This document shows positions 1 to 64,000 of a stretch of 64,000 nt of DNA, piece by piece. Origin of the DNA: Takakia lepidozioides (Eukaryota > Plantae > Bryophyta); contig CM060731.1 of assembly GCA_030704615.1 (NCBI GenBank), positions 81,220,001 through 81,284,000 of the forward strand, given 5' to 3'. The translations under genes and the position numbers were made by a program. Numbering within the stretch: position 1 is the first letter of the stretch; each line of letters begins with the position of its first letter. The notes beneath the pieces were generated by a model. That model worked only from the letters and a program-made list of their open reading frames with translations. It was not told the DNA's origin and ran no database searches.

Positions 1-2993
1 CTGACTGTTGAATGTCATAGGCAGGGGATTTTCATGGCGGTTGGGTTTCATGATGTGCGGATATTTCATTCAATGTCGGCTGCTCCGGGAACAGCATCCG
101 GTGAACGGAAGGTATTTCGGTGCCGCAATTCGGATAAACCGTCTTGTACTGGTGGCTGGAACTGGCACGCGTCGTGTTCCAGTCGACTTCATCCGTGCGA
201 ACGTGTCAGGGGTCACAATCTCTTCATCACCCATACGGCAGAAAGTGGTGGACGGTGGCAACGCTTCGGGAGACGTGGCTGCTTACACATCTGCTCGTGC
301 ATAGTGGTTGCATGTTCCACCGCTTCGCTCTCTCGCTCCTTGCCCTTCTGCAGTGACATTCTCCTGCGTTTCCTCTCCTTATGCGGCATAGTGGTAGCAT
401 AGAGTTTGTGGAAGGTCAGGCGACTCCGGCAAAGAGAAGGAGGACGCGGGATTTTGGGAAGCCGCCGACGACACGACTTAAGCTCCGTCTCATGCATGAA
501 ATGCAGACCTCGTTATCCGGAGACTCGGATCGCCCACCAGTGAGAGATTCGTGCTTTGCGGATGTGAAGCACTCCATACGCAATATTCTTTTTACACCTT
601 TTTTTTGCTTTGCGTGCAGTGTCTCATGTTTTCCTGTTTGTTTGACATGGGAGCTGGGGAGGGATCGCAGGGGGCGAAGCAACACAGTCAACTTTGGATA
701 CTCCTGCCCGGGTGCTGCGCTCGCAAGGTGGAAGTGCATCGAGGCAGGCGAGTCCTCATTCAACACCTCAGATATCGCCTCAGAAAAGCCCACCTAGAGT
801 TCGGAAGTCGAGGAAGCAGAAGGAGCCCATGGCTTCGCCAGTAAAACCCCTAGGGAGACTGGAAGCGGAGATATTGGGTTTGCAGTCAATTTCAAAAAAC
901 ACGGATGCGGTGGAGGCCGCTGGAGATGTGGGAGTTGGATCTGCAGAAGGGCGGCCCATTGAGCTGACAGAAGGAGAGGACGACAACGTGGTACGACTTG
1001 GCGACGATCAGAACCTGCTGGAGCTTGCGGAGGAGCAAAACCTCCAGGACATTTCCTTCTCTGCAGACTCTTATCTTTCAGGCATTTTGCTTCGTGAAGA
1101 AACATTAGAAATTCAAATTACGTGAAACAGGAAGACTTGTTGATTCCACAGTTGATCCACTGGAGTATAACGTCCTGTTCAACCATGTGGGAGAGAAGGA
1201 CATTCTTTGTGATTTGTCGGGCAAGCCATGGAGGTATGGCAGGACCAGGAGTCCTGCATTCATCCCAGACGCTCATGGAAACATGTACGGATGTTGAAGG
1301 CAGGGTCCTCGACATCACTGCAAATACAGGTGAGAACGTTAATTGAATGCGGCACCAAAATTGACACCATTTCCGTTTGTGTATGTTTGCTTGTGCGAGG
1401 AAGCGACTCATTCTTGAGTTTGGTTGTGGTTGTGTCGTATGAATTTGCAGGTGCCTGTATGTGGGCGGGAAGGATGTCGAACCGATTTGTGTTCTCATTT
1501 GAGGGGGATACGGCCTTGTACGATTACAATTTGGCGGGCCTTCAGCGTTTGCCTCCGACTGAGGATCCCAAAAACGCAGAAGATGACGTGGAAGGGGAGG
1601 AGGAAGATGAAGAGGAGGAAGTCCAGGAAATTCGTTCGATGCAGGGGCGCCCGAAGCCGCTTCCCCCAATGCCTGTCTTCGAGTGAGTTGCACCATAGTA
1701 AGTGTATTGGTTTCGGTTGTAGGGACCATGCAACCTGCCGATGATTCCCTGTTTGAATTCTCTAATGTACTTCATTCTATGTTTGTGCGTACACTCAGCC
1801 TTGCAGAGTCGTCCGACGAGGAGAAGCTGGGAGACTTGCCCGAATCGGACCCTGTTGCAGAGGAGGAGACAGAATCGCATCGGCCATTCTTTGCCAGAAA
1901 ATCGTTTCTCGCGAGTCCCCAGAAGCCTTTTTTTCTACCAGCCTATGCAGACACGGCTGCCAGAGAAGCCATCAGGAGGGAGGATAGGCCTACTCGGTTA
2001 GAGCAATTGACATACGGGAATGAGCAGAGATTATAATGAGGCGTGAGGCCAAACATAGAATTGTGAAAGGCAGAGTAGGGAAGTTCGTAATAGAATCCGC
2101 GTCCGAGAGCGAGGGGAATGTTGAGGACACTTCCGCACCCAGGTGGACAGTTCCGGCTGGTGAGGATGGTATTTTTGAGGGGAGGGCTTCTCAGAGTAAC
2201 AGCGGTAGCGGCAGTGCAGGTTCGGAGGCAGGTGGAAGGCAGCCATCCTTGCATGAGGCCGGGGATGCATCGGACAGTGATAGCGGATCCTCACCATAGC
2301 AAAGTCTCATTTGGATCCTTTTGTTGTACAGTTCTGAAACACTTAATGAAAATATTGACGATTTGAAAAATCATTGTGTTCAGACTGCTTGTCCGATTCC
2401 CTACATTTCTTCCGCCAACCAAAATGTATAATAAAAGCAGAAGAGACGCAAACTTCAGTGAAGAACCCTACAAGTAATTTATGCACACCATCGAGCCGAG
2501 AACTTGAAGCCATGAAAACCCTGCCGTTTCTAACATTCCTATTGGGAAATTTGGCGCCGAAATAGCCCAATGCGCGCCTTCGTTATATGGGCCTCAAAAA
2601 TTCCACGGATGAATTACTGTACCAAAATATCGCGATGGAAGCCTTCAGCACAAGGCACTTCAGCACATTCCACTTGGGTATTTCGGCGCCCAAATAGCCC
2701 GTTCTGCGCCATTAAATACCGCACTATATCACATTTTAAGAGGTAATTTCGGTGCCGAAATACCCCGGTGGATGTCTTCAAAACACCATTTTAGCACACT
2801 GCTCTTGGGAATAACGGCGCCGAAATACCTCATTCCGCATCCTGGACCAGGAGAAACAGACCCTATTACCGAGGTAAGAGGACATAACACCGTCAATAAA
2901 GGCAGGAAAATTCCAATTCCGCGGATGTCCGCTCATGAGCTCATAGGCTCATGGGCTCATGGGCTCATGCGCTCATGAAATAGTAAACCTCTA
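1..2993. mobile_element. Putative TIR DNA transposon (hAT-like terminus), right end only
   Basis: The Ty3 integrase on the - strand breaks at ...TPFQLV and continues as TAGAGGTTTACTATTTC (2993 down), which resembles TAGAG/TAGGG hAT termini. Subterminal repeats are present: GCTCATGG-type units at 2931-2978 and (C/T)GGCGCCGAAATA-like motifs at ~2551, 2683, 2749 and 2814. The other end is outside the window. Confidence 0.45.
694..2299 (+). pseudogene. Degraded multi-exon gene of unknown function (acidic and Ser/Pro-rich)
   Basis: Consecutive + strand ORFs 694-1125, 1122-1346, 1228-1686, 1683-2036 and 2036-2299. A GT..AG intron at 1330-1450 joins ...DITANTG to ACMWAGRMSNRF in frame. No family recognised. 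Confidence 0.3.
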
Positions 2994-5465
2994 AACTAAT
3001 TGGAATGGTGTATACTTAGTGGTGACTTTATAGGAAGTCATGTATGACCACAAAGCTGTCAGCAGCTTTGTATCCCAATCCGTTCTGTTTGCATTGACTA
3101 TCTTAGCCAAGATAGTGCATAGTATTTTGTTGGTAGCCTCTGCCTGCCAATTACCCTGTGGGTAATATATTGTACTCTTTCTATGCACAATCATGAACTC
3201 TTTAGTCAACAACTCAATGGTCTCATTCATGAAGTGACTTCCCTGATCACTGATAAATTCTAAGGGACAGCCAAATCGTGTAAGTATGTTCTCGTACATG
3301 AACCTTGCTGTGGACTTGGCTGTGTTGTCCCTCAAAGCTTTAGCTTCCACCCACTTCGTAGTATAATCAGTGGCTGTAATTATGTACCTGTTCCGTGTAT
3401 TCTTGGCTGGTGGGTTAATCGGTCCAACAAAGTCTAGTCCCCATTTCTGAAATGGTTCCGTAGGCATTGTAGGATGCAAGGCCATCCTTCCAGATCTCTG
3501 CAAAGGTCCTAGCCTCTGACATTCATCACAACTCTGACAATACTCGTGTACATCTTTGAACAAAGTAGGCCACCGGTAACCTGCGAGTAGTATCCTCCTA
3601 CTGGTAGTCTCTTCTCCAAAATGACCTCCAGCCACTCCTTTATGAACTTCCTCCAAAACTTTATTTACTTCATGGTGGTACAAGCATCGTTTTAGTACTC
3701 CATCAGGTCCTAGCTTATACATTCTGCTTCCTACCATAGTATAAGGTAAAGCTTTGATAGCGATTCTCTTCCTCTGCTCCTTACCATAACTAGGTGGGCA
3801 CTGACCATGAGCAAGGTAGTATCTGATTGGCCACTGCCAATCTAACCAGTCATCTGCACTTCCCTGCACCTCCACTGCAAAGAGACTCGCATCTGGTAAT
3901 TGATCATCTATCCCTGTGGCTGGTTCTCCTGTTGATAACCGTGACAAGTGATCCGCCACAAGATGCAATCTCCCAGGCTTGTAAACAATCTCGAACTCAA
4001 ACTCGTGCAAGATTATCAACCATCTTGCTATTCTTCCGCTTATCAGAGGTTTGTTTACCAAGTATATCAGAGCCTGGTGATCCACATAGAACATAAACTT
4101 CTTGCCCAACAGGTAATGCCTGAATTTCTTCACTGCATAGATCATTGCCAATGCTTCTCTTTCCGTTGTGCTATAGTTCCTTTCAGCACTGTTCATCAAT
4201 CTGCTAGCATAGTACACAGATGAATCTATATTTCCTGTAACATTCTGGGCTAACACTGTTCCCAACGCTTCTCCTGATGCATCGCAGTGAACATGAAATA
4301 CTACATGCCAGTGAGGGTTAATCAGCATAGGTGTAGTTGTTACTGATAGTGTAAGTTCCTCAAACGCCTGCTGACATTCAGTTGTCCAGGCAAACACTGC
4401 ATCTTTCTTCAGAAGCTTGCTCAATGGTGCTGCTATTTGTGCATACCTTTTGACAAATCTTCTGTAATAACTGGTTTGCCCAAGGAATCTCCTTAGACTT
4501 TTAACATTCACTGGTGGTGGAGAGGCTTTAATGGACTCTGTCTTTCTGGGATCCACAAGAAGTCCCTTCTTACACACAATGTGTCCCAGAAGCACCCCCG
4601 AGTTCACACAGAAAGTACACTTCTCTGGATTCAGGCCCAGACCTCTCATCCTGCATCTGGCCAGACATAACTCCAATTTATGCAAGTGCTCATTCTTAGA
4701 GCTGTACACACTGAAATCATCCAAGAATACCTGCATGAAATCATCCAGATACTCATGAAAAGATTCACTTATCACTCTCTGAAAGGTCGCTGGTGCATTA
4801 CAAAGTCCAAAGGGCATGACTTTGTATGCATAAGCCCCCCAGTCTGTGATGAAAGCTGTTTTCCCTTGGTCTTCTTCTGCCACTTGCACTTGATTATAAC
4901 CACTGAAGCCATCCATGAATGAGTACATCTCATGGCCTGCCACAGTGTCTAATACTGCTTCTGTGAATGGCAAAGGAAAAGGATCTTTCTTCGTACAAGC
5001 ATTCAGCTTCTTGTAGTTCACACATACTCTTAGTTTGCTATTCTTCTTGGGAACTATAACAATGGGTGACAACCAAGTTGTATACTCTATTGGGTATATA
5101 AACTTAGCCTCAGCCAACTTCTTAATCTCTTCTCCAACCTTCTGTGCGTAGTTGGGATTCATTCTGTACCTCGCCTGCTTGATTGGTACTGACCCTGGTT
5201 CCAGTTCAATCTTATGCTGACAGACTTCAGGTGGTATCCCTTTTAAATCCTCATAACTCCAAGCAAATACATCTCTGTATTTGATGAACAAGCTTTTAGC
5301 TTCTTCAAAGAACTCCGGCTCCAAATCAGCTCCTACTTTCACCATCCTCGGTTCCTCTTTAGTTCCCACATTCACTTCCCTCACTTGCTCATCAGCTGTG
5401 ATTGTCCAACCAGTCACCACTTCATCCTGTAAGCTCACAGTGGCTGGTTCCTCTAGGATTTCCAT
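2991..5465 (-). pseudogene. pol: pol: reverse transcriptase, RNase H, integrase (C-terminally truncated)
   Basis: MPFGLCNAPATFQR and FLDD (RT); HCDASG and NYSTTEREALA (RH); H..GGHFG..C..C zinc finger, GLDFVGP, SDQGSHF and QAEATNK (INT). Confidence 0.95.
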
Positions 5466-7030
5466 TTCTCATTCTCTTTCTTCATAGAAATGTGATGGGT
5501 AACTGCTGGTTGGTGTTGCTGTCACTACACCACAGCAGATACCTCTTAAACAACTTAGGCTTTCCAGCCGCATCTCTGCAACCTGCTCCCACTCTGGGTG
5601 TGCAGCAAATAGGGTAGCTTCCTGCTCCTCATCCAGTCCTCCTCTCCAGTCATACTCTCTGACTCCTCGAGGTCTTCTTGTAGCAGGTAATCTACTAGAT
5701 TTCTTTGTGGTAATTTGTATCTCGTGTATCCCATTATGCACGGTTAGTAACTGAGAATTCCAGTCATGGAATACCCTGGCCTGTTTCAGCCACGGACGTC
5801 CCAATAATAAGGAGTAAGCCTCCATGACTTCATCCATCTTCAACACAGTTACTGTGATCATAAAGATCATCTTCTGTATCTGTATCTTAACTCCTCTTAT
5901 CAATCCCAATGGCTGTACACTTCTTTGATCTGCCATTGTTACTGTAAATGGGGCTGGTTTCATGTTACTTAGACCAAGCTTCTTCTTTAATTGGTCTGTC
6001 ATGATATTTACTCCAGAACCTCCATCTATCAGTACATCAGTTAGTTCTGTGCTCCCAATTCTCAATTGGATTACTGGCATAGAATCATCAAAGTCCATGA
6101 CTGTTTCTCGCCCTTCCGGCTTCACATTATAACTCGTCACCTTGCTGTTCAGGTCTGTGTTTCCTGTCTCCTGGGCAATTCGATTGATTGCTTGATACAG
6201 CCTGTGCCTACAATAAGGTGCCACAACTAATAGCTGTCCAATGGTAATTTCTGCTTTGGTCTGGCATATTACTTCAGCCAAAGTCTCTTCATTACTTTGC
6301 ATGTCTGCATCTTCTTTCTTCCTTTCTTCCTCACTCCCTTCTTCTTCTCCATCAGAATCAGAGGAATCTGCCACAGGAATATCAGTACTCTTCTGCATTT
6401 CCCTTATAGTATCTGCCACTTCCTTGTGCAGTTCCTTCTCATCTTTCTTACTTCTTGTTACTATCATTGTACTTGCTTCTGGTACAACACATGGCCTAAC
6501 CATGTGAGCTGCCACCACTGGGCCCTCATTCACAGGAGCTCTCATCTCATTCTGGTGTCTTATCCAGAATGAACAGGCTGCCCTGCGATGTCCTGGCTGA
6601 TTACAATAGTAACATAGTTCTTCACCATTGGGTCCTTGCCCTTGGTCTGTTCTTGGATTATTTCTATAATCCTGATTCCCGGGCTGGTAATTCCCCCTTG
6701 GATTACCCTGATAGTTGCCTCTGGAATTCCCTTGGTAATTCCCTCTTGAATTACCTCTCCCTTCCATGCCATTGTTATAACCACCAGACCTACCATAGTG
6801 GTCCTGATCATTGTTTCTTCTTGGCTGGGGCTGCACCTGATGCACCCTTACTTGCCTAGGTTCTCTTGCAGCTGTCCTTCTGTTGTAGTAACAATTCTCA
6901 GTAGAATGGTTATCCATTTTACAGATAGTACAGTGTTACTCGTTCATGTGGCATTCTGTGGTGGTATGGCCTTCATTCTGGCACTTTGCACACCATACAC
7001 CCTTCCTCCAATGTGTTGCAGCCTCTGTGG

Positions 7031-7430
7031 GTGCCGCAATAGTAATCCAACTTAGTACGAGAGGAACCGTTGATTCACATAATTGGTCATTGCGCTTGGT
7101 TGAAAAGCCAGTGGCGCGAAGCTACCATGTGTAGGATTATGACTGAACGCCTCTAAGTCAGAATCCATGCTAGAAGCGGCGCTTTCTACCTCCCCGGTTG
7201 TTACCCGACTACTAGTAGGGGCGCCCCGTGCGTCCCCAAAAGCATGTGTCGAGAGCCTCCCCCGAGGTCGCGGAAGAAGCGGTCCTCGGGCGCTTTGCAT
7301 TGCAATTTCAGACGATCGGGGAGATGAATCCTTTGCAGACGACTTAAATATGGGACGAGGTATTGTAAGTGGCAGAGTAGCGTTGCTGCTACGATCCACT
7401 GAGATTCGGCCTCCTGTCCCAACGATTTGT
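7031..7430 (+). rRNA. 3'-terminal fragment of nuclear 25S/26S (LSU) rRNA, orphan copy
   Basis: Contains the sarcin-ricin loop AGTACGAGAGGAACC, GGATTATGACTGAACGCCTCTAAGTCAGAATCC, GCAGACGACTTAAATA and the terminal GATTTGT. Confidence 0.95.
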
Positions 7431-7655
7431 TATCAAACTATTTTTTGGGGAGCAGACGGTCGAGGGTCTCGGAGACGCAAGGCCCCGAAAATCGCCCAAG
7501 TCCTTTTCTGGGGACCACACGGTCGAGGGTCCCGAATGGTCGAGGGTCTCGGAACCGGCCAAGTCCTACCGCGGACAGCCTCCACCATTGTTGGGGGCTC
7601 CTCTCCGGGGGTTCAGGTAAGGGCGGGACAGTCGAGGGTCTGGGCCCTCGAGCGT
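7431..7655 (+). other. Probable rDNA 3' ETS/intergenic spacer carried with the LSU fragment
   Basis: GC-rich sequence directly after the LSU end with four GTCGAGGGTC repeats; gag resumes at ~7656. Confidence 0.65.
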
Positions 7656-9723
7656 CGGGCTGCTCAAGATTTCTTCCAATCTTTTTTCATAGTTATCCCT
7701 CTTCAACTTTTCCTTCCTCTTACTCTTTCTTTTTAGTTCTTGCTCTTCTTCTTCATCTGACTCATCCTCAGAGTCCTCATCATCATTTTTCTCTCTCCTG
7801 AGCATTCCCAATTGCTCAATTCTGTTTGCAGTTTCAAATGCCTCATCCACTGTATTATGGGGTAACATATCCACTTTCTTTTGCAACTCTGGTCTTAGTC
7901 CACTCACAAACCAAGTCTTCTGTAAACCGGGTGCTGGTACTGCAGCCAGCTTTTTCATCATCAATTCCATCTTTTCCATATACTCCTCAACAGTTTCATG
8001 CTTATTTTGCTTTAACTATTGTAAACTTCCATACAATTCATCTTCAGTTTTACTTGTCCTGAACCTATTTCGAAATGTTGTACTCAAGCCATTCCAGGTT
8101 AGGAAATGATTATCAGGGAATCTTGCATACCATTCACTTGCTTTCTTGATAAGTGAACAAGGAAACAATCTCATCTTGGCATCATCGCCATTCTCATTGT
8201 TCACTATACACATGTGCTCAAATTGGCTAATGTGTACATCGGGATCCCCTTTTCTTGAATATATTGGAAAGGGTGGTTTTGCCCGTGTTGGTTGTAACGC
8301 CATCTGTGGCCCTACCTTCTGCCCACTGACAGGTGCTGGTACCCTTGCTGGTGCTGGTCCTTCTGGACCTTTTGTTTTTGTGGTGGATCTTCCACCAAGT
8401 GGTGGCCCTTGAGCACTCCCTGCTTCCGGCCCCACGATATTCACAGTATTCCCAGCTTCAGTTGCACTACTTCCCACACTCCCTGTCCCCCCAGAGCCAG
8501 ATCCAGGCAGCCCGCCTGATCCCCCTGAGCCGACACCTTCGTTGGCCTGTGATCCAAGTGCTCCTCTTGATCCAGGTCCAACGGGTTGGGATGTCCTGGT
8601 TGTAGTCTCAACCTCAACTGTTGGGTCTACTTCTTCATATTCTTCCTCTTCCAATTTCTTCTCTCTATTTTCATCCTCCAAGTTCTGCCCTTGGGTTTCT
8701 TCTTCACTCATGTAACTCAACTGTAATGGTGTTGGAGAGTCTGAACTCTCCGTTGGCTCTACCACATCCTCTTCTCCTTCTTCACCTTCCGCTTCAGAAA
8801 CTGGAGTTCTTGCTTTTGGTGTTTCATGCCAACTCTTATCAAAGATTTCTGTCAAATCTTTTATCCAGGGATGTACCCCAGATCTTTCACCTCTTGATTG
8901 ATCTTCTTTCTGTACCAATTCCCTTAATCTTTCTTGCAAAGAAACAGAAGGAGTGGCATCCAACTCTAGTTCTTCCGGTATGGGTGATGTACTCTTTGAT
9001 CTTAATGGTGTGAGAGGTCCAGATGATTCCCCTATGTCTATTCCTCTCTCCCAAAGATATGGATAATTAGCTTTCAGATAGCTTTCTCTTTTTGCTGAAT
9101 ATCTCTGGCGTCTAGCTTCTCTTTCATCACTCATGTCCCATGTCTTTCATTTCTTTTAATGTGGCAATAACCAAAACTCTCTTTTGTAATATCTCTCGTA
9201 TATGCCTGGGTTTCTTTCAAGCTTCAATGCACCCTTGGTTATACTTGAAGTCTCCGTTACCATATAACCATATGGCAAACAAGTCTGGAAAGCTGTTCTT
9301 GGTGTGAGTTTGATCCACAAAATATCCTTTGGAATCCAATTCTTTACCAGTACAAGCTCTTCATGAATATGAGTATAAACATTCACCTTTCTTTCTTCCC
9401 AGCCTTCAAACTTTATTTGCTTAATGGATAGCAATGCTATCACATAAACCAATGTTGGTAACCAACGTGCTCTTCCTCTACAGGCTACCTGATAAATCTT
9501 TATCACTCCTTTCTCCAGACCCCATTCCGGATCAGCATCATGCACTCGCTTAAGAATATTTTCTTTACAACCGTCTGGCAATTCCAAGAACCTTTGAAAG
9601 AATTGTTTGGACAATCTTTCTTCCTTCGTTCCACAGGGAATTTGATTCACTTCAAATTCTTTAATGGTCCAACCACCATGATCCCACCAGATGCCTATCA
9701 CATCTGGTTGTTCATGACTCAGT

Positions 9724-9741
9724 TCCCCAGTATGGTCGCCA
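9724..9741 (-). promoter_or_regulatory. Primer binding site (tRNA-Arg type)
   Basis: TGGCGACCATACTGGGGA, 2 nt after the LTR-terminal CA. Confidence 0.8.
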
Positions 9742-9743
9742 AA

Positions 9744-10748
9744 TGTCGCGCAGCTTTTACTCACCCATCCCTTCGCTATCCGAGGCGGAAACTCCAAGAT
9801 AGAAGAGTTGGAAATCTCTAAGTACTCAGCCCGCGCAGAACAATCAGTCATGACCTACAGCTAGTGTATCATGGGGGTGTTTCCTATTTGTTTCCCTTTC
9901 AGCATTCATGTTAGCTACCTTACCATTGATAATTAAGTATCAGTTTGCTTCATCAATCTATCGGATTCCATCAACTCATCAATTCATTCCACAGCTTCAC
10001 TCAGATCTCTCTACACAGTGTGATTGTATCGTATAAGTATCAGATTATGATTTATCAGGTATCAGGCCGAAGCCATTATGTCTCTAATCTGCTCTACAAT
10101 ATCACTACAGCTTTGCATATAACAAGCATCTACTGATCATCTCTCCTCCTTCACCGTGCTCTCCATCTTTGCTTCCGTTCTTCCTCTCCGCCCGATCCCC
10201 TCTCATGCATAACCAAGAACTCCCCAGAATAATCATCCTCCCCCCAAAATCCCTGCTTCTCCCTTCATCTTCCTACCCGTGGCTCTAACCGTTTCCCTCA
10301 CTAACCGTCGTCCGTGAACTAACATGTTCCATTTGCAAGTGTTGTTCCCCACAGTCGTTCCCTGTTCTGCTCTCCGTTCCCTATGGTCGTGACAGCTGTG
10401 TCAAGCTGTGACTGGCTGTGTGAAACTGTGACGGGCTGTGACTGGCTGTGCGACTGTGTTTGGCTGTGTCGGGCTGTGACTGGCTGTGTGGCTGTGTCTG
10501 CTGTGACGACTGTGACGGGCTGTGTTGGCTGTGTCGGCTGTGACGACTGTGACGGGCTGTGTTGGTTGTGTCGGCTGTGATTGGCTGTGTGGCTGTGTTG
10601 GCTGTGTTGGCTGTGACTGGCTGTGTAACCCTCCTCTACAGTGCGCTGTTGTCACCCCTAAGGCTCCTGTTGGTCTCAGTCTGTGCAAAAATTAAGGGTA
10701 CCCTGCAGATCCCGTATAAGTGTCTAAGTCCCAGACAGTCCTCTAACA
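9744..10748 (-). repeat. 5' LTR (~1.0 kb) containing a GGCTGTG/CACAGCC simple-repeat tract at ~10390-10627
   Basis: TG..CA ends, bounded by the PBS on one side and the interrupted CACTA transposase on the other. The partner LTR is not in the window. Confidence 0.75.
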
Positions 10749-12179
10749 GCCCACCTTGTGCTACATCTTGTGGATGAATTGGAGGTTTGTGGTCCTGTTA
10801 GTTCACGTTGGATGTACCCCATCGAGAGGTACATGAAAAATTTGAAGGGATATGTGAAGAGCTATGCCCGGCCAGAAGGTTGCATGGCTAGCAGGTATTC
10901 TCTTGATGAGGCTCTTGGCCTCCTCACAGAGTACATGGCTGCATTTCCAGGAACTCGTAGAAGGGTCTGGGATTCCAACGAAGAAGAAAAGTGTTGCGGG
11001 AGAAGTATTAGAGGGCGAAGGAACTCCAAGGAAACTGTCGGCTGAGCTTCGGGCCAGTGCACACGACTATGTGCTTCACAACACGGCGTGCATGAGACCG
11101 TTTCTGAGGTAAGTATACGTCATTTATTTAGCTTCACATGCTAACTCTGGGGTATTTTTCCGGATACAAAATTCGCGCATTCTCAATTTTCACTCAGCCT
11201 CTTTGTACATATTATGGTTCTGACTAAGTGTGAATTGAGTATGACCAGACTTTATGATATTGAGAAGGCCACCATAGAATCAGCCAGAGCCGAATTTCGA
11301 GCCACATACAGCACCCAAGGGAGAAATGCACACCAACGCACCGTTCCATACCCCGAAAACATATTGCCTTTGCCTGCTTTTCATATGTGGATACAGTTGG
11401 CAGTACAAAATGTTGTTTCAAGAGGAGCAGCGTATGATGCAAATATTCGTCATCTGTGTAAGCCACCAGGGTTTGTTGCTCATTCATTTCGCTCTATGTG
11501 GGCATACGGAAATCACTACAGAGTGGTGGAAACAGGTGTGGTTGATTACCATGTCACATTCGACTCTGGGGTTGCACAGATTTTTGCCGAAGAGTCAACG
11601 GGAAGGGGTGTGGATGGTAACCCTGTCATGAACCAGCTGCAATATGTTGGTGTTGTTCGTGAAATTTTACAGCTTCAGTATGGTGCTGTCACTCCTGTAG
11701 TATTCATATGTGAATGGGTCAGAGCAAGCTTGACAAGTCGCAACCGCACCATGAAGAAGGATGAGTATGGTTTCCTACTCGTGGACTTCGATCACATGCT
11801 GCCACCGGGAGATGAACCATTCACATTTCCATGGCAAGTCGAGCAAGTTTTTTTTGCAGATGAGCCCTCCAACATTGGTAACTGGAAAGTAGTACTTCAG
11901 AAGGAGCCGCGCTCACGGCGCGTGGTACATGATGTCACTGGTGTCAGCTTGGGTGAGAATGAGTCATGCATAAGGATGCAAGTGGCGGAGGCATTGGAGG
12001 ATGTGAATCCCAACACAGAATTTGGACCTTCAACGACCCTTACCGAAGCTGAGATGGCTACTATTGCTATGATGAGGCCCCTACGAAGGGACGAACCATG
12101 GCACCGAGATAGTGAGGATTGCAACACTGACCATGAGTGTAGTGAAAATAGTAGCGATGAAGATGACTACATTTGGTAA
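10749..12179 (+). pseudogene. CACTA TnpD-like transposase C-terminal half (DUF4218/DUF4216-like)
   Basis: HLVDELEVCGPVSSRWMYPIERYMKNLKGYV...RPEGCMA; frameshift near 10990; intron ~11109-11248 (GTAAGT..CAG); DEYGFLLVDF, DEPFTFPWQVEQVFF and WKVVL. Confidence 0.9.
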
Positions 12180-12630
12180 AAGGACAATAGCGTCATGTTG
12201 ACATTTAAACTGACAGACTGAGTGACATTTTGAGTTCCAAATCACAGGACACCCTGTGCTTCAGCCACTGGCCTGGTAAAAAGACAATAGCATTATATGA
12301 CATTTTGAGTGGCACACTGAGGGGAATTTTGAGTCCCAAATCACAGGACATCTTGTGCTGCAGCATCCACTTGTTGCGGTTATTTTCCCTGTGAATGTAG
12401 CAGTGAGGAAGATGATTCCTGGTAAAAGGGCAATAGCGTCATGTTGCTTCAGTTGTTACTCCACCTCTCTACTATCTCCCCCCCTTCCCACATCCATGCC
12501 TTACTTACTCTCTAGCTACGAACTGAATTCTGATGCCCCTGCTCCTCCCTCCCCCTCTCTATTACTCACGCTGAACAATCAATTGTACAAAATGCTTGCC
12601 AAATCACAGGACACCATGTGCTTCAGCCAG
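12180..12630. repeat. Diverged ~100-bp tandem/partial repeats (ACAATAGC...CCAAATCACAGGACA) inside the CACTA element
   Basis: Motifs recur at ~12181, 12281, 12428 and 12599. Confidence 0.6.
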
Positions 12631-15416
12631 CGGCCAACTCCCCCACTCCACTTGTTCTTTTTCCTAAAGCATGCTTTCTATTTTCCCTGTGTTCAGATTG
12701 TGGGGGTTGGGTGCAATGTGTTGGGGATGTACTTCTTTATGATGTTTGTTTTGGTTTGGTGTAGTCGGGGGACAATCTGCACAACAAGTCACATGTTGGA
12801 TCTGATGGGCATTGCAACTGTGGATGGTGATTCACATGTCTTCCCCACTAATGGGACCCCTCTGTTCATGCTTGGGATTTGGCAAGTTCGTAAACCCCCA
12901 CTTTTTTGACTGTGTGCTTGCAGGTCACATGTGCTGCATGGGACAGAGCCATTCAGTTGGCTACAGGTTCAATTCCTCCGCACATGACAGTATGTGGCCC
13001 TATTTATGATGGCTTTGACTTACTCATAGAGTGGGCTCGTGTGTTGGTTACTCTATTTTTGGCTTGTTTAAAAACCCTCACTGTGACAGGGATGAGGCTT
13101 CTATCATTGCTCAATTTTCCACTTGTGATGGTGGAGGAGAATGTTCATGAATCACAAGAAGGTCTATGGCACCTCGGAACCCATGAATTCAGAATCATGG
13201 AGATTCCAGATTCATATAGCCAAAGTTGATCTTTTGCTTTGTGATTTCTCTCTGTTTCTCATGTTTGTGAGATTCGGTGCTTCATCCCTCTGCATGTACC
13301 ACCCCGCTTTGTCATGATTGCGAGTTGGAATTGTAGAGATGACCTTTCTTTGAAAACATACATACTTTGTATGGGGGGCTTGAGGTGAGCAATCCAGAGA
13401 CCATTATGTGTTACAGACACTAATTACCAGTCCACATTATGGGTGTGTACTTTGCATGGATTTGCAACCCCCCACTATTTGGTCCTTCCGAAAATAAAAC
13501 TCTTTCTTGCTAGAGCTGGAAGCTCATGGGCGCTATGCCTTCAACCATCCAGATGTGCTGTTATTTGTTCTGAATGTGGACATCACCACATGTGCACTTG
13601 TAATTTTACCGCCCATTACCAAGTTGTTGCACCACACATGAAACAAAAGTATTATAGATTCATAAGCAGTATGGTTGAAAGGTCTGAGAAGTAGATAACA
13701 AGAGGCAAGCTGAACGTCGTACAGGGGACACTCAGTTTTTGACAGGAGAGGCCAGTTAAGTACCTAAACTTGAGGCAAAACCCAAAAGGATAATGTATGC
13801 AGGCTGAAATGTTGATAGTCTCTGCATTGCTACTGCTTCACCCCCAAACCATCATGGCCACAAGTACCAACGCTGAAAACTGAAGCAGAAACGTCATGCA
13901 TGAGACGATTGCGGGAAGCTACAGTGCATGAATCTACATTGTGGTGTATGTCAATGACACTGTGTATATCCTCGCTCACCTCGATCCATGATCACCATGA
14001 CATCGTGCTCATCTGAGAGGGCATGGAAGGCCAGTCAATGTGTACCATAGGGAGTAATCGTGGAGCAACGGGTACTTCTTGCCAACATATCGGAGCCTCT
14101 TATTGCTATTTCCAAGGCACCAAAAGTAGGCCATAGGCTCCTTCTTGTGGATGCCACTCTGACCCAACCAGTGGAGCACGACGATGATAGCTTTTTCTGC
14201 GCAGGCATTCTGTCCTGGTACACGTTCTTGGGCTGCCTTCTGATTTTTGACTTGAAGATCGAATGCGTGATTCCAAGCGCAACGGTGCTCCATGATTTCA
14301 TCCAGAATTGGCTGGTTTCGCAGACGCTTCTGCTCGACTTCGCGGTAGTGAGAGGCCTGTTTCCACACCTGCGATTGAGGAGGCATTCCTGCACACTTTG
14401 AAATGCTTTGCCGAGATAGAGAGTCCACTGGAGTGCAAAGCAAGCAGATGAAGGAAGCAGACGACATTCGGTAATGTGCGGGAACCACCTTGTCTGCCAA
14501 AGTGGACAATGGACAAGTCGCACGTAGGGAAATCATGCCTGTGCCTTTTCCAGCACATCGGTGGTGACTTGGCATTAGGGGCTGGTCTCACGGTGCATTT
14601 TCCACGCCGTATGGTCCATTCCACACTTCGTAATTAACATGCAGGAATTATGGTGTTGGTGAGATATGTAACTAGTTTTATTTTATTTTATTTTATTTTT
14701 TATAAATAAATGAAACAGGGAGGCCGTGGCATGGGACTTTATATGGGGAAAAAAATAAAACCCCCATGAACGCCATGAGAGTCACACACTGTAGTGCGAC
14801 CATCTCTTTGTATTTCCGAGGCCAGATTTCGAAGTTCGTGATTTATTTCGTTTGCAGCGGAGTACTAACTAAACCCATACACCACAATCAGTGGAAATAA
14901 TTGTATGTTCCCATTTCACACAGGTGTGTAACATGCCATGTAAACTAAGCCAACCCCTGCCATGCTCATGGCTGTTTTCACACCGTTCTTGCGTGGGGTG
15001 TGGACCACATGTGAGACACCCCACAGTTAGGGCATATTTAGACCCACACCTTGGCTCAGTGTACAGACCCGTGATAAAAGCCGTGGAATGTGCCAGGTGT
15101 GAGATGGCAGAGCCGTGGAAAAAGCCGGTTTCTCTTCTAGTGATTGTTCTCTTATGGTAAGGCTGGGTTGATGACCAGCAGACCATAGGAGTGCTTGCGG
15201 TGGATGCAGGTGCAAGTGCAGGTTTATGTTATGAACCTAGTAAATCTAAGCCATATGCTGCAACAGGTTCTCTACCCGGTTACCTTGTGGAAAGGGGGAT
15301 TAGAGACAGGTTTACAACAGGTGTGGTTGTGAGTTTTCATCACGGAGGTGCCACCAGTTGCTGAGGAGAGTACCGGTATGAGCACCAACGATACTAGTGG
15401 GTATACAAGATGAGGT

Positions 15417-17453
15417 GTGCGGTTTAGGCCACCTTCACCTTCAATGTCTTCTGAGGAAGGTTCAGATTCTAGAGGCACAAGGGCAGCGGCGACACCAGCA
15501 GCTACACCAACATCCCCAACTGCAAGCACTAGTAGTGGGACAAGTAAAGATGGAGCTGGGAAATCCACTCAAGCTCCTGCTGCAGCACCAGCACCTGTGC
15601 CTGCCTTTAACCTAGTTCTGGAGTTCTTCGAGGAGTTGAGGAGAAACTACCAGGGGATAAGGACAGAGAAATTGCGGAGCTTGCAAGAATTCCAGCGCAA
15701 GCCTACTGAGAGTTTGAGGGAGGCTTACACGCGCATGAGGCGATTGATAAATGTAACCCAAGGAGTTACGGAAGCTCAAGCAGTCCAATTTTGGTATGGG
15801 ATATTGGACAAAGAGCTGAGGAGAAGGGTGTGGGATGCAACTCTCCTACAAGTGAACCAACCCACCTTAGCGAACGTGTTTTTGCTGGCAGAGCGGATAG
15901 AGCTCAATATGGTGGAGGAGCGAGTGGTCATGGTGGGGTCTGGCAAGGAGACACAACGAAGCGGGGCTCCTAGCCAACAACAATCACTACCCCAACGTGC
16001 TCAAGGCAACAAGGGGGCTTAGGCGCAGCCCAGGGAAGGACAGAGAGGATCTCAATTACAGAGGTCACTTCCTTCATTCTTAGGCCAACAACAGTCGGGT
16101 GTGACATGTTGGGATTGTGGATGACCCCATGTTAAGAGAGATTGCCCGGAGAGAGGCAAAGGGTCGGCACAGGCACAGCCTACACAACTACAGTGTGGGC
16201 ATTGTGGCAAGTATGGGCATGAGGAGGCCCATTGTTATGACTTGCATCCTGAGCTACGGCCAAGCCAGTTCCAAGGGAACAATGGTGGCCGAGGACGAGG
16301 CAATGTAGTCCAGAGAAGTAGAGGAGGCAGAGGTCGCGGTGGAGGTCGTAACCAAAACCAGGGAGCACAAAGTCAAGGTCAAGGTCATGACCAAGGCATG
16401 GTGGATAGGCTTGCCCAGCTAGAGCAACGTCTTGCTACCATGGCCACTATGCATGTTGCGCCAGCTCCAAGGCCTGAGCTTCAAGCCCCACCTGCACAAC
16501 CTTCTATGCCTAGGGAAGACCAGATTGGTATGGGCTTCATGTGTGGAGCCGCACTTGCAGGACCATTGCATGTGGACTCTGCAGCTGCTGTCACTCAAGC
16601 AACAACGCGTGCTCCTGAGCCAAGAGAAGCAGATGTGGATTTTGATCCACAAAGGGGGGAAGCAAGTCAACAGACAAGGCTTCCACAGTCTTTCACATTG
16701 GCTGAGACAGTGCCAGTGGGTGGTGCTGCAAAGCAAGGTGCAGCCAGTACATTGTTGGGGGCGGCTACGGCTGTTTGCCAAGCTCCATTGTTTTCTGCAA
16801 TGACCATTGCAATGCCAAGGATTTGGCCAGCTGCTGTATTCAGACTAGCAACTAGACTATGTGAGAGTGGTGATGCATCGACACTATCTGTGGGGATAGC
16901 GGATAATGTGCAGTGCATGGATGCCCTGGACTCAAAGGTGAAGATAGCCATAGCTGCACCATGACAAGCGGCAGCTGCAAGGTTACATGAGTTGCCAGCT
17001 AGACTAGCCATTGAGCGTAGTATGCTGACTTCTGGGGTAGTCCTGGTGGACAATCAGGATGGTGTGTTTCAGTTGGGTGGCCCAGCCGGGAGGAGGTATA
17101 GGCCACTGCGGGTCTTGTTGGACTTGGGAGCACAGCCATTGATGTTGGGAAGAGCAGCAATTGCAGGCTTGGGCCTCACAGAGGCGGATTTGGAGCCTTG
17201 CCCTTTCCAAATTCAAACATCTTTGGGTGGTTCAAAGAAGGCGCGAGGGATTACACGCCATGAGCTCTTCATTCGATTGCAGCCGGATCATCCTATGGAC
17301 GGCTCAGTCATGAGAGCTAAAGCCATCGTTACGGACGCGATGTCCTATGATGTGCTTGTTGGTGGGGCTGTGTTGTACCCCATGGGCTTTACTTTGGACT
17401 TTTGGGAGGAAACGACATTCTACAGGCCGGAATGGCAGTCAGGGGATGGTTGA
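15417..17453 (+). pseudogene. gag: gag and aspartic protease
   Basis: FQRKPTESLREAYTRM; knuckles CWDCG*PHVKRDC and CGHCGKYGHEEAHC; protease LLDLGAQPLM (DSGA in copy 2) and YDVLVGG. Several in-frame stops. Confidence 0.85.
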
Positions 17454-17832
17454 CGTGCACTGCTCCCAGTGCGGTTTATTGGGAATGTAGCGGTGGATCA
17501 TAGGAACATGATGCCCACCTTGGCTGCATTCTCAAGGGTGGTGGCTTGGGGTGGTGAGCTCTCGGAGGGCAATAGCCATGCAGATGATAGGCCACCATCT
17601 GATGAGGACAAGCAATTGGCATACAAGGCTGAGTTGCTTCCTCATGTTCCTATGCATAGCTCACTGTGGAATGCAGTTGGGGATTTGAAACGAGTAGCAA
17701 GCCAGTGTGTGTAGCAAGCATGACAAGGAGGCCTTTCCACCGGTAGGTGAGATGAGTTCAGTTACATCACCTGGACCTCCTCAATTAGCTCCATTGGACA
17801 CAGTGCCTATTATCTGGCAACAACCTGACTCA

Positions 17833-18800
17833 GGCATTTGTTTGCTAGACCTGTTTGGAGGCATGAGCACTGGGCTTGCAAGGAGTGTTGCAAGCAAGAA
17901 TCAAAGTACGCAAGTACTTGTATGTGGAGAATGATGAGATTGCTTGGCGTGTTTCCATGCGCCATGTTGTCTTGCTCACACATCAGTATCCTGAGTTGTT
18001 GCCTCTCTCAGCAATTCAAGGGTATCAAAAGGCCTTGCCAGCAGACATTACCTTGCTGGGGGCGGATGATTTGGACCGGCATGGTGCCATTGACTTGGTG
18101 ATAGCTGGATGGCCTTGCCAAGGACACTCTCCCGCAGGTCATGGGAAAGGCTTGCATGATGCACGATCGCATTTGTTTTGGGAGATGTTGTGAGTGTTGC
18201 GTGACTTGCAGGTGAGGCAAGTGCAACCTCCAGCTTACATCTTGGAGAATGTTCCTCTCATGGGGGATTCTTGGGCCAAGGTTATGGCCAGTGTGCATCA
18301 GATCCGGTCATGGATTGAACCAGCTGTATTGTTGGATACAACTGTAGTGGGTTCACGGGCACATAGGCCTAGGTTGTGGTGGACCAATCTTGCACCACCA
18401 GAGTTGATCAAGAGAGCCTATGATTCCATTCAACGGCCACCCAACCTCACGGTTGAGGGCATTTTGGACCAAGGGAGGCAACCACAGAGAGTGCAACATG
18501 ATGATCGTCCACCTTTGGCGGTGGTCAATCGAGTGGGGCAGCCACGTACAGCTTTGCTTACGCTCATGAGCTTTCCCTCGTCTCATGCTTTTCGAGACAA
18601 TGGTCCTGGGTTGATTTGGGACAGTGTGCTATAACAATTGGTGGAGCCCAATGCGGATGAGCGAGAGCGGGCAATAGGATTTGCCACGGGCACTACAGCT
18701 GTGCCAGTTCTGTCAGAGGTATCACGACGCCAGATGTTGGGTCAGGCAATGGATCTCAATTGCTTGACATGGGTCATTGGCTTGTGTATGGCTGAGCAAC
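17833..18800 (+). pseudogene. C5 cytosine DNA methyltransferase domain, DNMT3-like
   Basis: Motif I LLDLFGG, II YLYVE, III ADI, IV DLVIAGWPCQGHS (PCQ 18113-18121), V LF, VI ILENV (18245-18253), VIII AHRPRLWWTNL, IX ERERAIGF, X RRQMLGQAMD. One frameshift near 17880 and stops at 18191 and 18632. Confidence 0.93.
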
Positions 18801-19249
18801 GGAGATTGCAAGCATTAGTGGCTCCTTCCGCTCTCCCATTGGATATTGCACCCTCTCTGCCAACCGGGGCGGTGGAGGCAGTGAGTGGGGGCGAGCACAG
18901 GATCATGGGGTACAAACACCCATGGCAGATGTGGGATGAGATGCGCAAAGAGAGAGTCATTGGATCTCTCAAGCAACAGTATGAGGAGTGGGGAGAGCCA
19001 TACACTGAGGATCAGTTGGAGGACAAGGTGGCTAAGGTTTTTGAAGAGGTTGAGAATGTTTCTTGTTCAGAGGATGTTCTCAAGGTGGCTATGGCGGAGC
19101 AAGTGGAGGCTACGCCACAGTCAAAGTGGGCGGACAAGGCCCAAGAGGTTGCTATCTAGCAACCAAAGGATTCGTCTCCTACCTCCAAGCCTGGTGTACC
19201 CAAGGTTGCAGTCACTGAGGACAATTGGGAACCAGATGTTGGACCTACA

Positions 19250-22060
19250 GTCACCGGAGGAGAGAGACGGAGGATCCAGCGATTTCTAAAGACTTATAGA
19301 AATTGCTTTGCCTTCGGTTTGAAGGATTTGGGGAGTTTGAATGGTCAGGAGATTCGTATTGATTTGGCAAGTGACACGCCAATCTTTCAAAGGCCCTACC
19401 GGTATAGTGACATGGAGAGGTCATTGATCCAGTCACGGACTATGGAGTTGTTCGAAGCTGGATTGGTGGAGTTGTCAGGCGGGGAGTATGCCTCGGCAAT
19501 GGTGATACCAGCTAAGAAGGATATCTATGGCAATTGGACAGAAAGAAGGATATGTGGGGACTATCGTCCTGTGAACCGTCAGACTAAGTCCGATAGATAT
19601 GCCATGCCAACTCCAGAGGAGATCTTTGATGCCATTGGGCATACAAAGGTGTTTAGCACATTGGACTTGCGATCCGGTTACCACCAGTTGCCAATCAAAG
19701 AGGCTGACAAGCAAAAGACGGCATTCTGGGGGATTGACCAACATGGGAAGGATTGCTTGTACCAATGGCAATTCCTACCGTTTGGGTTGAAGAATGCTCC
19801 TGCAGAGTTTCAGAGGGTCATGGATAGGATTCTTGCGGGGTTGAGCGCTTGAGAGCGCACGGGTTGAAACTGCACCCCGGAAAGTGCAAGTTCTTCCACA
19901 ATCAGATTGAGTATCTAGGCCACATGATATACCCTGGAGGATTGGGTGTTCAACAGACAAAGGTGGAGGCCATTGCATGCATTCCACGCCCCATGGATGT
20001 GAGCAGAGTTCGTGCTTTCATGGGATTGGCAAACTACTATCGACGGTTTGTCAAGGGATTTAGCAGCATTGCAAAGGCTCTTACCAAGTTGACCAAGGTG
20101 GGTCAGGAGTGGCAGTGGGAGGAGGAGCAGGAGGAAGCCTTTGAGGAACTCAAGGCTCGATTGACTTCTACACCTATTCTGAGGTAGCCTATTCGGAGGC
20201 GGCCTTTCCAGCTACATACGGATTGGAGTATGCTGGGGATTAGAGCAGTGCTCACACAGGTGGATGATGAGGGAAGAGAGTTCATAGTGGCATATGCTAG
20301 CCGTTCGAACAATGATGCCGAGGCAAAGTATAGTTCCTATGAAGGGGAGTGTCTGGCTGCAGTATGGGCAGTGGCACATTTTAGATGCTACCTCTATGGC
20401 AATCTCTTCACTCTTGTCACGGATCACCAACCATTGAAGTGGTTGATGGAGTCAGACAAGCTTACATGGAAGCTTGCACGGTGGGCACTTTTGCTTCAAA
20501 AGTACGACTTCCAGGTGGTGCATCGAGCCGGAATAGTCAACCGGGATGCGGATGGATTGAGTCGCAATCCATGCACAAGTGAGCTTGATGATACAGGAGC
20601 TCGTTGGCATGATGAGACGGACGAGGAGATGGTGCCAGGATGGCACGCATCTGCCTTTTTATACATTCTAGCAATAGGAGCTCAAGCTGGTCCATCCCAT
20701 GTGATTGGTCATAGAGATAGTGTGCATGACGATCCAGAGATCAGTGAGGAGCTTGGTGGTGCTAAGGATGTACATGAAGATGCAGTAGTGTTGGCCTACC
20801 TTCGTACTGGAAAGACAGCAGCCAGTGTGACTACTAAGGAGAGAGATCGGATCCTACAACGAGCCAAGAGGTTCAAGTGGGAGGGGACTCACCTACTCCG
20901 AGTATGGGAGGATGGACGAGTGAGGATTGTGCCTCATCCAACACAACGAGCGCGATTGGTACGCCATGCCCATGAGGAGTTGGGACATTTTGGGGTGCGG
21001 CGCACTCATAGTTTGCTGCAATGACAGTATTGGTGGCGGGGCATGTACACGGATGTGCAACAGTTAGTGGCAAGGTGCATGGTGTATGATAGAGTGCGGG
21101 CTTCTTTCAATGCACCTACTCCACAATTGTATCCTTTACCCATTATGGGTTTGGGGTATAGTTGGAGTCTTGACTTCGCAGGCCCATTGCCACTGACGAT
21201 TCGCCATAACAAGTATGTGTTGGTGATGGTGGAACATTTCTCCAAATGGATTGAACTGGTGGCATTGCCTAACAAAGCAAGTGAGGGGGCTGCGTATGCA
21301 TTCTTAGATCGAGTGCTTAGCCAATTTGGTGCTCCAGCCAAGGTACTCACGGACCAGGGGAGAGAGTTCTTGGGGGAGTTTCAGGCTTTGTGTGAGCAAA
21401 CCTTGATAGATCACCGCACTACTTCTCGGGATCATCCCGAGGCCGATGGCTTGGCCGAGAGGGTTGCGCAAACAGTCAAGCGAGGCTTGGGCAAGTATGG
21501 CTTGCAGAAGGGACACTTGGGAGATTGGGACCTTCAGCTACCTTGGTTGGCCATGGGCTACAGGTTTAGCAAGCAAGCATCACTTGCCTCGTTCTTGCCT
21601 TATTTCCTTCTCTTTGGCCGAGAGCCAGATTTGCCTGCATCTATTCGCAAGGAGACTACAGTAGTCCTCAACCTTGATGATCCGGATGTGTGGACATAAG
21701 CATGTGCCCAACGGGCAGAGTTGTTCAAGAGAGTCATGCCTATGGCTTTTGAGAACCTTGCTATTGCCCAACACCAAGACACATTGAGGTACGCCACTAT
21801 ACGTGGAGGGGGATATCGGCCAGGTGTTCGGCATTTCCATCCTGGGGACTATGTGTATCTGTAGCAGACAGCGCCTACGACCTTGGATGTCATAGCAGGT
21901 CGTGTGATTCTAAGGGTCCGGGAGGTGTTGCCTTCAGGAGTGTTGATTCTGGAGGGTCGAGATGGCATGGTATGGAAGTACCATGTGCGCAATTGTGCGC
22001 CATGTCACCTTCCACATGTGGATGGGATGATAGATCACAACCTTGCAGTGGTATCTACAG
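19250..22060 (+). pseudogene. pol: pol: RT (YIDD segment deleted), RNase H, integrase
   Basis: [23 protein letters not shown]; HTDWS, YSSYEGECLA, TDHQPL; HEELGHFG, SLDFAGP, TDQGREF, GLAER. Confidence 0.93.
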
Positions 22061-22068
22061 GGTTGCGT

Positions 22069-22217
<149 letters not shown>

Positions 22218-22468
22218 TGGGGCATGACAGTGGTGAGGTTGACAAGTGATCCGAGGTCTAGCTAACGGGAGTTCAATGTCATGGACACCCAATTGAAGCC
22301 ATGGATTGCAGGAAGGCGAGTAACGCTACTTTTGCACCCGGCCTCTTGGTCTATTGCCTTCAGATACTGGGACTTGGGCGATTGATGACCACGCGATGAT
22401 CTTATTGGGATGGATACTTGTCAGCTATCCGGTGTTAGAGGGACCTAATCACCAGCTAGGGAGGCGAT

Positions 22469-23006
22469 TGTGGTATAGCTTTCTAGGATTGTGTGCTTAG
22501 ATTGTCTGGTGGACAGCGATGTATGTTGTGGCACGATGCTTAGGTGCACGACAGCTGTCATGGTTTTAATCATGGTTATCTAGAATTACCTACTTCTAGT
22601 TAACTATGACATTTTAGATATTTATATTTATATTTTGTGTGTTGGGACTTCATTTGGTCTCACATGCCAAGTGAGGTGTCGAGCCTCACTTGGGACATGG
22701 GGATACGTTTTCCCCTTGTGAGGATGGAGGAGGCTCATCTTCTTGTAGTTGAGCCTCCATGAGCCTCTCTCACCTCCATAGCTCTAGGTATTGAGAGGAA
22801 GTGTGGTGAGGGCTTTGTAGGGTGGATTCCCTTAGCAAGGGTGCCCTTGGCTTGACTTAGTTTATGTGATTGAGTGGATTCATGAGTGGAGGTTTTCCAT
22901 TATGTTCACTTCCATTATCATTGTGGTATAGCTTTCTAGGATTGTGTGCTTAGATTGTGTGGTGGTCAACAATGTATGTTGTGGCACGATGCTTAGGTGC
23001 ACGACA
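22469..23006 (+). repeat. 3' terminal repeat region, A-B-A layout
   Basis: 85-bp direct repeats at 22469-22553 and 22922-23006, preceded by purine-rich AGGGAGGCGA. Junction CACGACA-GC-TGTCATG at 22547-22562. Confidence 0.85.
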
Positions 23007-23340
23007 GATAATTTTGCATGGCAAAACTTTGTACCAACCAACCTAAGAAGAAATCACAGGTAGTTGAAAGGATGAATATGTCACATTTTTAAAGTCCCCA
23101 CCCATGTATATTTTTGCCGAGCGAAACTCTGTCCCCTAACAACAATGTGTAAAACAATTGATTTCGTCTTGCATGTGTTTGCTAACATGGGTGATGGGAT
23201 TTTGTATAGAAAGTTTCGACTCATGCTATACCACTAAGGGTTTCTAAATTCGAAACCCACCACTACTTAGGTTTGTGTCCATCAAATAATTCTCAATGCG
23301 AAACTCGCCGCTGTCGCTATAGGTTTAGGATTTTTGGCTA

Positions 23341-23435
23341 CACTACAACATATCGCGGTAATTATGACTGGCACATATGACTACCCCGTGGGTCGTAGTC
23401 ATAAACGGTACATATGACTATCATGACTGTAAGTC
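23341..23435 (+). mobile_element. Putative CACTA left terminus with subterminal repeats
   Basis: CACTACAACA at 23341 followed by repeated ATGACT/AGTCAT motifs, which continue after the MITE to ~24240. No matching right end with a TSD was found. Confidence 0.5.
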
Positions 23436-23443
23436 GTGCAAAC

Positions 23444-24146
23444 CAGTGTTGGACCGGTATCATAAACATTTCATACCAGCCAGGGTCTGGTATTGCCGGT
23501 GAAAATGCCTCCTTCATACCTGGCAGTAATGGTATCAAAAACTTTTAATATATCAGTCTGGTATGTATATTGTTTTTGTTTGGCCTGGTATGGTATGGTA
23601 TCAGTATTGCAAATTTCAAATCTTGTATTGGGGGTATATCAATACGGGTATCAATACAGCTCCATGGCAGAAATTCTGACAGGTACAATTTGGACAGATT
23701 TTTCTTTTTTTTTCTTAAAAAAAAAAAAAAAACTGAATGATGTATTGCCGAAGTTCACCACTTCAACCGCTGAGTGCCTTCATTTATAATAACAAGGAAC
23801 CGGATCTCACCTGAGGTAACTTGAGGTAATCTTACAAGAGCCATACAAGTTGATATCGGCTGATAACTCTCCATTGCTGCACCCCAAATTCCTAATGCTC
23901 CACATATTGATATCTAGGGTGCAAGCAACGGTAGAGACAGAGTACTGGTATCGACAAAGTTGCGTTCTTTGCTCTAACCAGGCTGGTTTGGTAGGAGCCC
24001 AGGTATTAGTGTTTTACTATATTGCCCCTAATATGTTCTACCCGGGGTATTGCCAGTTTCTTATACCCGCCTAGTCTGGTACCCTGCTGCGATACCCTTA
24101 CCCGTGCTGATACCCCGCCTTGCCCCCATATACCGGTCCAACACTG
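23444..24146. mobile_element. Non-autonomous hAT-type element (MITE), 703 bp
   Basis: Perfect 17-bp TIRs CAGTGTTGGACCGGTAT/ATACCGGTCCAACACTG; 8-bp TSD GTGCAAAC at 23436-23443 and 24147-24154; GGTAT/ATACC subterminal motifs. Confidence 0.93.
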
Positions 24147-24376
24147 GTGCAAACCGCGTGAATAGAATGACTACAGAATGGTTCGGTCAGGATAATTATA
24201 GTAAGGTGAACCAAGTGATATCTCTCACTACAGTCATATATATCATACTGCACTCATATATTTAGCTTTTGCTCATAACTCTGCCGCGCCACGTGGCGAG
24301 GCACAACAACTTATAATTTTTTTTAAATAAAATATATAATATGCTAGATGCCGCCTCGCACCACGTTGCGCCACGT

Positions 24377-24818
24377 GTCAAAGAATTCAAGGGAAAGCAT
24401 GGCGCCTATGATAGAGAGAAGAGCTTATTTATTAGTGGACCACTCATCATATGCGCCATGCTTTCTCCTGAATTCTTTGACCCCGTAAGTACTGCGGAGT
24501 TTGTTCATAATGTCTCTTGATATTTTTTTCAGCACGGTGGTCTCCGGATCCCCACCGACTGATATTCGAACCTATACAAGCACACAGAGGAGAAAACGAC
24601 CTTCAGATATCCAGCGAGAATATTTCAACGCAACAATGGGAATAACAACAAAAGCACAACCAACTTCACACCAGATTACATGCCAATATGACAAGAACAG
24701 ATGCAGATTGTTGTACATCATAGTGATAGACGTCTTTTTGGTTAGTCAACATGGTTTTGAAGTACTTGCACTCCAACTTCACCGGCCTCCATTTATCTCC
24801 ATAGCCCGTTCTTGATAT
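24377..24818 (-). pseudogene. AGO: Argonaute N-domain gene fragment (two exons) ending in a fold-back
   Basis: Exon 24818-24717 ISRTGYGDKWRPVKLECKYFKTMLTNQKDVYHYD; phase-0 GT..AG intron 24716-24572; exon 24571-24446 VRISVGGDPETTVLKKISRDIMNKLRSTYGVKEFRRKHGAYD. The continuation KEFKGKHGAYDREKSLFISGPL lies on the + strand at 24380-24445. Confidence 0.82.
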
Positions 24819-24889
24819 CTTCAAAAAACAAAACCACCAACTTAGCCCAACAACACCCACCACTTATAAGTTCAGGGCCTGTGCCGATT

Positions 24890-25490
24890 GATGTGAATAT
24901 TTTTTCTTGATACTCATCTTATGCGACTTTGCATATGTAATCTGAACATATTTAAGCACATGTGGACCAAAGATGAGCTTGAACCAAGTTCATTCAATGG
25001 GTCATTCAAGTGATGAACGCAATTACGTGTCGTGGAGGTAGAAAACTGTGTTTCGTCTGCACATGATTTAAAACCATATTTTCTTCCCTCATTTGCACTC
25101 CAAGGTTGAGTTCTTTTCAACTTCATGCACTCTTCTTAGAGAGTTCTGCAAAAGCGAGCGAAAATAATAATAATAATACTTTGTTTTTGTCCAATCTTTT
25201 ACATGGATATAGTGATGCGAGGGTAGAATTCACAAGAACAAAATAGAGCAAAAAATAAAATCATGAAGTAGCCAAAAATCTGCAATCCTAGATATTCTAG
25301 ATCCAAACATTTATTTAAAATTTATTTAAATTCAATGTAATTCAGAATTGGCCCGTCGCTTTCGTAGAGCGATCCTCTGGGAGTCGCTTTGTCAGATCCG
25401 ACCTTTGGGAGTCTTGAAAGCGTCAGCCTGGGCGTCGCTTTCAAGTCGTAATATATATTTTAGGAAGAGGGAACCGATCAGTCGCTTCGC
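24890..25490 (+). repeat. Diverged ~600-700-bp direct repeat, second copy at ~47185-47885, leading into GTCGCTTT/AAAGCGAC motif arrays (to ~25840)
   Basis: Shared blocks such as CGACTTTGCATATGT, TAAGCACATGTGGACCAA, GTCATTCAAGTGATGAACGCA and AATTCAGAATTGGCCCGTCGCTTTC. Confidence 0.8.
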
Positions 25491-26560
25491 TTTATAAAAG
25501 TGACCACTAGGGGGTCACTTTTTAGTTTCCAAAAGATACCACATCGCTGTCAATGAGCAGCCCTCTAGGAGTCGCTTTTCCAAATCTGTCCCTCTGGGGG
25601 TCCGAAAAGTGAAATCCAAATATCCCCAAAGCAACTCCTTGGGCGTCGCTTGGAAGTCGCAATGTATTTTAGGAAGAGGGAACCTAGTTGCTTTATAAAA
25701 GCGACCCCTGGGGTTGCTTTTCAGTTCTAATCAAAACCACATATAGCGACCTCTAAAAGGTCGCTTAATTAAATGGACCGACCTCATAAGGTCGATTTTA
25801 GAAAGCGACCCAAAACATGAAAAAACCAAATAGCGACCTCTGGGGGGGTGTGGGATGTGTATGACAGAACTAGGGTTGCTTTGAGACCGGGATCGCATAA
25901 AGGGGTTGTAAAGCCCCATAACTTACGCCTGGAAATAACCTGTTTCATACAAAACGGCGATACACATTCAAAGTATATATTTTTTGGCGTATAAAGCCGT
26001 TAATCCGTTACAATGATGTTTAGGTTAGGGTTAGTTTAGGTTGGTGGCTTGATCCTGGCCCTTCATTAGATCTAGGGCTGCAAGACAGCACCGTGGACTT
26101 GGGCCTATAAAGCCTCGCCACGCGGCGGGCCACTACGGTTAGGGCTTTTGTATAAAGACGGCGCCCTGACACAAGGTCGGGGCGGTATACTTGGGTGTTG
26201 GTGTATATGTGATTTTGGGTGTACAAGTTTTTGAATGAGAGTTGCTTGGTGTCTGATTCGTGTGTTTGATCCTCCTCTCGCGCGCTGCTTGCACTTTCCC
26301 CCCTTTGTTGTGCAGCTTCACTTCTTGAGAGGAAAGGAGTATATGCTTCAGGCTTGTTTTATGGTGGAGACGCCGGGTACTCAAGGCGTGGTGGATCATG
26401 CCCGCACTGTCAGGATCAGTTAGGTCTTTCACGGGATCTGCTCTACGTCCTGCTGTCTAAGTGGTTCGTTGTTGCGTGTTTTCGATGGCGGCTCCTCGAT
26501 TTGCCCTATTTTCTCCTGCTGCTGTGATTTTGCCGTCTTACGATGTGCGTTGGGGTGTGA

Positions 26561-29500
26561 TTGCAGGGGATGGCTACAGTTCGTGATTTGTCTTGTGTAG
26601 CTCGCAGAGAGGGGGAGAGCCTGTTCCTCCAAATTAGCGTGGCCCTAGCTATCGAGGCTGATCCTAGTGTAGATACTGACCATGCTGCCACTTCTCATTC
26701 TGGTGGTGTTGTTGTTGTTGCTCCTCCCGTTGTTTCTCACCCTGCTGACACTCTTGCTGTTACTAACACTACCGACGGCACGCGGCCTGGCATTGTTGCC
26801 TTGCCAGCATCGCCTCTTCTTGAGCCTGCTGCTTGCGTTCCAGCCCTTGTTGTTTCATTGGGTTCTCCTGGTGGTAGTGATTACGATAATCTGGGGGAGG
26901 CAGAGGCGTGGTCGCCAAGGTTTGAGAGGTCTGACAGCTCTCTAGATAGTTGTGACCCAGACTACTGTAACTTTGACAATTTTGTGGATTCAGGCCCTGA
27001 ATATTTTGAAAATAGGCAGTAAGCAGCAGAATTGGAGAGAGACATTGAATTGTCGCAGGAAATAGATGATCTATTGTGTGAAATATATGACGAAGATCAG
27101 CTTTGGTTTGAGTGTGTAGAGAGAGCTGTTGTGATCTTGCTGCACTAACCAGTCATCACGAGGCCCTGTTCACACGACCTTTGCTTGAGCCTGGTGCGGT
27201 GATATCCAGGGCCAGACAGCTTGCTAAGCGCGAATTCGAGCTACGCAACGAAGAGCGCCTACCGTCCAGGGCGATCAAGTCGCGTTTTCTGAACCATCGT
27301 GAATTAACCTGGTTGGAAGTTGGCTTGTATCTGCCTCTTTCTGGTGTTCGAAGTGCAGAGCTTCATCATGGCCCTGGTGTGGTAAGGCGAAGTTGGTTGT
27401 CGTTGATGTTACAAGGCACGGGGGCTTTGATAAACTCTGGTGGAATGGGCAAAGACCTTGTTCAAACCTCTTGAGAGGCCTCTGAATTGCTTTACCAAGC
27501 TTTCGGCCAGGACCTACCAACCTTGGGAATCCTTGTGGAAGTATTACATGGATCTTAAATTTGCTGCTGTTGAAAACATCATAGACCCGGCAGAGAGGGA
27601 TCGTATGGTCAAAAGGTATTTTCTCCTTGGATTGCCTTCCATTATTCAGAACTGGGCTCAGCGACATCATTTTGTTGATGACAAGACTATGTTAGCAGAA
27701 ATTAATCTTAAAATGGCAGACTTGGCTGACAGCAAATCAATGCCACATCATGTCAAGTTTCAAGCTCCAGTGAGCTCAGAGCTTGGCATGTCTGCGACAT
27801 CCTCACCCTATGTTCCTCCTGCTAAGACATATAAAGCTGATAATTTTACTCTTCAGGGGTTGGTTAATACCGTGGGAAGTCTTAGTGAGTCTGTGGCCAC
27901 TCAGTTTGCTGCTATGTAGGCTCATCAACAGAGATGGCAGCCTCGACACAGCCAAGGAACAACAGAAGGTAATAATAGGGGTCGAACCCAGACTGGACAG
28001 GCCTATGAGGGCAATCGTGCTGCCATTTGTGGGTCCTTTGAACACTGGACGAAGCATTGTCCATACAGAGCAGGGCTACCAGAGCTGATCAAGAACAAGA
28101 AGACAGCTAATGGCTCTTCCCCTCCTTTAAACTAGCACGATCTCTTGGGAAGGGGGCAAGAGGTCCATCATCTACCAACCCTGGCTTTTCTGTCTGATTC
28201 AAGCTGTTCTATCTACTAACTTCAAAGTTTTGCATTGTCCTCTCAGTCAGCAGACTGCTGGCCAGCAGATCAGTCCTCTCATGGCCCAGTGCCATATCCA
28301 CGAGTTCAGCTTTCCCTGTGTGGTTGATACTGGATGCACTATATCTGCCATACCTTTGAATGTTGTGAGAGTTCTTGGTCTTAAACTATGCCCTGCCACA
28401 GGTATTGAGGTGCTTATTGCAAATGGATCCAGGTATGAGCCCTTAGGATTAGTTATTGTTCCCATCTGAATTCATAAAAAGGAGTTTGTGGTTACCTGCA
28501 TAGTCACCATTGGAGATCAATTCCTTCTAGGCCTTGACTGGATGACCGGAGCTGGTGCCACCATCAGCCTAGCCGACTACTCCCTTCGTTTTAACAATAG
28601 GGAGGGGCATGAAGTAGTGGTTCCCCTGAAAGCAGTAAAGATCAAGGCTGGATCTGCTGCAGCCAATTTGTCCAGAGTCCAGGCCCTGGTGAAGGAGGTA
28701 TGGCAAAACTCTCACTCCAACCTCAATTGGAATGATTTCTACAAGTTTCAGCCTGATCTTCAACTCTTATATCAGTGGTATGTTCCTGGTGCCAGGGATA
28801 GGACAGGAATGCCTATAGTTATTCCAAAGAATTCTACTCTAATTCGTGCACCTCTCAACATCACCATCCCTGCCTTGACCCAGAAGGTGGTCAAGTCTGG
28901 TCTGGCCTTCTTGTGTCCAAGTGCTCATTTCCTAGAAGTTGAAGGATGGAGGAAATTGACTGCCCTTAAGCATTGCCTGGTGGCCAATGGTGTTCTAGAT
29001 TGAGGATATCGGCAAGAAGTTAAGGATCTGATTGCTAATCCTGAGCGCTTCCCTGTGACTATTAAAAATGGGCAGGTTCTGGCTCGCATCACTGCTCTTC
29101 CCATTGCTGACATACAAGAGGTGCAGGCTGGTTTTGGTCTTGAGGCCATTGGCATCCAACCTGGCCCCTTAGATACGGTTGTTGCCTTTGCTGCAGTTCC
29201 ACCACCACCTGTTCCCGATCTCAGCCTAGGAGATAAGAAGGCCCTCACCAAAGTTTTATCTGAAATCAAGTTGGGCACAACTCTCTCCTCTGGACAAAGG
29301 AGGAAGGTGGAAATGCTTATTGCAAAGAATCTAGATGTTTTCAGTTTGGGATCCACTGACCTAGGACGCACTCCTATTCTTCAACATGACATTGTCACTG
29401 AAGGGGCTCCTATTAAACAATTCGCTTACCGAGAGAGTGTCAAGGAACGTGCCATAATCCAAGAAGAAGTCCAGAAGATGCTTGATGCTGGTGTGATTAA

Positions 29501-29738
29501 ACCTTCAGTCTCTCCTTGGGCTAGTCCAATTGTCCTGGTTGGAAAGAAAGATGGCACAACCCGCTTCTGTGTTGACTTCAGGAAGCTGAATGACATCACA
29601 AAAAAAGATGCCTATCCTCTACCCAGGATTAATGAAACCATGGATCAACTACATGGTGCTATAATTTTCTCCTCTCTTGATCTTGCATCTGGCTTTTGGC
29701 AAGTTCTTCTTTGAAGCAGCTAAGGAAAAGACCTCCTT
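26561..29738 (+). pseudogene. gag-PR-dUTPase-like-RT (N-terminal half)
   Basis: Degraded knuckle ICGSFEHWTKHC; gag ends ...CCT TTA AAC TAG; VVDTGCTIS...FLLGLDW; SPWASPIVLVGKKDGTTRFCVDFRKLN, LDLASGFWQV. Confidence 0.85.
28840..29095 (+). pseudogene. Degenerate trimeric dUTPase-like domain
   Basis: IRAPLNITIPALTQKVVKSGLAFLCP...GWRKLTALKH..VANGVLD*GYRQEVKDLIANP..FPVTIKNGQVLARI aligns by eye with the dUTPase pattern TG..P..RS.LA.K...GVIDxDYRGE+.V...N.....I..G.R+AQ. Confidence 0.7.
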
Positions 29739-31367
29739 TGTCACGCACCTCACTTCGGTAAGTTCCCCTTCAAGTCATAGTTGCTAGCTTGATGCGCGCG
29801 CCTAACTCCCAACCTGGCCGCCGGACCAACTTGGAGCTTCGGCTGCTCACCGGGGCATAACGGTCCCCTTTTGATCTCCCAAAGAACCCTCCACCAATTT
29901 GGAACCAGCGGGAATTCCCTTTGGTAGTTGGCAGTCCGGAACAGCTCCCCACTCTTTGGTCGCTTTCCGGCTCGCTCGCTTACTCACTAGTTTTTGGTCA
30001 CCAACGGGCTTGCACCGTTCTCGGGGTTACTACTCCCCTTGTATATACTTCTGTAGCTGTCCGCGGGGGTTTCACAACCAGCCATGCCATTTTATGGCGA
30101 ACCACCACGAAAACCCTCGACTCCCGGTGATGAGTCGCGGTGAGTCTTGGCCCACTCACCACGGCCCCTATGGACCGTGATGAGTCCCAAGACTCCCCAC
30201 GACTCCCACCACGAGGTCTCCGCCCCCATGGTGAGTCCTATGCCACCCCCACTAAGTCCCGCTAAGTTACCACCACCCCTTGTGGAGCCACCCCCACCGC
30301 AACCCGGTGTGCGGGGCTCCACCTAGTGAGCGCCTCCGCCTCCTTGAGTGCCTTGGGCACTCAAGGGTGCTTCAGCACCCCATACCTATCGCTGCGCTGC
30401 CCCACCACAGGGGCAGCCCCTCATGTGTCCCGACCCCCTGTCCTCAAGGCAAAGGGCCGCGACACACACCCCTACCAACAGGGAGTCAATGTCCTCATCA
30501 ACTTGTCCATTTTGTAGAAACGAACATCCAAGTTGTGGCGTCCCACATCAAGGAGTTTGTTTCCGTACCATGGCGTCCCATGGCAAAGAACCAAACCCCA
30601 CACTTGACTCTACTCTCCACTAGCTAGTTCGGCCGACTTCCTCCAAGTCCCGGCCAGGGGTGGAGCCTCTCAGCTCCTCCCAGTGCACTCTTCTTGGTCT
30701 TCTTCAAGGTCAAGGAACGATCCTCCCCGAGGATCGAATCGCCTTACTGCAACAACATTGCTTGCGACCGCTCATGATGCCGTTTTTGGCATCACCTTGA
30801 GCAAGGGTTCACCTCGAACCCTCTTTGACTAGGAAGATAACCTTGAACCAACCGTGCGCCCCAATCACTACAATTGGGTCCGCCTTGGAATGCTGGCCTG
30901 AGGTACGGGAACACGCCGAAGCCGCACTACGACTTCGTCCCGAGGCTACACGATTATAGTACGTGAATGGAAGCACGTAGCTTCCGCGTTAGACCGCACT
31001 ACAAGGCAACCCCCTCGGTAGCGCAGTTATAGTACGCGCACGCGCCAGGTGCGCACTAGCACGTGAACTCCCAAAGAAGGCGCAAGTTTCCTTGCCCCTT
31101 GGATGGGAGTCACCCGATTTCGGCACTGCGCAAACACACGATTAACCCAATTTACCTCTCCCACTTTTGTAACCTAGCATGCATTCTACACACTAGCCAA
31201 CCATACCATGCATCACCATTCCAAACAAAATAGGAAGCACAACATTTTGAAACATTTCATTTAAAGCAAATTTTGTACAATACAAGTTTTTGCAATCGGA
31301 TTTCTGAGCTAGCTAAGCCGGGCTAAGCATGCATTTCCTCCCCCACGCTCCAAGGTTGATGTCCCCA

Positions 31368-34300
31368 TCAACGCTTCTTCCGCTTTTGAGGTCGCCCTTC
31401 TAACGCTGCAACCGCCTCGGATGCGTTTCCCATTTCTGAGGCACGCACCCAAGATGCCTCCACATGATGATAGCCCTTCCATTTGACGAGATACTCCGTT
31501 TCTCGGTTCTTGAATCTCCTCGACTTAAGTACTGCCTCCACCTCGTACTCAGGTTCATTTTCATGATCCAACAGCACAGGTGGCGGATGCAAGACTTGAT
31601 GCCGATTCGGACGCACTTCATCTTTGAAGTAAGGCTTCAAAAGGGAGACATGGAATATTGGGTGCACCTTGCTGTTTGCCGGCAGCTCCAATTCATACAC
31701 ATCCTCATTCATAACCTTCCGAATGCGAAAGGGTCCCGCATATGGAGGTACAAACTTTGGACTCACTTCCGGAGGTAGTCGGAAATTCTTGATGTTCAAC
31801 CAGACCTCCGTGCCTGCCTCAAACTTCACTTCCCTCCGCTTCCGATTCGCCTGCCTTTCATACCGTTTCCTAGCTTTGGCAATGTTGTACTTTGCGAGCT
31901 TCAACAACCGCTCGCGTTCTTCCAGTACCGCCGCTACTGCCGGTTCCTCAACGTCCTGGGCGGCCCAACTTGTCGGCACCAGAGGTGTTTTTCCATAGAC
32001 CAATACGAAAGGGGAAACTCCCGTTGCAGAGTGTTCTGTGTTATTATAACAGAACTCTACCGCGTCTAAGTGTTCCACCTAATCTGATTGGTCTGCCGAC
32101 ACGTAATTCCGCAAGATCTGCTTCACTACGGAATTCACTCTTTCCGTTTGGCCGTCGGTCGTAGGTCGGAAGGTGGTGCTCATCTTCAGCCTCGTCCCCA
32201 TCTTCTTCCAAAGTGTCCTCCAAAATTTACTCGTAAACTTTGGATCGCGGTCCGAGACAATATCCAACAGGACTCCATGATGTTTTAAGACGTGGGCGAA
32301 GTAAAGTCGCCCTGTCTCTTGCGCCGTTGCCGTCTCCTTGGTGGGGATGAAATGGCCCATTTTACTGAACCTATCCACCACCACCATGATTGCATCGAAT
32401 CCTTTTGACAGCGCCATAGCAGTCATGAAATCCATCGAGACGCTTTCCCAAGTCCCCTCTGGAATCGGCAAGGGTTGTAACAGCCCCGCTTGCTTTTTGT
32501 ACTCGCTCCGGTTTTGTTGGCATGTGGTGCATGTCTTGACATACTCCTCTGCCTCCTCCCTCAGTTTGGGCCAGAAATACTCTTTCTTCAAGAGTGCCAC
32601 AGTGCGCTTGGCTCCGCCGTGGCCCGCAAGCGGGCTATCATAGCATTCTCTCAAGAGGCTATCTCCGATCCCTCCCTTCGACACGTAGAGACGCTTTTGC
32701 TTATACCGGAGCAATCCATTTTGCAAGTGGAATTGCGATTTAACCCCCCTCCTCAAGTCCTGCATCACGGACTTTGCCAGCTCGTCCTTCTTGCAAGCCT
32801 TCCGGATCTTCCTTTGGAGCGCCGTCTCGCCCTTGTACACCAACAAGAGCTGCTGCTTTCTACTTAAAGCATCAGCCACCACATTGTCACGTCCCGGTTT
32901 GTATTGGATATCCACGTCAAACACCGCCAAAGTATCTTGCCACCTAAGTTGTTGTTTTGGGGACAACTTGGGCTGCGTGGCAAATACTTCACCGTACATT
33001 GTCCGTGAACACCTTCACTGGGTTGGAACCAACATAATGGCGCCAAAGCTCAAGACAGTGCACCACCGCCTTCATCTCTTTCTCGTGCGTCGGCCACCGT
33101 CCCTCCACTTCATTCAGTTTCTTACTTTTGTAAGCCACTGGACGTCCATCTTGCATCAGTACACCCCCAATCGCGAAGTCCGACGCATCTGTATGTATCT
33201 CGAACGGAAGATCAAACTCCGGGATTTTCAAGACTGGATCTTCCGCCATCCGCTGCTTCAATTCAGCAAAAGCTTGGCCACACAAGGTGTTCCATACCCA
33301 GACTTTGGATTTACACAGAAGGTCTGACAACGGCCCCGCGATCTTGGTGAAATTTCTCACATACTTCCGGTAATAGGAGGCGAGTCCTAGGAAGGATGGC
33401 ACTCCCGGACCAAAGTCGGAGGCTCCCAGTCCAAGATCGCCCTCACCTTTCTGTCATCCATTTTGATCCCATCATGTGTAATCACATGCCCAGGAACTCC
33501 ACTTTTGTGACCCCGAATTCGCACTTTGAAGCTTTGGCATACAGCTTCCATTCTCGCAATTTTTGGAACACCCTTTTCAGGTGCTCCAAGTGCTCCTCCT
33601 TTGTTTTCGAGTACACCAAGATGTCATCGATGTACACGATCACAAAGTCATCCAACCACTCTTGAAAAAGGCTGTTCATCAGCGTGCTAAATGTCGCTGG
33701 TGCATTGGTGGGCCCAAAAGGCATCACCAAGAACTCATATGAACCATACCTTGTCCTGCACGCGGTCTTCTCCTCATCTCCTTCCGCCACCCGAATTTGA
33801 TGATAGCCGGAGCGCAAGTCGATCCGGCTGAAATACTTCGCTCCTGCCAACCGATCGAAGAGGTCGTCGATCCTTGGCAAAGGGTACCGGTTTTTGATAG
33901 TCACCTTATTCAGAGCCCTGTAATCGACACACATCCGCAGCGTCCCATCATTTCTATCTGCAAATAGCACCGGGGCTCCGTAAGGTGACTTACTCGGCCG
34001 GATGTACCCCTTTGACATTAGATCTTTGAGCTGAGTCTTCAGCTCGACCAACTCTCTGTGGCTCAACCGGTAGGGCGCCTTGGCAGGCGGTTCCGATCCC
34101 GGTATCAGCTCAATCTTGTGGTCAACTCCTCTTCGCGGTGGCAAACCGCTTGGTAAATCCTCCGGCATCACATCCTGGTATTTCTCCAAAATCCCATTGA
34201 TCCAATCTGGGCTCGGTTCTCCATCGCCTTCTCCCTTCACTTCTCTAATGTAGAGCAAAAACTGGGGCTCGTGTGCCTCCTCCACGGCCCACTCCCTTGC

Positions 34301-34753
34301 TGAAAGAAGGTTTATTCGCCCTCCCACGGGTTTGGGCGTTTCCGACACTCGTAAGATCTTGCCACCATTCCAACATGGCAGCGTGACTACTCTCTTGCGG
34401 CCATCTATGACCGCTCCAGATTTGCTCAAAAAGGTCATCCCCAAAATGAGATCCACTCCATCGATCTCGCAGATGGTGAAGTTCTCACGTCCCTCCCAAC
34501 TTCCCAGTTGAAGAGGAACATCGAATGCCAACCTTGTTTTCAGTTGTGGTTCTCCTTTAGCAGAACGCACCTCAATAGAGGCCCCCACGTCACTTGTCGG
34601 GAGTCCCAACTTTCGCGCCGCCGCCGGCGTCATGAAGGAGTGCGACGCTCCTGTGTCCACCAACAACGACACGTTAGTTCCAGATATTATCCCATCCACG
34701 AACAATAACTGACTCTTTTTACGCAGGGCGCCAGTTTCCTGATACAACTCACA
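31368..34753 (-). pseudogene. pol: Outer chromovirus pol: PR-RT-RH-INT-chromodomain, with frameshifts and an internal deletion in INT
   Basis: LVDTGAS, YIDDIL, HTDASDF, SMDFM, SDRDPKF, EYEVEAVLKSR...YLVKWKGY...SW. Confidence 0.92.
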
Positions 34754-34758
34754 AGAAT

Positions 34759-37700
34759 TGTCGCGGCCCTTTGCCTTGAGGGCAGGGGGTTGGGACACAT
34801 GAGGGGCTGCCCCTGTGGTGGGGGTAGCGGCAGCGATAGGTATGGGGGTGCTGAAGCACCCTTGAGTGCCCAAGGCACTCAGGGAAGCGGAGGCGCTCAC
34901 TAGGTGGAGCCCCGCACACCGGGTTGCGGTGGGGGTGGCTCCACAAGGGGTGGTGGTAGCTTAGTGGGACTTAGTGGGGGTGGCATAGGACTCACCATGA
35001 GGGCGGAGACCTCGTGGTGGGAGTCGTGGGGAGTCTTGGGACTCATCACGGTCCATAGGGGCCGTGGTGAGCGGGCCAAGACTCACCGCGACTCACCACC
35101 GGGAATCGAGGGTCTTCGTGGTGGTTCGCCATAAAATGGCATGGCTAGTTGTGAAACCCCCGCGGACAGCTACAGAAGTATATATAGGGAGTAGTAACCC
35201 CGAGAACGGTGCAAGCCCGTTGGTGACCAAAAACTAGTGAGTAAGCGAGCGAGCCAGAAAGCGACCAAAGAGTGGGGAGCTGTTCCGGACTGCCATCTAC
35301 CAAAGGGAATTCCACTAGGCCCAAATAGGTGGAGGGTCTTTCGGGAGAGCGAAGGGGGACCGTTATGTCCCGGTGAGCAGCCGAAGCTCCGAGTTGGCCC
35401 GGCGGCCAGGTTGGGAGTCAGGCGCGCGCATCAAAGCGAGTAACTATGACTTGAAGGGGAGCTTACCGAAGTGAGGTGCGCGACACTTGGTATCAGAGCT
35501 TAGAGTTCAGTACCGTCCTTGGGTTTGGCCTCATCATGGGGTCGGGCAAGCCGAAGCGAAAGCGGAACGGCCCAAAAAATGATGATCCTGGTGAGCCCGA
35601 TGGGGGCGACGTGTCACCGAGGCGGCCGTTTGAGGAAGCGATGCATGTTTCCGAAAACGAGGCCGCCCAAGAGCGGGAGGAATCCGAGGAGTCGGAGCCC
35701 AAGGAATCCTTGAGAGCTCCGACAAACCAAGAGATGCCTCCCATGCCGGCACCTTTTGGGAAGGGTTGTTGGCGCAGTTTGGCGGGACGTTGAAAGACGT
35801 GTTGAAGGCGGCTAATGCCACTTCCACTAAGGCAAAGTTTAAGGTGAAGCCTAAGGAACCCGACACCTTCGAGGGCGTCCGAAATCGGAAGGCACTCAAC
35901 ACCTGGCTCTTGGAGCTAGAGCAGTACTTCCGGGCGGCCAAGTTGAGTGACGAGGATCGGGTGGAAGTGGCTCCCACCTATTTGAGGGGCTATGCTCAAC
36001 AATGGTGGCAGAAACGCCTTCACGACCGAGGTCCAAGCCCGGAAACCTTGAACTGGAGTGGGTTCAAGGAATTGATGAAGAGACAGTTTGTGCCCCTCAA
36101 CGCGTCCTGGCTCGCCCGGGACAAGATGAGGAATTTGAAGCAAACAGATGACATTCGGGGATATGTCCAGGCTTTCAATGTGCTGTTGCTCGAAGTCGCG
36201 GACATGGCAGAACCAGAAATGGTCTTCAACTTTGTGGCGGGACTGGCCCCATGGGCCAGGCGGAAGTTGGAGGAGAAGCCACCCAAGACTTTGAACGAGG
36301 CTATTGAGAGGGCTGAATGTTTCTCAGATGTCCCTAGGGGTGAAAGACAAGGCCGTACGGAGCTGAACCACAAGAAGATTCGGCGGGAAGGTGACTCCTT
36401 CCGACCGGAAAAGAAGTGGGATAGGCCACGCGGCGAAAATGGCACGTGGAAATCGAAGGGAGGGCCTTCACACGTCAAGGCGGCACCCGGTGCTTCGAAA
36501 GGAAAAGCGGGTGGAGCGGCTTATGGCGGACAGAAGGCGACCTTTGATGGAGTGTGTTTCAATTGCGGGGAGCCCGGGCACATGGCCAAGAAGTGCACGA
36601 AGCCCCGGCAATTGAACATGACTCGGACGACCACGGAGCTGTCGGAAGATACCATCAGTCGCTTGGTGGAAGCGGTGGTCGCCAGGACTTGCAAGGTAGG
36701 CAAATTTTCTTGTGAGTTGTATCAGGAAACTGGCGCCTTACGAAAAGGGAGTCAGTTATTGTTCGTGGATGGGATAATATCCGGAACTAATGTGTCGTTG
36801 TTGGTGGACACAGGAGCGTCGCACTCCTTCATGACACCGGCAACGGCACAAAAGCTGGGACTCCCGACAAGTGACGTGGGGGCCTCTATTGAGGTGCGTT
36901 CTGCCAAAGGAGAACCACAGTTGGCGACAAGGTTGGCGATTGATGTTCCCTTCAACTGGGGAGTTGGGAGGGACGTGAGAACTTCACCATCTGCGAGATC
37001 GATGGAGTGGATCTCATTTTGGGGATGACCTTTTTGAGCAAATCCGGAGCGGTCATAGATGGCCGCAAGAGAGTAGTCACGCTGCCATGTGGGAATGGTG
37101 GCGAGGTTTTACGAGTGTCAGAAACGCCCAAATCCGTGGGAGGGCGAATAAACCTTCTGTCAGCAAAGGAGTGGGCCGTGGAGGAGGCACACGAGCCCCA
37201 GTTTTTGCTTTACATTAGAGAAGTGAAAGGGGAAGGCGATGGGGAGCCGAGCCCAGATTGGATCAAGGGGATTTTGGAGAAATACCAGGATGTGATGCCG
37301 GAGGATTTACCAAGCGGCTTGCCACCGCGAAGAGGAGTTGACCACAAGATTGAGGTGATACCGGGATCGGAACCGCCTGCCAAGGCGCCCTACCGGTTGA
37401 GCCACAGAGAGTTGGTCGAGCTGAAGACTCAGCTCAAGGATCTAATGTCAAAGGGGTACATCCGGCCGAGTAAGTCACCTTACGGAGCCCCGGTGCTATT
37501 TGCAGACAAGAAGGATGGGACGCTGCGGATGTGTGTCGATTACAGGGCTCTGAATAAGGTGACTATAAAAAAACCGGTACCCTTTGCCAAGGATCGACGA
37601 CCTCTTTGATCGGTTGGCAGGAGCGAAGTATTTCAGCCGGATCGACTTGCGCTCCGGCTATCACCAAATTCGGGTGGCGGAAGGAGATGAGGAGAAGACC

Positions 37701-40700
37701 GCGTGCAGGACAAGGTATGGTTCATATGAGTTCTTGGTGATGCCTTTTGGGCTCACCAATGCACCAGCGACATTTAGCACGCTGATGAACAGCCTTTTCC
37801 AGGAGTGGTTGGATGACTTTGTGATCGTGTACATCGACGACATCTTGGTGTACTCGAAAACAAAGGAGGAGCACCTGGAGCACCTCAAAAGGGTGTTCCA
37901 AAAATTGCGGGAAGGGAAGCTGTATGCCAAAGCTTCAAAGTGCGAATTCGGGGTCACGAAAGTGGAGTTCTTGGGGCATGTGATTACACAGGATGGGATC
38001 AAAATGGATGACAGAAAGGTGAGGGCGATCTTGGACTGGGAGCCTCCGACTTCGGTCCCGGGAGTGCGATCCTTCCTAGGACTCGCCTCCTATTACCGGA
38101 AGTATGTGAGAAATTTCGCCAAGATCGCGGGGCCGCTGTCGGACCTTCTGTGTAAATCCAAAGTCTGGGTATGGAACACATTTTGTGGCCAAGCTTTTGC
38201 TGAATTGAAGCAGCGGATGACGGAAGCTCCAGTCTTGAAAATCCCGGAGTTCGATCGTCCGTTTGAGATTCATACAGATGCATCGGACTTCGCGATTGGG
38301 GGTGTACTTATGCAAGATGGACGTCCAGTGGCTTACGAAAGTAAGAAACTGAATGAAGTGGAGCGACGGTGGCCGACGCACGAAAAAGAGATGAAGGCGG
38401 TGGTGCATTGCCTTGAGCTCTGGCGCCACTATGTTGGTTCCAACCCAGTGAAGGTGTTCACGGACAATGTCACGGTGAAGTATTTTGCCACGCAGCCCAA
38501 GTTGTCCCCAAAACAACTTAGGTGGCAAGATACTTTGGCAGTGTTCGACGTGGATATCCAGTACAAACCGGGACGGGACAATGTGGTGGCCGATGCTTTA
38601 AGTAGAAAGCAGCAGCTCTTGTTGGTGTACAAGGGCGAGACGGCGCTCCAAAGGAAGATCCGGAAGGCTTGCCGGAAGGATGAGCTGGCAAAGTCCGTGA
38701 TGCAGGACTTGAGAATGGGGGTTAAATCGCAGTTCCACTTGCAAAATGGACTGCTCCGGTATAAGCAAAAACGTCTCTACGTGCCGAAGGGAGGGATCAG
38801 AGATAGCCTCTTGAGAGAATGCCATGATAGCCGCTTGCGGGCCACGGCGGAGCCAAGCGCACTGCGGCACTCTTGAAGAAAGAGTATTTCTAGCCCAAAC
38901 TGAGGGAGGAGGCAGAGGAGTATGTCAAGACATGCACCACATGCCAACAAAACCGGAGCGAGTACAAAAAGCAAGCGGGGCTGTTACAACCCTTGCCGAT
39001 TCCAGAGGGGACTTGGGAAAGCGTCTCGATGGATTTCATGACTGCTATGCCGCTGTCAAAAGGATTCGATGCAATCATGGTGGTGGTGGATAGGTTCAGT
39101 AAAATGGGCCATTTCATCCCCACCAAGGAGACGGCAACGGCGCAGGAGACAGGGCGACTTTACTTCGCCAACGTCTTAAAACATCATGGAGTCCCGAAGG
39201 ATATTATCTCGGATCGCGATCCAAAGTTTACGAGTAAATTTTGGAGGACACTTTGGAAGAAGATGGGGACGAGGCTGAAGATGAGCACCGCCTTCCGACC
39301 TACGACGGACGGCCAAACGGAAAGAGTGAATTCCGTAGTGAAGCAATTCTTGCGGAATTACGTGTCGGCAGACCAATCAGACTGGATGGAACACTTAGAC
39401 GCGGCAGAGTTCTGTTATAATAACACAGAACACTCCGCAACGGGAGTTTCCCCTTTCGTATTGGTCTATGGAAAAGCACCTCTGGTGCCGACAAGTTGGG
39501 CCGCCCAAGACGTTGAGGAACCGGCAGTAGCGGCGGTACTGGAAGAACGCGAGCGGTTGTTGAAGCTCGCAAAGTACAACATTGCCAAAGCTAGGAAACG
39601 GTATGAAAGGCAGGCAAATCGGAAGCGGAGGGAAGTGAAGTTTGAGGCAGGCACAGAGGTCTGGTTGAACATCAAGAATTTCCGACTACCTCCGGAAGTG
39701 AGTCCGAAGTTCGTACCTCCGTATGCGGGACCCTTTCGCATTCGGAAGGTTATGAATGAGGATGTGTATGAATTGGAGCTGCCGGCAAACAGCAAGGTGC
39801 ACCCAGTATTCCATGTCTCCCTTTTGAAGCCTTATTTCAAAGATGAAGCGCGTCCGAATCGGCACCAAGTGTTGCGTCCGCCACCTATGTTGTTGGATCA
39901 TGAAAATGAACCTGAGTACGAGGTGGAGGCAATACTTAAGTCGAGGAGGTTCAGGAACCGAGAAACGGAATATCTCGTCAAATGGAAGGGCTATCATCAT
40001 GTGGAGGCATCTTGGGTGCGTGCCTCAGAAATGGGAAACACATCCGAGGCGGTTGCAGCTTTCGAAGGGCGACCTCAAAAGCGGAAGATGCGTTGATGAG
40101 GACATCAACCTTGGAGCGTGGGGGAGGAAATGCATGCTTAGCCCGACTTAGCTAGCTTAGGAATCCGATTACAAAAACTTGTATTGTACAAAAATTTGTT
40201 ATGAAGGAAATGGGTTCCAAATGTGGTGCGTCCTATTTTGTTTGGAATGGTGATGCATGGTATGGTTGGCTAGTGTGTAGAATGCATGCTAGCTTATAAA
40301 AGTGGGAGAGGTAAATTGGGTTAATCGTGTGTTTGCGTAGTGCCGAAATCGGGTGACCCCCATCCAAGGGGCAAGGAAATTGCGACTTCTTTGGGAGTTC
40401 ACGTGCTAGTGCGCACATGGCGCGTGCGCGTACTATAACTGCGCTACCGAGGGGGTTGCCTTGTAGTGCGGGCTAACGCGGAAGCTACGTGCTTCCGTTC
40501 ACGTACTATAATCGTGTAGCCTCGGGACGAAGTCGTAGTGCGGCTTCGGCGTGTTTCCGTACCTCAGGCCAGCATTCCAAGGCGGACCCAATTGTAGTGA
40601 TTGGGGCGCACGGTTGGTTCAAGGTTATCTTCCTAGTCAAAGAGGGTTCCAGGTGAACCCTTGCTCAAAGTGATGCCAAAAGCGGCATCATGAGCGATCG

Positions 40701-41713
40701 CAAGCAATGTTGTTGCAGTAAGGCGATTCGATCCTCGGGGAGGATCGTTCCTTGACCTTGAAGTAGGCCAAGAAGAGTGCACTGGGAGGAGCTGGAGAGG
40801 CTCCACCCTTGGCCGGGACTTGGAGGAAGTCGGGCGAACTAGCTAGTGGAGAGTAGAGTCAAGTGTGGGGTTTGGTTCTTTGCCATGGGACGCCATGGTA
40901 CAGAAACAAACTCCTTGATGTGGGACGCCACAACTTGGATGTTCGTTTCTACAAAATGGACAAGTCGATGAGGACATCGACTCCCTATTGGTAGGGGTGT
41001 GTGTCGCGGCCCTTTGCCTTGAGGACAGGGGGTCGGGACACATGAGGGGCTACCCCTGTGGTGGGGGCAGCGGCAGCGATAGGTACGAGGGGCTGAAGCA
41101 CCCTTGAGTGCCCAAGGCACTCAGGGAAGCGGAGGCGCTCACTAGGTGGAGCCCCGCACACCGGGATGCGGTGGGGGTGGCTCCACAAGGGGTGGTGGTA
41201 GCTTAGTGGGACTTAGTGGGGGTGGCATAGGACTCACCATGAGGGCGGAGACCTCGTGGTGGGAGTCGTGGGGAGTCTTGGGACTCATCACGGTCCATAG
41301 GGGCCGTGGTGAGCGGGCCAAGACTCACCGCGACTCACCACCGGGAATCGAGGGTCTTCGTGGTGGTTCGCCATAAAATGGCATGGCTAGTTGTGAAACC
41401 CCCGCGGACAGCTACAGAAGTATATATAGGGAGTAGTAACCCCGAGAACGGTGCAAGCCAACTAGTGAGTAAGCGAGCGAGCCAGAAAGCGACCAAAGAG
41501 TGGGGAGCTGTTCCGGACTGCCATCTACCATAGGGAATTCCACTAGGCCCAAATAGGTGGAGGGTCTTTCGGGAGAGCGAAGGGGGACCGTTATGTCCCG
41601 GTGAGCAGCCGAAGCTCCGAGTTGGCCCGGCGGCCAGGTTGGGAGTCAGGCGCGCGCATCAAAGCGAGTAACTATGACTTGAAGGGGAGCTTACCGAAGT
41701 GAGGTGCGCGACA
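34759..41713 (+). mobile_element. Chromovirus, inner copy (same family, opposite orientation)
   Basis: LTRs 34759-35485 and 41002-41713; PBS TGGTATCAGAGC at 35488-35499; PPT GGTAGGGG before 41002; TSD AGAAT at 34754-34758 and 41714-41718. Confidence 0.95.
35536..40096 (+). pseudogene. Inner chromovirus gag-pol with chromodomain
   Basis: CFNCGEPGHMAKKC, LVDTGAS, YIDD, RH, INT and chromodomain; frameshifts near 35760, 36950, 37570 and 38830, and a stop at 38891. Confidence 0.93.
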
Positions 41714-41718
41714 AGAAT

Positions 41719-42889
41719 AGTTGCCTACCTTGCAAGTCCTGGCGACCACCGCTTCCACCAAGCGACTGATGGTATCTTCCGACAGCTCCGTGGTTGCCCG
41801 AGTCATGTTCAATTGTCGAGGTTTTGTGCACTTCTTGGCCATGTGCCCGGGCTCCCCGCAATTGAAACACACTCCATCAAAGGTCGCCTTTTGTCCGCCA
41901 TAAGCCGCTCCACCCGCTTTTCCTTTCGAAGCACCGGGTGCCGCCTTGACGTGTGAAGGCCATCCCTTCGATTTCCACGTGCCATTGTCGCCGCGTGGCC
42001 TATCCCACTTCTTTTCCGGTCGGAAGGAGTCATCTTCCCGCCGGGTCTTCTTGTGGTTCAGCTCCGTACGGCCTTGTCTCTCACCCTTAGGGACATCCGA
42101 GAAACATTCAGCCCTCTCAATTGCCTCGTTCAAAGTCTTGGGTGGCTTCTCCTCCAAATTCCACCTGGCCCATGGGGCCAGTCCCGCCACAAAGTTGAAG
42201 ACCATTTCTAGTTCTGCCATGTCCGCAACTTCGAGCAACAGCACATTGAAAGCCTGGACATACCCCCAAATGTCATCTGTTTGCTTCAAATTCCTCATCT
42301 TGTCCCGGGCAAGCCAGGACGTGTTGAGGGGCACAAACTGTCTCTTCATCAATTCCTTGAACCCACTCCAATTCAAGGTTTCTGGGCTTGGACCTCGGTC
42401 GTGAAGGCGTTTCTGCCACCATTGTTGAGCATAGCCCCTCAAATAGGTGGGAGCCACTTCCACCCGATCCTCGTCACTCAACTTGGCCGCCCGGAAGTAC
42501 TGCTCTAGCTCCAAGAGCCAGGTGTTGAGTGCCTTCCGATTTTGGACGCCCTCGAAGGTGTCGGGTTCCTTAGGCTTCACCTTAAACTTTGCCTTGGTGG
42601 AAGTGGCATTAGCCGCCTTCAACACATCTTTCAACGTCCCGCCAAACTGCGCCAACAACCCTTCCCAAAAGGCTGCCGGCATGGGAGGCATCTCTTGGTT
42701 TGTCGGAGCTCTCAAGGATTCCTCGGGCTCCGACTCCTCGGATTCCTCCCGCTCTTGAGCGGCCTCGTTTTCAGAAACATGCATCGCTTCCTCAAACGGC
42801 CGCCTCGGTGACACGTCGCCCCCATCGGGCTCACCAGGATCATCATCTTTTGGGCCGTTCCGCTTTTGCTTTGGCTTGCCCGACCCCAT
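41719..42889 (-). CDS. gag: Outer chromovirus gag (open frame, cut at the gag/PR junction)
   Basis: ORF 41672-42943, near-identical to the inner gag, with a CCHC knuckle. Confidence 0.88.
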
Positions 42890-43673
42890 GATGAGGCCAA
42901 TCCCAAGGACGATCACGTACTGAACTCTATGCTCTGATACCAAGTGTCGCGCACCTCACTTTGGTAAGCTCCCCTTCAAGTCATAGTTGCTAGCTTGATG
43001 CGCGCGCCTAACTCCCAACCTGGCCGCCGGACCAACTTGGAGCTTCGGCTGCTCACCGGGGCATAACGGTCCCCCTTTGATCTCCCAAAGAACCCTCCAC
43101 CGATTTGGAACCAGCGGGAATTCCCTTTGGTAGTTGGCAGTCCGGAACAGCTCCCCACTCTTTGGTCGCTTTTCGGCTCGCTCACTTACTCACTAGTTTT
43201 TGGTCACCAACGGGCTTGCACCGTTCTCGGGGTTACTACTCCCATTATATATACTTCTGTAGCTGTCTGCGGGGGTTTCACAACCAGCCATGCCATTTTA
43301 TGGCGAACCACCACGAAAACCCTTGACTCCCGGTGATGAGTCGCGGTGAGTCTTGGCCCACTCACCACGGCCCCTATGGACCGTGATGAGTCCCAAGACT
43401 CCCCACGACTCCCACCACGAGGTCTCCGCCCCCATGGTGAGTCCTATGCCACCCCCACTAAGTCCCGCTAAGTTACCACCACCCCTTGTGGAGCCACCCC
43501 CACCGCAACCCGGTGTGCGGGGCTCCACCTAGTGAGCGCCTCCGCCTCCTTGAGTGCCTTGGGCACTCAAGGGTGCTTCAGCCCCCCCATACCTATCGCT
43601 GCCGCTGCCCCCACCACAGGGGCAGCCCCTCATGTGTCCCGACCCCCTGTCCTCAAGGCAAAGGGCCGCGACA

Positions 43674-46304
43674 TCCTTTGTGTGTCGCATGGGTAAGTAC
43701 CAATATGAGACCATGCCTTTTGGTTTGTGCAATGCCACCTCTATTTTCCAACGCCCCATGGACATTGTCTTAGGCAATCTTCGCTGGGAGTGTGCTTTAA
43801 TTTATGTTGATGATATCAATGTTTACTCAGCCAGCTTTGATGCTCACTTAGCTGATGTGCAGCGTGTCTTCAGCAAATTACGCATTGCAGGCCTTAAAGT
43901 AAAGCCCAAGAAATGTGAATTATTCATGCCTGAGCTCCACTTCCTTGGTCATGTTCTGTCCAAAGATGGTTTGCTTCCTAATCCTGCCAAGCTTGAGTCT
44001 GTTTGGGGCTTTCCTATCCCCAGGGATAAACATTGTATCAAATCCTTCCTTGGTCTGGCTTCTTATTACTGGCGCTTCATAAAGAACTTTGCTAAGCTTG
44101 CTCACCCTCTGACCAAGGTGTTGTGCAAAGATGCCAGGTTTGAATGGACCTTCTCCCAGCAGGCTGCCTTTGACATCCTTTGCAAGGCTTTGTGTTCAAC
44201 TCCCATCCTGATGTTTCTCAACTTTGAATTACCTTTCTTGCTTCAGACTGATGCAACTGATGTTGTCATCTCTGCAATCTTATGTCAAGTAGTAGAAGGC
44301 AAGGAGCATGTCATAGCTTATGCATCTCGTCGTCTAGATCGTCATGAAATGAATTATTCCATATTTGACAAGGAAGGCCTAGCCCTAGTCTTTGGTGTGA
44401 AGTATTTTAGGCAATATTTACATGGCAGCCGGTTTGTGGTAGAGACTGATCATCTTCCACTAAAGGCTCTTGTTAAGCCAAAAGAACTTCATGACAGACT
44501 TGCTAGATGGGCTATGTACCTGCAAGAATTTGACATGGATATAGTCTACAAGAAGGGCAAAGAAAACACGAATGCTGATGCACTCACACGGGTTGATCCT
44601 CCTGTCAGCAGGCCTATGCTCACCTTGGATGACCTGGTTGCTGTTGATGCTGCCCCTCCTCCTGATCCTGCCCCTCTTCTCAACCTTCTTTGTGCAGATC
44701 AACAACCTTTGGTCCTGGATTCCCATGGCTTACTGTCTGCTTGGGGCTGGTCTAGCCTATTAGATGATCCTGGCTGATTTATTCGTGTGTTAGCATGTGT
44801 GGTGGAGCTATCGCTTCGCGAGAATTCGGACAAGTTTGGTGGAAGTTCCCTGATTGTGTTTTAGTCCTTCTCTTTCCTAGGCCCCCGAGTTTGTTGTGTT
44901 TCGGCTACTGCACTCCGGTGTGACTATTGGCTTAAGCCTCAAGGCTTGATTTGGCTGTCCATGAGTAGTAACAAATGAGGTGAAGGTATCCCTGGCTAGA
45001 AATCATAGGTGCAGGCACTCCAGACCACCTTCTTTAAAACCCATTGTCTACCTCTTATGTGCAGTGCAGTCATAGATGATCAGCTACATGATGCGCTACT
45101 CCAGCAATGCCAATCCGGGCGTTCGCCAGCTGGCCTTTCCGAGTTCTTGCGTAAACAAATTCTCTATCATGTGTCTACTCACCGTTTTATGGGTGATAAG
45201 CTTTTCAAGGAGCTCACTAGAGGAGAAGTGTCATGCTACTTGGAGGTGCCACCAGGGAGCCAACTGAATGCTTTATTGGAGCGTTTCCATTGTTCCTTAT
45301 ATGCAGGTCACCTTGGCATCAAGAAAACTGTGGCCCGCATCCAAGAGGTATACTGTTGGCTGGGAATTCACCGAGACGTCACCGAGTTCATCTCTAAGTG
45401 TGAAGGTTGTCGTGCTAACATTGCTCTCCTTAGGGCCCGGATCTTGTATGAGCTGCAGCCTTTGCCTGTCACCCATGCTTTTGCTCGTGTTGGCATTGAC
45501 TTAGTAGGACCCCTTGCACTCACATCAAAGGGTCGAAGCTACCTTTGTGTTGCTACCAACTACTTGACTTAGTGGGTAGAAGTCCGGCCTTTGCGTTCCA
45601 AGGCTAGTGATGATGTAGCTCAGTTCTTCTTCAATGAGATCCTTATGCGGCATGGGTGTCCTCGGGAGATACTAACGGATCAGGGCAAAGAGTTTTGTAA
45701 CCAGCTCTTCACGGTGGTTTGCTTCAACTTTGGTGTCAAGCATTCCACCACCGCCCCATACCATCCCCAGACCAATGGCCTTACGGAACGCTTCAACCAA
45801 ACACTTTGCCGAATGTTGTAGAAGAATGGCGCACTTACTAGGGAGTGGGATACCTTTCTTCCCCCTATTCTCTTTGCTTATCGCACCGCCATGCATGCTA
45901 GCACCAAGAAGACTCCTTTTGAGTAGTTGTATGGTCGCAAGTGTGTCTCTCCTTTGCATTCTACCCCTCTTATCTCTACTGTTGCTGATCCGGTTGATCT
46001 TGAGACCTTTGTTGAAGATCTTCATGCTCGCCATGCGGTGTCTATCCATGATGCCAAGACGAACATTGGTAAGGCTCAACTAACCCAAGCCCGTAATTTT
46101 AACAAGCGTGTCAAGTATTCTAACCTGTTTCAGGTGGGACAGACCGCGTGCGTTCGATTACAGCATGGCAAGCATGCATGCAAATCTAAGCTCAAGATCG
46201 ACGGTCCATACTTGATCTATCAGATTTTACGTGGGCGACGTGCTCTTCTTCTTCCCCAATGCTGTTTCCTTGACGGACTTGGTGCACTCCAAACTAGTTT
46301 TTGA
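43674..46304 (+). pseudogene. pol: RT C-terminal half, RNase H and integrase of the dUTPase-type element
   Basis: MPFGLCNA, YVDD, LQTDAT, ETDHLPL, HCSLYAGHLG..CEGC, YHPQTNGLTERFN. Confidence 0.9.
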
Positions 46305-48509
46305 TCTCACGTGTATCAATGTGGAGGGGCGCACGGTGGGGTGATATCTGGATCTTTTTAGCGATCTACTTCAGCTTACTTCACCTCTCTTCTCAGCAGC
46401 TTACTCTTAGTTTGCGGCTGATGCCTCTTAGGGTCCTCGGACTTGGCCTCTCTAGGACTTCGAACATTTTATGACATCTCACCATTTGTACTCCCTGCAC
46501 GGTTTTCCTAGCCAAGGATTTTGTCCTCGGCCCAACTTGCAGGTACCAGGTTTTCTCTTAGTAGGTTTTTTCACCCAGCAGTGGAGGGTGCTATATTTTT
46601 CATTATTTGTTTTCCTTCGCGGAGCTCAGGATTTTTTGTGGGGGGTAGGCTTCACAGATGTAAAGCCCCATATTTGCTTACGCCTGGAAATAACCCGTTT
46701 CATCCAAAACGGCGATACACATTCAAAGTATATTTTTTTGGCGTATAAAGCCTTTAATCCGTTACAATGATGTTTAGGTTAGGGTTAGTTTAGGCTGGTG
46801 GCTTGATCATGGCCCTTCATTAGATCTAGGGCTGCAAGGCAGCACTGTGGACTTGGGTCTATAAAGCCTCGCCACGCGGCGGGCCACTACGGTTAGGGTT
46901 TTTGTATAAAGACGGCGCCCTGACATAAGGTCAGGGCGGTGTACTCAGGTGTTGGTGTACATGTGATTTTGGGTGTACAAGTTTTTGGATGAGAGCTGCT
47001 TAGTGTCTGATTCGTGTGTTTGATCCTCCTCTCGCGCGCTGCTTGCTCTTTCCGCTCGCCCCTTTGTTGTGCAGCTTCGCTTCTTGAGAGGAAAGGAGTA
47101 TATGCTTCAGGCTTGTTTTAAGGCTTCACATGGCATTGTACATATTCTCATGATGTACTTTGTATTCATTCAATTCACCAATTGATATTGTGAATATTTT
47201 TTCTTGCTGCTCATCTTTCACGACTTTGCATATGTGATTTGAACACACTTAAGCACATGTGGACCAAGGATGATCTTGAATCAAGTTCATTCAATCGGTC
47301 ATTCAAGTGATGAACGCAGCTACGTGTTGTAGAGACGGAAAATTATGTTTCGTCTGCATATGATTTTTTTTTTAATTCCATTCTCAAGCCATATATTCTA
47401 ATGACAGTGTGTGCAATGTGCGTGCAAAATTTGGTAGTGAACAAAAGTCATTTGCAAAACCATATTTTATTCCCCTCATTTGCACTCCAAAGTTGGGTTC
47501 TTTTCAACTTCATGCACTACGCATAAAGAGTTCTATAAATGTGAGTGAAGAAAACATTTTATTTATTTTTTATTTTTTTGTCCAATCTTTTGCATGGATG
47601 TAGTGGTGCAATTGTTGAATTCACAGAACAAAATAGAGCCAAAAATAAAATCATTATGTAGCCAAAATCCACAATCCTAGATATTATAAATCCAATTTAT
47701 ATCTATTTAAATTTCATTTTAATTCCTTAATTCAGAATTGGCCCGTCGCTTTCATAAAGCGACCATCTGGGAGTCGCTTCTCCTGATCCGACCTCTGGGA
47801 GTCCTAAAAGCGACGCCCTGGGCGTCGTTGTGAAGTCGTAATATAGTTTTTAGGAACCGATCAGTCGCTTAATATAAGCGACCCCGATGTTCATCCATAA
47901 TGTTGATAAACATTTTCCATGCTTGATTCTTAACTTCAATATCTACCTATATCAACCGTCGAATTGTCAATCAAATAAAATGTCCAAGAGGTATGGACTT
48001 TTGAACACGACAACTGTGGACTATTACCGCTTCAAATGGAAATACATGGACTCAAAATAAGCCATTGTGTCTTTGGTGTATTGCTTTGAAATTTTAAAAG
48101 GTAAGGAGGCCAATTTAGAGAACATTCTAGATTTCAATTTAAAATGACAATATCAGGTGTAATTTACTACCTATGGACTAATATGAGTGTTATATATAAG
48201 TGGATCTGTTCTAGTTTAGTACAACTTGTATTTTGGGCTTTTGAGGTGTCATATCCTACTGCAAATGATACAAAAATATAAGCTACAATGGCTTGGTTGT
48301 ATATGGACAAATTGATGTAAATTCTAATTTTTGATATATGAAATCTTATTCAAATTAAAGACTAAAATTTATAGTAAACATTATCTTTGATGTTTGGAGT
48401 AAGACCGTTTACTAAAAATGTTAAATATACCATTGTGTAGCATCATTTGAAATTATTGGGGGGAGTATCGTCAACTTTAAGTTTGGTCATGGACTTCTAT
48501 GGAAGGCAA

Positions 48510-48700
48510 CATCTGCCTGAGACCAAATCTCTTTTAGCCATGCTGTTTAACACTTGACTAACATCCTTCATGCCCCCGCATTTGGCATACATGTCTACAA
48601 GGGCATTCTCCAAATTGATGTATGGGACAATTCCAGCTTTCATAATATCAGCATGGACCTCTTTGTCTTTCTTCAGGGCTCCTAGGCTGGCATAAGCATT
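48510..48700 (-). pseudogene. PLS-class pentatricopeptide repeat gene fragment
   Basis: AYASLGALKKDKEVHADIMKAG...LENALVDMYAKCGGMKDVSQVLNSMAKRDLVS matches the L-S motif pattern. Confidence 0.85.
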
Positions 48701-48904
48701 GTCCCTTCCCCGCGCTGCAAAACACCTCTCCCGGTTATTTTCGGGCATTTTGGGCAGGGAAAACGACGATGAGGAGAGAGCTTGGTGGACGATTCACGGA
48801 GTCGGGCGGTCAACATATATATGGATTACAAAATGTTAAGCAGACATCGTTGCACGGGAATTCCGGACTGAAACGACCACTTCCATAAACTCGTCAAGCT
48901 GAAG

Positions 48905-51510
48905 GGAACATAATTAATATATGAATCGAGACGTTTGATTGTTTTGCTTTGTTTTGTAGCGTCGTTGAGATCTCCCAAATCGCGGGGGCCCAGCGTTGGT
49001 GCTTGGTGCCGTTGGAAAGCCCTCGATGAGGAGGGGTGCACCGGCTTGGTCTCATGATTTTTAAACCAGTGGTATGGGAGATGTGGAATTCCAAGTACTT
49101 TGGGTCGCTGAAAATTCGCAAAAAAATAGCAAAGTGGGCTTTCCTAGAGCAATGATTGGCCCTTCACGTAGAAGATTTGGAATTTCAAGTGCTTTTGATC
49201 GCTGGAAATTCCCGAAAAAAAACAAAGTGGATATATCAACATATGAAGCCTCGACAGGGGCAATTGCAAAAATAGCAAAGCGGGCTTTGGGATTGCACTT
49301 GGAATTAGGTGACATTGGACACTAAAGGTCGCACTTGGGCCTCTACATGGGAGACGCACATGGCTACATAGGAGATTGCACTTGGGCCTAGATTTCAATT
49401 CTTCACACACGAGATCTGCATAGAAATATGAATTTATGTTTGCCCAACTAAAGCCTCTTTTCCATCGAACTGTCCACATATGCTTTAAAATCTGGAACCT
49501 CTTGAATGATTTGAGGAATGAATTGCAGATCTTGAGAGATCGTAAAATGCCTCATATGATCGGACAGAACGTACGTGCTGTTTTCCTTTAATTTCTTAGA
49601 CAGATAACTAAAGAATCCATCAATGTCCTCATGAATGTGGCCTACCATAAGAAATCCCATTTGAATCTCCTCAAACACTCCTCTTGCAGTTAAAAGCGAC
49701 AGAAATGCAAGCATCCACCTGTTTTTGTTCTCATTCCCGTAGTTGTCCATCTGGAGGTAGAATCTTCGCGGAAGCAAAACTGCTCATTTCTTCTCCTTTT
49801 CGCCGAAGGCTTTGACAGAGTGTCCAGACACCTAGATTTACCCTTCATGAGAATTTCAAAAAAAGAATTATGAGGTGGGTAGTCAAAGATGTTACTATTT
49901 TCGCGACAAGTTGGCTTCTCTAATTGGCGGAGGCATCTTGCAGCCAGAGACCCAATCGTGAAGTTCGGGTCTCCTGGCCAGAAGTCCAGCAAGTATTGCC
50001 CGTAGGCTCCAATCTCCGTGACCGTGGGTGACCATGCCGCTAAACGAGATTGGAAGCTGACCTAAGCTGAAGACCATCTTGTTTATCATCTGCAACCTTG
50101 GAATAGTTGTCTTATGATGATCCACCTTGTCACATGAATGATGCAGAGGAACTCGGACCGCATCATGGCTGACTCATTCCTCCAGCTATAATAGAATCTC
50201 TTGCAAGACTCCTAATCTGCCTGAGGTGTTTATAAAAAGCTTTCATGTGAGAGACCTGTTCATTGCTCCGTTTGACGGACTTCTTGATAAGGTCTAAGTT
50301 GAGCATCACACACTCTGTGCATTTGGCAAATATGTTTCCACTTTTTCTAACCTCGATATTGGGAAAAATCCGGTGTCCGATTCTGCTGACTGCGGCTTGG
50401 GAGATTGGCTTCAATTCAAAAAAAAAAATTGTCTGCGCCACAAAAAAGAGGAAATGAACCTCGCGCAATCACTCAAGGTTCCATAACGAGACGTCTGAAA
50501 CCCTACGAAGACACAAAATTAGAAAGGTATTAAGAAGAAGAACTTTGAAATGATATATAGAGAAGAATAGTTCATTTCATTACACTTATCTCGAACTTTT
50601 TTCCAATTCAATTCAGGTGGCAGAACTGGAAGTGTATCTCTCCGTCCTTCACCAATACACCGGGTCTTGTGAGGCATGAGATCGGAGTTTCCGTTTACAA
50701 TAGACACTAAGGTAGCATGTGTTGTTGGCCCAAGTGTCCAGTGTCATCTAAGGCCAAGTGCAACTAGGGTAGCATGTGTCATTGGCGCAAGTGTCCCAAG
50801 TGTCATCTAAGTCCATGTGCAATCCCCTATGTATCCAAAGACCCTACAGTTTGGGAGATCTAGGGCAGCCTGTGCCATTGGCCCATATGTGAAGAATTGA
50901 AATCTAAGCCCAAGTGCAATCTCCTTTGTATCCAAGTGCTTCTCCCATGTAGAGGCCCAAGTGTTACCTCCAATGTCCACTGTCATCTAAGTCCAAGTGC
51001 AATCTCCTTTGTATCCAAGTGCTTCTCCCATGTAGAGGCCTAAGTGTGACCTCCAATGTCCACTGTTATCTAAGTCCAAGTGCAATACCCTATGTATCCA
51101 AAGACCTACAGTTAATTGGAGATCTCCATGTCATTGCCCACTTTGGTATTTTTGCAATCTCTCCTGTCGAGGCTTCATATATTGATATATCCACTTTGCT
51201 ATTTTTTGCAAATTTTTAGCGACAAAAAGTACTTGAAATTCCAAATCTCCAACATGAATGGCCAATCATTGCTCCAGGAAAGCCCACTTTGCTATTTTCG
51301 CAAATTTTCAGCGTCCAAAAGTACTTGAAATTCGACATCTCCCACACTGCAAGTCCAAAAATCATGAGACCAAGCCGGTGCACCCTTCCTCATCGAGGTT
51401 TGCCAACGGTACCAAGTATCAGGCCTGGGGGCCCCGTGGTTTGGGACATCTCAATGTCACAACACAAACAATATAAACAAACAAATTACCTTGCTTCATA
51501 TATTGATCCC
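48905..51510. repeat. Long diverged inverted repeats (~48905-49410 and ~50885-51510) with CCAAGTG-rich tandem units (50720-51110, 51540-51725)
   Basis: For example GGTGCACCGGCTTGGTCTCATGATTTTT (49035) versus AAAAATCATGAGACCAAGCCGGTGCACC (51357), and CAAAGTGGATATATCAA versus TTGATATATCCACTTTG. Confidence 0.8.
49425..50707 (-). pseudogene. Degraded DDD/E transposase, Sola-like
   Basis: FAKCTEC, D.MDHHKT.IP, GMVTHGHG, FYLQMDNYGNENKN and FLMVGHIHEDIDGFFS spread across frameshifted ORFs. The superfamily call is tentative. Confidence 0.6.
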
Positions 51511-51949
51511 CCCTGTATCCAGAGACCCTCATGTTTGTAGGGAGATATAGGCCTAGGGTAGCATGTGCCATGGCCCTTTGTGTGAACAATTGAAATCTAA
51601 GCCCCAGCGCAATCTCCTCTGTATCCAAGTGCTTCTCCTTATATGTAGAGGCCCAAGTGTGACCTCCAGTGTCCAATGTCATCTATATCCAAGTGCAATC
51701 CGCTATGCATCCAAACCTTGCAGTTTGGGCAGGGTTGCACACGTCAGTGACGTCATGTCACGTCGGACCTGACGCTGACGCGACCAACGTCACGTCAGTT
51801 TTGCCGAAAAATCAGTAAAACATGAGTTAGGTGAAAAATATGTCACGTAGGTGGACACGTTGTATTCTAGGCGACACCTTGGCAAGTGAATGAATTGTTT
51901 TATAAATCACTCCATCCGCCAATATTTGTAAAATCATTATTGTTAAATT

Positions 51950-52485
51950 GGTGCGACCTCCAAATGGTGGTGGTTGCAGAATTTTTTTATTTTTTAATAG
52001 TTGCGACCACCAGCAGAGGGGTTGTCGCAGCATTTTTGTTTTTTAAAAATAAATGCGACCACCAGCAGGGGTGGCCGTATTTTTTTCTTTTAACGCTACT
52101 GGTGGTCGCACAATTTTTATTTTATTTGTAATAGGTGCGACCACCATCAGGGGGGTGGTCGCAACATTTTTCTATTTTTTAATATCTGCGACCACCAGCA
52201 TGGGGGTGGTCCCAGCATTTTTCAGTGTTTTTAATAGGTGCGACACCAGCAGAGGGGGTGGTCGCAGCAATGTTTTTTATTTTTTATTTTTGAATCTCTG
52301 TGACCACGAGTATGGGGGTGGTCGCAGCATTTTTGTTTTTTTTAATAGGTGCGACCACCAGCAGGGCGGTGGTGGCAACAATTTTCTGTTTTTTAATATC
52401 TGCGACCACCAGCATGAAGGTGGTCGAAGCAGTTTATTTAAAAAAAAAACATGCGACTTCCTCGTGCGGCCTAGAGAGGTCGCAA
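51950..52485. repeat. Array of about 11 imperfect palindromes TGCGACCACCAGCAGGGGGTGGTCGCA with AT-rich linkers
   Basis: Units at ~52002, 52055, 52136, 52187, 52240, 52301, 52350, 52401 and 52452; period about 50 bp. Confidence 0.9.
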
Positions 52486-52544
52486 CATTTCATTCTGAAT
52501 CGTCGATCGTGTGAGGCTTGGAGGCTGGAGGGTATATAAGGTGG

Positions 52545-53320
52545 TTATCAGCTCAAATTTTATCGATGAAACTGGTCAACAACCCTGCTTGATAACGTGC
52601 ATTTTTTCTCTTCCCGCTTGTGTCAACAGATCCCAAAAATTGTTCCCCCGCACGACAGACCAGCATGATATTGAACAGTGGTCGATTAGTAACAGAACTC
52701 CAACCGTCCGCACATATAGTGCTTCCATATTTCCGGAGAGAATCACCTGTCTTTTCATTCACCTTTGGGTGAGGTCAGACATAGCCTCTTCTATCAATCC
52801 TGTGTGGAGATCACGATAACTCGGAGGTGTGTATGTGGACTTGGAATCGGACGTGGCTTTGACAGCAGCCACAAACGCATGAAGCCTCGAGACATTGACG
52901 GAATATTGGCCCTAGAGAAAATTGGGCTCACTTCTTATCTAGAGTCCTCTTGTGCGACAAATTTAAGCCTTATTGCATTGATTGTTGCCTCAATGGTCTG
53001 GTCTGTACAAGTGCTGGCGTACAATCGGGTGTTGCTCCTGACCCACCGGCTTCTCCACGAATAGCAGACGCCTCGCAAGAATCCCCCTGGGTACAACTCT
53101 AAGGGACATTTTGATTCGAACCTGGAGTATTTGGCTCAGAAGCCGCGGCCACATCAAGAGATAGTGGGATATTGTCTCCACATTGGGCAAAGTGGGCTTT
53201 CACTCGCATGGAGGCTTTTGGGCACAAACTAACCCCTGCATTCTTCCCATCTATGTAGCCGAGGTGATATAACATGCGTTCTTTGCGACCCGCCAGCTTC
53301 AATGCACAAAGATTGCATTG
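52545..53320 (-). pseudogene. hAT transposase N-terminal part (BED-finger-like and DUF659-like), inverted
   Basis: CNLCA..LAGRKERMLYHL..GVSLCPK; GSTICADGWSSVTNRPLFNIMLV...FLGSVDTSG. Confidence 0.8.
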
Positions 53321-53574
53321 AACTCCGTCCTTTTTGTGCGGGTCTACGGTGAATCAAAGGATCCACTCCTCCCTCATCCTCACACCCAAAACCCTAACCA
53401 CAGACTTAAGCTTGAACGAAGAACACTAGTGTCATTGGTAGATTTGCCAAGAGCAATAGAAATTGGAACAGAATGCGATGGCCCAAAACTACGGCATCAA
53501 TCGAAGTGGATCAATGCACCATGTAGTATTGTGCTTTTCGACAACTTGTTGTAGTGGCGCTGGTGGAAGCCACA

Positions 53575-55250
53575 ACACGGACAATGCATCTAACATGGTT
53601 AATATGGCTGATATTTTGATGGTACGATATCCCCATCTATATTACCAAGGGTATGCTGCTCATATCTTTGATCTCCTTTTGGAGGATAGGGGAAAAGAAT
53701 CATGGATGAAACAACTAGTAAAAAGGGCAAAGTCGGTTGTGATGTTCATTCGTACACATCACATCCCTCTGGCATTGTTTAGAAAACATGAACCCAAATA
53801 CAGCCTTAGGAACCCGGGTGAAACCCGCTTTGCCACAAAAAATTTGATGGTGGATCGACTGGTGACTGTGAGGGCGGGTCTGGAGCAGGTGATCATTGAC
53901 CCTCAATGGGATGCGTATGTGGGTACCTTACGCGACTCTCGTAAGTCCAAGTTTTTGAGCAAAAGTCGGAGGGTCCGCGCAATCATTCGCTCCGACAATT
54001 TCTGGACGAAATGTGCAAATTTTGTGTACATGGTGGAGCCGGTGTTGATTGCTTTGCGGGAGTTTGATGGAAAACAACCAATAATGGGTAAAACATGGTT
54101 GATATTGGAAAACCTTGAGAAGCACGTGCAATCCTTGAGGCGTCTTCCATTTTCTATGGACGATGATTTGGCGGCAAGGACCGAGGATGCATTTTACGAC
54201 CGCAAACGGATGATTCGCACGGACTTGCATTATGCGGGGGCCTTGCTGAATCCATTCTTGCTGGACAATACGGATTTGAAAGACGATGTGGATGTCAAAG
54301 CAGGGCTTGTACGGGTCATCATGCAACTCGCGCCCTTGAACATGGCAGAGCGAGCTTTGTCCGAGTCCCAGTGCTTCTCGGATCGCCAGAATCCTTTCCA
54401 TGACATGCCGGATCCAAAAGCAATGAACATGTTGCCACATGAATGGTGTGATCTGATTAGAGCTGGAGCAAGAACGTTAGCTCCCATTGCAAAGCGTATT
54501 CTTGCTCAAGTGTGTTCTGCCTCGTCCTGTGAGCAGAACTGGAGTAGTCACTCGTTTGTTCACAACAAGATTCGGAACAAGTTGAATCCTGTCAGGGCTG
54601 ACAAATTGGTTTATGTCTACACGAATTGTAGGCTACTACGAGAGATGACAACAAGTGACGCATCTGCATGGTACGAGAAGAATCTGTTGTCTGAAGAATG
54701 TGCCTCAGAGGACCAATCTAGCAGCAATGATGACACTGACGCCGCGAGGGACTTCGACTCCAATGGTTGGGATGGGTCCGATGATGTGGGCAATCCTCCA
54801 CATGACCCATATGAATTTAATGATGATGATGTTGCAATGTATCCATCATTCGATGACCTTGTTGTTGATGAACTGCGACATGGTGTCATCCCAATTGCAG
54901 ACCCCCTTCCCCCAGTGGAGCACACTCTCAACAATGAAGTTGAGGTCAACTCTCCCCCACCACGAGTTCCACGGACTGCGGGAGATGTGCAGGTCGAATC
55001 GTCGGATGATGACAACCGGCCGTTGTCATTCCTTCACCGACATCGTGCCCCTGTGAACCGTGCTTCATCTCACGCCGCTCCATCTCAAGCCGCTCCATCC
55101 CATGCTGGTCCATCTAGTCTCTCTCCCCCTCATGTAATTCCTTCCATTACTACTCCGATCCTGGGAGATGTTTCTTCTGCTGCGGGACTTCTGCAAGTCG
55201 AACCATCGGATGACGACGACCGGCCATTGTCGTTTCATCTGGCCCGATGA
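53575..55250 (+). pseudogene. hAT transposase C-terminal part (DUF659 end and dimerisation domain, acidic tail)
   Basis: TDNASNM, YAAHIFDLLLED (CxxH equivalent), GETRFAT, LHYAGALLNP, ILAQVCSASSCEQNWS, K.RNKL..ADKLVYV..N. Confidence 0.9.
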
Positions 55251-55959
55251 CGTCCGCATGTAAATCGTGCTCCCTCGACCCTCACTGGTCCATCTCATGC
55301 CCTTTCCTCTTATGTCGGCCCCTCTGATGTACGTGCGAGTAGCCTTCCTCATACGAGACCTGCTCCAAGGCCACCACAAAATCCGAGACAAGCCCAGAAA
55401 CGGCAGAGAATTGTGCAACCTTTTGTTGGTGACCGACCTGGAACAGGCCTGATACCCGTTGTTGTATTTATGATATGAGTGGAAATCGACCAGAGAGACA
55501 ACTGAACGTACTCCGAAATGAAAAAACAGATGGAGATCATGATTCTAGCACTGATCATGAGAACGGGGGTGAAGTGAGTGGGGACGAAGATTTTGTACTA
55601 GGCGTGAGATCATACCATCGTCGTCGTGCCAGACGGAACTAGGTACAACTATAACTGCTGTCACATGATGTGTAGTATGTTTCCATGGATATCCATGTTT
55701 CAATCTGGGTACATGCATACGTGTACGGAAATAAAAATGGTGGAATATATGTACCCAAGAAATGGTTTGGTGGTTGTGCGTGTGTTTGTGTTTCGTCATT
55801 ACCTTTACATTGTTGATTTCCTATTATGATTTCGAAAGCCACAAAGGCCAGATGCAGCTCCCAACATCCATCTTCCCCTTCACAAATCCATGGGGAGTCG
55901 ATACATGTGCTTTTCATCTGCCTCTCCAAACATACATACAGGTGCAAGGACCCAACCTC

Positions 55960-57145
55960 CTGGTGGTCGCACCTATTTTAAAAAATATATTGTGCGACCA
56001 CCAGTAGCGGTCGTCGCAACTGTTAAAAATAAGAAAAAATGTTGCAACCACCCCCCTGCTGGTAGTCGCACCTATTTACTGATTTAATAGTAGTAAGTTA
56101 GTACGTAGTAAGGGGGGGTTTCCCTTATATAGCCTCTCAGGGCGGTGGGACCCTTCTAGAAGCCTGCCAACCCTGGGAGCCTTCTAGAAGGCCTTGGACA
56201 CATGTCAACCCTACATGACTCCATATTCTAAATTTAGCCAATTCCTCCATTCTTTTTTTTGACCCCCTCATTTCATTCTTTAATACACGTGGCCTTCCTA
56301 CATAGGCGCCCCACTCTAATTCCTGGGCCACAGTAATTCCGGGACCACTCTAGAATCAGGGCCCGAATGAAACTGCTCTACATATTATTCGCACCTATTT
56401 AACAAAAAGAAAAATGGTCCGACCACCCCCCTGCTGGTGGTCGCAGCTATTTAAAAATAGAAATTTTTTTGCGACCACCCCCTTGCTGGTGGTCGCCCCC
56501 AAAAGAAAATGGTGCGCGACCACCCCCTGCTAGTGGTCGCAGATTTTTTATTTTTTATTTTTTATTTTTTTTCGGTGGAAACACCTGGGAATGACAGCTC
56601 ACAAATCAGGCCCCTAGTAGTGAGAGGAGAAAATAACCTCTTTCATTTATGCGCCATGAGGCGTAGGAATGGGGCACCACATACGAATGTAACACCCATC
56701 AAGTAGCAAGATTTGACCCCAGAATCGTCCGGGTCGCACTCAGTGCACTTAACCAACTGAGCTACTGATTGTTGGTAGATATTAAAAAATTGGAAAATTA
56801 TGCGACCACCCCCCTAGGACCACCCTCTTGCTGGTGGTCGCATCTATTAAAGAAAATGAAAATAGTGTGACCACCAGCAGGGGGTGGTCGCACCTATTTG
56901 TTTTAAACAAAATTTCTGCGACCACCTCCCTGCTGGTGGTCGCACCTATTAAAAAAAACAATCTGCGACCACCCCCCTGCTGGTGGTCGTACCCATTAAA
57001 AAAATAAAAAAATCTGCGACCACCCCCCTGCTGGTGGTCGCACCCATTAAAAAAATAATTTTTTTGCGACCACCCCCCTGCTGGTGGTCGGATCTAATAA
57101 AGAAAAGAAAAAATGATGCGACAACCCCCTGCTGGCGGTCGCAGC
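55960..57145. repeat. Same palindrome unit, mostly in the opposite orientation (TGCGACCACCCCCCTGCTGGTGGTCGCA)
   Basis: Clusters at 55960-56075, 56415-56545 and 56800-57145. Confidence 0.9.
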
Positions 57146-57549
57146 TATTACTAGCGTGCGCAGTCATGATGACAGCGCGCGCCCCAAGTGTGGAGGGGGG
57201 GCTTATAAGGTCTTGGAGGCCATTTTCTCCCTCACTTTTCTCCACACCAAGACTTGGTGGGCGATGGGATGTTGCATTCTTTGTCATTGAGTCCAAGTGG
57301 AGAGGGGTATTTTGGGTCGTTGGTTTCTACGAAATCGATGCTGAGTACCTCCCGGGAAGCCCTCCTCTGGCACCCACTTTTTTTCATTGCACATTGCGTC
57401 ATATCACTTAGAACTGCGGAGGGAGTGACACGTGCCTCTAGTACTTGGGGAGGATTCATTAGAGAGTAGGATTAGGTACGATTTAGGAGGGTTGGGAGAG
57501 CATTTTTCTTAGCAAACACCTGTCGAGTAGGGGTAAGCCAGAGCCATAA

Positions 57550-58487
57550 ATGGCGGAGGAGGAAGACAGAGGAGGTCATCCCAGGGATGACGATAATGAA
57601 CCTGGACCTCCCAAAAAAAAACCAAAAGGGGCCAGGCGCGAACTTCGTTGGGACATATACAATGACCCCAACATTCTTGCGGAACCAGGTTGGGAAATTT
57701 GGAGGTTGGGGCAGCGGCGGTCTGCAGGAAATTAGTGGACTGATATCACATAAATCGTTTTTGGCCCAGAGATAGGCATGATCCACAAACCAAACAAAAT
57801 CAAGCTAGCTTGCATTCCTGTGCCAACCCGCATTTCTGCCATAGGGCAGATGAGGTACATACAACATTGTGGGGTCAACCGCTCGTCAACAACAAGGTCC
57901 CGTATTTATTTGCGGCCATGTTGTACACAAAGTTGATTTTATTGCGACCAGTGGATTGACAAACTGCCACTGCGAGACAGCGTACTAGACTATATATGTT
58001 CTCTGATATCCCAGACTTGTATATACGTCAGGGGCATGACATCATACGGTTGGATGGAAACGACGAGGTGGAAGAAGGAGGAAAGACATACCAACCTCCA
58101 GATTATACACCGCAATAGGTCTCCGCAGCTGGGCCTTCAACGTCTGAGGTGGAGGGGGGCGAGGTACGCTCTCCGTTGGAGAAACAGTTGGCCGCACATG
58201 AACAACACATCAAGGACCTGCAGGACATTGTTCATTTGCAACGGTGGCAAATAGCGAAGTTGCTGGAAAGAATGGGGTTGGGGACTCTCGACAGCGTACG
58301 CGGTGTGCTTCAGGACCCGAGGCCAATCACTAACGAGCAAGACATATTGGCGCGTTTGAATATGCCACCAATGGACATTAACCGCATCATCGACGGGGTT
58401 GACTCAATTGGGCATGGGAATGAAGTGCAAACGCCTGAACTGGACCCGGCGAGGGTTGAGGAAGAAAGACTTGCGGCAGATGACTAA
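57550..58487 (+). pseudogene. Degraded gene of unknown function with an NLS-like N-terminus and a coiled-coil-like C-terminus
   Basis: MAEEED...PPKKKPK at 57550; LEKQLAAHEQHIKDLQDIVHLQRWQIAKL in ORF 58149-58487; stops and frameshifts between; TATA-like CTTATAAG at ~57202. Confidence 0.4.
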
Positions 58488-59041
58488 TCAGAGCATCCCC
58501 TCGATCGCCACCCTAGTAGGCTCTCGGAGTGGGAAGAAGAGTGACAGTGAGGGCGTTCTTGAAAAATATCGGAGTCCCCATGTCAATGGAATAGGTGGAT
58601 GAAATCATCCAAATCCTTGTATGTAATGAAACCATCCAATTGATGAATGAAATTTTGAATAAAAACATCAAAATTTCATTCATGTAATGAAATAATCCAT
58701 CAGTGGATTTTCATAAGAGTCATGCAAATGACCTTATCTTGGTCAAAGGGAGTTGACTACACCAATCTAAAAATTTAGAGTTGTCTGCATTATTGTTTAG
58801 AGTCATGTGCATGACCCATGATCATGACTCTGTTCCAGTCAAACAATGTTGACCGGGATAGAACCATATGTAGAGATGAACTATCGGCTGTCCCAAGAGT
58901 GGATGTTACTACCAAAACTCCAAAGAAAGACAGTTTGTGTACCATTTCAAAAAGAAACTCATTGCAATCAATTGGGATCTTATGTGACATAATACGAAGC
59001 AGATAGCCATCCAGATTGGAACCGAGGGATTCGGTGCAGGC

Positions 59042-59541
59042 NNNNNNNNNNNNNNNNNNNNNNNNNNNNNNNNNNNNNNNNNNNNNNNNNNNNNNNNNNN
59101 NNNNNNNNNNNNNNNNNNNNNNNNNNNNNNNNNNNNNNNNNNNNNNNNNNNNNNNNNNNNNNNNNNNNNNNNNNNNNNNNNNNNNNNNNNNNNNNNNNNN
59201 NNNNNNNNNNNNNNNNNNNNNNNNNNNNNNNNNNNNNNNNNNNNNNNNNNNNNNNNNNNNNNNNNNNNNNNNNNNNNNNNNNNNNNNNNNNNNNNNNNNN
59301 NNNNNNNNNNNNNNNNNNNNNNNNNNNNNNNNNNNNNNNNNNNNNNNNNNNNNNNNNNNNNNNNNNNNNNNNNNNNNNNNNNNNNNNNNNNNNNNNNNNN
59401 NNNNNNNNNNNNNNNNNNNNNNNNNNNNNNNNNNNNNNNNNNNNNNNNNNNNNNNNNNNNNNNNNNNNNNNNNNNNNNNNNNNNNNNNNNNNNNNNNNNN
59501 NNNNNNNNNNNNNNNNNNNNNNNNNNNNNNNNNNNNNNNNN
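59042..59541. other. Assembly gap (500 N)
   Basis: Run of N; adjacency across it is unverified. Confidence 1.
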
Positions 59542-62500
59542 CAGATACTCAATCTGGTTGTGGAAAAACTTGCACTTGCCCGGATGTAACTTCAATCCGT
59601 GCGTCCTCAAGCGCTCAAATACCCCCTGAAGGTATCTCTCATGCTCCTCCACCGTAGCACTAAAGATGATGATGTCATCTATGTAGCACCAAGCAAACTC
59701 CACCCCTGCTAGAATCCTGTCCATGACTCTTTGAAACTCAGCGGGAGCGTTTTTAAGCCCAAATGGTAAGAACCACCACTGGTATAGGCAATCCTTCCCG
59801 TGCTCATTGATCCCCCAGAATGCCGTCTTTTGCTTATCCGCCTCCTTGATCGGCAACTGGTGATATCCGGATCGTAAATCCAACGTGCTAAAGACCTTGG
59901 AATGCCCAATTGGCATCAAAGATCTCCTCTGGTGTCGGCATGGCATACCTATCGGACTTGGTCTGACAATTTACAGGCCGGTAATCACCGCACATACGTC
60001 TCTCCGTCCAATTGCCATAGACATCCTTCTTGGCTGGCACTGTGGCTGAAGCATACTCTCCACTAGAGAGCTCCACCAAACCTGCCTCCCAGAGATCTTG
60101 AGTCCTCATCTGAATCAAAGACCTCTCCATGTCACTGTATCTATAGGGTCTCCGAAAGATTGGCGTATCAGTGGCCAACTCAATACGGATCTCTTGACCC
60201 TTCAGTGCTCCCAAGTCCTTCAAACTGAAGGCAAAGCAATTCCTGTAAGCCCTCAGGAACCGCCGTATACGTCGTCTCTCTCCTCCGGTGACAATGGGTC
60301 CAATGTCAGGCTCCCAATTGTCCTCCGTAACTGCAATCTTAAGTCCAGTGGGCTTAGGGGTAGAGGACGCGTCCCGTGGTTGCTATGCTGCAACCTCTTG
60401 AGCAGTACTTCTTTCCTGCTCAGTCAATGAGAAGGCCTCATCCTGCCCCATCATCTCATCATTGAGAACCTCCTCATCCCGAGAAGAATCCCCAACCTCA
60501 TCCATCACAACTGCTTGGCTGCCAACTCCCTCTGAACCTCGAGCACCTCCCACGTGTGCCATGGATGTCTACACCCCGTGGTCCTCACCGGCTCGCCCCC
60601 ACTCGCTGCCTGTACCGTCTCGGTAGGCAGAGAGACCGTCAAGGGAAGTGCACTCCGCACTCTACGTTGCTCAGCCATAGCCAAGCTGATAATCCAGGTC
60701 AAGCAATTGAGATCCATTGCTTGCCCCAACACCTGACGACGTGATGCCTCAAAAAGAGAAGGCACCGCCGTGGTCCCAGTGGAAAACCCCATAGCCCGCT
60801 CTCGCTCGTCGGCATTAGGCTCCACTAACTACTGCAACTGAGCATCCCACAGTTGATGGCCAGGTCCACCATCCCGAAAAAGCATGGTATCTTGGGAAGC
60901 TGAGCAGTGTAGGTAATGCTGCTCGTGGTTGACCCACCCTGTTGACCACTGCCAAAGGTGAACGGTCATGGTGTCTCACGTTGTTGAGACTGCCTCCCTG
61001 TGTCCAAAATGCCATCCACGGTGAGGTGTGCTGACCGCTGCACCCCATCAAATGCACGCTTGAGCAGTGCGGGGGCATCAAGTTAGTCCACCAAAGCCGT
61101 GGCGATGAGCCCGTGACCCCACTGCAGCTGCATCCAGCAACGCTGCTGACCCAAGCCACGACCAAACTTGATGCACACTGGCCATCACCCTGGCTCGAGA
61201 ATCACCCATTAGTGGCACATGTATGCTGGAGATACAGCTTGATGAAGCTGCAAGTGGCGCAAAACCCGCACCATCTCCCAAAACAGACCCGTCCTCGAGT
61301 CTCGCAATCCATTGCCATACCCGGCTGATGAATGCCCTTGGCAGGGCCAACCTGCCACTACCAGATCAATGGAGCCAACCTGCTCCAAATCCTGCGCCCC
61401 CAACAACGAATGTCTGCTGGCAAGGCTTGTTGGTATCCACGAACTGCAGACACTGGCAACAAAGCAGGTACTGCTGTACCAACTGAGCAACATGGCGCAG
61501 TGAGACACGTCGTGCAGTCTCATCCCTCTCCACATACAGGTAACGCCTTACCCGCACACCTGCTTGTAGCACAGCAGCCAATCCGGTGCTGATCCCGCCA
61601 AACAAGTCCAGAAGGCAAATGCCTTCATCCGGATACTGCCACACAATAGGTGTGGTATCCAATGGTGACAACTGAGGTGGTCCTGGTGCAATACCCGCAC
61701 TCTCCTCCTCTCCTGACGGAACAAAAGCCTCTACCAGGCTTGTTGCACCCGTCGATCAGCAACCTGCTGCAAATCCTTGCTCGTACCCCACAATGGAGTG
61801 TGAGCAACCATGGCAGGCAACTCCGCCATACCATGCATGTCATCTTGCTCTGCTGGAGGTGGCACATCCTCTGCATGGGCATTGCCTTCCAGCAACTCTC
61901 CAGGCCAACTAACTGCAGCTGTAAAGGCGGCTAGTGTTGGCATCTTGCCCCGCTGGGCAGCCGCAATACCCCCAATGAATGTCACAGGGAGCTGTGCACG
62001 ACGACCATCCCCTGACTGCCATCCAGGCCTGTAGAATGCTGACTCCTCCCAAAAATCCAGGGTGAAGCCCATGGGGTATAACACTGCCCCACCAACGAGG
62101 ACATCATAGAGACCGCGTCTGTTACAATGGCCTTGGCTCGCATTACTGAGCCATCGATAGGATGATCCGGCTGCAGTATAATGGCCAACTGATGCCGTGT
62201 CATGCCCCGAGCCTGCTCTGATCCTCCCAGAGATGTCTGTATCTGGAAAGGACAAGGCTCCATATCCGCCTCGATAAGGCCCAAACCTGCAATAGCAGCT
62301 CTGCCCAACATCAGTGGCTGAGCTCCCGAGTCCACAAGACCTGCAGTGGCCGGACTTCTTGCCTGCCGGTCCACTCAAAGAGAAAATGCCATCCTGGTTG
62401 TCTAACAAGACAACTCCAGGTGTCACCATGGCGCGCTCAAAGGCTGGCCTAGCTGGCAGCTCCGTTCAACCTGGCAGCTGCAGCTTGCCAGGGCGCAGCC

Positions 62501-64000
62501 GTGGCAGTCTTGACCCTTAAATCCGGGGATCCCTCTGCCACTACACCTTCCACTAACTCCGCAGAAGATGAAGTGACCTCCCCACTCTCACAGAGTGTTG
62601 CTGCTAGTCTGAACACTGCAGCTGGCCTTACCCCCGGCATCGCAATCATGGTTGCCGAGAACAATGGGGCTTGACACACAGAGGTGGCTGCCCCCAATAA
62701 CACACCGGCTGCACTAGCCTTGGTAGCAGGTGTCAGTGCTGCACGTGTAGCTCTCCCCAATGGCATAGTAACCTCCGCCTCAGTAACAGTCGGGCGAGAA
62801 CTAGGTGCCATGGATGGCGTCGACACAGTCTCCGCCAATGTGAATGACTGAGGAAGCCTCGCCTGACGGCTTGCCTCCCCACGCTGTGGATCCAATTCCA
62901 CCTCTGCACCTCGTGGCTCAGGAACTCGTGTTGCTCCTCGAGTAACTGCTGCAGCAGACTCCACCTGCTCTAGTGGTAGTGCTGCTCCGCACATGAATCC
63001 CATGCCTCCCATATCTCCTCCCTCAGGAGCAGGAGGTGGACCATCCCGCCTGGGAGTCGGTACCGCCTGAGCTATAGCCATGGCAGCGAGCCTCTGCTCT
63101 AGCTGCTGAAGCCGATTGGCCATGCCTTGGTCAACACCCTGACCTCCGCGTCCTTAGCCATGTGGAGCTTGCCCTTGGCCTGCACCTCGTGCCCGACCAC
63201 CTCGTCCTCTTGGGCTGGTCCACCTCGCCCCGGCCACCATTATTCCCTTGGAACTGGCCTGGGCGCAACTCAGGATGCAAGTCATAACACTGGGCATCTC
63301 CATGCCCATACTTGCCGCAATGCCCACACTGCAACTGTGCAGGCTGTGCTTGTGCCGGCCTTTTGCCACTCTCTGGGCAATCTCTCTTGACATGGGGTCC
63401 TCCACATGTCCAACATATCACCCCTGGTTGCTGTTGGCCTGCAAAAGATGTCACGGGCCTCTGCACCTGAGGTCCCCTGTAAGCTCCATGGAACTTGGGC
63501 TGGGCAACCTTGCCCCCCTGACCACGTTGTTGGGCAGTCCCTTGTGCCTGTGGGCTCACAGCTGTGCCCCGTGCAGGCATGTCCTTGCCAAATCCAATTG
63601 TAACAACTCGCTCCTCCACCATGTTGAGCTCAATCCGCTCAGCCAGCAGAAACACATCTGTTAATGTAGGTTGGGCTGCTTGTAACAGGGTTGCATCTCG
63701 CACCCTTCTCTTGAGCTCCTTGTCCAGAATTCCATACCAAAACTGGATTGCCTGAGCTTCAGTAACCCCTTGGGTCACACTTATCAAGCGCCTCATACGA
63801 GTGTACGCCTCTCGCAGGCTCTCACTGGGTTTGCGCTGGAAGTCTTGCAAACTTCGCAGCTTCTCTGTCCGTACACCTTGGTAGTTCCTCCGCAACTCCT
63901 GGAAGAACTCCACCACCGGGTTGAATCTAGGCACATGTGTTGTAGTCGTGGCAGGAGGAGTAGTAGCACCTTTTGAACTGGTACCACCTACAGAAGTACC
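59542..64000 (-). mobile_element. Ty3/Gypsy retrotransposon with DNMT3-like methyltransferase (copy 2; cut by the gap and the window edge)
   Basis: gag 63131-63934 with CWTCGGPHVKRDC and CGHCGKYGHGDAQC; PR VDSGAQPLM; MTase; RT with LPFGLKNAPAEFQR and YIDD. Colinear with copy 1. Confidence 0.93.
60680..61625 (-). pseudogene. DNMT3-like C5 methyltransferase domain (copy 2)
   Basis: LLDLFGGISTGL, YLYVE, DLVVAGWPCQGHS, LFWEM, AHR/PRLWWTNL, ERERAMGF, RRQVLGQAMD. The ENV motif is deleted and there are several frameshifts. Confidence 0.9.

Follow-up and report, generated by a model that had tools for sequence, protein, structure and literature searches.

Gypsy retrotransposons with a methyltransferase are already known from Klebsormidium nitens, in which KnitGypsy-Dnmt3 carries its DNMT in the ORF for reverse transcriptase (RT) and RNase H (de Mendoza et al. 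2018, PMC5890265). In the available parts of that account, the element joins the Gypsy domain set to an unrearranged DNMT3-type domain under purifying selection and a DIRS-like repeat layout; SymbioDIRS-Dnmt3 of Symbiodinium joins a DNMT3-type domain and A...B-A-B repeats to a tyrosine recombinase. CG methylation in yeast has been shown for related retrotransposon DNMT3s (de novo in the case of SymbioDIRS-Dnmt3), and the Klebsormidium enzyme was inactive there, a result its authors regard as inconclusive (PMC5890265). What methyltransferases do in retrotransposons has been a question since 2018, and the organisms in which they were then described make difficult experimental subjects.

In a 64,000-nt stretch of Takakia lepidozioides DNA (CM060731.1; hereafter the window), a Ty3/Gypsy-type element has a DNMT3-type methyltransferase between protease and RT. 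By description, its family shares the domain set, the DNMT3-type domain under purifying selection and the repeat layout with KnitGypsy-Dnmt3 but has a conserved stop between methyltransferase and RT; the KnitGypsy-Dnmt3 account, in its available parts, is silent on readthrough, self-priming, target duplications, single-B copies, a PHD finger and land plants. Three Klebsormidium RTs, taken irrespective of DNMT content, fall among the PHD-bearing relatives and are not sister to the window clade. The split direct repeats A...B-A-B are common to DIRS/Ngaro elements and to the Takakia family. In contrast to SymbioDIRS-Dnmt3, however, the latter has a DDE integrase and 4-bp target duplications; the domain searches gave rve and an integrase zinc finger and no match to a recombinase. 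The chromoviruses Tf1/Sushi and Tcn1 (Neumann et al. 2019, PMC6317226, available parts) have the same Ty3/Gypsy order, and their self-priming is predicted, as here, from a complementary stretch immediately behind the 5′ repeat; they possess two full LTRs and a chromodomain, whereas the Takakia family has split repeats, a PHD finger and the methyltransferase. P0146 gave no chromodomain match and has a PHD finger (PF00628, E 2e-9) instead. An active Gypsy element of Chlamydomonas, Gypsy-7a_cRei, also has a PHD finger; a legend mentions LTR subparts, and no methyltransferase is listed in the accessible portion of the source (bioRxiv 10.1101/2022.06.16.496473). Troyka was considered as a split-repeat relative and rejected: the available part of the source describes it as an animal lineage whose LTRs are ordinary and whose ends are CG…CG (PMC12440569).

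The window element is a dead, 5′-truncated copy of a retrotransposon family of mosses and liverworts with its own methyltransferase. Its coding frames hold 13 in-frame stops, 12 of which are decay stops, and several frameshifts besides. The first-pass annotation had called it an LTR retrotransposon spanning 15143..23006. The Ty3/Gypsy gene order, DDE integrase and polypurine tract agree with that class, as do the TG…CA termini and short target duplication of relatives, but two complete LTRs are missing. Of the two coordinates, 23006 (…CGACA) does mark the right end, whereas no element end lies at 15143. Family-level depth begins near 14.9 kb, rising in run X1 from ∼400–600 in bin 14502-14852 to 147,000 in bin 14853-15203. 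Parts of the element are covered by the putative RNA runs X9 and X10. At this rise starts a 5′ leader remnant (14898..15416; like all features of this copy, on the forward strand), in which the 5′ A repeat and the primer site are missing; no 5′ copy of block A was found anywhere in the 64-kb window. The gag (15417..16400; PF03732, E 1e-4; tblastn 54% to Marchantia gag residues 135–357) has apparently lost its N-terminal part and contains, by motif reading, two zinc-knuckle-like motifs (16107-16145 and 16194-16235). The aspartic protease (17037..17450; PF13650, E 0.021; 57% to the Marchantia protease region) has DLG as its active-site triplet versus DSG/DTG in intact relatives. Downstream of the methyltransferase come the RT (19226..19914; PF00078, E 6e-14), from which ∼27 codons including the YxDD region are gone, the RNase H (20197..20505; PF17917, E 1e-33) and the DDE integrase with HHCC region and core (20938..21627; PF17921, E 6e-15; PF00665, E 4e-14), its D, D and E motifs read at 21169, 21349 and 21436. 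A C-terminal PHD finger (22060..22208; tblastn to the PHD of P0146) is frameshifted in this copy; it was absent from the first-pass annotation, as was a third stop, TAG at 19157-19159. A second decayed copy, 71%–79% identical, lies on the reverse strand (59543..64000); it has gag, protease, methyltransferase and RT but is incomplete, owing to an N gap and the window end.

The methyltransferase (17839..18808) shows its motifs in the unrearranged order I, IV, VI, VIII, IX, X: LDLFGG (17839-17862, motif I), GWPCQ (18107-18121), ILENV (18239-18253), AHRPRLWWTNL (18359-18391), ERERAIGF (18659-18682) and RRQMLGQAMD (18725-18754). All sit where they had been annotated; a single frameshift just past motif I and two stops, at 18191 and 18632, break the domain, as was also noted there. 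With stops read as X, its match to PF00145 scores 45.3 bits where the cut-off is 22 (E 1e-11) and covers motifs IV–VI only. The DNMT3-type assignment made at first sight is supported: the best PDB matches are DNMT3A (E 1e-8); in profile comparison DNMT3A scores E 2e-26, DRM 2e-15 to 2e-11 and M.HhaI 9e-10; and the fold of the intact relative L059 superposes on DNMT3A/B with Z 29.4 (rmsd 2.6, 270 aligned), the best non-DNMT3 rows being at Z 25. The host DNMT3 of nonflowering plants has the same type of catalytic domain with linear motif order but carries DUF3444 (Yaari et al. 2019, PMC6453930, available parts); a Pfam scan of the intact ORF1 P0066 gave PF00145 and gag only, without DUF3444.

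One might suspect, from the limited Pfam match and the bad decay of the window copy, that the domain was inserted late or that a single dead copy resembles one by chance; this we regard as virtually out of the question, for the domain is whole, conserved and family-wide. Of the RT-anchored loci with gag or protease as well, 44/44 have it upstream of the RT, as do 52 of the 55 RT starts preceded by 700 nt or more. No variation is seen among the 57 aligned domains at the catalytic Cys and Glu or at the motif VIII Arg. The same clade is recovered by RT and methyltransferase trees (SH-aLRT 99 and 98, in quick searches with deep nodes unresolved; the methyltransferase tree comprises element and phage enzymes only, host DNMT3 and DRM being absent). 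These sequence comparisons support the first proposal that the methyltransferase belongs to the family as a conserved, built-in component. The domain is under purifying selection family-wide: dN/dS, for which a value of about 1 would have spoken otherwise, is 0.13–0.21 in the eight comparisons between subfamilies for which dS could be measured. In the young dead subfamily it is 0.41–0.93 for the methyltransferase and 0.31–0.72 for the RT, values that are uninformative because they reflect decay after insertion. In land plants the domain also occurs in proteins of Marchantia, Calypogeia and Sphagnum, and the Marchantia annotation includes intact copies. The protein atlas returned generic PF00145 clusters only. 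In viral contigs, the RT query gave no locus and another search one distant locus; 57 further loci were weak matches only (E 1e-9 or worse), and no close viral source was found there.

The methyltransferase had been placed in one polyprotein with the RT. This does not hold in the window clade, where it ends ORF1 (gag-protease-methyltransferase) ahead of a conserved amber stop, followed by ORF2 (RT-RNase H-integrase-PHD). In the window copy the boundary is TAG (19157-19159) followed by CAA CCA (19157..19165 in all), a predicted readthrough signal, and the second window copy carries TAG CAA CCA too (60385-60377). The stop lies 17–25 codons upstream of the RT in all seven identity clusters of the window clade; clusters 1 and 6, which are more distant, are the only ones with an open methyltransferase–RT frame. 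All 21 long gag-protease-methyltransferase proteins (hand-picked) end 47–165 residues past the domain. For readthrough in tobacco mosaic virus (TMV), the consensus is UAG CAR YYA, with ∼10% readthrough ahead of the polymerase, and candidate readthrough in rice gypsy elements is cited in the same source (PMC2754532, available parts). Exact CAR YYA follows the stop at seven loci in five clusters, encoding QP, QL or QS, and follows 0 of 511 decay stops. Because this TMV-type context is conserved across subfamilies, the methyltransferase is likely made at the Gag level, in excess over RT-integrase, via a leaky stop. Ribosomes would very probably read through at a low rate, so that Gag-protease-methyltransferase would be the major product and enter the particle in Gag-like numbers. 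Unlike in TMV, the stop here follows gag, protease and methyltransferase, and readthrough is predicted from sequence. Were the stop simply the end of ORF1, expression of ORF2 would depend on reinitiation, on splicing or on an internal promoter. The largest subfamily (Sphagnum-type) does have CAA CCC, one base off the consensus, and then an ATG, and some Marchantia gene models (P0010 and P0019) fuse both parts across the region. But both window copies as well as L059, L061, L062 and L063 lack an ATG after the stop, ORF2 keeps the ORF1 frame across the stop, and the six post-stop bases are kept as a nucleotide pattern although the second residue varies; we consider an ordinary stop improbable.

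The ends of the family are rearranged. Full-length relatives read A...PPT-B-GC-A-B or A...PPT-B, without a pair of complete direct LTRs; 15 insertions terminate in a single B and 11 in B-A-B. The window copy offers the right end and the polypurine tract only, and the primer site and target duplication are read from relatives, which share its right end, followed by the 4-bp duplication. TG…CA termini with a 4-bp duplication are found in 8/8 distinct full-length insertions (six perfect, two with one transition). In the window, the polypurine tract (22455..22466, a G-run at the same place in all triples listed) abuts the 5′ side of repeat B1 (87 nt, 22467..22553, ending …CACGACA); block A2 (364 nt, 22556..22919, starting TGTCATG) is flanked by B1 and by B2 (87 nt, 22920..23006, 95% identical to B1), with which the element ends. 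Lengths of B are 87–176 nt, and in relatives A2 repeats the 5′ end, with a TATA box and a predicted self-primer. The B1/A2 junction CGACA-GC-TGTCA (22546..22563), a near-palindrome made of the right end, 2 nt and the left end, is conserved between the window copy, clusters 0 and 1, L061 and L062, with a 2-nt spacer in 12 of 13 distinct triples, and is predicted to be an internal integrase attachment site. The A2/B2 joint has equal length in 8/12 triples and extra bases in the other four. No tRNA primer-binding site (a TGG start after A1) is seen in any of the 15 copies listed. In its place there is an 11-nt self-complementarity, 31–33 nt past the TATA box, with three primer/PBS variants related by compensatory changes. 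A match of at least 9/11 is found in only 11 of 17 copies, the remainder being decayed or deleted there. The fold-back copy L095 is joined exactly at the self-primer duplex. A 10-nt complement between the window A2 and position 15008 was set aside, being about what chance predicts.

With such sites, the first 11–12 nt of the RNA would, in all likelihood, pair just after A and prime the minus strand in the manner of Tf1, the plus strand being primed by the polypurine tract; the linear cDNA would then bear B-GC-A at each end. The integrase site is fairly probably inside this unit, at CA-GC-TG. A two-LTR circle cut there would give A...B-A-B, able to transpose again, and a one-LTR circle A...B, a dead end, with 4-bp duplications in both forms. 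Foamy-virus integrase cleaves palindromic two-LTR junctions (PMC1180852, available parts). Taken together, the conserved stop, the rearranged ends and the self-primer would fit integration from circular cDNA cut inside the LTR. Against such circles, the equal length of the eight joints amounts to fewer scars than random end-joining suggests, and single-B copies could also come from B–B recombination after insertion. A rival reading has DIRS/PAT-style ends, with RNA running through B2, an inherited A/B joint and a circle made by RT template switches; single-B copies would be later B–B recombinants, and the integrase would still cut the B/A junction. The repeat layout is indeed that of DIRS (PMC5890265, legends of Figs. 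1e and 4c), and the equal joints suit inheritance. However, a PBS right after A1 and a polypurine tract right before B1 are where an ordinary LTR cycle is primed, and B-GC-A is the terminal unit they predict; four joints have extra bases, and the single-B form is as common as B-A-B (15 vs. 11) with so short a B. We hold the DIRS/PAT-style ends to be rather unlikely.

For the enzyme itself, methylation of the cDNA in its extrachromosomal phase, most likely at CG, seems a reasonable expectation; a methylated copy would arrive marked like host repeat DNA. Release of the enzyme by the protease, and self-silencing or camouflage of the element, had been suggested at first sight as possible parts of such a process. 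The whole reading, in which a leaky stop gives excess enzyme that methylates its own cDNA and the cDNA integrates from a circle, is one we somewhat favor from the sequences. Alternatively, the methyltransferase could be kept for another role, acting in trans on integrated copies or host chromatin or serving mainly as a DNA-binding part of the particle. CpG observed/expected ratios are compatible with this, as there is no element-specific CpG loss: they are 0.39–0.53 in the two window copies and 0.28–0.74 in intact relatives; of three ordinary Gypsy elements in the window, two have 0.25–0.27 and the third 0.90–0.97. CpG depletion was thus discarded as a sign of self-methylation, being no stronger than in two of those three elements. 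Related elements place the domain at two different positions, which fits a freely released module, and heterochromatin is a de novo target of plant DNMT3 (PMC6453930, available parts). The invariant catalytic Cys and Glu and motif VIII Arg argue against such a role, and the position at the end of Gag-protease would favor packaging with the RNA; another role appears unlikely. More tentatively still than cDNA methylation, and doubtful as a whole, the family may belong to an ancient green-plant lineage of integrase retrotransposons with the attachment site inside the LTR, in which only circularized two-LTR cDNA yields copies able to transpose again and a DNMT3 mass-produced through the leaky stop methylates the cDNA; the junction CpG could be a target that controls cutting and shields the internal junction of integrated copies.

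The conserved readthrough-type stop, the A/B end structure and the covarying self-primer do not appear in the literature found. The literature search (subscription journals and Repbase being outside its scope) gave no land-plant report of such elements and nothing on a conserved stop or rearranged ends, and the available parts of PMC12344493, PMC10952607, PMC9516144 and bioRxiv 2021.11.30.470311 contain no land-plant, stop or end report either. That a high-copy family went undescribed may be due to its ends, which would defeat LTR-pair finders. Circular cDNA is usually seen as a dead-end product; should the above reading of the ends be correct, here would be a natural family with circular cDNA as the productive integration substrate. 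Since Marchantia polymorpha is a model plant with intact frames, activity and target of the enzyme can be tested there: among the 15 cluster members listed, five are intact gag-protease-methyltransferase frames of 1278–1281 amino acids, annotated as hypothetical.

The coding order at 15.4–22.2 kb of the window (+ strand) is gag, protease, C5 methyltransferase (MTase), RT, RNase H, integrase, and PHD finger. The six MTase motifs listed in the first-pass annotation are all present, at the positions expected. With stops read as X, the MTase matches PF00145 (45.3 bits, E 1e-11); among solved structures, DNMT3A gives the best hits. This copy is dead: it contains 12 decay stops, several frameshifts, a changed protease triplet, and a deletion across the RT catalytic region. 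A second decayed copy of the family, 71–79% identical and with the same stop context, occurs at 59543–64000 (– strand), interrupted by an N gap of ~500 bases. The nearest named relatives are found in liverworts and Sphagnum. At the truncated 5′ edge of the first copy, contigs of two runs link 14153 to 14898, omitting 744 bases (14154–14897).

A profile built from 57 element MTase domains ranks DNMT3A/B/C at the top (E 2e-26 to 2e-19), then DRM (2e-15 to 2e-11) and M.HhaI (9e-10); the catalytic Cys, the motif VI Glu, and one motif VIII Arg are invariant across the alignment of these domains. The intact MTase domain of L059, a metagenome locus of a relative, gives a predicted structure with pLDDT 95.9. 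Foldseek with this predicted domain returns solely DNMT3 entries among the matches listed, and VIA-align superposes the model on DNMT3B with Z 29.4 and rmsd 2.6 over 270 residues (the best bacterial enzymes reach Z 25). Judged by similarity, motif order, and modeled fold, the enzyme appears to be DNMT3-type.

The MTase is a real, family-wide, and conserved component of the element. The first protein search returned 61 longer proteins, with Marchantia and Calypogeia on top (64–68% identity) and Sphagnum lower; with Pol as the query, Riccia, Closterium, and Klebsormidium were found as well. Matches at or below E 1e-30 comprise 202 clusters (50% identity) and, among the best 150 of them, the MTase adjoins retroelement domains in 98 and is seen alone in 52. 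Metagenome contigs were scanned with RT as the anchor, and 80 of the 401 confirmed loci were retained. Here the MTase is upstream of RT in all 44 loci in which gag or protease is also present; of the 55 RT starts having at least 700 nt of upstream sequence, 52 are preceded by it. Two of the three exceptions are matches to unrelated upstream RT, and the third is a copy with gag through MTase deleted. Between subfamilies, dN/dS is 0.13–0.21 for the MTase (8 pairs, with 3 further pairs saturated) and 0.05–0.26 for RT (3 measurable pairs). Quick trees of RT (hits with <200 profile positions omitted) and of MTase (rows picked by hand), both weak at the deep nodes, agree on the clade that includes the window copy (SH-aLRT 99 for RT and 98 for MTase), and the branching within it is similar. 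In loci L109 and L112, the copy keeps the terminal repeat A and the leader without gag, protease, and MTase; the domain is not lost by itself.

A second architecture, with the MTase between RNase H and integrase, is found in related proteins such as P0284, P0422 (Scenedesmus), P0385 (a Chromochloris gene id, with a G-patch present too), P0046, P0050, and others. In full or in part, it occurs in at least 71 of the 150 best-scoring representatives and forms a single clade in the RT tree and in the MTase tree. With phage enzymes as the root, this clade falls within the upstream-type enzymes, which suggests one MTase capture, then a later change of place in the element.

Between MTase and RT, both window copies contain an in-frame amber stop, TAG CAA CCA, 23 codons upstream of the RT start. 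For a survey of this stop, loci were grouped at 82% RT identity into nine clusters. In five clusters (7 loci), TAG is followed by CAA CCA, CAA CTA, CAG TTA, or CAA TCA, all of the form CAR YYA. In the Sphagnum-type cluster, the stop is at the equivalent place in 35 of 42 loci (CAA CCC in 34 and CAA CCT in one); two of the other seven loci are too short and five have a different first stop. The context in L060, TAG TAG CCA, is ambiguous. The two clusters that fall outside the RT clade of the window copy lack a conserved stop. The distant subfamilies L119–L138 (cluster 1) and L071, at ~44% RT identity, are without a conserved stop between MTase and RT. The surveyed loci also contain 511 distinct decay stops; CAR YYA comes after none of them, and CAR YY after five. 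The readthrough signal of TMV is described as CAR YYA, with readthrough of about 10% (accessible text of PMC2754532). The ends of 21/21 hand-picked long gag-PR-MTase proteins lie 47–165 residues past the MTase domain. ORF1 would then be Gag-PR-MTase, with readthrough yielding RT-RH-IN-PHD; since ORF2 would be made by readthrough, the enzyme would be produced in Gag-like excess. Five Marchantia hypothetical genes, Mp4g09160, MpVg00370, MpVg00540, Mp5g06330, and Mp5g06860 (P0005, P0066, P0067, P0073, and P0074), are ORF1 of the element, two of them on the V chromosome as judged by their ids.

The ends of the element carry split direct repeats, A and B. Self-comparison of 35 sequences gives the order A...B-A-B in five full-length loci. 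Mapped over all loci (except L104, where the contig ends, and L102, where B is interrupted), a B-A-B end occurs in 11 distinct insertions and the window copy, and a single B in 15. The eight distinct full-length insertions, four per form, start with TG (a one-base variant in two), finish with CA, and are all flanked by a 4-bp duplication, perfect in six. A G-rich tract is directly 5′ of the inner B (B1), and the junction of B1 with the 3′ copy of A (A2) is CGACA-NN-TGTCA, with a spacer of 2 nt in 12 of 13 distinct triples.

No tRNA site was found after the 5′ copy of A (A1). The 11–12 nt after A1 complement a stretch beginning 31–33 nt past the TATA box of A, a complementarity of the kind taken as the mark of self-priming in the accessible text of PMC6317226. 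The predicted self-primer pairing exists in three variants with compensatory changes, and at least 9 of 11 positions match in 11 of 17 copies. A fold-back copy (L095:3243-3878) is joined exactly at the primer duplex, in the order B-GC-A, primer site, reverse complement of A (beginning where the predicted primer ends and running back to the start), and terminal CA. Split repeats of this layout also occur in cluster 1, which has a self-primer of its own.

Because the primer site follows A and the polypurine tract precedes B, reverse transcription of the ordinary LTR kind would produce a linear cDNA with B-GC-A at each end, the TG and CA ends for the integrase then sitting mid-unit. A two-unit circle opened at one CA-GC-TG junction would give A-internal-B-GC-A-B, and an opened one-unit circle A-internal-B; both predicted forms match those observed. 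We infer that the element integrates from circular cDNA cut inside the B-GC-A unit. The joint between A2 and the outer B (B2) would be the circularization scar; its length deviates in 4 of 12. A DIRS-like templated joint, with B-B recombination afterwards, accounts for the identical length of most A2|B2 joints, and we hold it to be rather unlikely. Integrase cleavage of palindromic two-LTR junctions is reported in a foamy virus (accessible text of PMC1180852).

The protease would free the MTase in the particle, where it would then act on the cDNA. By analogy with SymbioDIRS-Dnmt3, as described in the accessible text of PMC5890265, the target of such cDNA methylation would most likely be CG. 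CpG depletion, as an indirect test of cDNA methylation, gives no support. Because the CpG of the right-end motif is retained in five subfamilies, one may speculate that methylation and junction cutting are linked.

The accessible text of de Mendoza et al. (2018; PMC5890265) describes KnitGypsy-Dnmt3 with Gypsy domains, DIRS-like repeats, purifying selection, and the DNMT within the RT frame. Going by this description, the window family probably works in the same way and has a common origin with it, but differs in not having DNMT and RT in a single frame. Searches of the open literature, in which few subscription journals are included, yielded no land-plant report of such elements and none of readthrough, self-priming, or circle-type ends in MTase-carrying elements. 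An MTase in a retrotransposon is by itself an extension of the 2018 finding; what the window family adds to it is the conserved stop, the predicted self-primer, and the permuted ends, all of which can be tested in Marchantia.

Other transposons and repeats occur in the window. At 29739–43690, two Gypsy copies ~96% identical and inverted to each other, with LTR-like repeats and a tail that we take, by eye, to be chromodomain-like, are nested in another Gypsy split into 27.1–29.7 kb and 43.5–46.3 kb. A further Gypsy at 2991–9146 (– strand) has an open pol frame of 825 codons and strong CpG depletion (o/e 0.26). From their motifs, the frames at 10740–12179 and 53460–55250 are presumably CACTA-like and hAT-like transposases, respectively. 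Arrays of a ~51-bp repeat containing short internal inverted repeats are present at 51931–52435 and 55977–57130.
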